A stretch of DNA of 64,000 nt, from contig NC_042998.1 of the NCBI RefSeq assembly GCF_006345805.1, positions 174,034,001 to 174,098,000 of the forward strand, read 5' to 3'. The stretch's first letter is position 1. Each line of letters starts with the position of its first letter. The notes beneath the pieces were generated by a model. It worked only from the letters and a program-made list of their open reading frames with translations, made no database searches and had not been told where the DNA came from. The translations under genes were made by a program, and so were the position numbers. This document shows positions 1 through 64,000 of this stretch, piece by piece. The DNA is from Octopus sinensis. Taxonomy: Eukaryota.

Positions 1-296
1 ATGGCTTAAAATTGTCCCTTAAAAAGGAAAGATAGGCATTAGATGTCATCTTTATTCTGTCTCCAACTTTCCAATGACCAACCAACTTGTCTCCAATTGC
101 AACCCATCCTTTACTCCACCTATCTGGTTAGTCTAGGGTAGCACGGCATTTGTCAGTAAAGAGGACTTTTGAAAAATCTAACTTCATGGAGTCTTCTGCC
201 CATTTGTCTCTATTTTCTTTATGACCTTAATACCTTAAAGATGTGAATTTATTTTACACATTCTAATTTGTCTCCACAAATTTAAGGCTTAACGTC

Positions 297-347
<51 letters not shown>

Positions 348-380
348 CGGTCAGTAGCGACACCTGCGGGTCTGACTACG

Positions 381-421
381 CTGCATTCATAAAGGGCAAC
401 AACCCTGAAACATGTCTGCAG
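381..421 (+). ncRNA. degenerate minimal type-I hammerhead ribozyme-like motif
   Basis: ctgca-TTCATAA-aggg/caacaa/ccct-GAAA-CATG-TC-tgcag: stem I ctgca/tgcag, stem II aggg/ccct, palindromic stem III ACATGT. Core differs from CUGANGA (C3U and G8A compensate each other; G5C does not). Sits in a unique island between (TA)n tracts. Confidence 0.5.
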
Positions 422-667
422 ATGTCTGACTAGCAAGGTGAAGCGGCTGACCTCCCCTGTTCGAAGGGTGTAATGGACGCAGGTTCGTGTGTCATATAGC
501 TAGCTAGAGGCGATGGCCTCTTGGAGCTAATCAGCAGCAGCTTTAGTCTTAATTTATAGACTGCCATATTAGTATGGCGATAACTATAATAATATATATA
601 TAATATATTATATATATAATATATATATATATTATATATATATATACATACATACATACAACATATC

Positions 668-708
<41 letters not shown>

Positions 709-1773
709 GTGTGTGTGTGTGTGTGTGTGCACGTGTGTGTGTGTGTTATGTATGGGTGTGAATCCGATAGATAGGAGTATGTCGATTTTTCCCCTCATAA
801 AATAAGGTCCTAGTGTCATTTTAAAATAAATATTAGCGCTGTATATTACAACGGACCTGTGCGCGTGTGTGTAATGTATGTTTATATGTGTGAGTATGTA
901 CATACATACACCTCTGCGTACGTGCGTGCAACGTAAAATACCCTTAACCATCTGAACCTTTGAGTTGAATCCTCTTTGTATACTTCAAGTTCGAAATATT
1001 TAATTCTCTTCATATCTTGTAATTTGCCCAACTTAACCATTATTTTCCAATTTATTTGTTATTGGAGAAGTTAATCAGTAATCAAAAATATTATTCAATA
1101 CAAGCATTTTTTTTTATCTCTCTTGGTATTTAATTCGAAGTAGTTTATGTCGAGTTATGCGCTTCGACGAAATACATAATGCAATATTTGTAACTACACT
1201 TAGCCTTCAGCCAAAACTGTATCTATCAAGTCATATCATTTTATAAAAGTAAACCACAATTAGTATTTAAAGGTTGTGGTTTGAGGCCTATATTGTCATT
1301 CATTCCTCAATAGAAAATGTTATTTATAAAGTTGGCGCTGATTAGAAGGCTGCAAGTAACAAGGGATTAAATGAATTCAATAATTTCTTCTCAGAAACAA
1401 ATTGCGTTGGAGTTGAGTAGTGAATACCTGTAAATACAATCATGCATTTCAATATGGCTAATGAAATTCGTGAAGACCGGTTTCCTCTTGGATATTCTTA
1501 TGAGATGTGTTCTATTTAGTGCTTCATTAAATTTACACAATGATGTATTGATCATTAACTATCTTATGTATGTCAGTTATTATGGAGCGTAAAAGAAAAA
1601 ATTATCGAAAATTTGTATCTCTGCTTACAGCAAAAAAATTCCAGTTCAATAATTGTTGCTATTATATCTTACTGAAATAGAGAGCAACGAAAGTTTCGGA
1701 AGTAAACCAATGAAGCATGCTTTAACTCTTTACTCTTTAGTTGAATAGAGTAAATAATGCGTAAAATATTGTG

Positions 1774-2324
1774 CAGTAATCCCTTCGACTATCACGGGTA
1801 TTACGTTCCAACACCCCACCGCGATAATGAAAATTCGCGAAAATCCGCGAAGTACAAACAGTACTGTATACTCTTTACTCTTTTACTTGTTTCAGTCATT
1901 TGACTGCGGCCATGCTGGAGCACCGCCTTTAGTCGAGCAAATCGACCCCAGGACTTATTCTTTGTAAGCCCAGTACTTATTCTATCGGTCTCTTTTGCCG
2001 AACCGCTAAGTGACGGGGACGTAAACACACCAGCATCGGTTCAAGCAATGCTAGAGGGACAACACAGACACACAAACATATACACACAACATATATACAT
2101 ACATATATACGACAGGCTTCTTTCAGTTTCCGTCTACCAAATCCACTCACAAGGCTTTGGTCGGCCCGAGGCTATAGCAGAAGACACTTGCCCAAGTATA
2201 TAGTTTTTATTTTTATAATTTGTATATATTTTATTATAAATGCAGAACAACACCACAGAGGAATTGGCGTAAGCTCAAATAATAAACCGCGATAAGTGAA
2301 CCACGATATGGCGAGTGATTACTG
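1774..2324. mobile_element. Tigger/pogo-like MITE interrupted by a SINE
   Basis: Imperfect TIRs cagtaatcccttcgactatcacgg (1774) and ccacgatatggcgagtgattactg (ends 2324) followed by TA; internal ccgcgata repeats. Confidence 0.65.
1871..2196 (-). mobile_element. tRNA/CORE-like SINE family 1, 5'-truncated
   Basis: Matches copies at 19703-20110 and 47805-48242; (CTTTTA)n-type tail; gtata on both flanks (possible TSD). Confidence 0.85.
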
Positions 2325-3039
2325 TACTATGAAACACGGAAATAGTTTGGTCTTTCGGGATTATTTCTTTAATTTACACATTAATTACATTATTTGTTAA
2401 ATTCTAAAGCCTTGATGTTACGCATATGTGATAGAGTTTCTAGTCACTTAAGTTTTATCAATTTGATATATATTTCTCTATTTATTCACAAAATGTGTAC
2501 AATAGATTTCTACGATGTATTTTGGGTGTGGCATCACACAAGATAAGGATATCACGATTTATTTTTGACCCAGAAAAGGTTTTTGAAAGGGATAGTAAAA
2601 TCTAACAGACGGTTTAGTTATAGATGTAACGTCATGGATGGGACATGTCTTTGAAATAGAGATGTATGACTCCACATATATAAGAGAGTGATGTAAAACC
2701 CGAATCACGAGATAAACATTTCATTTCAATAATCCATATTTTATATAACATGTGTTGAGCACTTGTCTAATCCTTTTGACACACTTCAACGTTTGAATAC
2801 ACAAGCAAATACATAATATGTGTGTGTGTTTGTGTGTGTGTCTGTGTGTATGCTTATATATATATATATGAATGCTTACGAAGGAGGGGTGACGATGAAG
2901 GGAGGAAGGAGAAGGGAGGTAGGTAGGAGTGAAGAGAAGATAGGAGAGGAGGGAAGAGAAGTAGGAGTTGGAGCAAGAGAGGAGAGGTGGGTGGGAGGAT
3001 GTATTTGTGAGGGGGAGAGAGGCGAAGAGAGGATCTTAG

Positions 3040-3572
3040 ATGAAGTGGGGAGGAGAGTTGAGTCCATGTTGTACAAAGAAGCAAAGAGAGAAGATTAATC
3101 CTTGTTCACGGCGCAAACGGGAATCCGGATGGCCCCTGTGCAAGGATAATCCGAACACGGACAGGTGTCACAAAGAGTGACCGGTAGAGCGAAAATGGCG
3201 TGAGATCGGGGTGTCATTGCCGAGTCGGATGTCTCGGAGGTGTTCCGCGAACCGGTCAGTCAGGCGGCGCCCCGTTTGCCCGATGTACAGAGAATGGCAG
3301 AGAGAGCAGGAGATGTGGTAGATAATATTGGTAGAAGTGCAGGTGAAGGAGTCGGTGATGTGATAGGGTCGATGATGGGTGCTGGTGAGGAGGGCGGTGT
3401 TGGAGAGGTAAGGGCAGGTGCGGCAGCGGGGGCGTGAGTAGGGGAACGAGCCGGGTTGGGAGGTTGGGTTAGGGAAGAAGCTGTGGACCAAGAGGTCTCG
3501 TAGGTTGTGGGCTGGTTTGAAGGAGGGGAGGAGTCGGTTAGGGAAGATGTGCGAAGTGGAGAGGTCGGACTG
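3040..3572 (-). mobile_element. Penelope-like element fragment (Zn-finger linker plus GIY-YIG endonuclease, Neptune-type)
   Basis: Translation NLRDLLV...CRTCPY...FTCTSTNIIYHISCSLCHSLYIGQTGRRLTDRFAEH...ISRHF, continuing past a stop to RREQGLI...GLN. The ORF-track N-terminus upstream of about 3575 is microsatellite. Confidence 0.9.
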
Positions 3573-4986
3573 TGTGTGCATACGTATGCGTGGGGGTGCA
3601 TATGCCTGTATGTGTGAGTGCGTATGTGTGAGTATGTTGTATTTGTCACGGGCTCTGTGTGTGTCCGCGTGTGTTATGTTTATATACATATATATACACA
3701 TACATATATGTAGATTACGCACACATACACAGACTCACATCACTTCGTTTCAACCGTGTATGTATGTGTGTGTTATACAGTATATATTTATGTACATACA
3801 TATGAAAAACCGAAATGTATCCCCACTACGCCATTGCACACAGACGTACATATTCACACTCATATATAGATGTGTGCACTCATGTGTTTGTGTGTAAATA
3901 TTGATCTATGTGTGTATTTAATAAAAATATAATTACATTCGTGGTTTAATTTTCAGATAGAAATTAACTTGGAATGGGAAGCAAGTAAATGAAAATGTGC
4001 AATTCTGTTGGAAATTACATTTAGAGTAAATAATTTGTTATTTAATAGAATTAGCTCGCGCTTTCGACAATTGGCAATTTTAGATGTCCGAATGCAGGAA
4101 CCAAAAACAAAAAAAAAACCAGAACCATCATATTTGTATTATTGACATTACGCTGATTGTGGAACCCCATTCGTATTTTTCAATTTTTGCTGACAAATAA
4201 TTGTGTCTATTCTATAAGTATATTTATTTAATATTCTCTTTTTTTTTAAAGTCAGCCTACATGAATTTTCAACATCAAATGGAAGATTTAAGGAGATAAA
4301 GAGAGAAGCTGTCAGATATTTAAAAATATGTGTGTGAAAGCATCTCCCAGATCTTTCAACATTTCCTATTATAAGTTTTACGAGCTAATATTTTCTAACC
4401 TCAATCTTGTGTGTCTTAAAACTATCATATATTCAGGAGCTTTGGTACTTTTATGACGGTGTTTTCTTGAAAGATAATTTATTGTACAACAAAGACCGTT
4501 GCGTTATCTACCATACAGTACGGATTGAACTAAACAAAAGTATTTTTTATCCGTTTTATGGTGTCCTTTTATGCTTATATAGTTGCTAGAACACAATGTC
4601 TATGACAGAGAAATGATTGTATCAGAAAATAGCAAAAGACGCAGCACATTGATGATTTAGTTTACCATTGTTCAACTTGCTAATTACGCCATACTAGCAC
4701 CAATGACTAGCTATCGAAATCAGAGACATGGAACAAAAGTTATCCACCACGGTAAAAGTTTTATTGCCGTCTGACTTATGTAGTAGCTAGATACCGCTTA
4801 CTATCGACTGTGAAAGACACTAGACATGTCTTCCATGCTGAATTATCAGCAAATTGGGAAAAGGTCCGTAAGGAGTCACTTTACTTTTTCCGCACCGAAG
4901 GAATGTTTACATTCTTATGTAGTTGATTATCAGTTACATATATACAGGTACATGCGAATGCATATGCATATAGAAGTGCATATATG

Positions 4987-5184
4987 CTTATAGCAATCAT
5001 CGCGCAATTACTATGGGAAATAGTCAAATAATGGGGGATATAAGCGCTCGACAGAAAAAAGTAGGTTTTCCTGTACCTGGGTTCGAGTCCCACGCGTACG
5101 GGTAAGCCTACTTTTTGTGTTGAGGACTTATATGCCCCATTATTAGATTTTTTTCCTCAGTCATTGCGCGGTTATCGCTATAAG
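4987..5184. repeat. ~200 bp imperfect palindrome with a tRNA B-box in the loop
   Basis: Arms cttatagc...aaaaagtagg...gtac and gtac...cctacttttt...gctataag; loop contains GGGTTCGAGTCCC (5079-5091). Confidence 0.75.
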
Positions 5185-5326
5185 TTTAGGCTCATAAAAT
5201 ACTATTATTATTTATAATGTACATATATATATATATGTAATGTATATATATAATATATAGATATATACATATAATATATATATACCTGTATATATACACA
5301 CACACACACACATACATATATATATA

Positions 5327-5370
<44 letters not shown>

Positions 5371-7128
5371 TATATATATATATATATATATACTGTAAAT
5401 AATAATAATAGTATTTTATTAGCTATATCTCGTTTATCACTTGAATTACATATTTTATCAGATGTAGCTATTTCTTTCCCATTCTAGCAACTTTCTGCAC
5501 CGACAACGATCCAATAGCAATTTGCATGAATCATATTAGTTGAAAATAACTTCTATGAACAGATTTTGAAGAAAAAACACAATACATTCACTATTCACAT
5601 CAAGAATATATGCAACCACAATATCCTCCTTATGCATTAAGATACAGATTACTCATAAAGATACTATACAATGCAATTACAGATTCTGTGGTGACCACAC
5701 ATTTATACATTGGCTAAAAGAGCATCTAAATTAACGCTGTCTCTTCCTGCCTAAAAATTTCCTTACCTTTGAACAGTTTCAGTCCCTTTGTGGCGTATTG
5801 GTACAATGTATATTTTACTACATCACATAAAACTGCATACTGGTACATCTTTCACGAATAGAAAATCATTTCACAGCTTCGTACTTATTATTATATACAT
5901 AATTTCCCAGAAGATGGATCTTCCATTTGCTTCTTGTATCACAGCTACAATAGTTTCTAGTATTCTCGTCATTCCTATTGCATTTCGGTTTTATGCTCCT
6001 AACATTTTCCCATTCTCTGAAACACATTGAATACTCTCCTTCCCGTTGTTTCTCTTGTAACAAAAGTCTATGAGTTTACCAATGTTTCAATGAACTGCTT
6101 CTTCTATCACACACAAAATAATAGATCATCGAACCAAATACTTAAGATATAAGTAATTTTCTATATAATGATAAGCATTTTGCGCCTCTAGCGTCTGATG
6201 AGATATATGGTGAATTTCGACAATGGGACATTTTTCATTTATACTGATATGACTAAATAACCCACGCTTGTGAGTGTATGTGTGTGGTATGTGAGAGAGA
6301 AAGAGGGAGTGAGGGGGAGAGTGTGTGTGTTTATGTACAAATATATACATACCAACATACAATATGACGAATACATACCTGATATGTCTAAACGTACCTG
6401 CACAGTATGTATGTTTATAAGAAAATGTAGCTATGAATGTAGTTTGATATTTATCTAAAACTTTAATAAATCGATTTTATTTCTCGTTGTATGCACATCA
6501 GTTATTAGTTAAAGCAACCTAAAATATTTGACAGAAGATTAAATGTTAAAATCTTGAAATGGCATGAAGCTTAGAGGTAAAGTAAAAAAAAAATTCTGCT
6601 GTACATGAACGAAACTTTCTACATGAGTTGTGACAGGAATGAGAAATTGCAATCTCAACAGCAAAGCAGCCTCATTAAAAGATTACTCGATGCTTGTCAG
6701 ACGAAGTTTTAAATGGAACTGTCACGAGTCATCCGACGTCATTTAACAAGCTCGACCAAGTTAGGCTTGTCGTAACAAACATACTAACGACAATCAATTA
6801 ACAAGACTTTTAACGAAACGGTATATAAAATATTGCAGAAATTGCAACATAGTTGACAGATGTCGCATAGTGAAAAAATTATTCGCCTTGAAAGTCATCG
6901 AGACTATTTCTGTAGACTTCAAAGAAAAAAGACAATTTATTTTTGCTTCGAATAAATTCTTTTGTGGTTTAGACATTTAGCTGAGCGAATCAATTACGGC
7001 GCATTACCGCTACCAGACTTATCGACCTCAAGAATGTGATAATCAAAGTTAAACTCATTGACATACAGACAAGAAGAGAGAAAGGAAGAGAAAGAGGAGA
7101 AAGCGAGAGACAGAGAGACAGAGAGACA

Positions 7129-7129
<1 letters not shown>

Positions 7130-7216
<87 letters not shown>

Positions 7217-7222
7217 ACGAAA

Positions 7223-7254
<32 letters not shown>

Positions 7255-7290
7255 ATGAAAGAAAGAAAAAAGAAAGAAAGACAGAAAGAA
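7130..7290. repeat. (GAAA)n microsatellite
   Basis: Directly visible; source of the spurious KERK/FFLS ORFs. Confidence 0.95.
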
Positions 7291-7299
7291 AGTATTCAA

Positions 7300-7970
7300 C
7301 CCAAAGATTGGAAGGTTGCAAAGATAAAGCACTGTACAAGGACTTGAGAATGAATGAAATTGAAAATAGGTGGATAAAGAAAAGAATGCATGGACAATTT
7401 CATAGGGATGTTGAAGATAAGACAGACAGAAAAAAAAAGATGGCTATGGACAACTAAAAGTGATTTAAAACCAGAAGCGGAGGCTCTAATCTGTGTGTCC
7501 AAGAGCGAGCATTAAGAACGAATTACATCAAATACAACACATCAGAAAGTGATAAGTGCAGAATTTCCGAAGAAAATGGTGAAACCGTATGGTATATTAC
7601 CTGTCAATGTACGCCACTAGCCCAGAAAGAATATAAGAGACGTCATGACAATATAGCAAGGATTGTCTATTGGACACTTTGCAACAACTATGGACTTGAC
7701 AGAGCAAAAAAGTGGCACGAACATAAACCCGAAGGCATCATCGAAAATGATAATGTAAAGCTCCTATGGGATTTTATAATTCAGTGCGACCATTAGAAAG
7801 AGAATAGAAAACCAGACATAGTCTTAATTGAGAAAGAAAGCAAACGATGCTAGATCGTAGATATAGCATGCCTAGCTGACAACAAGGTATGCGATTAGTA
7901 AGAAAAAAGTCGATAGATATAATAGGTTAGCTTGGGAGGTTAAGCAGTTGTGGTCGCTGGAAAGGGTGAT
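7300..7970 (+). mobile_element. R4/Dong-type non-LTR retrotransposon 3' fragment (CCHC plus restriction-like endonuclease), degenerate
   Basis: Frameshifted translation MHGQFHRD...DLKPEAEALI...DKCRI...ETVWYITCQCTPLAQKEYKRRHDNIARIVYW...LLWDF...KPDIVL. Confidence 0.85.
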
Positions 7971-8688
7971 GGCCCTCTCCAGATACAACAAAATATGCTT
8001 CAACACACGAACTCAAATAAAGAATCTTGCAAACCAAATCCAAAAGCGAAATTAGTATTAGAATGTTATTAACCTTATCAAATATTATCTAAGACTCCCA
8101 TTTTCATTATTCACCTTAAATGATCAGAAAAGCAAATAACATTGACTTGAACACCTTCAAACTGAAAAGTAATTTGTGTATGTGTGTGTGCGTGTGTGTG
8201 TGTGTGCGTGCGCCTGTGTGTTTGTGAGTTTGCGTGTATGTGCGCGTGCGTTTGTGTGAGCGTGTATGTATAATATATAAGAACATTGTTACATCTAATG
8301 TACGAGGGAACTGTTGTGGGTGTGCGTTGGCAGCGACCATTTCAAAAGAGATTACGTGTTGATGTGAGGAGTGAAGAAATCAACGTTTCGACCCACACAG
8401 TTAGACGTAAAGCAAAGGACCTGAAACGTTATATTTTTCACGCCTCGCTGCAAGTGAACACTCAGTTTCTTCCACGACGTTATCAAAGGTGTAAATTGCT
8501 ATATAGTTTTGACTCTCTAGCTAGACAAAACAATTTTATTTCACTTATTTTATTGTGTCCTTTGAAAAGTCCTTAACAATCTTAATCTTATCATATTCCC
8601 CAGACAATTTTTTGGTAATATTTGATTTTAAGTAAGTTTGAAAAATACTCTTCAGAATATATATATAAGTGTACATCTAGTAATATCT

Positions 8689-8918
8689 GTTTCTTTATTA
8701 CCCACAGGGGGCTAAACATAGGGGTGAAAAACAAGGACAGACAAACAGATTAAGTCGATTACATCGACCCCAGTGCGTAACTGGTACATAATTTATCGAC
8801 TCCGAAAGGATGAAAGGCAAAGTGACCTCGGCGGAATTTGAACTCAGAACGTAACGGCAGACGAAATACGGCTACGCATTTCACCCAGCGTGCTAACGGT
8901 TCTGCCAGCTCGCTGCCT
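8689..8918 (-). mobile_element. tRNA-derived SINE family 2 (central gcctttcatcctttcggggtcgataa domain, Meta-domain-like)
   Basis: Matches copies at 23142-23378 and 43413-43640; B-box-like gagttcaaattcc. Confidence 0.85.
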
Positions 8919-9710
8919 TCTTATCACAAGATATCATAATATCTCAATATGAAAGATTTTACCGAGTGTCTAACACTATTATAATACGAAGCGTATCTTG
9001 AGCCTACATATAATGAGCAAGCATCAGTTAGTGAAGTATACTTTCGTGGGAAACGCAACATCTGAAATTTGATGGTGGTTGTTTGAAAGTTAAGATATAA
9101 TATAAACTACCATTGTCAAGATGGAGATTAGTTTCCCTGATCATGACTGGCCCATCATTAGACTTTAAGCAAATATATCAATGAAGGCTCCTCATCATGT
9201 ACAATGAAAATATGTAAATCTTTTGTAAATAGCTGGAACTAGTAAGTACACAGCAAATGTCTTGAGAGTTCATTTAGATTACAACACAAAAAATCAGACA
9301 AAGTCCATTTGATTGATATTGAAAAGTTGCATTGAAATAGTTGAGAGCAATTTTATAGTTCTTGTACAATCTATGATCCATTTGTCAATAAGACAAATTG
9401 CTATTCTACCCAGTACATAAACAGTGGAAAATAATGATAATAACATACTGTCATGCAGCAAGATTAAATCGTTTTGGCTTTCACTGTTGTATCTTTGTTA
9501 ATAATTCCAATAAATGATACAGCATATCAACGGTTCGTTTATCAAAAAGCTAAATACATTATGAGTTATTGAAAAAATAATAATAATATCGGTATACTGT
9601 ATAAACATTGCAATTCTTTTATTAGTTTTGCAAAAGCAGAGATGTCATATTTGGTGATAAATCACAAACACTGAAGTTATTTCTCATGTTTGGTATTTTC
9701 ATCGATATAG

Positions 9711-10095
9711 GTGCAGGCGTGCCTGTGTGTTAAGAAATTTGCTTCTCAGTTACACAGTTCCGGGTTCAGTCCTTCTGCATAACACCTTGGGCTATTGTCT
9801 TCTACTGGGGCCTCGGGTCGATCAAAGCCTTGTGGGTGGGTTTAATAGATGGAAACTGATAGAAGCCTGTCGTGTGTGTGTGTGTGCGCGCACGTGTATG
9901 TGTTTGGCTTCCACTACTGCTTGACAACGGTGTTGGTGTGTTTACATCCCCTTTACTTAGCAGTTCGGCAAAAGAGGCCTATAGAATAAATACCAAGCTT
10001 CGAAATAAGTACTAGGATCAATTCATTCGACTAAAAATTCTTTAAGGCAGTGCCCCAGCATGGCCGCAGTATAATTGCTGAAAGAAGTAAAATAT
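9711..10095 (+). mobile_element. SINE family 1, diverged full-length copy
   Basis: gttccgggttcagtcc B-box-like head, caccttgggc CORE-like segment, cagcatggccgcagt 3' part. Confidence 0.75.
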
Positions 10096-11790
10096 AAATG
10101 ATATGATGCTTTTGGTGTTTTTGATTAAATGAAATACTGAAATAGGAGCAAATTGTGTATGTTGCCCCTTGGGTTTCTATTAATAAATTCTTTGTTAGTT
10201 TGATGAAGACCTGAAGCGTTTTCTCTTTGTAATGTTGGAAAGTAAAAATATAGGAAGAATACGATAGTTCGATTCCAAATCATTCTGATTATCTGAAGTT
10301 TGAATTCCAAGGTTCGCCAAACTCGGCCAAACTTTTTAGGTTTACTCTTCCATTTAACTTCACTTCTTAATCCATGGAGCTGACCCCTATGAACGACATT
10401 ACAATTTAGATATATAAGGGAAGATGGGCTACAGTCATCTCCGTTCTCTGAAATCGGAATTTAATTGTGCAATGCTACGAAACACTTGTTTACTATAGAA
10501 TACTATCGTATCTTACAGCACGTCATTAAATTCACACCTGAAATCGCTCTCCCTTTACCGTAGTAGTCCTACTCACAGAATCACCATGTCTAAAAGAAAT
10601 AGTGTAAAGAATGGCAACATAATGTTGGTAAAGTTCATTTTAACAATGATCCAAAAGTGTCGACTGCAGTTTGTGAGGCAGGGATACTTGAAGAATGTGA
10701 GCTGTATAAAGATAGACAGCCTTGAGAGCCAGAGTAATAATTTTGCAGGCGTTGCAGTTCTAGTGGGTCTTAGAGGTAAAAGCTGTTGCTTAGAATAGGC
10801 AGTAGTTGAGATCCGGTATATGCACGGACAATTATTGTCTCGTATAATTTGGATTTTTGTAGTGATAAAATAAATGTTCAAGGGAGTTTCAAGTGTTTAT
10901 GTGCCAATCAGAAAGATGTACAGATGAATGAAACTAATAGATATAAAGTACTGAGGATTGTTAAACATATGGATTCTGCACCGGCAATAAGTGTGAAGGG
11001 TAAGAAGAGATCTGAACAATGAAGTTTCTGTTATGAATGAAGGTAGTAGATAGAAATCACCCGTGCAGGTAGAGATATTATTGTTTTTGAGGTGTTAGAT
11101 GCATTTGGAGGTTTGGGAGAGGAAGGCATTGAGCCTAAATCACTACAAATTTTTGTTGCTGGTATTCCGATAAGAGAAGTGGGTTTCGAAGTGAACGGTA
11201 TCTAGATAAGCGCAGACAATTTTTCGGAGGATACTATGAGTAATGACAGCAGCCTGGATAGTAGAGACTGTCTATAGAGAAGGGTTGAGAGAATTTCAGT
11301 TTGAAGAAATATAAGATTTGTAGTTTGGTTGTTAGAAAGGGAAAAATAGGAGTCCAGGGATATTAGAGATGAAAAGGGATCGTCTAATGGATTTAGTTTT
11401 CAATTAGGGCGTCAGTAAGGTTTTAGAAATCCTTACCGGCGGCCTAGTTCGAATAACTGCTACCTGCAGTAATATATCTAATGCCTCATACTTAAGACAA
11501 CAATTAACCATATACTGGTGCCTAAATGATGCTTCTAATACTCTACAAAGATATGTCTTATCAGATCTTGACTTTATATTACCTTTATTCATAAACTCGA
11601 TTATCATCCATTCCAGTAAGTGAATATGCCGTGCAGAGCTGGGTTTGCAGTTACTTAAAAACGCAACATATTTATGACGATACTGGAGCTTTGACATAAT
11701 GATATAGTCATTGTAATACATCTCAGATCTATAATTCTATTAGGTCCCTATATGTAAGTATATTTTATCAATGATTAAGTCAAACGCAGC

Positions 11791-12225
11791 TGACATTTCT
11801 TAATTTGTTTTCAGTCTGCATGAATACGTCTACTTTTATTTGCCATAGTCTGGCTACTATCTACCCTACAGTTATACATAAATACTTTGCTTAAAGCCTT
11901 CTATTATTTTTGTTTCTATCTCATACTCCAAAAACGTAAAGTAGCGAGAGTGTAATGCAATATTTTATTCACGCTTCCATCCAGTAACTTTCTATGTAGT
12001 CATGACATTTCTTAATTTGTTTTCAGTTTGCATGAATATGTCTACTTTTATTTGCTATAGTCTGGCTACTATCTGCCCTACAGATATATATAAATGCTTT
12101 CCTTAAAGCCTTCTGTTACTTTTGTTCCTATCTCATACTCCAAATCATAAAGTAGCGAGAGTTTAATGCAATATTTTATTCACGCCTCCATCCAGTAATT
12201 TTCGATATATTCCTGACATCTCTAA
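11791..12225. repeat. ~212 bp tandem duplication (two units plus the start of a third)
   Basis: tgacatttcttaatttgttttcag begins at 11791 and 12003; units align throughout with scattered substitutions. Confidence 0.85.
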
Positions 12226-12341
12226 AACTTTTTAATTCAATTTTTGTTCGGTTTATAGAGATTTTAAAGACAAGGTTTTGATCATTCAAAAGGTTCATTG
12301 TCTCATTTATGAAAGCTATTATATCAGAATGGCATATCTTA

Positions 12342-13159
12342 TACGAGATGGTATCAAAAAGTTCCCGGACTAGTTGTGTTTAATAAAAAAATAACTTACT
12401 TTCCTCGGTTTTAACGTCATCTGCTTCGAAATAGTCATCTTGCACAGCAACACATCGGTCCCAGTGTTCCTGTCACTTTTGGAACCCGGCTTTTGGAAGT
12501 GAGTTGAGGACCTTCAGCGATTTGCTCTTGATCTAGACAACGGTGTTAAAACGGCGACCTTTGAGCTGAATTTTCATCTTGAAGAAGAGATGGAAGTCCG
12601 CAGGTGCTAAATCTATAAAATAGGGCGGGCGCGAAAGCGCCACCGTGTGAGAAGAGCTCCGTGACACTGTCATCGTGAAGAATCTAGTTCTTCGCGCTCC
12701 ATAGATCCGGTCACTTACACCGAATGTCCTTCCTCAAACACTTCCGACGATCCTCATGCATAAATTGATGAATTGTCTCCTCATTTCCGGGGATGACTAT
12801 CATGGCAAGTTTTCCACTTCACTCATTATTTTCAAGGGAAGTTCTTCCGCTTTTGAAGCACCCATACCACTTGAAACATTGCGTACGACCAATTGCCTCA
12901 TCGCCGTAAGCTTGCTAAAACAGACTTCCCAAGTTTAACGCAAAATTTCACGTTGGTCCTTTGTTCCAAATCGCCGACTACAGCAAACACGTGATCACAA
13001 AAACACAAATTTCACAACATGCAAATTAAACACGGCGATATTTCTCGGCACACTGCCTCCTGAATGGCACTGCTTGCTCTCATTGTGGAAGTAACCGTGT
13101 GCTGCCATCTGTTGGCGAGCTACAGGATTAGCCCAGGGACTTTTTGATGCCACCTTGTA
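12342..13159 (-). mobile_element. internally deleted mariner (Tc1/mariner) transposon
   Basis: TIRs TAcgagatggtatcaaaaagttcccggact and agcccagggactttttgatgccaccttgTA; minus-strand remnants EQRTNVKFCVKLGK, QAYGDEA, DLAPADFHLF (YSPDLAP motif), WDRCV...YFE. Confidence 0.85.
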
Positions 13160-15114
13160 TGTCATAATAAAAATGGATTTTTTTCCGATGTGATGCCTGA
13201 AACATGTTCTGGAACGGATTACTATTTTGGAGGATTTCTTCTTTCAAATTTTAGTGTTATTAGATTTGTTTAAAAATGTTATAAGTGGTATATTTCAGTC
13301 AAAACAAAATATTGAAGAGAACAAGTAGAATCAGAAAAGGCTAAGGACATAAATATTAGTAAATCTTTCATCCCCTCTCCAACGAAAGTTTCTGCATGAC
13401 TCCCCATATGGCAATATAATCTATATAAACCGATTCACTTTGCAAAGTTTTACGATGGAAATGATGCTACATCATATACGATATTTCACTAGAAAAGTAT
13501 CGAAAGTAATTAAAGTTCAATCTTCTTTAAAACATTAGCCTTCAGTTGTATAAACCGACATAACAAATAACAGTATAATAGAGAAATTTAATCGTACAAA
13601 GATCATGAATAAGCACAGTCGTTCTTGATATTGTTTAGGTTTAATCTTTGGTTACAGTTGATCGAGCAGATCTACACTAGTAAGTGTTGTTGGCAACCTT
13701 CGGTACCCTATTTCTTTTTTACTAAACACGGTGTACCTTAGGGTCTATATAATGTGTCATTCTTAACTTACGTTGTGATTTTAGAGAGATTTTTGTCTGC
13801 TAATTCTAGCTTGTCGTACGATCGTACAGAAGTTCCTTCGTTGTTCTAATCAATATTACATTATTTCAGCATAAGGCACTCTCTTCTGAAATGCCTTACC
13901 AGTAAATAGACAGGTTAACTGACACAGAGAGGCAGAGAAATAGAGAGGGAAATAAAGAGATTTGACTAAGGACTGTAATACGACGCAAAATCATGATCGA
14001 GTTTGCCTTATCAGTCTTTCAGAACGACCATGTAGAGATAACTACAACGCAGGAAATTGCATATAAGGAGGTAATTGAATTTTAAGAAAACAATAACGAG
14101 TTTAAGAAATTAATTTTAAATGTAAAAAGAATGTGATATAAAAACAAACACGGTGTAAAGAAGATTAAAAAATACACACGATTATATACACACATACACA
14201 CACACACATAAGATTGATTAGAAAACGATTAACACGCCATTATTAAAAGTATGTCTCCTAGCTTTCATTTAATGAGTTGGTTACGTGCGATAATTGTTAA
14301 ATAACTTGATGGTTGAGATGTCTTATAATTTGACTGTTTTGTCAGGTTTTAATGTTTTACATTCATAACATTTAAACATTTTATAACGAATCGCTTCTCG
14401 AGTTCATTTAGGTGATTTTTATTTTCAAAATGATGCTCAAAACGCAACAAGCTATGGGAAACGCAGCTTTTGCCCTGCTTATTTCATGTTTCTGATGTTT
14501 AATCTGAGGTTAGTTTTGTATCAAGTGCGTTCCACTAGTTATGATTTTCTCTTTGCTTATATCAGTGACTAAATTGTCCGGTTTTTTTTCCTTTATTTAT
14601 AAGACGGCATGGCGTGATTTGAGGGTTGCTATTTTTATTGGGCTAAATGACAAGATAGACGCTCACTAATTGGCTCGTTTAATATCAGTGAGGAAAATGT
14701 ATTTGGCAAGATTGAATCAATTAAAAAGGACAGGGGAAATTCGAAAGCTTATTAATAAATTCCTGTTGTCTCTAATAGTCCAGTGGTCAATAATTGAATT
14801 CCTATAACCAATATTGATTGAATATGGCGGGTTTGTGTTTCCCCATTGTTTTCTGGAGCCTTGTACTTTCAATCCTCTTTCTAATAGGAGTGGTCATTTC
14901 ACCTATGTTTCTCAAGATTTTACAGTACACACTTGTGCTCAATCTCTCAGTTTTAAATAATAATTATCAGAAACTTTTAGAAAACTAGAATATCAACACA
15001 TAATTTTGCTCTTGAAACATTTAGAGTTTTAACTAAGCTGTAGTGTCATGTGTCTCATTAATTCAGGTGTGTTCAATTAATAATCAATAAAACTCGCACA
15101 TACACACAAACACA

Positions 15115-15158
<44 letters not shown>

Positions 15159-15436
15159 CACACACACACTGAATGTGCGTGGAATTTATAAATATAAATT
15201 GATGACTCTGAAATCTTATACGTTTACGAGATTGTCGAGACATCATATACAGACTTTTATGACAATTTATAACTCTATGCAATGAAATACATTTACTAAT
15301 GACAGTGTAAGATATATAAAATTTGCTTACATTAGATTGAATTAATAATTATCTAACCAGCTAGTAAATATATGATTAGTTTTGGTTAATACATTGTCGA
15401 TGAAAAGTAGCACAGGCTAATCTTAATGCATAAAAG

Positions 15437-15478
<42 letters not shown>

Positions 15479-15568
15479 CTAATAATAATAATAATATAAT
15501 AATAATAATAATAAGAAGAAGAAGAAGAAGAAGAAAGAAGAAGAAGAAGAAGAAGAAGAAGAAGAAGA

Positions 15569-16131
15569 ATTATAATGCCCTGATGCAGTACCAGGCTGTG
15601 GCTCTCATGGCTTTTCATCTTAAGTGATTTGAATTGTCAGCTTGTATATCGTTTTGTCTTGGTATAAAAGATGGGCTACAGTAAATATTCTGCTCAATAA
15701 CATAGATTTGCTTGTCAGTTGCTTGACCATAACCAGTTGAGCATATTACTTTGTGGCTGTTGATATGTGCATCTCTGATCACGAGCAGAAGTAGTGGGGG
15801 AGCATCATAGCGATGTGTTGAGAGGCATTCTTTGGGGTTTAAATAATTCAAATCTGAAAACATGGGTGTTTCGTTCAACATCCTTAAACAACTCTTATTC
15901 AGGGAATTTTTGAGCGGGATGGGTTACTCGACCAGAATAATATTCTAACTGGGCCCCACCTGCAAGGTCATGTGCTGATTATCTTGATATGAGATCACCA
16001 TGTCGCGTACATATGGTTGTGATGCATGTGCCTGGTGTACCCTTATCAGACGGGTAGTCATGATGGGTATACTGGGCTTCGTATATTTTACCCCAGTGTC
16101 ACTTTGATGGCATGCACTGCTCCCTCACTCA
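15569..16131 (+). mobile_element. non-coding ~560 bp interspersed element between (GAA)n and (AAT)n tracts, copy 1; second copy about 17444-18006
   Basis: Higher-complexity block with sharp microsatellite boundaries, no protein homology recognised, internal hairpin 16030-16077; orientation inferred from the (AAT)n tail. Confidence 0.55.
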
Positions 16132-16163
16132 ATGATAATAATAATAATAATAATAATAATATC

Positions 16164-16194
<31 letters not shown>

Positions 16195-16200
16195 TAGTAA

Positions 16201-16236
<36 letters not shown>

Positions 16237-16260
16237 AAGCAGCAGCAGCAGCAGCAGCAG

Positions 16261-16319
<59 letters not shown>

Positions 16320-16356
16320 ATAATTATTATTATAAATAAATAAATAAATAAATAAT

Positions 16357-17370
16357 GGTGTACTGGAGTGCGTTAACCGTGAAAGAAGAAACATAGCAGA
16401 ATATTTGGTAAACAACAGACAAAACCTGCTACAGTATGTTGCTAGTGCAGAAGGATTTAATAATAATGGACCTGTGAATGCTCATGAATTTCGAACACCA
16501 GCAGCCAACGAGAGAGAAAAAAAAACCTACTCCGCATGGAATTATATAGTCAGTTCCACCGTGAAACCAAAAACTTAAAAAAACTAGGAAACATTATCGA
16601 GGTGGCTTAACAAGGGTGACCTAAAAAAAGACTACTGAAAGCCTAATCATCGCTGTCCAAAATCAGGCGTTGAATACAAACTGAGTGAAAAAGTATATAT
16701 ACCAGAATGCGTGGAAAGAGGATCGAAGGCGTGACTCACATTGTTAGTGCCTGTGAAAGTCTTGCGCAGAAAGAGTACAAGCGTAGACACGACAAGGTAG
16801 CCCAAAAACTCCAGTGGCAACTATGTCGTAAGTATGGAAATGAAGTAACGGATGATGGGTACCAAAATACGCCGAAAAAGGTAATGGACGAAAAGGGGAA
16901 GGCAAAATCCTCTGGGACTTTGACTTCCGACAGACAACGTATTAGAACACTAAATGCCAGATATAGTAACCTTTAGGAGGGACAAACAAGAGTGCCTAAC
17001 AATTGGTGCAGCAGTGCCAGGAGGTCAACATATCATGAAAGAAAGATAAAAGGTTGATAAATACGGAGACCTGAGAAGTGAAATCACTAAGATGTAGTAG
17101 CTACGAGAGTCAAACATAGAGATTATCCCTATTGTCATTGGAGCATTGGGTTCAATACCATCGAATCTGAAAAAATATCTGAAAACTTTAGAAATACCCT
17201 ACAATTTAGGGTGTATTACAAAAGTTGGTATTACTTCGAACAGCACGTATATTGCATAAAGTGCTGTCAGTCTGAGAGCCTTGGTATCACTTGACAAACA
17301 GTAGAAACCCCCGGTAGACACAATGTCTTCAATCAAAAGCCCCATGATATTGTTTACTGTACGACGTCTA
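16357..17370 (+). mobile_element. R4/Dong-type LINE 3' fragment (family B), copy 1
   Basis: HIVSACESLAQKEYKRRHDKVAQKLQWQLC, KYGDLRSEI, IIPIVIGALG; ends in (AAT)n. Confidence 0.85.
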
Positions 17371-18039
17371 TAATAATAATAATAATATAAGAAGAAGAAG
17401 AAGAAGAGAAGAAGAAGAAGAAGAAGAAAGAAGAAGAAGAAGAATTATAATGCCCTGATGCAGTACCAGGCTGTGGCTCTCATGGCTTTTCATCTTAAGT
17501 GATTTGAATTGTCAGCTTGTATATCGTTTTGTCTTGGTATAAAAGATGGGCTACAGTAAATATTCTGCTCAATAACATAGATTTGCTTGTCAGTTGCTTG
17601 ACCATAACCAGTTGAGCATATTACTTTGTGGCTGTTGATATGTGCATCTCTGATCACGAGCAGAAGTAGTGGGGGAGCATCATAGCGATGTGTTGAGAGG
17701 CATTCTTTGGGGTTTAAATAATTCAAATCTGAAAACATGGGTGTTTCGTTCAACATCCTTAAACAACTCTTATTCAGGGAATTTTTGAGCGGGATGGGTT
17801 ACTCGACCAGAATAATATTCTAACTGGGCCCCACCTGCAAGGTCATGTGCTGATTATCTTGATATGAGATCACCATGTCGCGTACATATGGTTGTGATGC
17901 ATGTGCCTGGTGTACCCTTATCAGACGGGTAGTCATGATGGGTATACTGGGCTTCGTATATTTTACCCCAGTGTCACTTTGATGGCATGCACTGCTCCCT
18001 CACTCAATGATAATAATAATAATAATAATAATAATAATC

Positions 18040-18070
<31 letters not shown>

Positions 18071-18076
18071 TAGTAA

Positions 18077-18109
<33 letters not shown>

Positions 18110-18136
18110 AAGCAGCAGCAGCAGCAGCAGCAGCAG

Positions 18137-18204
<68 letters not shown>

Positions 18205-18241
18205 ATAATTATTATTATAAATAAATAAATAAATAAATAAT

Positions 18242-19255
18242 GGTGTACTGGAGTGCGTTAACCGTGAAAGAAGAAACATAGCAGAATATTTGGTAAACAA
18301 CAGACAAAACCTGCTACAGTATGTTGCTAGTGCAGAAGGATTTAATAATAATGGACCTGTGAATGCTCATGAATTTCGAACACCAGCAGCCAACGAGAGA
18401 GAAAAAAAAACCTACTCCGCATGGAATTATATAGTCAGTTCCACCGTGAAACCAAAAACTTAAAAAAACTAGGAAACATTATCGAGGTGGCTTAACAAGG
18501 GTGACCTAAAAAAAGACTACTGAAAGCCTAATCATCGCTGTCCAAAATCAGGCGTTGAATACAAACTGAGTGAAAAAGTATATATACCAGAATGCGTGGA
18601 AGAGGATCGAAGGCGTGACTCACATTGTTAGTGCCTGTGAAAGTCTTGCGCAGAAAGAGTACAAGCGTAGACACGACAAGGTAGCCCAAAAACTCCAGTG
18701 GCAACTATGTCGTAAGTATGGAAATGAAGTAACGGATGATGGGTACCAAAATACGCCGAAAAAGGTAATGGACGAAAAGGGGAAGGCAAAATCCTCTGGG
18801 ACTTTGACTTCCGACAGACAACGTATTAGAACACTAAATGCCAGATATAGTAACCTTTAGGAGGGACAAACAAGAGTGCCTAACAATTGGTGCAGCAGTG
18901 CCAGGAGGTCAACATATCATGAAAGAAAGATAAAAGGTTGATAAATACGGAGACCTGAGAAGTGAAATCACTAAGATGTAGTAGCTACGAGAGTCAAACA
19001 TAGAGATTATCCCTATTGTCATTGGAGCATTGGGTTCAATACCATCGAATCTGAAAAAATATCTGAAAACTTTAGAAATACCCTACAATTTAGGGTGTAT
19101 TACAAAAGTTGGTATTACTTCGAACAGCACGTATATTGCATAAAGTGCTGTCAGTCTGAGAGCCTTGGTATCACTTGACAAACAGTAGAAACCCCCGGTA
19201 GACACAATGTCTTCAATCAAAAGCCCCATGATATTGTTTACTGTACGACGTCTAT
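18242..19255 (+). mobile_element. R4/Dong-type LINE 3' fragment (family B), copy 2 (part of the tandem duplication)
   Basis: Essentially identical to 16357-17370. Confidence 0.85.
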
Positions 19256-19272
19256 AATAATAATAATAATAA

Positions 19273-19303
<31 letters not shown>

Positions 19304-19702
19304 AAGAAGAAGAAGAAGAAGAAGAAGAAGAAGAAGAAGAAGAAGAAGAAGAAGAAGAAGAAGAAGAAGAAGAAGAAGAAGAAGAAGAAGAAGAAGAAGA
19401 AGAAGAAGAAGAAGAAAGGTCACAGATATAATGTAAAATGCAAAACAATGTACAAGTATGAAACACGTTTTGGGCAACTTCTGTTTCAAAGGAAATTAGC
19501 TAATATCGTCAGAACGAAATGCATTTTCATAAGTATATATGTTGACATATTTTTCAATGCAAATGTCAAAGAATATTTCTTTCCTTCTCAATTAATTAAA
19601 AATGGTACTAACGAGATTTTCAAATTGGAAACATAAAATATTAAAAATATAATATTTTTCACCCAAATGTTATTAATATTTTTTATCATGTTTTCTCCTT
19701 TC

Positions 19703-20110
19703 TCTTCACTCTTTTACTCTTTTATTTGTTTCAGTCATTTGACTGTGGCCATGCTGGAGCACCGCCTTTAGTCGAGCAAATCGACCCCAGGACTTATTCT
19801 TTGTAAGCCTAGTACTTGTTTTATCGGTCTCTTTTGCCGAACCGCTAAGTTACGGGGACGTAAACACAACAGCATCGGTTGTCAAGCGATGTTGGGGGGA
19901 CAAACACAGACACACAAACATATACACAAGCATATATATATACATATATACGACGGGCTTCTTTCAGTTTCATCTACCAATCCACTCACAAGGCTTTCGT
20001 CGGCCCGAGGCTATAGTAGAAGACAGTTGCCCAAGGTGCCACGCAGTGGGACTGAACCCGGAACCATGTGGTTCGTAAGCAAGCTACTTACCACACAGCC
20101 ACTCCTACGC
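19703..20110 (-). mobile_element. SINE family 1, full length
   Basis: Minus-strand head ggagtggctgtgtggtaag...gttccgggttcagtccc; matches 47805-48242. Confidence 0.9.
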
Positions 20111-20300
20111 TTGTGTACTTTACTTCTGTATACTTTACTTCTATGTACTTTACTCCAATTTTCTCAATTCAATGTTCACGTTTTAATTTTATTTATATTT
20201 TCATAATTCGGTGGACTCATTTTATTTTCAGGATTTCTTCTATATTTTCGTTGAACTTTATAAATTCTATCTTTATTTATTTCTATATTTATAGTAATAA

Positions 20301-20772
20301 GAAAAGGTCACAGAAAACGAGAAAGCAACCATACTCTAGGATATGCCAATACAATCAGACACAGAAATTAAGGCCAATAGGCCAGATATGAAGAAAAAAT
20401 GCTTTCTAATTGATGCATCAATACCAGTAGATGACAACTTTTCTCTAAAAGAAATGGAGAAACTTTCAAAATACGAAGACCTGGAAATAGAGGTAACTCG
20501 AATGCGGAATCTAAAAAGAGAAACGATTCTTATCTTAGTGGGCGAATTAGGTATGATAAAAAATATTCAGATAAAGGCATAACAAAAACACCGGGACATA
20601 CCGGGACATACAAATATACAGAAAATTGCACTACTGGGTACAGTACACATCCTAAGCAAAACACTTTCAATACAGTTACCATAAGAGCATCACAGCAAAC
20701 TACAGCACATACCCAAGGCACACAGAGCTGCGCTCGGTAGTGAAGTGAAAGCACGTTATAAAAATAAAACTA

Positions 20773-20777
<5 letters not shown>
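20301..20777 (+). mobile_element. R4/Dong-type LINE 3' end (family A)
   Basis: IKANRPD..KKCFLIDASIP..EKLSKYEDLEIEV; 3'UTR cacatacccaaggcacacagagctgcgctcggtagtgaag then (AAT)n; same family as the 56.5-60.1 kb copies. Confidence 0.9.
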
Positions 20778-20816
<39 letters not shown>

Positions 20817-20868
20817 CAACAACAATAATAATAACAATAATAACAACAACAACAATAACAACAACAAC

Positions 20869-20909
<41 letters not shown>

Positions 20910-21099
20910 CAATAATAATAATACGTAGAACAAATGGGCTGCAATAAGGGTGGAGCACTTGCATAAAACAGCACTGCTTGTCGGCCTTTCCTTAATTTCT
21001 ATAAGGTCAAGGTCACTGATCGCTGCTAGTAGTAGTAGACTCTTTTTGACCAATCGGACCCATCCCACTTCAAAAACATGAAAAAAAATTGCATGAGCT

Positions 21100-21134
21100 G
21101 CACCTACTACTACTACTACTACTACTACTACTAA

Positions 21135-21172
<38 letters not shown>

Positions 21173-21505
21173 TTGCTGCTACTACTGTTGTTGCTGTCCC
21201 TACTACTACTATTACTACCACTGCTGCTGTTGCTGCTACTACTGTTGTTGCTCTCCCTACTACTACTATTACTACCACTGCTGCTGTTGCTGCTACTACT
21301 GGTGCTGCCACCACCGCTACTGATGTCACTACTACTACTGTTACTACTGCTACTGCTGCCACTACCACTATTACTGCTATTGCTGCTGCTGCTGCTGCAA
21401 CTTTACTACTGCTATTGCCACTGCCGCTGCTGCTGCTGCTGCTGACAGTGATATTGCTGCTGCTGCTGCTGCTGCTACAACTACTGGTCCTGCTGCTGCT
21501 AATGA
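21100..21505. repeat. compound (CTA/CTG)n trinucleotide tract with an internal ~57 bp higher-order repeat
   Basis: ctgctgctgttgctgctactactgttgttgct(g/c)tccctactactactattactacca occurs twice and a third unit begins. Confidence 0.85.
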
Positions 21506-21649
21506 TTATAAATGCGGTCACTGTATGAAGATTAGTGGTTAAAAAATAAATAAATAAATAAATAAATAAATAAATAGATAAAAATATTTTTTTTTAAATG
21601 AAGATTTAACAATAAGTTAACTTTACTTGAAAAGGAAAGAACATTTCAA

Positions 21650-24210
21650 ACAGTACACCGATTCGCTTGTCCAATTGTTATTCCGGAAGCGCGCCTGTCA
21701 GGAGGCTGTCAGCCTGACGGCGAAAAATTTTCAAATGGCAGAATATCCCTCCTAGAATATAAACTTGGAAGGCCACTTAAACGAGATTTGTCCCAAATTA
21801 ATACCCTAAAGTTCACCACCACAACGACCAAAAAGTCAAAAATGTATAAGAACTACATGGAATCGGGAAGAATATAAAGAAGTAATATACGCTTATTACT
21901 TTGCATTAAGTAAGCCAACCAAAGAGAAACACACTGCAAACTCCTACAGAAAAAGGAGGAGCCGGAATCCAGATAGCAGACCAAACCTGGATGAAAACAG
22001 ATTAGCAAATTTTAGAAGAGATATCTTCAGAAATACCAGATTCACAGATGTAGAATTAACTTCTATTAAAAAAGTGGTAGAGAATGACCCACATATAAGT
22101 CAGGAAAGAAACAACGAAACAGAGGAGACGAATGTTGGACCACAAGCATTGACTGAAAGGCGACCATCTGCCGAAACCACTCAAGAGCCTGAAGAAAAAG
22201 GAAAATATAATGACCCTAGGAAAAACAGCCCAGAAAATGATGTCGAAACAGAATTTGAAGACCACATATTTGCTGAACACAGAAAATCTATCATTAAAGT
22301 GAAGCAGGAAGTTCTGAATGAGCTTACAGTTGTAGGGCATAAAGTATGAATGATAGGAAACTATTCCATAAACTCTCAAATGCACAGCAACATAAAACAC
22401 AAATAAAAATTGACAACTGCGTTACACAAGAATTCATACAACAACTAAAACCCGATCGTAATAAGTTAAATGAAATTAGTTACTCTGTTGCTAAGGTAAT
22501 CGAAATACGATGTTTGACACCCAAAAAGCCAACAATAAAAAGAAAATCAAACCGGAGGAGTAAAATTGAAACTGAGATTAAATCATTGCGAAGGGAGATA
22601 TCAGTATTAACTGAGCTACCTCTGGAAATAGTGTAAGATCAAGAAAAGACAGGAAGATTGTAAGAAAATATGGATTCTCAACAAGAGAACTAATGTCAGC
22701 GAAAGAAACACTTAAACAAAGAGTTCAAGCAAAAGCTCAGAGAATACGCAGATTTGAGAAAAGAATCAAATGCTACAAACAAAATAAGATGTTCAAATCC
22801 AATGCCAAATCATTTTACAAGGAAATAGGGAAAGAAAAAATAACCATTGAAAATCCACCCTAATGGTAGAAGTTGAAATCTTTTGGAAAGGGATCTGGAG
22901 TGATGAGAAACTATACAATGGAAATGCGGACTGGATCAAACGCACCCAAGATGCCTACAAAAATCTACAAGAACAGGTATGGGAAGACATCTCAATCGCC
23001 GATCTAAGGAGGCCACTAACGAAGGCTCATAAGTGGAAATCCCTTGGTATTGATAGAGAACCAAATTTCTGGCTCTCATCACTCTCGTCCGCACTCAAAA
23101 TGTTAGAAATACTATTTAATAGTTTTTTAGTATTAATAAAATGAAGGCTACAAGCTGGCAGAATCGTTAGAACACCGGGCGAAATGCTTAGCGGTATTTC
23201 GTCTGCCGTTACGTTCTGAGTTCAATTTCCGCCGAGGTCGACTTTGACTTTTATCCTTTCGGGATCGATAAATTAAGTACCAGTTATGCACCGGGGTCGA
23301 TGTGAGCGACTTAATCCCTTTGTCTGTCCTTGTTTGTCCCCTCTATGTTTAGCCCCTTGTGGTCAATAAAGAAATAAGTAATACTATTTAATAGTATTAT
23401 CCGGAAAACTCCCCATTGGATGGCAAATGGTATTACTTACCTCCTCCCTAAAAATAACAAACCTAAAGACCCAAAAAACTACCGGCATATAACATGTTTG
23501 TCTACTACCTATAAGGTTTTGACATCTATTCTAGTGGAGAAAACATATACGTTTATGGAAGAGAATAACCTCTTTCCCGCTGAACCAAAAGGATGCAGAC
23601 GAAGCTCATACGGATGCAAAGATCAGCTCCTAATTAATCTCATGATCCTTGAGAACTGCTATAACAAGCGCAGAAATCTCAGCTCTTCGTGGATTGATTA
23701 TAAAGATGGCTTTGACAGCGTACCACATTCGTAGATTCTGAAGTTGCTGGACATTCTAAAAGTTTCTCCTGTGATTTCAGATTTTTTAAAGTATAATATG
23801 TCACTATGGAACACGAAGCTCCAATCATATCATTGTAATAGAGTATTGCTCTCAAACAATATTAGCATAAACTGTGGCATTTTCCAAGGTGACTCACTTT
23901 CACCACTAATTTTCTGCATAGCACTAATACCACTCTCAAGTGAACTGCATAGAACTGGGTATGGCTACAAAATTGACAACAAGAAAATAAGCCATCTATT
24001 TTATATGGATGATTTAAAACTATATGGCAAAGATGATGAAGAGCTTGAAGGACTACTGCATACTGTGAAAGGATTCAGTGATGATATCTGGATGGAGTTT
24101 GGCCTTGAAAAGTGTGTCAAAGCCACTTTTAAGAAAGGGAAATTGGTACAGTCAAGTTCAATCGAATTAGACGTCGAAACAGTAATAAAGGAATTTGAGC
24201 AGGAACAAAG
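21650..24210 (+). mobile_element. R4/Dong-type LINE, 5' portion through RT, degenerate and 3'-truncated
   Basis: N-terminal WNREEYKEVIYAYY...NRLANFRR; RT motifs PKNYRHITCLST, WIDYKDGFDSVPH, GIFQGDSLSPLIF, HLFYMDDLKLY, MEFGLEKC; many stops and frameshifts. Confidence 0.9.
23142..23378 (+). mobile_element. SINE family 2 inserted in the R4/Dong RT, with a 16-bp TSD
   Basis: aatactatttaatagt at 23108-23123 and 23380-23395 flanks the insert. Confidence 0.9.
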
Positions 24211-24345
24211 CAGGTGCTTATTTTATCGGCCTCGAAAGTATAAAACGCAAAGTCGACGTCGACGGATTTTTAACTCAGAACGTAAAAGTGAACAAAATGC
24301 TGCTAAGCATTTTACCCAGGGTACTAAAGATTCTACTAGGTTGCT
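24211..24345 (-). mobile_element. diverged SINE family 2 fragment at the truncation point of the LINE
   Basis: ttttatcggcctcgaaag...aaagtcgac...aactcagaacgtaa matches the reverse complement of family 2. Confidence 0.7.
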
Positions 24346-27062
24346 CCTTTCAATATAATAATAATAATGATGATAATGATAATAACTCATGACAAATCAG
24401 TCGCTGGGCATATTATTATTTTATAACACAGAACACGTATTACTTATGACACCTTTATCTAGCGCTTCAGCAAAGAGAAATCAATAGAATCAGCACCTAG
24501 ATTTAAAGTAATAAATACTGGGATCAATTTGTTTGACCAACTCCTTCAAAGCGGTTCTCCAGCATAACAATGCACAATTGCTGAAACAAGTAAAAGATGA
24601 AAGATAATATCTGAGAAATAACTCATGACTTTTGTACTTTCTCATTTCCTGGGGATCTTTTATACGTTGTTGTTACTTATATTATATTCAACATAACTTC
24701 AAAAAGAAACGATGGTTTCTCTCTTCAACAAACTTCCATTTTTGTTTTAATATTCCGATCTATTGAAACTCGTGACACCAGGAATAAAAATTTCTCAAAA
24801 CCCTGTCGCTTTCTTTGCCAAAATCTCAAGGAAATGAAGAAGATCATAAACCAACACCTTTCTCATCTTGAATATATTTACTTTTTAGACAATACAACTA
24901 CATTTAGCATGAGTAGGATCTATTGTAGTCTCGTCCCAGTGATCTTTTCATTGAGAAATTTAGTGAAAATAGTTTTGATAACTAACATCATCTAGGTTCA
25001 ACTGTATTAATAAGAGAGCGCCTAACCTAAGTTGGCTTGTACCTGTGAGCTTTACTCTTCGGCTATTGCTTCCGAAATTTCCTTTTACGCAGAATAAAGT
25101 AAAAATAAATCAAGAGGAACTTAATTCTAAGACTTCATTCATTGCAATTTCTGCTACTTTCTAATGAGCGAAATATCGGATAGTAAGTTTATAAACAGTT
25201 TATAGCAGAAGCAGACACCAGAGAGATTCATTTGAAAATTTACTTGCATTGTTATTTAGCGTAACTAAATTTGCGACATTGTATTAATAAGTTAGGGTAA
25301 TTTCCGCTGTGTTTCCCTTATGGTAATAGGAATCTCATACAAAAGTCATTAGTTCCTTGGAATGTAGCTGATCACAATGCAAAGGCAAACAAAAATCACT
25401 TAAAGATGTGCAAAGTCTCGGGAGCTATCGGTACCAATAGATTCATTTTAAATGTAATTCAGGTCCCATACCATAATTCAACATTTAATGAAATAATTAA
25501 AAGTAAGAATAACCCAGAAGGCGGTCAGTTTAATGCAGGCGTTATAACTGAATTGTTAAACATATTAGTTTAGAGAGCATTTCTAGCAGTAACAGCTGCA
25601 ACAACAGTCTCAAAATCTCATTTAAACGGTTTTATTACCATTATAATAACATGAAATGCAATTATAATACCAACGTCATAAGAGCGTGTACTGGAGGTTC
25701 TTCTCGCTATCAACAATATCTTAGCTTTGTTTATCTAATTAGATATATAAACTCAAGAAGTTATGTTGTGTTTTGGGGCGGTCATTACGCCAATAATAGT
25801 AAACACAGGTACTGAGGATTTTTTTTTAAAATAGGCAGGTCACTTTTTTAAATAGGTAGGTCATTGGGTCATGGACGAAGCCCATCCTTTAGTTAGAATA
25901 TTATATAGGAGAGCAAATTATTATATCTGTCTGTATGGAAATGGTAGAGGTGGTCAGTTGGGATATAGACAAAATATTATTAAAGAAGTTCTTGTTTCAA
26001 AAGTGTTTCTGTCATCTTCAGGATCGATGTAAAACTGAAGATAGTTGGTCAAAATTTGGTAAGATCAAAGAGGTTAGATAGAATTGAAACATTGGGTAAA
26101 ATGCAAAACAAGGTACAACAAGATCGAAACATGTTTCGGGCAACTTCTGTTTCAAATATTGTCAGAACTCTATGCATTTTCATAAGTAAATATGTTGACA
26201 TATTTTTCAATGTAAATGTCAGAGAGTATTTCTTTCCTTCTCAATTAATTACAAATGGTATTAACGAGTTTTTCAAATTGGAAATATAAAAAATTAAAAA
26301 AAGAACAATATTTTTTTACCCAAATATTATTAATATTTTTTATCATGTTTTCTCCTTTCTGAGTACTTTACTCCAATTTTCTCAATTCAATGTTCCCGTT
26401 TTAATTTTATTCATATTTTGATAATTCAGGATTTCTTCTATATTTTCATTGAACTTTATAAATTCTATCCATCCTTTTTCTATCTTTCGTTTTCATTTCT
26501 TTTTTATTCTAACCTATCTTTCTTCTTTGCTTTTTACACTCTATCCAGTTTAGTCAATATTTAATGATTCTGTGCGAACGTAGTCCGTGCGGAACGAGTC
26601 TTTCACAAGTCGTCTTCGGTTCTATTCATCATGAACAATTAAGCTAACGAAGTTACGGATGTCAGAAATGATGGTGGTGATGATGATGAAGAGGAGGGGT
26701 GAAGGGTTAGTAGTGTGGTGTTGGTTGTGGTACTGGTGTTGGTGGTGCTGCTGGTAACGACATAGATGATAGCTGTGTTCTTATTAGTTATTGCTATTGC
26801 TGCTTCTACTGCCGATACAGACATCTCTGTTAATGGTGATAATGAGGAAGTATAAGTCAAAAAGTACATTGATGTAATACAACAATAATGAAGTCATCGC
26901 CAACAGCCAGAAGATTACAGGATTGTGATTGGTAGTGGCAAATAGAAGTACACATACATATATATATATACATGCGAGCAAATATGCATGAACATAGACA
27001 AGGACAGAAATGCATGAGTGTATTTTCAAACACAAACCCATACTCACGCATATATGAATATC

Positions 27063-27146
<84 letters not shown>

Positions 27147-27164
27147 CAGGAGTTCATATGTATA

Positions 27165-28863
27165 GAAGAGCCTCAAGAAATGCAAGAGGGACATGGTACT
27201 ATATAGATCGGAGGTGACGGCCCTGAAAAATACAGATGGAATACCGGTCAACGAGAAGAGCGAGATGGAAAAAGTTTGTGAAGACTTCTACACCAAGCTC
27301 TTTAAGTCTACCAGAAATGTCCAGCCGTTACCACCACTTCAACAGGAAGAAAACGTGCCACCTATCCTTGTCAGTGAGGTTGAAAGAGCTATCGGCTCGA
27401 TGAAAAACGGAAAGGCTCCAGGGAAAGACGGTATAACATCGGAGGTGCTAAAGTCAGGCAGAGAGCAGCTCTGGAAAATCCTCGCTGAGCGATTTACGCA
27501 CTATCTAGACGAGGGAAGAATTCCCTCGCAGTGGAAAAAGTCAAATACCATCCTGCTGTATAAGAAGGGCGACAGAGAAGATCTAAAGAACTACCGACCC
27601 ATATGCCTGCTGTCTCACGTGTACAAGCTGTTCACGAAGATAATTCTGAACAGGTTGTCACGTCGTCTCGACGAACAACAACCGAGGCAACAAGCAGGCT
27701 TCCGGAAGAACTACAGCACAATTGACCACATATTTACTCTAACGCAACTGCTTGAGCGAGCAAATGAGTACAAGCTGCCTCTTTGCGTTGCGTTTATAGA
27801 TTATGAGAAGGCTTTCGATAGCGTCGAAACCAACGCAGTGCTGAACTCGCTGCAGAGGCAAGGAATCGAAGCGCAATATGTGCAGCTGCTCAGAGAGGCA
27901 AATTCCGGATGCACCACCGACATAGCTCTACTGTCATCACCCATACGAGTGCCGGTCGAGAAGGGAGTGAAGCAAGGAGATACAATCTCCCCAAAACTTT
28001 TCACTGCATGTCTCGAACAGATCATCAGAGGCATCGACTGGCAAGGTGGTGTCAACATTAATGGCGAGCTCCTCACTCACCTCCGCTTCGCTGACGACTT
28101 CGTACTCATCGCTGAAAACATGGATCAGCTTCAGACCATGCTGACGGAGCTCGACATCAAAAGTTCTGCAGTAGGTCTCAAGATGAACCGCATGAAAACA
28201 AAGTACATGCGCTCAGACAATGTACCAACGGGTCGAATGGTGATCGGCAGTGATGAAATAGAGGAGGTGAGGGAATATGTCTACCTAGGACAGGAAGTAA
28301 ATATGTGCCGGGATGTCAAAAAGGAGATCTCACGGAGAGTGAGGGCCGGATGGAAGGCTTTCAATGGCATAAGGGATGTGCTCAAGGGAAGGTTGGACAG
28401 GACCACCCGCGCCAACCTCATTAACAGTGCAGTTCTGCCTGCAATGTTATATGGTAGTGAAACATGGCCTACCACAAAGAGAGAAGAGCAAAGACTGGTA
28501 ACGGCTCAAAGAGCCATGGAAAGGTCAATGCTTGGTATCTCGTTGAGAGAGCACATAAGTAGCAAGATCATCAGAAAGAAGTCCGGCGTGAGACATGTCA
28601 TCACAGAGTATACACGCAGCAAGTATAGATGGGCTAGACACGTCGCCCGGCTCACCGATAATCGGTGGACGCACGCAGTTGTCGAGTGGTACCCGCGTGA
28701 GCGGAAAAGACCACCCGGAAGACTTCCACGACGGTGGAGTTACGATTTCAGGAGGACGATTGGGATCACGTGGATGAGAAAGGCGCGATCCAGAGAGGAG
28801 TGGACATCGTGCTGTGACCAGCGGTGTCAAATGGACGCCTGACGGACTGGTCGGTCAAGGTGA
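27165..28863 (+). mobile_element. RTE LINE copy inserted in a (TA)n tract
   Basis: GC-richer block bounded by (TA)n-type repeats on both sides; very short 3'UTR after the TGA at 28842. Confidence 0.9.
27193..28842 (+). CDS. reverse transcriptase of an RTE-clade LINE (5'-truncated, ORF uninterrupted for 549 aa)
   Basis: KAPGKDG, KKGDREDLKNYRPICLL, QAGFR, FIDYEKAFDSV, GVKQGDTISPKLF, HLRFADD, YVYLGQ, MLYGSETW, C-terminal RWARHVAR...RPPGRLPRRW; no endonuclease domain present. Confidence 0.95.
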   Translation: MVLYRSEVTALKNTDGIPVNEKSEMEKVCEDFYTKLFKSTRNVQPLPPLQQEENVPPILVSEVERAIGSMKNGKAPGKDGITSEVLKSGREQLWKILAERFTHYLDEGRIPSQWKKSNTILLYKKGDREDLKNYRPICLLSHVYKLFTKIILNRLSRRLDEQQPRQQAGFRKNYSTIDHIFTLTQLLERANEYKLPLCVAFIDYEKAFDSVETNAVLNSLQRQGIEAQYVQLLREANSGCTTDIALLSSPIRVPVEKGVKQGDTISPKLFTACLEQIIRGIDWQGGVNINGELLTHLRFADDFVLIAENMDQLQTMLTELDIKSSAVGLKMNRMKTKYMRSDNVPTGRMVIGSDEIEEVREYVYLGQEVNMCRDVKKEISRRVRAGWKAFNGIRDVLKGRLDRTTRANLINSAVLPAMLYGSETWPTTKREEQRLVTAQRAMERSMLGISLREHISSKIIRKKSGVRHVITEYTRSKYRWARHVARLTDNRWTHAVVEWYPRERKRPPGRLPRRWSYDFRRTIGITWMRKARSREEWTSCCDQRCQMDA

Positions 28864-28911
28864 TATATACATATACATATACATATATATATATTCAAAT
28901 ATATATATAAG

Positions 28912-29616
28912 GTGTATAAAATGATTTTATACACAGAGAGGAGACCTTTGACAGGACTCCTTACATGCTAGAAAGGGCAGTTAAAACCCAAACCACGAAA
29001 AAAAAAAAGAATTCATGAGGCATGCTGCTATAACACCAGACAGAACGAACAAAAATCAGTTAATCCCGAATTCGAGTTTCTCTATTATTGCCAAATAAAC
29101 TAGTTTGGAATTTCTAGATCGTCAGAGAGATTGCTAATTAATGATTAAATATGCAGTTGCAAATACGTATCGAAAACACGTGCGTAAGACAGCCATATCT
29201 TTATCCGTTATGGATTCGAACTTAATGCGCAAGCGTAAACATAGTCCAGCATTAAATAAATAAATCTAATATTTTGTTCTATATACCCTCAGAACTATAA
29301 ATATTTTTATCGTAAATATTAGGGAAATATATTGAAGGAACCTTTTACCAGTGGTTAGCATGCCTAAATAAAAGTCATAAAACCTAACATATTTTTAAAA
29401 ATATAAAGTGTATAAAATATTTTTATACACAGAGAGGAAACCTTTGACAGGATTCCTTACATGCTAGAACGGGTAGTTAAAACCTTACCCACGAAAAAAA
29501 GAATTTATGAGGCACGCTATTATAAAACCAGAATGAATAAAAAATGAATATGTTAATCTCGAACTCGAGTTTCTCTATTGAATGCCCAGTAAACTTATTT
29601 GGAATTGGTAGATCGT
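28912..29616. repeat. diverged ~210 bp direct repeat (28912-29122 and 29408-29616)
   Basis: gtgtataaaat..ttttatacacagagagga.acctttgacagga.tccttacatgctagaa...tcgagtttctctatt...tagatcgt occurs twice. Confidence 0.8.
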
Positions 29617-29630
29617 ATAATTTACGATAA

Positions 29631-29681
<51 letters not shown>

Positions 29682-30019
29682 TACATACATACATATATAT
29701 GTGTATGTGTATGTGTGTGTTATATTATATTATATTATACGGGGTGCATTCCAGAAGTTTTGAGAGGTTTTTAGGGGAGGCATTCATAACTGTCCGATAT
29801 TGCTTATAAAACAGAAAACGGATTGGATTATACCGAAACTAACACCAAATATTTAATACAAAGTCACTAAAATTAAATCTCTTCTCATTAATAACAATTT
29901 ATACATACGTATATAAACCTTCGAATCCGTTCACAATTTATCAATTAAAGCAAGTGAAATATAATGACCAGAGATATTCACAAGATTAAATGTGGACAAC
30001 AAAGTTTCTCTTCGAGAAT

Positions 30020-31898
30020 ATGGAGTTTAAGGTTGAAGAATTTATTGAATTTCCCAGTGTGGAGCAATTAAGGATTTTTTAAAAATCAGAATTGTTGCTA
30101 TTGGCCAAACATTACTATATGGGTGAAGTTAAGTCAACTATGAAAAAGAGAGAGATTTTCAAAGTGGTTTTGGAACATTTGGTTGATGAAGAAATTTTCG
30201 AAGATTCGGCTTTGTCCTTGTTGAAAACAGAGAAAACAGAAGAGTTTGAGTTGAGGAAATTGGAATTAGAATTTCAAAAAGCAATAAAGGAAATGGAAAT
30301 TCAAAAATAATTAAAATTGAAAGAAATGGAGTTACAGAGTAGAAAGTTGGACACTCCTCGTGATCAGAAAGATTTTGATGTAGCTAAAAATATTAAACTT
30401 GTGCCTCCATTTAGTGAAAAGGATGATAAATTTTTCCTTCATTTTTGAAGAGGTGGCAATAAATTCGAGATGGCCTCTGGAGTATTGCACAATGTTAAAA
30501 CAAAGTGTTTTAAAAGGCAGGGCTCAGGAAGTCTATTCAAATTTATCGAACGAAGCAAGTTTGAGTTATGAGGTGGTGAAACAGGATATTCTAAAAGCTT
30601 ATGAACTGGTCCCTGAAGCATATAGACAAATTTAGACAGTCCAAGAAAAGAAGTGCGGATACTTATGTAGAATTTGCTAGAAAGAAGGAAAATTTGTTTG
30701 ATAGGTGGTGTGTGTCAAAAGAAGTTGGGGAAGATTTTCACTAATTGAGGCACCTTATATTATTAGAGGAGTTCAAACAATGTGTTCAATGTTGATGTTA
30801 AGACTTATTTCGAAGAGCAGAGAGTAGAACAGTTACAAGAGGCAGCTAGTTTAGCAGATGATTACTCTATTACTCACAAGCGTGAGTTCAAGCTGTATCG
30901 TTATTATCATCCGGATAATTTCGAGTTAGGCCAGACAAGTAAGTCAATTTATTCAGCTCGGTCAGGTTCGAATCCTAACAAGTCTAGTGGTTCAGAGTTA
31001 AGAAAGTCAATCAGTCCATTTGTTTCTAATTTTCCTTCAACAATTATTTGTAGATATTGTAGAAAGGCCGGCCATCTGATTTCAGAGTGTAAAAAGCTTA
31101 AGTTAAAAAATCAGTCACAAACCTTACCTTACTCCACGCTTTTGTGAATGTCAAGTCTCAGCCTACTTCCGACATTATTAACACTGAGGAGCAGTTTGTT
31201 TCAAGAGTTCAGTCACCAAAGCCTGCCGTTTTTGTTGAGGAGGGGTAATTGCCTTTTATTTCAAAAGGGTTTGTCTCACTTGAGGGTGATAAATCCACAT
31301 TACGAACCATTACTATTTTGAGGGACACAGGCGCACTCCAGTCTCTATTGTTAGAAGGTACTCCTCCTGTCTCGGAAGTGTTTTCTGCTAACTTTGATGT
31401 ATTATTAGAGGGTATTAGTGGAATTTCAGGTGCACCTCTTCATTTTGTTGATTTGCAGTCAGATTTTGTGTCTGGTTTGGTGAAAGTTGGTGTTAAGAAA
31501 ACTCTCCTAGTTTCAGGTGTAGACTTGCTTATTGGAAATGATTTAACAGGGTCCAAGGTTTTGTCTGATCCTCATGTTAGCATTGGGCCAAGCACTTCTG
31601 AGAGCACTGAATCCCTTCAGGAAATTATTCCTGGTGTTTTTCCCTCATGTGCTGTGACTCGTTCTATGGGTAACTCGAACTCGCAAGAGATTTCCAAAAA
31701 CATCTCGAAAGAGATTCCAGATATTTTCAGATAATAATTTCATATAACGACACCTTGAATGCCCCGGCCACTTTTCAACGCATCATGAATAACATCACTT
31801 CAGGGCTTCAGGGCATCGAAACCTATATTGATGACGTCATGGACCATTCTACTCAGTGGGGTGAACATTTAAAGAGGATGCGTACCCTCTTCGACAAA
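30020..31898 (+). mobile_element. Gypsy/Ty3 LTR-retrotransposon relic (Gmr1-like gag, CCHC knuckle, aspartic protease, RT fragment)
   Basis: LVPPFSEKD, QSVLKGRAQEVY, ILKAYELVPEAYRQ, CRYCRKAGHLISEC, ILRDTGALQS, DLLIGNDL, CAVTRS, NAPATFQRIM...YIDD; multiple stops and frameshifts; no LTRs found. Confidence 0.9.
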
Positions 31899-32268
31899 CG
31901 TACACATAAAATGTTGGCAAAAGCCAACAGTAATGCAGATTCCTTCATAAATTATGAAGAATTTGCAACTTTGATGGCTGGTGAGGATGCTCTACATTCC
32001 CGAGATAAAGTGAAAGTGGTGTTGTGGAAGCAGCCATTGTAAGCATTGTTCCTATCCGGAAACAAAAGGATTTACTTGCGAACAACTCTTGCTGCCCGCC
32101 ACCAGTTTTTATGTTTCTTGTCAACCTGGCTGTGATTGGTGTATTTGTTTATTACGTATTTGAGCTGAAAAAAAATATATTAAAGTTACATGGAGTACAG
32201 GTGTCCCTATTTGCAGTCCTTTGATATATAGTCCTTATGATGGAAAAGAATCATGGCGTTTTATTATT
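31899..32268 (+). pseudogene. intronless fragment of an EF-hand-containing rhomboid-related intramembrane protease (RHBDL-type)
   Basis: Three frames joined by two frameshifts: KANSNADSFINYEEFATLM (EF-hand), SCCPPPVFMFLVNLAVIGVFVYY (TM1), TGVPICSPLIYSPYDGKESWRFI (L1 loop WR motif). Confidence 0.8.
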
Positions 32269-33075
32269 AGCAGAGAAGGACAGTGCTCGTCAACTTTTAT
32301 AGAGCTTACGGTAGTAGAAAACGAGAGTAAAACGTCTCAGAGAATATCTTAATAAAGCACCTTAGAGTCAGGTAATGGTGGTAAATCAAGCAGCAGATTA
32401 AATATTTAAGTTAGAAAACCAATATATACGGCTAGTATTTGCAGTACTAGCACAAAGTCAAACATTGTGGTGTAAGAGAACCATCGATTAACTAGATCGT
32501 AAAATCTCTAATACTGATGATAAACAATTCTAAGTGATAATGTATCATGGAAAAGAAAATACAATCAACGTGCTCCTGAATTTTAAAGAGAATCACATTA
32601 AATACGCAGAACTGAAAGGGACACAGTATGCACGGAATAGAAACACTATAGATATGTACAACTTGTAACCAAGCTTGACTTTCTGAGTCGATTCTCATTA
32701 ACTACACAGATACATGAAGCAGCAAGGTAATAATATATGTATTTATCATCTGCAAGAACATCTGTCTGCTAAGCGTGTAATAAATGTTTTTCTATTAGTG
32801 ATCTCAGGAGATATGTCTGTAAACCATGCCAAATGTCATGATTCTGCATTGCATTTAGCTTAGAAAAGGCATTTATGCGACACTTGTGCAAAAGCTGGGC
32901 TTAAAAACAAGGCGGCATTTTTACGAGCAACGTTTTTACTCATTATCGAAACATCATATATGGGAGAGGGGGATTATATATATATATATATATTATGCAC
33001 AAATGTATATATATATTTACACATATATATATGCATAAATATAAATACACACATGCACACACAGACACATAATTG

Positions 33076-33117
<42 letters not shown>

Positions 33118-33165
33118 TTAACAGAATGAGATAAAAATCCAAGGCTGTAAAATATTTCAGAACAT

Positions 33166-35880
33166 AATCATTGTTGGTCTTTACAGGCCTCCCCAAGCAC
33201 CTCTAAAGTGCTTTGAAGAGTGCCTTAGCAAAGTCAAGTCCTTCCTTCGGAAGTACAACTCCGGAAACATACTAGTGATGGGTGATTTTAACCTCCCTCA
33301 TGTGAACTGACCCACAAATACTATGAAGTTAGGCAAATGCTCTACATCAGATAGAGCAGCAGCAGAACTGCTCTTTAATCTAATGAATGAATACTTCCTG
33401 ACTCAGCTAGTGCTTGAACAAACGAGACAGAATAAAACGATCTGGTATTGACCAATCACTCTAGCTTCGTTCACAGTATTTCAGTTGAAAACAACTCTCC
33501 TCACAGACCACGACATGGTACTCTGCAATTTTAATTCCCGACATATAAAAACCAAACCAGCCAATCCCACTCCATGGCACTCATTTGACAACATAAACTT
33601 CCACAAAGCGGACTGGGGAGCAATCAGAAAGGATCTGTCTTTCATCGACTGGTCTTTTACTCTCAATTCCAGCCATATTGAGACAGCATGGCAGCACTTT
33701 GAAAACATTGTCACCTATACATGCTCTAAACACGCTCCCACGAAATCTACAAACACAAACAGAAACTGGCTCCCTAAAAAGAAAAAAAACACTCATCAGG
33801 CGCATCAAAAGACTCAACAAAAAAATCAACCAATTAAAATATTCCCACATACAACAACCACATTCAACAATAATGAAAAGGCTAGAGCTGGAAAAACTCC
33901 ATCTGCAGAACGACATGAAAACCTCCATTGAAAATCAAAGAGCTGTGGAGGAACAGTGGGTAATCAAAAACATCAAACAAAACCCAAAAGTGTTCTATTC
34001 TTATGCAAATAAGCATAGAACTACTGTCTCACCCATTGGACCATTGATTGATGATAACGGCATTCCCCAAAACGATACTAAAGAAATGGCAGAAATACTG
34101 CAGAAACAATACTGCTCTGTCTTTAGTGTTCCCACTGATATTGACGTAAGAGAAGCGAACGAAGTTGACTCTCAACATAAAATCTCAGACATAACCTTCA
34201 CTGCCACTGACATCATAGCAGCAATAAATGAGGTCAAATACTACTCTGCTGTAGGCCCTGATAGATTCCCCGCTAGTCTCCTGAAGGAATGTAAACACCA
34301 ACTTGCAGTCCCTCTGACCAACCTCTGGAGAAATTCGTTAGACGCAGGTTATATACCGAAACAGTTTCTATCCCAGTCAGCCATCCCGGTTTTCAAACAG
34401 GGAAACAGATCCCTCGCACTCAACTATCGCCCAATCACACTCACCTCCCACATCATCAAAGTGTTTGAAAGAGTGTTAAGATCAAGGATAGCTGACTTCC
34501 TGGAGCCCCACAAACTCCTAAATGCGAATCAGCATGGCTTTCGCTGTGGCAGGGACTGTCTAACACAGCTCTTACACCACATTGAAGATGTACTCAAAGC
34601 CTTGGGAACAGGTTCGAAATCTGATGTCATATACCTTGACTTCAGTAAAGCGTTCGACAGGGTAGACCATAATATCCTACTCTCAAAATTGGCAAATGTT
34701 GGAATCCGTGGAAAAGTTCTACACTGGATCAAGTATTTCCTGGCGAATAGAACACAACATGTTGTAGTTGATGGAGTCCACTCAAGCCCAGCAAAAGTCA
34801 CCAGCGGTGTCCCCCAGGGGACTGTCTTGGGTCCGATACTCTTCATAATCTACATAAACGACCTTTCCAGTGTCGTACATTACTGAAAAGTGAAAATATT
34901 TGCTGATGACACTAAGCTCCAGCAAATCGTCAATGAAGAAGCAGACCGAACTCAACTCCAGTCTGATCTATATGCTGTGAGTCAATGGGCAGACAGAAAC
35001 AAAATACAACTGAATGAGGGAAAATTTGAGCTGATGTATGTTGGAAGAAATTCCTCACTAAAACAGCCATACTCTCTTCCTTCAGGGGAACCGCTCACAG
35101 CCTCTAACAATATTAGAGACCTGGGTGTAATTGTTGATGACGATCTCAGTGGAGTGCACACCTCAACAAGAAGGTCGATATAGCTCGTAGGATGAGTTCC
35201 TGGATCTTAAGAACTTTCCGGTCCAGAGAACAAGGTGTCATCATACCACTTTTCTCCTCCTTTGTACGGCCACACCTCTAATACTGCTGCCGACTGTGGT
35301 CTCCCCATACAAGACAAAACATCCCGTGGATTGAATCACCCCAGAGAGCACTCACTAAACGAATTGAAGGCATAGCTGCTCTCGATTATTGGGATCGCCT
35401 TAAAGTCTCGAAACTCTACTCTCTCTAGCGTCGCCGTGAGCGGTACATCATTTGTACGATGTGGAGAATATACCGCCAACTTTGCCCAAACGACCTGAAC
35501 ATTAGCTTCAAGGTTCATCCAAGACTGGGACCACGGGCCATACGTCCCCTGCCCAAATCAAGATCACGGCATACATGTACACTACAACATAATTTCTTTT
35601 CCTCAACAGGCCCTGCCTTATTTAACATTGTCCCGAAAGAGATCAAAGAGGAACAGGATCTCATCAACTTTAAACGGAGTCTGGATAGATTCCTTCAAGG
35701 AATACCAGATAAGCCACCCATAATTGGATACAACTCACTCAACAAAAACTCACTACGTGAATGGACCATAAACAAGACTTGACTTAAACAGGATTCAAAT
35801 AATCCTATCACGTGGTGCTATTAAGTTAGACATGGCCTGGACCAATCATTGGTCGAAAGATATCTAAGTTTATCTAAGTT
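33166..35880 (+). mobile_element. CR1/L2-group LINE ORF2 (APE endonuclease plus RT), 5'-truncated, degenerate
   Basis: GLYRPP, VMGDFNLP, TDHDMV (APE); NYRPITLTS, NQHGFR, YLDFSKAFDRV, SGVPQGTVLGP, IFADDTKL; 3' tandem atctaagttt repeat. Confidence 0.92.
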
Positions 35881-35890
35881 ATATAAATAG

Positions 35891-35938
35891 GTCTTACAGT
35901 TGTTTCCGGGATATTTTATATATCCCTTCATCGGAGAC
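35891..35938 (-). ncRNA. type-I hammerhead-like motif, left arm of the fold-back
   Basis: Minus strand gtct-CCGATGA-a-gggatat/ataaa/atatccc-g-GAAA-CAACTG-TA-agac. Confidence 0.65.
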
Positions 35939-36210
35939 AGTGTGAGAGAATGGTTAAGCAATAGTTATTCTAAAGAAGATATGAAATAGAGAGTGAAGTG
36001 GAGGAATGCAAATAGACGTGAGATATACAGGGATATCGTATCTGTATTTCCATTATTTAGGCAGAATAGTATATATATACCATTCTACCAAAATAACGGA
36101 ACTATAGATACAATATACCTGCATATCTCACGTCTATTTTCATTCCCCCACTTCATGCTTTATTTCATATCTTATCTAGATTAACTATTGCTTAACCATT
36201 CTCTCACACC

Positions 36211-36258
36211 GTCTCCGATGAAGGGATATATAAAATATCCCGGAAACAGCTGTAAAAC
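36211..36258 (+). ncRNA. type-I hammerhead-like motif, right arm of the fold-back
   Basis: gtct-CCGATGA-a-gggatat/ataaa/atatccc-g-GAAA-CAGCTG-TA-aaac; palindromic stem III CAGCTG. Confidence 0.65.
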
Positions 36259-36778
36259 CTTCTCTTTATAAATGTTCTCAAATCTTACACAGCCTTGGAT
36301 TTTTATCTCATTCTGTTATTTTTTTATATATATACACACGCTGATATATAACCTACGTTGGACTCCTCATTCGCATAATCACTGAACCATGAGCTTAACT
36401 ATAGTCTGTCCATAGCACTTACTCAGCATTACCTGACACCTTTGGGTCTTGTTGACACCGTTACCTCTCATAACCTATATATATATATATATACTACTTC
36501 TACTACTACTACTGTGACCTATAGCTTCTGACTCAAAGGGATGTCACTTCTAGTCATTTTTGAACAAGACAAAACTACTTCAACCGCTGAGTGGAATTTT
36601 GATGGCACACCTATTTGGACTCTCAGAACTCATGCCTATTAGTTTTATTCTTCCTCCTCATATCCTATATATGTATATATGTATATATATATATATAATA
36701 TATATATATATATTATATAATATATATATATATATGTATATGTATATATATATGTGTGTATATGTATATATGTATATA

Positions 36779-36837
<59 letters not shown>

Positions 36838-39800
36838 CATACATATACATTTATATGTATGTATACCACGTGCAGGTACATTAGTTTTCTAACACAATCT
36901 TAGAAACTATTTTTCTATGAAGTGTATTTTCGCATCCGTTTTGTTTTGCATTTATTTGTTGCAGCAAATAGTCGACAGACGAAGTAGGAGCAGACATCAG
37001 AATGAAAGAAATTGACAAACGATAAATAGAAAGCAAGGGGAATAGTATGAAGAAATTGTGACAGAGAAAGGTAGCTTACCAAATAAGAGACAAGGTTCTG
37101 TATACGTACACAAGTTTAATAATGTCAAAAAGGTGTTGCAACCATACTTTAGAAATGTCTCCGAAACAATATAATCAAATAAATTTCGTTCCAAATGTAA
37201 ACCTTTCTGTGACAGAAACTTTTCCCAAGTTGAGTAAAGCGTCAAGAATCCAATTTTCTGTGCAATATGCTTGTTTAATTCAATTAGCTGCAGTATTCTG
37301 AGAAATGTTATTAAGAATGCCATACACTTATGGTACAGTGTAATGCGTCTCCAGAATTTATAATGTATCTTTGCTTTCTCTTACTACTCCGAGGAACAGC
37401 AAAATGTTTTTGAAAGATTGCTAACTTAGCAATTTTGTTTGTTTTGTTTAATTGGTAGGAAACAAAATTATTTTCCTTTTGTTCAGTTTCTATTTTGGTA
37501 TTGCTTTTATTTGCATTTTTGTAACCTAAAAATTTTGACGAAACTGTATTTATAATTCAAAGAGAGCAGATTTTTATTCCGTGATGTGACATCGAAAGGT
37601 AAAGTAATGGTTTCAAAATTAAAATTTTGTACATTGTAATAAGAATAGTAATTTTAAAGTAGTAATAACGATTTCAAAATAGCGTATAACCACTCCAAAG
37701 TGATTCAGGTGCAAAACGGCTTATTTAAAAGAAAATATAACTTCGAAAACATCATAACATCATTTGTAATGTCAACTTAACTGGTTAATTAACCAGACTA
37801 GCAAAAACGTCATCTCGTGGTTATACTATATCCCACAATTTTGATCATTTTGTATATTTATTGTTTATTTTTTTTATGAGAAGCTAGTACGACAATGACA
37901 CTCAGTGCTGAATTTTCGAGAATATTATCTCGGATGGAAACTTTTGTAACATCTGCAAAACTGTTTCCTACAACTGCATTAATTTCTACTGGAAAAATAT
38001 TTCCATTACTATGAATTTTATTCACGAGAAGCATTGATATTTATGTTAGCAATTTTTATCACTTAATCAGAAGTCAATACCCGTGGGAAATTTTATGGTC
38101 TTCGAGGATGGTAGGAGAGGATAGAATATATCCTTCAACCAGAGATCTGGACCAAATGTTTAAAACAGTATAAGCTCTGCTAAAGGCAGACCCAAGAACC
38201 AGGTGGTGTGAAATTTTAAATCGAGCGATGGAATAAATCTACCTTCATTTTACTACAACGAATTCAAATTTAGAAGGTTAATAGCAGGTGCAAATACTAC
38301 AAGGAATTTCATCAAACTCTAACCATTCGGCAAGTCCATAGGCTTAAACTGTTACTGAAATTATTGGCCCTGGAGGGATAAACGGCAAAGTTCACATTGT
38401 TGAAATTTGAACTTAGAACGCTAGACATCGGAATGACTACCACAATTCACTTCATCCGAAGCTCTGACGACTCTGCCATATTGCTGTTCGCCGTTTATTT
38501 GTCCAAGCTTCTCATCTTGTACCTTAAAATGTGATATAAATATAAACACAGAAATGCGAGATAAAATATAAACTTGTGGGACAATTCTTGAAGTTCGTAA
38601 AAGTCACGATTCCTAATATTGTTCGTATTTACAGGACTTAAGTATGGATATATTTCGACCTCCTTCAACTGCAAAATAATTGAAATAGAATAAGCAAACT
38701 AGAACTCAAATTGTTTGACAGTTCATGATTTTATATAGGTTGGCTAAAAACGTAACTTCATTTCAAAGGTATTTCCAAATCGAATCATTAGCAAACATTA
38801 AGTTTCCATTATTATGTACAGTGAGAATGGCCACTGTTTGGGCCTTTCCAATCGTGACAAGAATCATGATCTTTAATGTAAAAAAGTCATTCTTGGTCAA
38901 AATTTTCCAACATAAGTTTTTCAGTTGTTCGATCAACTAAACTCATTAAATTAGCATGCTAGTGGATGAATATGCCAGAGGGACGAACACATACACTTAA
39001 CATAAATTTCATAGGGAATCAATGTACACAGACACATGCGTATTCATCTATATGTACATGTGTATATACGCATGCATATCAGTGTGCGCGCAAGCACAAA
39101 CGCATGCGCGTTCACAAGGTAAGACACTTAAATCACAATTTCATACATGAGATGGGCTTTCAAAGTTTCCATTTTACCCAAACCCGGGACCTCGTGTTTG
39201 CGAAGTGAACTTTTTAACCATTTGGCCATACAGCACCAATTATGACGGAATATGAATATATTGTTCATACATCGACACATTCGTGTTTAAGACTATTGTA
39301 TTTCTGATTTATCAATAATCACTTTACTATGATATATTCATTCTTTCAATGTCTTTGAATTCTACAGAAGGGAACTAAATGAAGGGACAGTAACACTAGC
39401 ATCCAGAGGTGAGATACAAAACTTAGCAAGCCATCACAAGGCTATTCCAACGGGTCGTTACTGCTTATGGACAGCATTTCATGATTTGTATCTTTCTATT
39501 ACTTCATTCGTCTCTTTCCATTAAATACTGCTTAGCACAGCCATCTAACGCAACTCATTCAAGCAAATTGTATTCAGTCTACAAGTGATATTTGGTCATG
39601 CGATTGACCTATAGATTTTTTCTTGTGTTATTTCTACAACTGCTAATCAATCTGAAATGTCAGAGTCGTCGTTAATTGCTCTTTGGAATAAGCTGTAGTT
39701 TCTCATATGAGTCTCCGTCTATCAAATGTCTCATAAGAGAATGTTAGTTAATGATAATTGCTGCCCAGGACCGTACGAATAATAAAATTTACTTGTTTCT

Positions 39801-39971
39801 ATCTTGAACTATGAAACTATATGCCAATGCAATTGTTTAAGGGTGTATTCAAATGAAAGTAATTGTGTATGTATGTGTACGTGTACGCCTAACAATATAT
39901 ACACTCATGCATCTATCAATCTATTCATACAGATTTATAACAGAATAAATAATACATACATACATATATAT

Positions 39972-40055
<84 letters not shown>

Positions 40056-40058
<3 letters not shown>

Positions 40059-40205
40059 CGCAGAGTGGCTGTGTGGTAAGTAGCTTGCTTACCAACCACA
40101 TGGTTCCGGGTTCAGTCCCACTGCGTGGCACCTTGGGCAGTGTCTCTACTATAGCCTCGGGCCGACCAATGCCTTGTGAGTGGATTTCATAGACGGAAAC
40201 TGAAA
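40056..40205 (+). mobile_element. SINE family 1, 5' half, inside (TA)n
   Basis: gagtggctgtgtggtaagtagcttgc...gttccgggttcagtcccactgcgtggcaccttgggc. Confidence 0.85.
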
Positions 40206-40299
40206 CAAATAAAAGAGTATATATACGCATTTGTATATGCATACATGTATGTAATAAATATATATATATACATATATAAATATATATATATATTATATA

Positions 40300-40390
<91 letters not shown>

Positions 40391-40558
40391 GTGAATATAT
40401 ATATATATAATATTATGTGAAATAGAAAATGAATATCTTGTAGTAGATTAATCAAAAGTTAACCGATACCTTAGGCAAAAATCACAGCAGTGAACAGCAC
40501 GGTTGAGGTACAACCATCTGGCTTGCAACCGTGCGTTGGTGCGGATAATTGAAATTAA

Positions 40559-41135
40559 AACATTATTGGTGAATTGAAGAAATGAGCTGAACGCAGATTG
40601 AACAGAATCGTTTTATTTCATTCTACACGTGTTTTCGAAGGCCACATTACCACTGACAGCCGAACGATCAAACGCACACACGTACACAAAAAATGTTTTC
40701 TACCCCTACGCAACACACACATATAGAACAGTATACACACACACGTCTCTAAGTAGATTTTTCTCGCCCCTTATAAAACATCCAATTTCTTTAAATAGTC
40801 AGAATTTATTCTCGGTCACAAGAACATCTTACACCCTCACCCACCTGATGATTGACCGATGCCTGACCTGTTGAATTCTTCAGCCACCGGTTCTCAACAT
40901 ACACTGATAACTTTCCCATGGGCTCTTAGGAGCACAGTTCATATTGTTTTTTGCTCTGCCTCTGTTCTGTTTTTGTTTTTCCATTTCCTTTTTTCTTCTG
41001 AAGAAAGACACAATATGGTCCCATTATTCAATCGGATTTTGGTAATTTGTGCCTTTCGAAACACGTGTAGAATGAAATAAACACGATTTCTGTTCAATCT
41101 GCGTTAGCTCATTTCTCTTCAATTCACCAATAATG

Positions 41136-41137
<2 letters not shown>
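40559..41137. mobile_element. non-coding element with ~95 bp inverted repeats (40559-40652 and 41040-41137)
   Basis: aacattattggtgaattgaaga...ttctacacgtgttttcgaagg is the reverse complement of cctttcgaaacacgtgtagaa...tcttcaattcaccaataatgtt; right end abuts (TA)n. Confidence 0.85.
40990..41077 (+). ncRNA. type-I hammerhead-like motif with extended stem II
   Basis: CTGAAGA (40998-41004), stem II aagacacaa...ttgtgccttt, c-GAAA-CACGTG-TA-gaatgaaa; palindromic stem III; stem I imperfect. Confidence 0.6.
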
Positions 41138-41203
<66 letters not shown>

Positions 41204-41204
41204 G

Positions 41205-41251
<47 letters not shown>

Positions 41252-41511
41252 ATAATAAGAGTAAATAATTTCTATAAAGGTTTTTTAAAAAAACCACAAT
41301 TATTTACTGGTAGAATTCGGTATGTAAATATAGCCGATTACCGGCAGGAACTTCTGTAAAGTTCAGTATATGTATTGTATATAAAGAAAAAGGGACAAGC
41401 ATATATATATATAAACATTTAAATAATGAGGGAGATAAATTGAATATTAATTTAATTAATATCAATTTAAAATCTGAGAAATCAGAGAAAATTCTAATAC
41501 ATGTGTATATT

Positions 41512-41904
41512 TTAAGGGCTAAAAACCACTATGTGGACAGTCATATGCTAGAAATAGATCACCTGCGATCAAACTACAAAGAAAGAATGTTCTCTAGAGA
41601 AAAATTCAGCGGACACCAGAACAATAGGCGGACAAGACAGATGAAAATTATATAAAAAACAAAAATTAATCGCATACCGATTTCGTCTATTAACGAATAA
41701 ATCACTTACGTAATCCTTCGTCCGTAGGACTCGTCAGTACGATCGTTCCAAAAGCAATATAATTTGTAAAAAAACAGACACGTGCTTAGTTCCACCGATT
41801 ACATTGGGGTTAATTTCAAACGTATGAGTTCTTTCTTTGTAGTTTGATCGTAGGTGATCTATTTCTAGCATATGCCTGTCCACATAGTGGTTTTTAACCC
41901 TTAA
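41512..41904. mobile_element. non-coding element with 76 bp inverted repeats (41512-41587 and 41829-41904)
   Basis: ttaagggctaaaaaccactatgtggacag...aaactacaaagaaagaa and its reverse complement, about 3 mismatches by eye; (TA)n at the right flank. Confidence 0.88.
41669..41743 (-). ncRNA. type-I hammerhead ribozyme with canonical core
   Basis: Minus strand atcgta-CTGACGA-gtc...gac-GAAA-TCGG-TA-tgcgat: 6-bp stem I, G-C closed long stem II, minimal stem III, GUA cleavage triplet. Confidence 0.75.
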
Positions 41905-41956
41905 TATATTATATATATATATATATATATGTCAAATCAGTTTGATTCAAATTCTT

Positions 41957-41997
41957 TGGTACTCTTGAGTTTCAAGCGTGATGCTGGTCTTCAGTCA
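41957..41997 (-). ncRNA. hammerhead-like motif near the outer end of the left arm
   Basis: Minus strand tga-CTGAAGA-ccagcatcacgctt-GAAA-CTC-AA-GAG-TA-cca. Confidence 0.6.
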
Positions 41998-43275
41998 TTT
42001 TGAATTTGAATGACAGGAGTTGATTGTAATTACCGTAATGTTGGCTGCGATTGGTTGAGGGAGATCATGTGGTGTTGTGGTTCGATGTTGGTGTTTCGGT
42101 AGCAGTTAGCTGGAAAATACTGCATGGTGAACAGGAAATCGACCGTGCGATAGACAGGAAATCGACCGTGTAGTGGTCAGGAAATCGGTCAGTTTGTGGG
42201 AGGAGAGGTAGGAAGGGGCGGTATGTGCAAGCATATGCTTGTATTTCTGGGTGTGTAGACGCTTTCATATGGTTTTGCGCATGTCTGTATGCGAGCGTAC
42301 GCATCTATATATGGGCACGCATGCGTACTCCCACACTTACACATACATATGAACGGACATGCGCGTGCACATGCACACTCGCACGCACACATGCATGGTT
42401 ATACATGTGCATAACAAGCGTTGGGGATTGGTAAGCGTTGTGGATTGGTAATTGGTGGTTCTTCTCACGGGGTTGATTGGTGTCGGTGACCTTGGTGCAG
42501 GTGGTGCAGAGTAGCAACTGGTACTATGGTGGTATCTCCGGGTTGTCGGCAGTCAGAGGACTGACATTTGCCAGAAGGGCATACCTCTGGTGACAGCAAT
42601 AAGATAAATCGTATTTCTTGCTAATGTATACTGCGGGTTGTTGGAGGATATGCAGTTTTTTGCGGAGGCAGAGCTGTTAGTTGGGGGCGCCGGTGAATAT
42701 GGTGGCGCTCTGTCGAATATAGACCACTTGATGCTGACTCTCGCGCACGCGCGATTGCATGTGCACGTGCATGCATGTGTGCGCGCACACTGTTATGCAT
42801 GCCTATATGCACTCAAGAGTTTATACATATGTACATATAAATGAATACGCATGTGTGTGTGCATGCATATGTGTACACGTGTGTGCATGCGCGTGCATGT
42901 ATGTGTGTGCGCGCGCATGTCCGTTCATATATGTGTGTCCGTGTGTGTGCGTATATGGGGGCGTAAGCGTGCGTGCCCATGTACAGATGCGCACGCGTAT
43001 ATCAATGCAGACATGCACGCAAAACCACATGAACGCGTCTACACCCCCATATATACAACAATATACTTGCACATACCACTCCTTCCTACTTCCCCTCCAA
43101 CAACCTGGCCGGTTTCCTGTCCACCAGTGATCGATATCTTGTTCACCATGTGGTATTTTCCAACGAGCTGTTACCGATATGCCAACATCGAACCACGACA
43201 CCGCGTGACCTTCCTCGAGCAATCGCAGTCTATATTACAGTTACAACAATCAACTTCTGCCTTTCAGATTCAAAA

Positions 43276-43316
43276 TGGCTGACGACTAGCATCATACTTG
43301 AAGCACAATAGTACCA
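43276..43316 (+). ncRNA. degenerate hammerhead-like motif near the outer end of the right arm
   Basis: tgg-CTGACGA-ctagcatcatactt-GAAG-cacaatag-TA-cca; paralog of 41957-41997 with GAAA mutated. Confidence 0.5.
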
Positions 43317-43412
43317 GCGAATTCGAACCAAACTAATTGATGTACACATGTAACTACCAATAAATTTGCCGAGTGCCATTCTTTGGTTGCCCACTCACTC
43401 GTATATATATAT

Positions 43413-43640
43413 GTTTCTTTATTACCCACAAAGGGCTAAACATAGAGGGGACAAACAAGGACAGACAAACGGATTAAGGCGATTATATCGACCCCAGTGC
43501 TTAACTGGTACTTAATTTATCGACCCCGAAAGGATGAAAGGCAAAGTCGCCCTCGGCGGAATTTGAACACAGAAGGTAACGGCAGACGAAGTACGGATAC
43601 TCATTTCGCCCGGCGTGCTAACGTTTCTGCCAGCTCGCCC
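43413..43640 (-). mobile_element. SINE family 2
   Basis: Matches 8689-8918 end to end. Confidence 0.88.
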
Positions 43641-43641
43641 T

Positions 43642-43672
<31 letters not shown>

Positions 43673-43954
43673 ATGTGTGTGTGTATGTATGTGTGTGTGT
43701 GTGTGTGTTTGTGTGTGTGTATGTGTATGTGTATGTGTGTGTGTGTGTGTGTGGGTGTTTGTGTGTGTGTGTTTGTATACCAAAGTAATGCTTATTTGCC
43801 ACTTTGACATGGCTGTTCCGTACGAACCGACGTTACTACCATATTTAACTCCAAGAGGATGCTTCCTCAAGCTGGTTATCGAGGCAATCTGCACCGGATA
43901 TATATTGCAAGTAGGAGAGTGAACTACAACCATCTCTTAGCGACTTGCCAAGCC

Positions 43955-44001
43955 CACCAGATCGTCTGGTTTCGGGATATTTTTGCCCATCCACAGTGGT
44001 G
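43955..44001 (-). ncRNA. hammerhead-like motif (degenerate copy A)
   Basis: Minus strand cacca-CTGTGGA-tggg/caaaaatat/ccc-GAAA-ccagacga-TC-tggtg; perfect 5-bp stem I. Confidence 0.6.
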
Positions 44002-44249
44002 GACACCTATCCGATAGAGATTAATTCTTTATTACAGGCACAATGCTTAATTACAGAGGGGACATACAAAGACATAAAGCATAAGGAGGATGAATGTGAA
44101 ATGATTATATTTACAATGCAAATGAGTCGGCCATCTCGCTCCCGCTGCGAGATGAAACCGTGTATTCCTTTAACACGACCATTAGCCTTGCTCCGAGGCG
44201 AAACCGCGACTTCCCTCTTCACTTTTACCCTACCATAATAACCCTTTTA

Positions 44250-45750
44250 AACCCATGTTCATACAGTCCTTACTTATTTCTTTTCCTGTCTTAAAACTAA
44301 ATGGAAACGAAATGTTTTTTATCACAGTGGTTAAAAAATCTTTAGGAAACCTGTTCATTTAATAGTTTGAAATTTTACATTATTTTTCGTTTTTTTTTTT
44401 TTTCCTAAAAAGTTCAAACAATATTTCTCTCAGTTGTAGTCTTTACAAAATTATAATTGAATTACCACTTACTCCTTTCAAGTTGGGGTGTCTTATCTCA
44501 CAATAATTTTTCTTTTAGTTTGTGCTTTTCATGTTGTCTGTTTTAGCACCTATTTTCCTGCCGTTTTATGGCTTCTTGTATTTCCGCCTCGAAGTCTGTG
44601 TCTTCGTGTATTTGTGTGGCTGTGTTCTTGTATTTGTGTGTCTGTGTGTTTGTTTGACTGCAACTCTACGTGTTTCGTCTGTGTGTCTATGTCTTTAGGT
44701 TTCCGTAATTCTGGGTTGTCTCATTCTAGTCTGAATGACACTACTTTTAATTCCTTTGCTAGTACTTCCACTGGTAAATTTTCTCCGTTTCTCTTCGTGG
44801 ATTGAGTTTCTTTTTCCATTCCTTTGTACTTCTTCACTTCCACTGTCGTCGGTGACTTTCTTCTGTCTCTTTTCCTGGGTTTTACCTCCACCTAATTCCC
44901 ATCATATTCTGCTCTCTGCTTCTGCTTTTTTTCCGCCACTATCTCTTCCTGTACACTCTCTTCCACCATTTCTACTGCTGCTTTAGGGCATTTCCTTCTC
45001 AGGTGTCCTCTTTCATTGCAACCGTATCATTTTGGGAATCTCCTCTCCAACATTACTTCCAGCTTTTCACCGTTTGGTAATTCCACAGTTTCCGCCAATT
45101 CAATTGTTGAGTTCTGCTTACTATGCAAATGTTCAGGTTTTCACTTCCCTTCACCAGCTCTCAATTAAAACTTGCGACTATCACCCATTCTGGATCTATC
45201 GTCGGTGGGATTCTTCTCACCCTGACCCTGACGATTCTTTTACCCAAACAGTTCGGCACCAACGTCTATTTCTCTCCCAAAATCAGTCTGTTATCTTTCA
45301 TTTTGGCCTCTTCCTCTGATGCAACGGTGACTATTATAGTCGTAATTCCTTCCTCTTTTAAAGAAAGTTATTCCTTCACCTATTCGTTCCTTCAATATTT
45401 CCTCTATGTCTTCCTGCGGCGCGTGCTCCATTTTATTTTTATTCGAAAATGTTCTGAATATCACCGTCCTGCTTCCCAATTTTCTTTTTTCCTCTTCTGG
45501 CAGGGTCATTTTTATGTTTGACCATTCTTTTTTTATCATGCCATAATGGTTTGCTATCTTCTCATCCCACTCAATACTCTTCGGCTTCAGCACACGTGGG
45601 TCTATAGTATCTCGACCTCCAGTAGCTTCTGCGTAACTCTTCTTTTCTTCCATTATTCACTTTCACCCAACGATGGTGGATTCGCACAAAAATACCGCTT
45701 ACACTTGAAAAAACAACAAAAACCGAGTCTGTTAGAGACGGCAGTATTTC
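44250..45750 (-). mobile_element. L1/Tx1-like ORF1 (gag-like) relic
   Basis: Starts MEEKKSYAEATGG (45653); RIVRVRVRRIPP; zinc knuckle PK*YGCNERGHLRRKCP (CCHC with first Cys mutated to stop, about 44987-45030); A-rich coding strand; no ORF2 recognised; boundaries approximate. Confidence 0.6.
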
Positions 45751-45855
45751 ATTTCAACTCACAATATATAGAAAAATAAGTGACAATCTGTCGCTGATCT
45801 TACAGCAATCAAAGTAGCTAGTTAGAAAATTTCTATAAGAGATGAAAGTAGTAAC

Positions 45856-46000
45856 TATTAGGTTGTCCCAAAAGTTCGTAAACACTTACGAAAATTGAAT
45901 TTTTACTCGCCAAGTACTAACAAAAACAACATAAATTATTCCTCAAAATAAAGACTACTATTTTCCAAGACTTTCTACGAACTTTTGGGACAACCTTATA
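45856..46000. mobile_element. ~145 bp mariner-derived MITE
   Basis: TIRs TAttaggttgtcccaaaagttcgta and tacgaacttttgggacaaccttaTA. Confidence 0.85.
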
Positions 46001-46112
46001 TACTGAGAAGTAATGTTTGTCGCCACTTCAACATGGCTGTTCCGTACCAACTGACGTTACTGTCATTTTTAATCCCTAGAAGATGCTTTCTCTAGCTGGT
46101 TATCTATCCAAA

Positions 46113-46159
46113 CTCCACTGAGTATGGGAAAAAATAACCCGAAACCGGACGGTCAGGTG
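46113..46159 (+). ncRNA. hammerhead-like motif (degenerate copy B)
   Basis: ctcca-CTGAGTA-tggg/aaaaaataa/ccc-GAAA-CCG-GA-CGG-TC-aggtg; the consensus with copy A gives a canonical CTGAGGA core and all three stems. Confidence 0.6.
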
Positions 46160-47804
46160 ATCCTGTCAAGTCACTTGAGAAAGGTGGAGGGTTCGCTCCC
46201 CTACTTACAATATATATCGGTCTAGTTGAATGTAACATAATCGCTATAACTCTAGCCAATATTAATAGGGGCTCTATAAACAGGATAGAAATCGCAACAC
46301 AGTATTAATATTTGTTCGATTGATCATCTTTATTGTTCACTCTTTTTTTTGTCTTGAAGTTATTAATACAAATCCAAGATGGTTTCTTGTGTCTGTATAT
46401 GTATTGCATGCTAAAACTGATATATACATTTATTCTGTAATACAGCTTTAGCACATAGGAGTGCGGTGTAATTACTACGTCTTTTAATTTGATACCCCCG
46501 ATCTGGCGTTTGGATGCCTTTAACGTAAGAACACGGTGCGTTACATGCATTCGAGCCTGGTCTCCTGTTTGAGAATAAATTTCCTCCCGTATAGTGTACC
46601 CTGATAAAAGTCATGGATATAGACTTCCCACCAAACTCAGCAATGTATGTGTGTGTGTGTGTGTGTGTTTATGTGTGTGTGAATGTGTGTATGTGTGCAA
46701 GTCTGTGAATTAACTCTTGCTATTTCTCTCACTATGAACTTATCTTTTGTTTTCTTAATATTTTGTTCTCTTTCTCTTTCTCTCTTTCTTTCTCTCTCTA
46801 TTTTCCTCTTTCTCTCTCTCTCTTTCTCAATACACACACACGCACACACATATATATATATGGATATTGACAAACATGCATACATACATGCACACATACA
46901 TGCACACATACATGCACACGTAAATATACGGGTTTACGTAATCTATTTTGCAAATTCTTGTGCTTAATTTAGAAAAATCATTTTTAAAAAATAAGAATAT
47001 CTTTAAATATACCTTATAGATTTGTGCCTTGATTAAACACAGTCAAATATAATCCAATATGTTTATTTTGTGGTTGAAATCTCTTGGCATCAAATTATTA
47101 ACTACGTCTTTTCATATGTATAAATGCGCAGATACATGATTCTTCAGAATTATTTTTATACCAACTTATTAAAATAAAAGAGAACATTTCTGCATTGTCC
47201 AGTTTTTCATACGCTTACTTTACTAAATTCATCTCAGGAAATTGTCTCTCTTATTAATATAGTTATGTTACAATGGTGAGATTTTGGAATATGTAATTTC
47301 AAATTTATCTAGACAATTTTGATATAATTGTTCTAGATGGCTGCAGGGGTTTTCTCTCAAATCATAATCTTTAAATGATAGGAACACATATATAGTATAA
47401 TAAACCTAGAACTTCGTCTGCTTTGGTATTGTTTTTCTCATTTGAGATAAGATATATTATCATTATATACTGAAGTATTCGGGTTAGTCTCCTCATCTTG
47501 GTTGTTATAGTTGCAACGTTGGGCGGTTATACCTTTCAGTTTTCATGCACCCGTCGAACATTTCAGAACTTTCGAACTATTCCTTTTATAAAATCCACGA
47601 TGGTAAACGTTTTCATTCTTCTGTCAACACCAAGAATCTCTAACACTGCGAATATAAGTTTTGATAGGAGGCTAGTTTAAGCATAGAGATTCAGGTGGAG
47701 ACCATGAGTTCAAGTCTATGTCTGTAAAATAATATGTATTCTTGTTTACGCAGAAGGAGCAAATCACGTCACGAATAAGAAAATGAAAAAAAAAACTAAC
47801 TGAA

Positions 47805-47957
47805 CAGGAGTGGCTGTGTGGTAAGTAGCTTGTCTACCAACAACATGGTTCCAGGTTCAGTCCCACTGCGTCGTACCTTGGCAAGTGTTTTCTGCTATAG
47901 CCCCGGGCCGACCAATGCCTTGTGAGTGGAAACTGAAGCCTGTCGTATATATATATA

Positions 47958-48011
<54 letters not shown>

Positions 48012-48242
48012 CTGTGTTTGTGTGTCTGTGTTTGTTCCCCTAGCATTGCTTGACAACCGATGCTGGTGTGTTTACGTCCCCGTCACTTAGCGGTTCGGCA
48101 AAAGAGACCGATAGAATAAGTACTGGGCTTACAAAGAATAAGTCCCGGGGTCGATTTGCTCGACTAAAAAAAAGGCGGTGCTCCAGCATGGCCGCAGTCA
48201 AATGACTGAAACAAGTAAAAGAGTAAAAGAGTAAAAAGAGTA
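47805..48242 (+). mobile_element. SINE family 1, full length, with internal (TA)n expansion
   Basis: A/B-box-like head, CORE-like accttggcaagtg segment, (GTAAAAGA)n tail. Confidence 0.9.
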
Positions 48243-51200
48243 TGATCTCTGCTAAGAGAACGAGGTAAATGAGCTCATCCACACATGTGAATGAGCTCAT
48301 TTAATAAACTATTTAATAACTATGATTTAATAAACTATTCCTCCCGAAATTCCAATATGACAATTGTATATGTCAGGCACTTAAAGAGGTTTCGGGCATA
48401 CAACAACCGAATTGTTTTAACCAGGCACGTGTCGTGAGTAATTACTCAGGGTAGGTAGTTGGTGACGTTTATGTAGTAAAACACACAAAAATAAGCGAAA
48501 CACAGGCGCGCGACTGAGTTGGAGGCAGATTTACTTCTGTCTTTATAGCGCGTAAAGAAGACGTTGTTGTAGGAATGTACGCAGCATGTGTACTACACAT
48601 AGTTTTAATACTGAGATTGAATGACAGGGGCGAATTATGCCTACTTAATCTATACAAAATAAAATATTTTTTTCATTTTATGCATAATAATCAGAGTAAC
48701 CTTCATAATTTTATTGGATTAGCTGCATATTCTGCCATAAAAGGAAAATGTTACTATCGATCTACTTCGTTCAAGGTAGACACTGCCTACCTTGCCTACC
48801 CTGGCACTCTAATAATCAATATGAGAAAACTGATCTAAACATATGAATGCATTAACAAAAGTCGCCAAGCAAGAAGTATCAGTAAAGAAGATAATATCGT
48901 TCCAAATCCCAAAAATGCATCAAGAATTTATTACTTCAAACAAAGATTGTTTGATACGAAAAAATACTAATAATAAAAGATTACATTGGAAAACAGCCGT
49001 GTTTAAAAATATACTAGATCTAAAATAAAAACTATTCCACCACATATACAAATGTGTAAAAGTAATAAACTTCAATTATTCTTTTATTTTTCTTCTACTG
49101 GTTTTAAAGATTGCCTACAGCCAAGCTGGCTACCGCCTTCAACAAAACAAAAGACTCTCCTGAAATATAAATTAGCATTCTTATGAACACAAGGTTAATA
49201 TTTAGGTTACTGGAAAGTAGTGGCTCATGAAACGTCCCGTCGAAATTAAGGTATGTTTTATAAGCTTGTGAGCTTACAAACCATCAAATATAGTAGTTTA
49301 TCGATCTCTATATTAGTCTATGATAGAGAATCATTGCCTGGGCTACACAGTGAACTATCTCTTGACAGGCGAAAGAGGAGAATACCAGAGGAAATGTAGA
49401 AATATTTTCCGACGAAATCTCTTGAAGTATCGTCAGTAAGATGCTATAAACTACACCCGTTTTGCTTGGTGACATACATTCTCCACTTTGTCTCCCTCGT
49501 GAACGCACGTAGGTCTGTTTTAGAAGGAAAGGAGACATTGAAGTAGACACTGAAAAAATGAACCCAAGACGTTGTGTTAACGTAGTCAACCAGGTGTCAA
49601 CGTAGACCACTGTCTTCATCAATCATCATTCGAAAAGCCAAGCCGTGATTATGAAATTTAACGACTGGTTTTGCCACCTTTCTATCACGATACATGTTTT
49701 AACCGGTGGTTTTTGTGTTAAATCCATAAACAAATGCGGACACAGACTCACGCATAGTCCATTATAAAATATCACTCTGATGGTACTGGTTAATATGAGA
49801 TTATAGTAGAAAAATATGTACAAGATGCCACTGAACAAGAAGGTTGAACCCGGAATCCTTTCGTTGTCAAACAATTTTTAACCGCATAACTATGCTTGAG
49901 TCTATTGTACAAATATTTGCCATTTTGATTTTTACACGAGTTTTATGAGATTCGTCTCGTTTCAAATGTCAGCTCTAATTGATTATCATCTTAATATTCC
50001 AATAAACTTCTCATATTTTTCTCATTAAAATAATAAAGGTGCAATAATGTTCAGCCTTGTCATTCGTTGAACATACCGCAACCTTCGGAAAACTAAGGAA
50101 AAGAAAAATGCTATCAATTATGGTTTCAGTCAGACACCTTCAGTCATAAAATTCCTAAATTTGTCATTTTTACTCCCATCAGTTTCCTATTCTAATACAA
50201 AATACCATCCTTCAATTTCCTTCCTCTTACAGCTGAAAACATATTACAAACATATCTGAATGCACCTCCATTTTGACATAATCGTTCATATTATCCCGAC
50301 AATAATAAAAAGAACGTTTATAGTCTATATTAAGAACTGTAACTCCAATTTTACATCATAGAAAATCTCATTTCCGAATAACCAGATTCGGGTTTTAGAT
50401 TACTGCATCAAAATAGTATGTACCTGAGCTATTTCGTTTAAATTAGTAGAAACGAATGACATGCGGCTATGATAATTTACCATTTTTTACAGAGGTTCTG
50501 TGATTTCATTTGTATGAGATAATCTGTAAATTCTAAACCTGTGGAATAGCCTGAATGGACAAAATGTCCAATAGTAATTGAATGTGCAAATGGCTCATTA
50601 TAACAAGGACATTCCTTTTACTGCTTTTTTGTTATTTTTTTGTGATAAAAATCAATAAATAATCTCGTCTGCCTTTGTATGAATGTGAATTTGTGCAGTT
50701 TGCCTTTAGTATTTTTGCAATAAATAAGTTCGTTATACCATACAGAATTCTATAAATTTCTTCTATGCAATCTTACTGTATAAATGTTTCTTTCACGCTC
50801 ATATTTTTTATTTTACATTTCGTTTTATTCAAAACAATATATATTAATTGCTCATATAATCCATAAATAATCGATATATTGTGACAACTAAAATATTAGA
50901 AATAATGCAAGAAAACATGAAATATTATGGGGTTTTATAATATTGTTGTACTGATTTTGAACATAAACACAAGACTGCAAAATTTTGAGAAAAGAGTATA
51001 ATCAATTATATCAACTCTGAGCGGATAAATTGTCGGCGGTGAGATTTGAACTCAAGCCCGAAATGGCCCAAGCTAAATGCCCTAAGGGCTTTATCCAGCT
51101 CCCAAATGATTTTATCAGTCACTGCACCGTATTTTGATTTGTTCAAGGCCAAATATTTTGGAAGGAAGCACAACCGATACATTTGACACCATTAATTAGC

Positions 51201-52629
51201 TTGTATTTATTTTATCGATCCCGAAATGATAAAAGGCAATATTCGGTTCGAGGTGTTTTGAACTCAGAGCGTAAAATATCTAAAATACGCGAGGTATTTT
51301 TTTCTAACCAATCTGCTAACCAAATGATTACTTTATACTACTAGCGTAAAATAGCTATTTTTGACTATAAATTTATTGAAATAAATAGAAACAAATTAAA
51401 TCACCATCAATTTCAATCTCGATTTGAGGGATAAAAATTAATATAATTTTCGAAATTTGCATAGCAGGAACGACTAATAAACAACTAATTCAATTTTTCG
51501 CAAAACTTGATGCAGTCCAGATTTATTGATTAGTTTCTCTGCGAGTTGATCAAATATTTGACATTCCTGTAATTCTAATTATGCAGACAAATACATTCCT
51601 GAGTTGTTCCGTTACAAAATATAAAATATTACACCTACTTAACATAAAAGATTAGAGAACTACTGCCTTGTGGCAGAATATATTTATAGTGTTAACTGCG
51701 CTGGAACCGTTTCGTATATTTAAGCAGTTTCGCGTTCCGATTATTCTTTTATTTAACTAGGCATAAAAACAGCATCAAAAGAGGCATCAAAATAACAACC
51801 TGTTGCTAAAAGATTTAGAAGATCGTATCTTTGTCCCGACGTTGCATTGCATCTTTTTTTAAAGGGACCGCAATTTCAATAGTCTAATTGAGTTTAAATA
51901 ATATCTACGGCATACGAATACTATTTTAGATAATAAACTCTACAATAGACCCGCATTTCTATATGAAGGAAGAAGATGATGTCTTAGAAACTCTAACTGA
52001 TTTGAACTAGGCCAAACTAGTGTACACAGCTACACAAATTTCCCAAAGAAAGAGCAGATTCAATTCAGACTGGTTACGTAGCCCATACCATTACCTCAAA
52101 GCAATGTCAAAACATTTAGACTTTAAACTAATTCTCTTCAGGTATAGGTTAATAGGAAGTGAATATACAGCTGTAGGCAACAAACACTGGTTTTGACATT
52201 ATTTATGACATGCTGTTTCGAACTACGTACATAAACTGAAGTTGAAGACTTAATCCGATATAGAGGCAGCAATATATCATAACATACGAATCAACGTCAT
52301 TAAATTCTATGCTGTCCTCTATCCGTTTACATGGTTAATTTAGCAAAGATTTGGAGCGGAATGTTTTACGGGACCTGAGCGAAAAAAAAATTCTTGTTTA
52401 TGTGTTTCGTATCTTAGCAAAAGTCTCATTACACACACGCTCACACACAAACCCTCATACATATATAGATAGATAAATAGATAGGTAGACATACAGACAG
52501 GTACATACATACATACATACATACATACATACATACATACAACATACATACATACATACATACATACATACATACATGCATACATACATAGGTAGACAGA
52601 TACACAGGCAGCCAGACAGACAAATAGAT

Positions 52630-53004
52630 CTTTTATCTTTTACTTTTTCTAGTTATTAGACGGCGGCCATGCTGAGGCATAGCTCTGAAGAATTTGTAGT
52701 CGAATGAATCGACTCTAATACATGTTTTTTTAAAGTCTGGTACTTATTTATCGATTCTCTGTCCGAATCGCAAAGTTACGAGAACGTAAACACACCAACA
52801 ATGGTTGTGAAGCAGTGGTGGGGGACAAAGACACACACAAACACACACACACATATAGCTTCTTTCAGTTTCCCTCTACCAAATCCACTCACAAGACTTT
52901 GGTCGGCCCGAGGCTACAGTAGAAGATACTTGCTCAAGGTGCCACACAGTGGCACTGAACCAGGAAGCATGCGGTTCGGAAGCAAGCTTCTTACCCCACA
53001 GCCT
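52630..53004 (-). mobile_element. SINE family 1, diverged, between (CATA)n and (GATA)n tracts
   Basis: ggtcggcccgaggctacagtagaagatacttgctcaaggtgccac matches family 1. Confidence 0.82.
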
Positions 53005-53041
53005 CACCGGTGCCTACAGACAGACAGACTGACAGACAGAC

Positions 53042-53151
<110 letters not shown>

Positions 53152-55919
53152 CATACTCTTTTTGAATCCACAGATCATGCAGTTACTGTTCAGCTATGTA
53201 CACTTTAGTCTGATATGAAAATAAAAGTATAGTGTGTTAAGATCTATTAAAACGTTACCCATATAGAATAAGGTAACAGAATAATATTTTTAGCAGATTA
53301 TGTCTTTGATTTTGATGCATAATTAAGGGTACAATGCTTGCTACATGCATATTTTTTCGTTCCACACATTTTCAATGACTTATACAGCATTGTCACAGTA
53401 GATAGGTAAGAAAAGGAAACCGGTGTTTTCTCGCAGACAATTGCATACAGCTTCTTTCTTGTGTATTCACTTAGAAAAGGTAATGATAAAAATAGGTAAC
53501 ATCTCGATGTAGAAGTAGTGGTAAGTATATAATAAAGAAAATAATTTTTTTGAAGATGTTCTTTCTTAAGGCTACAACTTCGATAGTATTGGTATGGACT
53601 TCACAGTAACTCAAGAATCAAACTACAATTTCAAAAGATATGTATGTCATGGCTCTCTCTATATTCCGAAACGATTTTTATATTTTATAAAATATTCGTG
53701 GAAATTCTATAGGCGCTGCTAGTAATTTATGGAAAAAAATGTAATTGGAAACAGACAATCGATGCAGCCGCTTTACTTTCAGGCATTTTTTGTGAAATTT
53801 CAATTTATTTCATTTGCAAAGGAATACTTAGACTATGTCATTTTCAACTGAATGGAAAGAAATTTTTTCAATGACTTTTTGCCAGAAGACTTACTATACC
53901 TACTTTCGACTGAGTTGGAATATATATCGTAGATAGCTAGTAATAAAGAATAATATTAAAGCTATGATTATTTAGGATGACTTTGTTCTGTTTTATAGAC
54001 ATGAGATGTAAATTTTTCTTGTGAAATATAAAATCGAAATTGCTATCGAATTTTGATGTCCAGTTTCCATTTAAAACAAATTTATCTGATATACGTAACT
54101 TCCGAAAACATTACTTTCACAAAGAAAATGAGAAATATGTTTATGCAATATTCACATAATTTTCAACTGATTCAAGAATCTAAGTGAATTGAAACGTCAC
54201 ATCTACGATTCAAAATGTAAGTGAAATATTCAGTATGGCAGCCATTATATCCCATCTTTGAATACTGAAAAATAGGAAAGCGAATGACAACTCTCAATAT
54301 ATTTGTATTTGCATACTTTGCAAATGATAAGACTAGGCAATAGATAAAGTCCAGATATTTCAAACCGCCATTTCTCTTACATTACTAATAAGGTTATTAT
54401 TCATTGGCTTCAGACATAGACTTTACGAAAACATGGTTTGCTCACGGGCATTTCTTTTCAATATTCTTTAACTATCTTGTAAACAAAGTTACATCATACT
54501 TTTTTCTATACTCGAAATATGACAAATCTTCTAATATGTTTCAACATTTCTGTTATAATTTCTTGGAGCGTGTTTTAATTACAATGACACACATTTTCAA
54601 AATAAGTGAAATTTTAGTTTGTTAATCGGATCAACAATGAGGTTTTCTTTAAGAAAGAAATCTGCACAAAATAGATTTTCTGTTGAATCTTGACAATCTA
54701 AGTTTGGAGATAAATCATTATTTTCCCAATCAACGACATACATGAACGGTCTTATAATTGTTATTATATGATTTATAAGTAGTTATTCTAACTCCCAGAA
54801 TTCCAAGCTCGCATCCTGTTTTAGGGATTGCAATACTTCCCCAACCACCAAAAAAAAATTCTAAATTCTTTAAAACCATGTCTGGTTATCAATAAATCAA
54901 AACTTTTATGGTAAGCTAATTCATCGGTATAACCAGCAGCAATGTTGTTCTTGTTAACTTTCTGGTCAGCACGGATTAAATGTATGACTTAAGATACTTC
55001 TGCGTTAACCACACCGCCTTAGCTTCGTCAAGTATAGTTTAACTACGACGACATCAATCAACTTGTCCTAACTTCTTTAAGTTTGTAAGATAATTTTGAA
55101 GGCGAATTGTTGCTGTTACTCGCAGGCAAGAGATTGCATAAAAACTGTAACTGACTAGTGTTTCAATACTTTATTATTCTGGTGTGCATAAACTCCCAGG
55201 CAATTCAAATTAAGATGTGGTTGGCTTTGCTAGTTTGATATACGCAAGATACAGAAATTTTAAATATCCATCATCACAGTCAGGATTTCTCATTTATTTT
55301 CTCTTCAAACATGTCTACTGCACAAATATTTTCCAAGCATTATGAAATGCCTATATTCATAGACTTTGGACAGCAACTGTTGCATTTCCAATTATGTAAC
55401 CGAGCACTTAAAACTGATTACTTTAAACAACATATTTTAGAGAATCGATTACGATAACTTTATCGATCAATTGTATATATACTGTGTATGTGTGTGCGTG
55501 TGTGCAGGTACGGCTACATGCATGTATATATGCATATATGTAAGTATACATAAGCACATACGTATGTGTGTGTGGTGTGTGTGGTGTGTGGTGTGTATAA
55601 AGCACGGCCAACGTTGTTACAGCAAAGAGCGTATGTTTACTCAGGCTCATCAGATGACTTAAGTATCAGACGCTCTGCAAATGTGTGAATATATATTAGA
55701 TTTGACATAAATGAAATACTAAGGGGAAGGGAGTACAATGAGTGAAGTAGGATGTGAGATGATAATATAGAAATTTGGAGGGACGGGGAAACGTAAGAAG
55801 GGAGAAGAATGTTGGAAGTATAGTTTGCCGGCGGGGTGACGAAAATTAGTGAGAAAAAGGACTGGGTGCTACAGATGTAACTCTCCTGATACAGAATGGC
55901 CTCTAAGAAAATGACGACG

Positions 55920-56017
<98 letters not shown>

Positions 56018-56030
56018 TATAATAATAATA

Positions 56031-56140
56031 ATTGGGCACAGCGCACATCTTAAGGAAAGTATTATCTGTCTGACGTCCTTGTGACTTGACAGATGACTAA
56101 GACTCCGGTGCAATTTTACCTACACTGTGTTACGAAAGAA
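56031..56140 (+). mobile_element. extreme 3' tail of another R4/Dong-type family
   Basis: ttgggcacagcgcacatcttaaggaaagtattatctgtctga = LGTAHILRKVLSV*, short UTR, flanked by (AAT)n. Confidence 0.65.
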
Positions 56141-56576
56141 TGATGATGATGATAATAATAATAATAATAGTAATAGTAATAGTAATAATAGTAATAGTAA
56201 TAATGATAATAGTAATAATAATAATAATAATAATAATATTAATAATAATATTAATAATAATAGTAATAATAGTAATAATAGTAATAGTAATAGTAATAGT
56301 AATAATAATAATAGTAATAATAGTAATAATAATAATAATAATTAATAATAATAAATAATAATATAATAATAATAATAATAATAATTAATAATAGTAATAA
56401 TAATAATATTAATAATAGTAATAATAGTAATAATAGTAATAGTAATAGTAATAATAGTAATTGTAATAATAATAATAATAATTATTATTATTATTATTAT
56501 TATTATTATTGTTATAACAATAATAATAATAATAATAATAGTAATAATAATAATAATAATATAATAATAATATTAA

Positions 56577-56888
56577 TCAAAATACAAAGACCTGGAAATA
56601 GAGGTAACTAGAATGTGGAACCTGAAAACAGAAACAATTCCTATCATAGTAGGTGCATTAGGGATGATAAAAAAATATTCAGACAAATACATAACAAAAA
56701 CACCAGGACTTACAAACACATATAACATACAGAAAATTGCACTACTAGGCACTTCACACATCCTACGCAGAACACTTTCCATACAATAACCATCAGAGCA
56801 TCACAACAAATCACAGCACATACCCAAGGCACACAGAGCTGCGCTCGGTAGTGAAGTAAAAGCACGCTATAAAAATAAAACTACTGAG
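56577..56888 (+). mobile_element. R4/Dong family A 3' end
   Basis: [29 protein letters not shown]...ILRRTLSIQ*, 3'UTR, (AAT)n. Confidence 0.9.
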
Positions 56889-56911
56889 TAATAATAATAA
56901 TAATAATAATA

Positions 56912-56974
<63 letters not shown>

Positions 56975-56976
<2 letters not shown>

Positions 56977-58885
56977 TGCCTTGGGTATGTGTTGTGATTT
57001 GTTGTGATGCTCTGATGGTTATTGTATGGAAAGGGTTCTGCGTAGGATGTGTGCAGTGCCTAGTAGCGCAATTTTCTGTATGTTATATGTGTTTGTAAGT
57101 CCTGGTGTTTTTGTTATGTATTTGTCTGAATATTTTTTTTTATCATGCCTAATGCACTTACTATGATAGGAATTGTTTCTGTTTTCAGATTCCACATTCT
57201 GGTTACCTCTATTTCCAGGTCTTTGTATTTTGAGAGTTTCTCCATTTCTTTTAGAGACACTTTGTCATCTGCCGGTATTGATACATCAATTAGAAAGCAT
57301 TTTTTTTCTTCATGATCTCTGACAACTATATCTGGCCTGTTGGCCTTAATTTCTCTATCTGTGTGTATCGGCATATCCCAGAGTATGGTTGCTTTCTCGT
57401 TTTCTGTGACCTTTTCTGGTGTGTGCCTATACCATCTTTTTTCTGTTGTTATTCCATAATGTTGGCATAGCTTCCAATGTATGTAGGTTCCAACTCTGTC
57501 ATGTCTGTGAATATATTCCTTCTTAGCCTGGACTGGGCAGCTAGAGATAATATGATTTATTGTTTCTTGTCCATCTCCACATATTCTGCTTTGGTCTTGT
57601 GCTGCAATTAAAAATCCCTCTGTCTCTGCTTTGAGTCCTGAGCCTCTCAACCATTGCTGGGATTTTTCTTTATCTATTCCTTTTGCGTTTAGTTTAGTCC
57701 AGTATTTACCATGAAGAGGCTTTTCTTGCCATCGTTTTATCATGGTCCGTTGCTGTTCTATTTTTAGTTTGGATTTCTTTTGTTTTATAGCTTTTGTTGT
57801 TTCTTCTTCTTCTTCTTCTTCTTCTTCTTCTTCTTCTTCTTCTTCTTCTTCTTCTTCTTCTTCTTCTTCTTCTTCTTCTTCTTCTTCTTCTTCTTCTTCA
57901 TATCTATTAGGTGGTATGATTTCTTGTTTGTATTTGTCAGCTTCCTTAAATACTGAGAACAGTTTTTTGTTTTGCTCGTGTTTTGCCGCTATTTGTATCA
58001 GTTTTCCTTCCTTCTGAAGTAGATATTTTTGCAGTCCTATGGTGCTTATTTTATAGTAGTTTTCCAGTTGTATAAGGCCTCTACCACTTCTATACGTTGT
58101 ATATATAGATTTCGGGTGATGCATCCTAGATCCTGTCATTATTTTTCTTGTTTTCCTATCTATTTTGGTTAGTTCATTTCGTGTCCAGTTAAGGATATTG
58201 TAGCTGTAACTTATAACTGGGACAGCTAAGGTTTTAATACCTATTATCTTGTTTTTAGCATTGAGCTCTGTTTTCAGTATTGATCTAACTCGTCTATAAT
58301 ATTCTTTTTTATTTTCTCTTTCATTTGTGTGTGTTGTGTCTTATCTAGTTCATGGATTCCTAAGTATTTGTAAGTTTGGCTTTGGTCTAATTCTTTTATT
58401 TTATTGGTTTTATCTAGTGTTATGTTGCTACTCTTAACTAGTTTTCCTCTTTTCATGGTTACTTTGGCGCATTTTTCTAATCCAAATTTCATATCTATTT
58501 CTTTAGTAAATCCATGAACTGTCTTTAATAGTGTTTCCAGCTGTTTGTCATTTGCAGCGTTTAGTTTTAGGTCATCCATATATAAAAGGTGGCTGATGGT
58601 TTTGCCGTAACATTTATATCCGCATCCAGTTATATTTAGTATATCAGATAGAGGTGACAGTGCCAAGCAGAAAAGGAGTGGAGAGAGCGTGTCTCCCTGG
58701 AATATTCCTCTTCTAATGGGGATGTCTTTGGTTTTCATGAGTCCCTCTTTTGTTTGGAGGTGTAGGACTGTTTGCCATTTACTCATAGAGTGCTCTATGA
58801 ATTTTATGATTGTTGGTGCTACTTTATTAATGGCTAGTGTTTCGAGGATCCATGTGTGGGGGATGCTATCAAACGCCCTTTTGAT
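56975..58885 (-). mobile_element. R4/Dong family A, RT through endonuclease, with in-frame (GAA)n expansion
   Basis: AFDSIPHTWI, GIFQGDTLSPLLF, HLLYMDDLKL, YKYLG, LHGKY, ETEGFLIAAQDQ, HIISSC..RHD, PDIVV..IDVSIP. Confidence 0.93.
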
Positions 58886-58901
58886 AGCATTATTATTATT
58901 A

Positions 58902-58966
<65 letters not shown>

Positions 58967-58967
<1 letters not shown>

Positions 58968-59572
58968 CAGTAGTATATTTTTTTATATCGTGCTTTCACT
59001 TCACTACCGAGCGCAGGTCTGTGTGCCTTGGGTATGTGCTGTGATTTGTTGTGATGCTCTGATGGTTATTGTATGGAAAGTGTTCTACGTGGGATGTGTG
59101 CAGTGCCTAGTAGTGCAATTTTCTGTATGTTATATGTGTTTGTAAGTCCTGGTGTTTTTGTTATGTATTTGTCTGAATATTTTTTATCCTGTCTAATGCA
59201 CCTACTATGATAGGGATTGTTTCTGTTTTTAGATTCCACATTCTGGTTACCTCTATTTCCAGGTCTTTGTATTTTGAGAGTTTCTCCATTTCTTTTAGAG
59301 ACACGTTGTCATCTGCCGGTATTGATACATCAATTAGAAAGCATTTTTTTTTCTTCATGATCTCTGACAACTATATATGGTCTGTTGGCCTTAATTTCTC
59401 TATCTGTGTGTATCGGCATATCCCAGAGTATGGTTGCTTTCTCGTTTTCTATGACATTTTCTGGTGTGTGCATGTACCATCTTTTTTCTGTTGTTATTCC
59501 ATAATGTTGGCATAGCTTCCAGTGTATATAGGTTCCAAGTCTGTCATGTCTGAATATATTCCTTCTTAGCCA
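58967..59572 (-). mobile_element. R4/Dong family A 3' fragment
   Basis: Same endonuclease C-terminus and 3'UTR, (ATT)n flanks. Confidence 0.9.
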
Positions 59573-59650
59573 GACGGCTAGATTTATGCTGTTTATAATT
59601 GATGTTGTTGTTTCGTCTATTTTGATTTTTGGGAGGTATTATTATTATTA

Positions 59651-59711
<61 letters not shown>

Positions 59712-59715
<4 letters not shown>

Positions 59716-60100
59716 TAGTTTTATTTTTATAGCGTGCTTTCACTTCACTACCGAGCGCAGCCCTGTGTGCCTTGGGTATGTGCTGTGATTTGTTGTGATG
59801 CTCTGATGGTTATTGTATGGAAAGTGTTCTGCGTAGGATGTGTGAAGTGCCTAGTAGTGCAATTTTCTGTATGTTATATGTGTTTGTAAGTCCTGGTGTT
59901 TTTGTTATGCATTTGTCTGAATATGTTTTTATCATGCCTAATGCACCTACTATGATAGGAATTGTTTCTGTTTTCAGATTCCACATTCTGGTTACCTCTA
60001 TTTCCAGGTCTTTGTATTTTGAGAGTTTCTCCATTTCTTTTAGAGACACGTTGTCATCTGCCGGTATTGATATATCAATTAGAAAGCATTTTTTTTCTTC
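59712..60100 (-). mobile_element. R4/Dong family A 3' fragment
   Basis: [16 protein letters not shown]...ILRRTLSIQ*, 3'UTR, (ATT)n flanks. Confidence 0.9.
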
Positions 60101-60110
60101 ATTATTATTA

Positions 60111-60163
<53 letters not shown>

Positions 60164-60170
60164 GTTATTG

Positions 60171-60241
60171 TTCAGGTCACTGCTGGGAATCGAACTAGGA
60201 ATTTTGGGGTTTGTAGCCGGCACTCTTAACCACTACGCCAT
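60171..60241 (-). mobile_element. short tRNA-derived SINE or tRNA-like repeat
   Basis: Minus strand TGGCGTAGTGG (A box)...GTTCGATTCCC (B box), followed by an (AAT)n tail; no convincing full cloverleaf. Confidence 0.6.
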
Positions 60242-60294
60242 AGCCCGTCGAAAAATACCTTAGCAATGAGAACCCAGGTTCGAAATTTCCCCAA

Positions 60295-60340
60295 GACACC
60301 TGAAGAAGGCTGGAGGGTATATCAGCCGAAATGTTGTGTT
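60295..60340 (+). ncRNA. minimal type-I hammerhead ribozyme (Penelope-type)
   Basis: gacac-CTGAAGA-a-ggctg/gagggtatat/cagcc-GAAA-TG-TT-gtgtt; stem III would be the palindrome AACGTT before a CpG-to-TpG change (inference). Confidence 0.72.
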
Positions 60341-61620
60341 AACAACAAACAAGATGAGGACAAATATCCGTCGAATGTAAATAACGTAAATAGTGCAGAG
60401 ATTTATATTATATACTATTATATTGGACTAGTGTCCTTATTCTATTTCGGTTCTTCAAGTCACAGCTTTTTGGCTTTCTTCATGTGCCCGTCACATTCTT
60501 TAAAACTCGGAATTTTGAACCGAAGCCTGTATTAAATTCACGATGTTATATACTTCTAAGTTCGCTGTGAATATCAGGGGTATTCATCTATTAGTTATTT
60601 TGCTGTTTATGATGCGGCCTGCTATTCTGGCTCCACCCAGCGTTATTATAAATTAACTGACACATGCATTGAATTTCAGCCCACTAATTAAACCACTACA
60701 CTTAGAAGTTTTCAAGATACAACATTTTATGTTTGGCGCGTGGTATCTGGTTACGAATGCTAGTCTCACCGTCATAATGTCGTGGTACATTGTTTTCTTG
60801 CGAAAGCACTTCACTGCATATTACACCAGTTCACTAAGCTGAAGTGAGTACCAGCCCAGGGCTGAAGCATCCCTCTTTCCCGCCAATTGTCACATACAAA
60901 TTCTTCTACTGGTTAAGAGTGAAATGTCCGAGAGGGTGACTATGTCTGCCCATGCCTGCAGAGCTATCTAAAGCAACTGGTAAATGCATGGTACACGCGG
61001 CCAAGTCATACTTGTTTACGAGTGACGGCTACGGATTTCTAAATCTGTCTTAATTTTAAGCTTCCATATGATGTTTATCTCTATCCAAGGCTTGTTAAAG
61101 AGATTATGAAATCCCAGTATATGCAGTTTCTTTCAGCTGTCTTCACTCCTAATATTGTTTACTATCCATTATCTTAACTTTGTTTTATAAGCGCTGCTAA
61201 ATTCTCTTTTCTTTGCATTAAGAATCAGCCTTAACTGATTTATATAAGATTTATCATTCAATCATTATTTACATTCCATTTACTAACAACCAGCTTCATT
61301 GCTTTCGAGGTTGCTTTATGATAACGATGTGTAAGATTTATTTTAAAGCAAGACATCTAATGAGGAATAAATAGGATTGTGTACTGTTCTTGTTCTAAAA
61401 GTTGTAGATCATAATGCAAGTGAGACTTTTAATGATGTGTATCAAATCTGCTCATACACGACTTCTAAAAAGATTTGTAACCTATAAAATTTATTAAATT
61501 ATTTATGGGAAGACTTTAAACGTTTAAAATCTCTCAGTATTTCAAACAATAAATCAAACAGTAATTGTCTTACTCACATATTTTATATTTCTAAATAGCT
61601 GGAGTATTGTTGAAATATAT

Positions 61621-62967
61621 AAACTTAGATAAACTTAGATAGGTTTCGACCAATGATTGGTCCAGGCCATGTCTAACTTAATAGCACCACCTGATAGGAT
61701 GATTTGAATCCTGTTTAAGTCAAGTTTTGTTTATGGTCCATTCAAGTAGTGAGTTTTTGTTGGGTGAGTTGTATCCAATTATGGGTGGCTTATCTGGTAT
61801 TCCTTGAAGGAATCTATCCAGACTCCGTTTAAAGTTGATGGGATCCTGTTCCTCTTTGATCTCTTTCGGGACAATGTTAAATAAGGCAGGGCCTGTTGAG
61901 GAAAAGAAATTATGCTGTAGTGTACATGTATGCCGTGATCTTGAATTGGGCAGGGGACGTATGGCCCTTGCTCCCAGTCTTGGATGAACCTTGAAGCTAA
62001 TGTTCAGGTCGTTTGGGAAAAGTTGGCGGTATATTCTCCACATCGTACAAATGATGTACCGCTCACGGCGACGCTGGAGAGAGTAGAGTTTCAAGGCTTT
62101 AAGGCGATCCCAATAATCGAGAGCAGCCATGCCTTCAATTCGTTTAGTGAGTGCTCTCTGGGGTGATTCAATCCTCGAGATGTTTTGTCTTGTATGGGGA
62201 GACCACAGTGGGCAGCAGTATTCGAGGTGTGGCCGTACAAAGGAGGAGAAAATTGGTATGATGACACCTTGTTCTCTGGACTGGAAAGGTCTTAAGATCC
62301 AGGAACTCATCCTACGAGCTATATCGACCTTCTTGTTGAGGTGTACACTCCAACTGAGATCGTCATCAACAATTACACCCAGGTCGCTGATATTGTTAGA
62401 GGCTGTGAGCGGTTCCCCTGAAGGAAGAGAGTATGGCTGTTTTAGTGAGGAATTTCTTCCAAAATACATCAGATCAAATTTTCCCTCATTCAGTTGTATT
62501 TTGTTTCTGTCTGCCCATTGACTCACAGCATATAGATCAGACTGGAGTTGAGTTCGGTCTGCTTCTTCATTGACGATTTGCTGGAGCTTAGTGTCATCAG
62601 CAAATATTTTCACTTTGCAGTAATGTACGACACTGGAAAGGTCGTTTATGTAGATTATGAAGAGTAGCGGACCCAAGACAGTCCCCTGGGGGACACCGCT
62701 GGTGACTTTTTACTGGGCTTGAGTGGACTCCATCAACTACAACATGTTGTGTTCTATTCGCCAGGAAACACTTGATGCAGTGTAGAACTTTTCCACGGAT
62801 TCCAACATTTGCCAATTTTGAGAGTAGGATATTATGGTCTACCCTGTCGAACACTTTACTGAAGTCAAGGTATATGACATCAGAGTTCGAACCTGTTCCC
62901 AAGGCTTTGAGTACATCTTCAATGTGGTGTAAGAGCTGTGTTAGACAGTCCCTGCCACAGCGAAAGC
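61621..62967 (-). mobile_element. second, more truncated copy of the CR1/L2-group LINE
   Basis: Highly similar to about 34535-35880; ORF 61720-62676 with IFADDTKL, RPHLEYCCPLWSP, YSLQRRRERY; same atctaagttt tail. Confidence 0.93.
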
Positions 62968-64000
62968 GATACATAAAAAGTAAAAGAAATATATCCTTGT
63001 TTCTTTTTTTGTTTTGTTTTTTTTTTACCTCAAGACTACAGATATAAAAAATATCAATATCCATATTGATGCAACACGTATTTTGTCAGTGAACAGGTCA
63101 AATGTTCTTGATTTGTTGCAAGATTTAAAAGAAATATATAGAGATATACACTATATTGTAAATGTCTATAGTGATATCTGAAATCGTACTCTTTATATAA
63201 TAAATTCTTAAATATTTAACTGTCAAACTCTCAAACTTGTACTTCTTTAAATATGGCATAAAACCTCAGAAAACCTATTTTACGCAAGTAAGTTGTCACA
63301 CAAAAGGAGAATTTGTGATAAAAATTCTATTCAAATCATTCTGAATCAGCAGTCCCCTCTAGGAGGACAAAACAATTCTTTATCATTTGTATTTCCAAAT
63401 AGCTCGCTCTAGATATGTGTTTATATAATGACGAGGAATGAATACACTGGTATTTGCCTGCGGTCTAATGTGATATCAACTGATACACTAGTTTTCTCTT
63501 CAGATAATAAGAAGTGAATTCACAAATAATTACAGATAATAAGTATTAGTGAGAATAATTTACAAAAATGGAATTGGAAACAATGTTTAAGTCATATTTC
63601 TCTACTTCATAGTCACACAACTTGCGTAAGATTTGCAAAATATATCAATAATCTATAGCGAAATAAATATTTAGCCTATTTATTTCAATACAATATCCAA
63701 GACATTCAGTTCAAAGCGTCTTTTTATTCATCGGTTGTCAGCAAGTAATGCATTGTTAACTAGTAATACATAAATAGACACCGATATATGAAGCATCAAG
63801 AGACCGGGGAGTCCCTCTGTAATTACCCGTTCTACAAAAGTTTGAAACCAGAATTCCATCATATCATACACTACTAGCTTAAAATTATAAACAAAAACAA
63901 AGAAAAGACATCGAATAAAATAGTTCAATATATACCACCTAAAGTATAGACGGAATGTTCATGACTGAAATACCTTCGATCAAAGAAAGGTTACACATTC

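Follow-up and report, generated by a model that had tools for sequence, protein, structure and literature searches.

How did part of a host protease gene come to lie in the reading frame of a retroelement? The question is raised by a 64,000-nucleotide stretch of Octopus sinensis DNA (the window, on contig C2), in which a Gypsy reverse transcriptase (RT) fragment runs directly into a fragment of an EF-hand rhomboid protease. The original prediction for this DNA was that a host mRNA had been captured by template switching during LTR-element reverse transcription and had since become a pseudogene. A spliced mRNA, its sense orientation, the open frame across the joint and its pseudogenisation were all borne out. 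On indirect grounds, capture of a piece of rhomboid mRNA by the element's RT through template switching is the best explanation, unproven, and is given a probability of roughly 60%.

A spliced rhomboid piece joined to a Gypsy remnant

The rhomboid fragment was compared at the DNA level with the animal's own genome, and 31906-32265 proved to be a 360-nt spliced copy of three exons of a host EF-hand rhomboid gene. All four candidates in the search with 31880-32300 proved to be matches; one is the window itself, and the other three are distinct pieces of contig C1, which belongs to another chromosome. These pieces are 92-93% identical to the copy and encode protein P0001, which settles the rhomboid identity that had been proposed. 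Overall, 23 of the 360 aligned bases differ between copy and parent (6.4%). The parent pieces have AG acceptor and GT donor sites at their boundaries; the two introns between them, of 3,648 and 5,722 nt, are excised precisely in the copy, where the exons meet to the base. The copy begins 88 nt into one exon and ends 23 nt short of the end of the third, mid-exon on both sides, and covers residues 63-183 of the parent's 379 (27-32% of the coding sequence). As two exon-exon joints of an intron-bearing parent located elsewhere are crossed exactly, an origin within one exon or from intron-containing DNA did not occur, and the host piece derives from a spliced mRNA. The prediction had described about 370 contiguous nucleotides without an intron and a joint near 31898; the absence of introns stands, the length is corrected to 360 nt and the joint is moved to 31905/31906.

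No poly(A) was present at the 3' end of the copy. The best repeat between the flanks of the block was 6 nt long and did not lie at the joints, and no target duplication longer than this was found. DNA and protein searches of the own genome found neither a second rhomboid copy nor a second chimera, including the further copies of the RT-rhomboid junction that had been suggested as a check. An intron-poor match on contig C8591 was considered as a further copy and rejected, its identity being only 44%. That contig and four others (C8318, C8692, C8694 and C11633) carry rhomboid and ribosomal-protein genes that have very short introns and are distant from the chromosomal genes; they probably represent a co-sequenced parasite.

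P0001 is labelled 'rhomboid-related protein 2-like [Octopus sinensis]' by its source and is 100% identical to the translation of the C1 exons. The gene has at least 10 coding pieces across about 88 kb, the protein matches Pfam Rhomboid (E 2.4e-30), and relatives of it occur across molluscs. In its EF-hand, L1 WR motif, intact GASGG (Ser 246) and His segment (319), it resembles the EF-hand rhomboid proteases of the Drosophila rhomboid-4 type, as these appear in the available text of PMC12615303. The copy differs from those proteases in extending only from the EF-hand to the WR motif, with two frameshifts and without the catalytic residues.

Table 1. Features of the chimeric locus and its flanks, in window coordinates.
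Feature	Position	Strand	Remarks
Left flank: about 65-nt end of a high-copy repeat (TA-flanked), then unmatched sequence	29736..30015	+	
Gypsy remnant: gag (ATG near 30020, zinc knuckle), protease, linker; stops and frameshifts	30016..31759	+	84-95% identity to family copies on C6, C1, C3 and C10
Deletion joint within the element: integrase and front of RT (about 2 kb) absent; 3-nt overlap; pol frame kept	31757..31759	+	bridged by contig 31 of run X5
RT piece: ~50 codons, including YIDD	31757..31906	+	87-88% DNA identity to C10 and C3 copies over about 150 nt
RT/host joint: in frame, sense	31905..31906	+	bridged by contigs of X1, X3 and X5
Host exon part 1: last 68 nt of a 156-nt exon (EF-hand)	31906..31973	+	63/68 identical; parent C1:97205439-97205372, minus strand; GT donor next in parent
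Host exon part 2: whole exon, 165 nt in parent, 4 nt lost in copy; linker, CCPPP, start of TM1	31974..32134	+	parent C1:97201723-97201559
Host exon part 3: first 132 of 155 nt, 1 nt lost; TM1, L1 loop, WR motif; mid-exon end, no poly(A)	32135..32265	+	parent C1:97195836 downwards
Right flank: not Gypsy; worn piece of an ancient repeat	32266..32520	+	model positions 290-339 at 32354-32403, E 7e-7; 166-208 weakly

The sequence preceding the host piece is the remnant of a Gypsy element (Table 1). Its left edge lies a few bases before the gag start, without 5' LTR, primer site or leader; the zinc knuckle is matched by zf-CCHC (E 0.002), and three indels specific to the window, two of them frame-shifting, interrupt the gag-protease-linker region. 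The RT piece gives an RVT_1 match below the cut-off (E 0.004, model positions 125-179), and its identity as RT is firm by comparison with the C10 and C3 copies, which run on past the matched stretch into RT and RNase H. As predicted, the RT motifs pass in frame into the EF-hand: the stop-to-stop frame 31674-32042 encodes 122 amino acids (EF-hand_1 E 0.02, below the cut-off), and the TM1 and L1-loop motifs come next, in two other frames. The locus is a chimera of a Gypsy remnant and a spliced rhomboid piece, joined in sense and in frame, decayed, and present in material under several organism labels.

Sequencing data bear on whether the chimera could be an assembly artefact or a DNA-level duplication of the rhomboid gene. 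Five of the 24 listed sequencing runs, from three studies and under four organism labels, contain half or more of its sequence words; organism E contains 7% of them. No RNA run was listed as containing them, which says nothing for or against expression. Among contigs from four of the five runs, at least X1, X3 and X5 bridge the RT/host joint and the first exon joint, at least X1, X3 and X4 the right joint, and at least X3 the left joint. These contigs, one set of which (X1) may be the assembly's own source, are built from short reads, so the joint is spanned as had been asked, by short-read contigs rather than by long reads; among the matches listed for the four runs, no single contig covers the whole block. 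An artefact or duplication is largely refuted and very improbable, given the bridged joints, the 6.4% divergence of the copy, its own frameshifts and the exact loss of two introns. Two variants were seen in X4. One lacks 78 nt of the RT piece at 31825-31904, has 23 other bases resembling nearby sequence instead and still runs into the host piece; in addition, 32203-32433 occurs in two forms, one of them with 15 differences.

Decay and age of the two parts

The copy carries two frameshifts, a loss of 4 nt near 32014 and a loss of 1 nt in an A run near 32167, in agreement with the frame changes that had been noted ahead of TM1 and the L1 loop. Copy and parent differ at 10, 8 and 5 sites in codon positions 1, 2 and 3, and only four differences are silent. 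When five changes on the parent branch are excluded, at most 18 of the 360 bases (5.0%, CI 3.0-7.8) are private to the copy, and the silent share of the changes on its branch, 4/18 (22%), is that expected of neutral sequence (21.8%). The copy is thus disabled and evolving neutrally, and the proposed pseudogenisation is upheld. Of what an active rhomboid protease contains (the GxS serine, the TM6 histidine and the six-helix core), the copy stops at residue 183, and the exons with Ser 246 and His 319 were not copied, just as the catalytic GxSG and His segments had been reported absent. Two frameshifts, neutral divergence, the lack of the catalytic serine and histidine, the lack of an element promoter and the single copy found together indicate that the copy is dead, and the chimera would today yield neither a working RT nor a working protease.

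The element has decayed to a similar degree: 57 of 1,530 gag-protease bases (3.7%) and 11 of 149 bases of RT (7.4%) carry private changes. Within the C3 family copy, the LTRs differ from each other at 31 of about 450 columns (about 7%). The ages of the host piece and of the element are compatible, which does not in itself prove a single event.

The residues of the copy place its origin among related species. Residues 75, 79, 95, 141 and 182 are those of O. bimaculoides and differ from O. sinensis and O. vulgaris; the latter two species are matched at residues 130 and 183, where O. bimaculoides and Argonauta differ. Residue 133 matches O. sinensis alone and residue 72 Argonauta alone. This pattern of sharing suggests that the copy likely arose before the sinensis-vulgaris split and after the bimaculoides split, the latter bound being a weak one set by two sites only. 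The available text of PMC9795677 supplies no date for the split in question, and the order is given here in relative terms.

Routes by which the pieces could have met

Capture by the element's RT is favoured because the host piece is an internal fragment truncated at both ends, lies in sense, is reached through two in-frame joints and matches the element in age, and because LTR loss is habitual in the family and ordinary processed pseudogenes look scarce in the genome. The linker/RT and RT/host joints both keep the pol frame, for which the chance expectation is about 1 in 9. In such a capture, the RT in a germ-line particle would have copied a stretch of a co-packaged rhomboid mRNA that began and ended within different exons, and would then have switched back to the RT region of the element RNA. 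About 2 kb of integrase and RT would have gone either in a second jump or through a subsequent deletion. The product would have been integrated between LTRs by the enzymes of an intact relative, and the 5' LTR, the leader and all sequence downstream of the host piece would have been lost in later deletions.

The evidence against capture lies in what surrounds the block. No LTR or 3' element sequence occurs within about 50 kb on either side, the joint has no microhomology and the chimera is single-copy. Searches for LTR, leader, primer site and 3' element sequence gave only simple-repeat matches in the window and nothing in the 20 kb beyond either end, and over the same range no 3' element sequence resumes after the host piece. 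Without the two-sided element structure, two later deletions must be assumed, which counts against capture. The microhomology sought near the joint amounts to 1 nt relative to the C3 copy and 0 relative to the C10 copy, the level expected by chance, although a short match could have been obscured by the decay of about 5% in both partners.

Loss of LTRs is normal in this family, which is low-copy and whose members carry LTRs, primer site and leader. Among ten other internal-bearing copies, examined in stretches of 9-20 kb, both LTRs survive in one, neither in another and a single LTR in each of the others; five of the ten were obtained with a 3'-end query, which biases the count, and one further copy on C24 was left out. 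In the C10 copy, Pfam places Integrase_H2C2 and rve before RVT_1 and RNase H, with integrase upstream of RT as is described for Gmr1 elements in the available text of PMC8220671; the window copy has lost its integrase. The family copies share integrase before RT and RNase H with the Gmr1 clade of Ty3/Gypsy, as far as the available text of PMC8220671 and PMC3424704 describes it, and the family may be called Gmr1-like, a clade assignment made on domain order alone. Another family copy, on C10 at about 102.99 Mb, carries part of integrase in inverted orientation, fused to RNase H and the 3' LTR. On C4 at about 62.11 Mb, two apparently identical family LTRs lie 3.6 kb apart with no internal match between them, probably a tandem duplication of a solo LTR.

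Since both the locus and the family are deletion-prone, the RT/host joint may have arisen through a subsequent deletion. A LINE-made, 5'-truncated processed pseudogene could have formed in or near a Gypsy copy, and later deletions could have brought the two pieces together by removing the 3' end of the pseudogene along with the remaining element sequence. 5' truncation with little shared sequence fits LINE-type copying, and the mid-exon 5' end of the copy, with 0-1 nt shared, has this form. The right flank resembles a deletion break, the Gypsy family is heavily deleted and one run shows the further 78-nt loss beside the joint. The route operates in this genome: a two-gene control, run as a loose search of the large contigs, found one decayed copy of RPS3A and none of RPL21, and the RPS3A copy (C1, about 27.526 Mb) is an old processed pseudogene, 75-80% identical to its parent, spanning two parent exons and having an inverted 5' piece and no clear poly(A). 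An inverted 5' piece in a retrocopy is typical of LINE-type copying (twin priming), and this one is counted against LTR capture. The same control indicates that ordinary processed pseudogenes look scarce here, so this origin requires a rare retrocopy to have become joined to an element of few copies, with strand and reading frame matching and the two of comparable age. The mRNA 3' end, poly(A) and target duplication of a LINE product are also missing, for which a later deletion could account. We regard this origin as unlikely.

Several observations concern LINEs and repeats in the same genome. The window holds an open LINE RT frame of 558 amino acids (27166-28842), two LINE 3' ends that are 97-98% identical, inverted and 26 kb apart (34534-35880 and 61622-62970), and a palindrome with 186-nt arms (35889-36260). 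Two intact RPL21 genes, 88% identical and in inverted orientation, lie 9 kb apart on C1 at about 11.27 Mb, with the coding part uninterrupted.

The flanks were also examined for a common source. The repeat end in the left flank, which we take to be mariner-like, and the repeats in the right flank belong to different families, and the block was judged not to be cargo of one Pack-type DNA transposon. The ancient repeat in the right flank was also modelled from 12 copies; this profile matched nothing in the left flank, and the front part of the repeat is present on neither side. A single old repeat interrupted by the block is unsupported, and the right flank may be a deletion break, of which this is a weak sign. 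The right flank was also considered as a second captured mRNA, and no young source for it was found.

An LTR-less chimeric cDNA, made by template hopping from host mRNA to RT piece to gag-protease and patched into a chromosome break without integrase, would account for the absence of LTR, leader and target duplication at either end. It would also suit the make-up of the block, whose 2.25 kb are all RNA-type sequence in sense orientation, broken by three abrupt joints, with a left end only a few bases ahead of the gag ATG. However, the old repeat of the right flank is not carried on in the left flank, which suits a deletion better than a clean insertion, and LTR loss is common in the family; we consider such a cDNA unlikely as well. 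Judged less probable again is the full sequence of events, with an RT passing over three templates (rhomboid mRNA, RT region and gag-protease), both hops preserving the pol frame, and an incomplete cDNA, lacking LTRs, entering the germ line with no help from integrase. If true, it would provide an integrase-free route for host-exon capture and its first cephalopod case.

Relation to known retrocopies

Capture by the element's RT would follow a published mechanism, LTR-element template switching having been described as a source of retrocopies (Tan et al. 2016, PMC5131818). The species treated there are fly, mosquito, fish, chicken, mouse and human, and the available main text contains neither 'mollus' nor 'octopus'. 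A literature search, mostly outside subscription papers, found no LTR-driven retrocopy from a cephalopod or mollusc. If template-switch capture is correct, LTR-driven gene retrocopying would extend to cephalopods.

In the available text of that study, partial, doubly truncated copies replace internal ORFs, microsimilarity is present at 25 of 29 Drosophila joints (median 6 nt) and in 9 of 22 older mouse cases, and in four cases, from fish and chicken, one flank has lost its element sequence (PMC5131818). Like those copies, the octopus copy is a partial spliced mRNA that is truncated on both sides, is joined to an internal ORF in the same orientation and shows neither poly(A) nor target duplication, and the loss-of-function changes of the older published cases, like the one-sided loss in those four, also have their counterpart here (PMC5131818). 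It differs from the cases in that text in having the element on one side only (5'), no LTRs, 0-1 nt shared at the joint and no secondary copy (PMC5131818). Judged by the hallmarks given in the same text, the copy resembles LINE-made processed pseudogenes in being intron-free with a truncated 5' end, and differs from them in lacking the mRNA 3' end, poly(A) and target duplication (PMC5131818).

Because three defining features were looked for and not found (element on both sides, both LTRs and microsimilarity at the switch point), membership in the LTR-mediated retrocopies is not established. The locus is a retrocopy pseudogene joined to a Gypsy remnant and likely originated in the manner of an LTR-mediated retrocopy. 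As it has no apparent function and its decisive structure has eroded, it would add another example rather than a new mechanism.

The copy also serves as a dated snapshot of a host mRNA, combining five older residues found also in O. bimaculoides with two newer ones that O. sinensis and O. vulgaris have too. This mixture orders the changes in the rhomboid gene and roughly brackets the activity of the Gypsy family. The parent stretch C1:97205439-97195705 shows five amino-acid changes in 118 codons on the sinensis-vulgaris branch, later than the origin of the copy, and silent differences between parent and copy number only the four given above; protein change in this stretch of the parent has possibly been faster.

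Follow-up and report, generated by a model that had tools for sequence, protein, structure and literature searches.

In the current study, we analysed a 64-kb window (the whole stretch of DNA examined), which is animal DNA rich in repeats, apparently octopus-like in its SINE sequences, and characterized five hammerhead-bearing elements in it, designated A to E. We conclude, with a probability of roughly 0.7, that the fold-backs among them are footprints left where Penelope-like elements (PLEs) inserted head-to-head into TA microsatellites, and not a new mobile class. The inverted repeats, the TA flanks and most of the hammerhead motifs are genuine, and a chance origin of the inverted arms was rejected. 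The original prediction of a PLE link with a preference for TA is supported by the geometry of the arms, by their TA flanks and by an ORF relic in element D. The distinct class of fold-back retroelements that it proposed is not supported, since the arrangement is the published structure of PLE insertions, D is derived from a coding element, and C occurs with at least two inversion points. As had also been stated, the five elements are mutually unrelated in sequence, with no BLASTN match between any of them.

Data and Scope

Evidence on families came from the contigs of four public runs (X1, X5, X4 and X15, from 24 runs listed), which were compared with positions 35800-46300 of the window at 80% likeness. 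Summed contig depth does not equal copy number and is used here for orders of magnitude and shape only; a single-copy reference contig (36867-39939) had a depth of 47.7 in X1 and 61.1 in X5. Compared bin by bin, X5 and X4 repeat the depth shape of X1. X15 may be an RNA run, and its depth carries no information on expression or cut sites. Among the 15 contig joints listed of 1752 in the A-E region, none changes strand, and exact-pattern scans of metagenome contigs, one with the A motif and one with the B motif, found 0 loci.

Results

The arms of A to D are all arranged head-to-head, such that the sense strand reads outward from the junction and the 3′ ends lie toward the microsatellite; a tail-to-tail or direct arrangement occurs in none of the four. 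The type I hammerhead is located near the 3′ end and in sense, as in EN+ PLEs. That all five elements are long inverted repeats, as first described, is correct for the arms of A to D and incorrect for E, which has one part direct and one inverted (~80% identical). Direct pLTRs of a partial tandem are absent from A to D, and only the X segment of E is direct. The reported TA flanks were confirmed, in that five of the eight outer arm ends of A to D directly touch a (TA)>=3 run, compared with only 7% of window positions that are no farther than 10 nt from one. The remaining three ends meet (TA)>=3 farther out, 151 nt away in B, 95 nt in C and 60 nt in D. These one-sided extensions of 60-151 nt, whose outer limits are partly set by the next TA run, had been left outside these elements as first delimited. 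Neither B nor C is symmetric: in each, a long copy with the hammerhead is joined to a short one that repeats its final 81-95 nt in inverted orientation.

The arms of A (35889-36074 and 36075-36260) are identical at 166 of 186 positions (89%) and meet with zero spacer inside a 10-nt TA palindrome (36070-36079). The left arm (35889-36074, minus strand) carries a complete type I hammerhead, with its core at 35934 and a predicted cut after 35895, and the right arm (36075-36324, plus strand) carries a hammerhead with its core at 36215 and a palindromic stem III. An outer stub of the left arm (33113-33165, minus strand; 53 nt, 89% complementary to 36272-36324) adjoins (TA)n at 33082-33113. The arm is cut by a LINE-like insertion on the plus strand (33170-35880, start approximate), which is 97-98% identical to 61622-62970 and is not part of A; A predates this nested LINE. 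The RT nature of the 2.7-kb insertion was judged by eye. A possible one-sided tail, inferred at 36335-36475 (plus strand), sits between two TA runs, and the bin that covers it in part (36151-36501) is as deep in X1 as the arm bin, the two A bins having depths of 330,000 and 348,000.

In B, the arms (40556-40652 and 41040-41140) are identical in 93 of 95 aligned columns, with several indels. A putative one-sided tail of ~150 nt (40410-40558, minus strand; depth 68,000-198,000 at 40458-40504 in X1) stops at (TA)n and precedes a short inverted copy (40559-40652, minus strand). The long copy (40653-41137, plus strand; depth 102,000-206,000 at 40710-41082 in X1) has no recognisable ORF, stops at (TA)n and bears a hammerhead (core 40998) with a long stem II, a palindromic stem III, a weak stem I and an intact core. 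Only the 3′ half of the motif is present in the left B arm.

The arms of C (41507-41587 and 41829-41909) are identical at 77 of 81 positions (95%). Its long copy (41507-41828, minus strand) holds a complete hammerhead with its core at 41737 and a predicted cut after 41675, and the short inverted copy of 81 nt (41829-41909, plus strand) is without hammerhead and stops at (TA)n. A putative one-sided tail of ~95 nt (41414-41506, minus strand) also stops at (TA)n, where the joint 40225-41421 suggests a repeat end beside TA. In X1, the depth of C is 139,000 in the first bin, 39,600 at 41632 and 2,200 at 41680; because of this drop from 39,600 to 2,200, the hammerhead region of C is considered far rarer than its arms, the ribozyme being missing from the bulk of the family sequence.

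Element D has arms at 41935-42412 and 42863-43338 that are identical at 371 of 450 positions (82%). The 3′ non-coding part of the long copy (41931-42526, minus strand) carries a Hydra-like hammerhead (core 41994) and stops at (TA)n. The inverted copy (42863-43342, plus strand), which may start near 42745, contains a decayed hammerhead (core 43279) and is followed by a putative one-sided tail of ~60 nt (43343-43401, plus strand) that stops at (TA)n 43402-43412. D had been described as having no recognisable ORF, and a frameshifted endonuclease C-terminus is nevertheless present: the spacer carries two minus-strand reading frames, and only the last ~70 codons of the ORF are left. This relic (42527-42740, minus strand), 5′-truncated near 42740, resembles the C-terminus of Hydra-clade GIY-YIG endonucleases, for which CxxC-like and CxH motifs and no CCHH were the criterion. 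A 50-residue piece of it matches P0001 (E 8e-12, 68% over 50 aa); P0001 spans both frames and also matches the second frame piece in one frame (12/24). By eye, the relic and P0001 resemble the Hydra endonuclease C-terminus rows in Fig. S7 of PMC8557442, and the D hammerhead those in File S2 of the same paper, as excerpted; a by-eye alignment of the relic with Hydra-2_Amil gives 8/12 and 6/9 identities in two blocks. A Pfam profile search yielded no match for the pieces of D, P0001 or the frames of E, word-index homolog searches with the D piece, the E ORF and P0001 yielded none either, which is weak evidence, and an atlas search with P0001 gave no usable match. P0002 was dropped as an unrelated repeat protein. 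The depth of D in X1 is 38,000 at 41986, 3,200 at 42039, 656 at 42237 and 7,400 in the ORF relic. D probably represents a coding Hydra-clade element that has been truncated.

Hammerheads had been reported throughout A to E and at two further sites. They are complete in A-left and C; stem I is weak around an intact core in A-right, B and D-left, the GAAA of D-right is decayed, and E1 and E2 have one core substitution each. Outside the elements, the motif at 60300 is a minimal one, and that at 381 shows three core changes by eye. With descriptors that were written after the motifs had been seen, a strict scan gave 5 matches (mean 1.35, maximum 3, in 20 shuffles), two of which, A-left and C, lie within A-E. 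In 30 shuffles of the relaxed scan, written in the same way, the mean was 0.03 (maximum 1) at a score >=12, where the window has 3 matches (A-left, A-right and 60300), and 1.07 (maximum 6) at a score >=10, where it has 8. At the upper end of the score range, the motifs outnumber what chance would give. The scores of B, E1 and E2 fall in a range also reached by shuffles, and the D and 381 motifs lie outside the top 25 of the relaxed scan. The motifs of B, D, E1, E2 and 381 were accepted because the copies complement each other's defects and because stem III is palindromic or nearly so, a listed trait of PLE hammerheads (PMC4209133). An Rfam search at E<=5 returned 82 matches, all repeat-driven and below the gathering score, and no hammerhead family among them. 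Most monomer folds contain stem II or III but stop short of a complete three-way junction (z -0.8 to -2.5), and therefore count neither for nor against. In the predicted fold-back RNA, hammerhead bases pairing outside the motif amount to 47/48 in A, 34/43 in D, 45/77 in B and 1/77 in C. The expectation of one sense ribozyme per transcript is formally right, but the predicted structures pair this ribozyme with the antisense arm in A and D, do so largely in B, and leave it free in C.

Element E was rejected as a long fold-back: the match between its two copies (~80%) is direct in segment X and inverted in segment Y. In copy 1, a tail-like segment X (43783-43892, minus strand) adjoins a TG/CA array and is an 80% direct match to 46008-46118, and segment Y (43893-44020, minus strand) has a hammerhead (core 43996) with one core substitution and a 6-bp stem I. 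Copy 2 (46008-46221, plus strand) consists of X followed by a Y that is inverted with respect to copy 1, and its hammerhead (core 46118) also has one core substitution. The interior (44021-45855, minus strand; depth 260-2,760 in X1) is multi-copy and may belong to E itself or come from a nested LINE. Contrary to the report of no recognisable ORF, it contains a decayed ORF of 121 codons (45291-45656), for which homolog and Pfam searches gave no match and the best atlas score was 0.89. A zinc-knuckle-like motif was noted by eye in this ORF. A MITE with 25-nt terminal inverted repeats (45856-46000) is nested in E, and MITE-free sites in other E copies are visible as joints 45855-45999 and 45856-46001, in 17 and 9 contigs of X1. 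On the minus strand, E is compatible with the order inverted pLTR, X, interior, Y, X-tail.

Separate from A-E, a PLE endonuclease relic is located at 3039-3572 on the minus strand (Pfam GIY-YIG E 0.003, 18.2 bits, under the 22.6 cut-off), with an upstream CxxC and a CCHH-type motif (by eye), unlike the endonuclease of D. This relic (3040-3572 as first delimited) had been put forward as the mobilising partner; nothing ties it to A-E, and it was rejected as a demonstrated partner. The analysis yielded no autonomous partner for A, B, C or E and no RT in any of the five elements, and the part of D that would hold the Hydra-clade RT motifs RWK and DKT and the CxCX5C linker is absent from the window.

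Discussion

The route by which such footprints might form can be borrowed from other PLEs, from which the steps below are inferred. The transposing RNA would be a single unit and not the fold-back. A PLE protein with RT and GIY-YIG activities would cleave a (TA)n target on both strands and extend both ends, and initiation at two positions of the RNA would produce a tailed and a tailless copy. Two 5′-truncated cDNAs might then be joined, or the second arm might be made by snap-back at a palindrome, which would apply to the zero-spacer A and C forms and follows a proposal in PMC3846280. The 3′ end of a single PLE unit would in this manner be copied twice and joined head-to-head, with the hammerhead riding in the terminal repeat. 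In C and D, depth falls away from the 3′ end, as 5′ truncation predicts. In a through-transcript of A or D, the predicted structure traps the ribozyme within dsRNA, and a tandem copy with which it could cleave as a dimer is lacking; the fold-back therefore probably arises at insertion and is not itself the mobile unit. Being ORF-less families of very high copy number, A, B and C are probably non-autonomous derivatives that were mobilised in trans. The earlier view of the elements as non-autonomous is accordingly retained for A to C, whose inner parts show no recognisable ORF in six-frame translation; D is coding-derived.

Several observations count against the footprint reading. The extensions of 60-151 nt exceed the published 30-40 bp and, like the missing autonomous partners, are unexplained, the flat depth of B also fits a fixed fold-back unit, the short hairpin of C is recurrent and the C hammerhead is unsequestered, the arm identities of A and D could reflect separate insertions, and the Hydra assignment of D was made by eye, with the P0001 searches blank.

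It is unlikely that some families (B, short C and perhaps A) transpose as whole fold-back units, non-autonomous, PLE-derived and of fixed geometry. In its favour, the depth of B in X1 (68,000-269,000) is even from the tail through arms and body to the 3′ end, with no truncation gradient; in A, the two arms begin at the same base. In C, a shorter form exists in which the arms meet at the 12-nt palindrome TTCTCTAGAGAA (41590-41601) to give a perfect hairpin without ribozyme. The single-contig joints 41601-41828/41829 that define it have depths of 1,783 and 1,210 in X1, 1,598 in X5 and 30 in X15, and the junction thereby recurs at ~25-37x single-copy depth (47.7 in X1, 61.1 in X5). However, a junction on a 12-nt palindrome may recur by snap-back or by library fold-back, and the short hairpin is possibly such an artefact; it lacks the ribozyme, and none was seen in X4. 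Since these joints differ from the C junction in the window, the arms of C invert at two or more points, of which one recurs, and the fixed fold-back geometry proposed for it, with copies sharing ends and inversion point, is not what the public contigs contain. The derivation of D from a coding element and the predicted sequestration of the A and D ribozymes also argue against whole-unit transposition.

A broader proposal, which we regard as doubtful, is that PLE machinery spawned very high-copy non-coding families moving as whole hairpins. B would then be a hammerhead-bearing unit of fixed tail-arm-body-arm order, and C would for the most part be a perfect palindrome of ~190 nt that lacks the ribozyme and results from snap-back priming. 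If true, whole-hairpin families would be retrotransposon-derived mimics of MITEs and would supply long dsRNA throughout the genome, the tails of 60-150 nt would map the two reverse-transcription start sites of each family, and mobile whole hairpins would constitute a new route from retrotransposon to MITE-like elements.

It is distinctly improbable that A and D each represent two independent insertions of one family, in opposite orientation, into the same TA array. The arms do differ by 11% (A) and 18% (D), the A junction is itself a TA run, the families cluster in TA arrays, and the majority letter of the family occurs in the opposite D arm at only 3 of the 7 alignable sites checked. Yet all four of A to D are head-to-head, the arms of B and C are 95-98% alike in aligned columns, the arm differences are mostly transitions, as ageing gives, and A predates the LINE that interrupts it. 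A MITE-type DNA transposon beside or capturing a hammerhead-bearing fragment is a highly improbable account of C (perhaps A). In its favour are the 95% likeness of the C arms, the TTAA-like word that closes each of them amid TA-rich flanks, and the perfect hairpin form that lacks the ribozyme. Against it, the hammerhead reads in sense toward the 3′ end, a placement shared with B and D, and depth decreases with distance from this end; the extension is on one side only, no target duplication is readable in the TA flanks, and C shows at least two sizes where a MITE would be of fixed size.

As read here, A-C represent non-autonomous PLE families of high copy number and D a further Hydra-like family in an animal genome, none of which we found described in the literature searched. 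Likewise, no description of mobile fold-back hammerhead elements was found in the open-access literature, a scope that leaves Repbase and Dfam aside and within which the supplements of some papers could list such families. The footprint reading implies that PLE debris can pass for MITEs. Families this abundant would suit the open question of inverted PLE insertions, since junction and tail positions compared across many copies can separate double-end priming from snap-back.

Among known systems, non-LTR retrozymes share with A-D short non-coding repeats with type I hammerheads, and animal retrozymes are argued to derive from PLE termini (bioRxiv 10.64898/2026.07.22.740005). Their definition rests on direct tandem repeats together with circular RNAs (PMC7229834; bioRxiv 10.64898/2026.07.22.740005), whereas A-D are inverted pairs and lack the direct repeats of the definition. 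Non-autonomous Chlamys PLEs such as MRC1 (PMC8557442) are alike in being non-coding PLE derivatives and in targeting microsatellites; they differ in being algal, mostly head-to-tail and, in the excerpted account, without canonical hammerheads. For Penelope insertions, head-to-head repeats, junction palindromes, a proposed self-priming and pLTRs moving unrelated DNA in trans have been described (PMC3846280), and the anole PLE protein cuts and extends both strands of AT-rich DNA in vitro, where two RNA initiation sites define the PLE tail and the hammerhead is dispensable (PMC11167929). Points of likeness to these insertions are head-to-head arms, junction palindromes, an extension at one end, AT-rich targets and a probable mobilisation in trans by pLTRs, and points of difference are extensions of 60-150 nt instead of 30-40 and the very high-copy, non-coding families of A-C. 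Close counterparts are also the Hydra-clade EN+ PLEs, such as Penelope-13_HM and Hydra-1_Obim (PMC8557442). Nearly all families of this clade target (TA)n; PLE inserts have an inverted 5′-truncated copy at the 5′ end and often a 30-40 bp tail at one end, and Penelope-13_HM combines an inverted 5′-truncated copy with the hammerhead on both strands (PMC8557442). Shared features are the (TA)n targets, a canonical type I hammerhead near the 3′ end and an inverted 5′-truncated copy with the motif on both strands, to which D adds the likeness of its endonuclease C-terminus; unlike the Hydra-clade elements, D keeps only the end of its coding region and A-C are without ORF. The 3′ region of D shows, by eye, no visible match to the 3′ end of Hydra-1_Obim in the excerpted material, and D therefore represents another family.

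Besides Penelope-like elements (PLEs), their likely origin elsewhere in the window, fold-backs have a non-PLE source in pairs of LINE-like 3′ ends at 56577-60100. Several of these ends, near-identical to one another, lie within (AAT)n arrays and occur in both orientations, so that they form inverted pairs. Putative fragments of a LINE RT (27150-28860), a decayed LTR-retrotransposon (30000-31900) and a mariner-like element (12350-13150) were recognized by eye. The ~1.88-kb tandem duplication at 15553-19290 (15553-17444 and 17428-19290), whose 300-nt blocks are 100% identical, is either very young or an assembly artefact.

Within E, an element that holds a decayed ORF, lies a 145-nt MITE (45856-46000) with terminal inverted repeats of 25 nt; it is very deep in summed contig coverage, which is not copy number, and its empty sites are present in other copies of E. 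Inside D, likely a truncated PLE, 42760-42861 matches 39027-39116 at 73%, as a low-complexity repeat.

A minimal hammerhead at 60295-60345 (core 60300), with a stem I of 5 bp and without stem III, scored within the top three of the window under relaxed descriptors written after the motifs had been seen; no inverted partner was found within the window. The ~245-nt element at 346-591, with a TA run on either side, carries a decayed hammerhead and has no inverted repeat of at least 25 nt. At 28900-29620, a partial tandem in direct orientation (spacing ~495 nt, 80-88%) adjoins a TA-rich run; its minus strand carries a motif resembling a hammerhead, with the core at 29125. This direct arrangement is like that of retrozymes or of pLTRs, the terminal repeats of PLEs.
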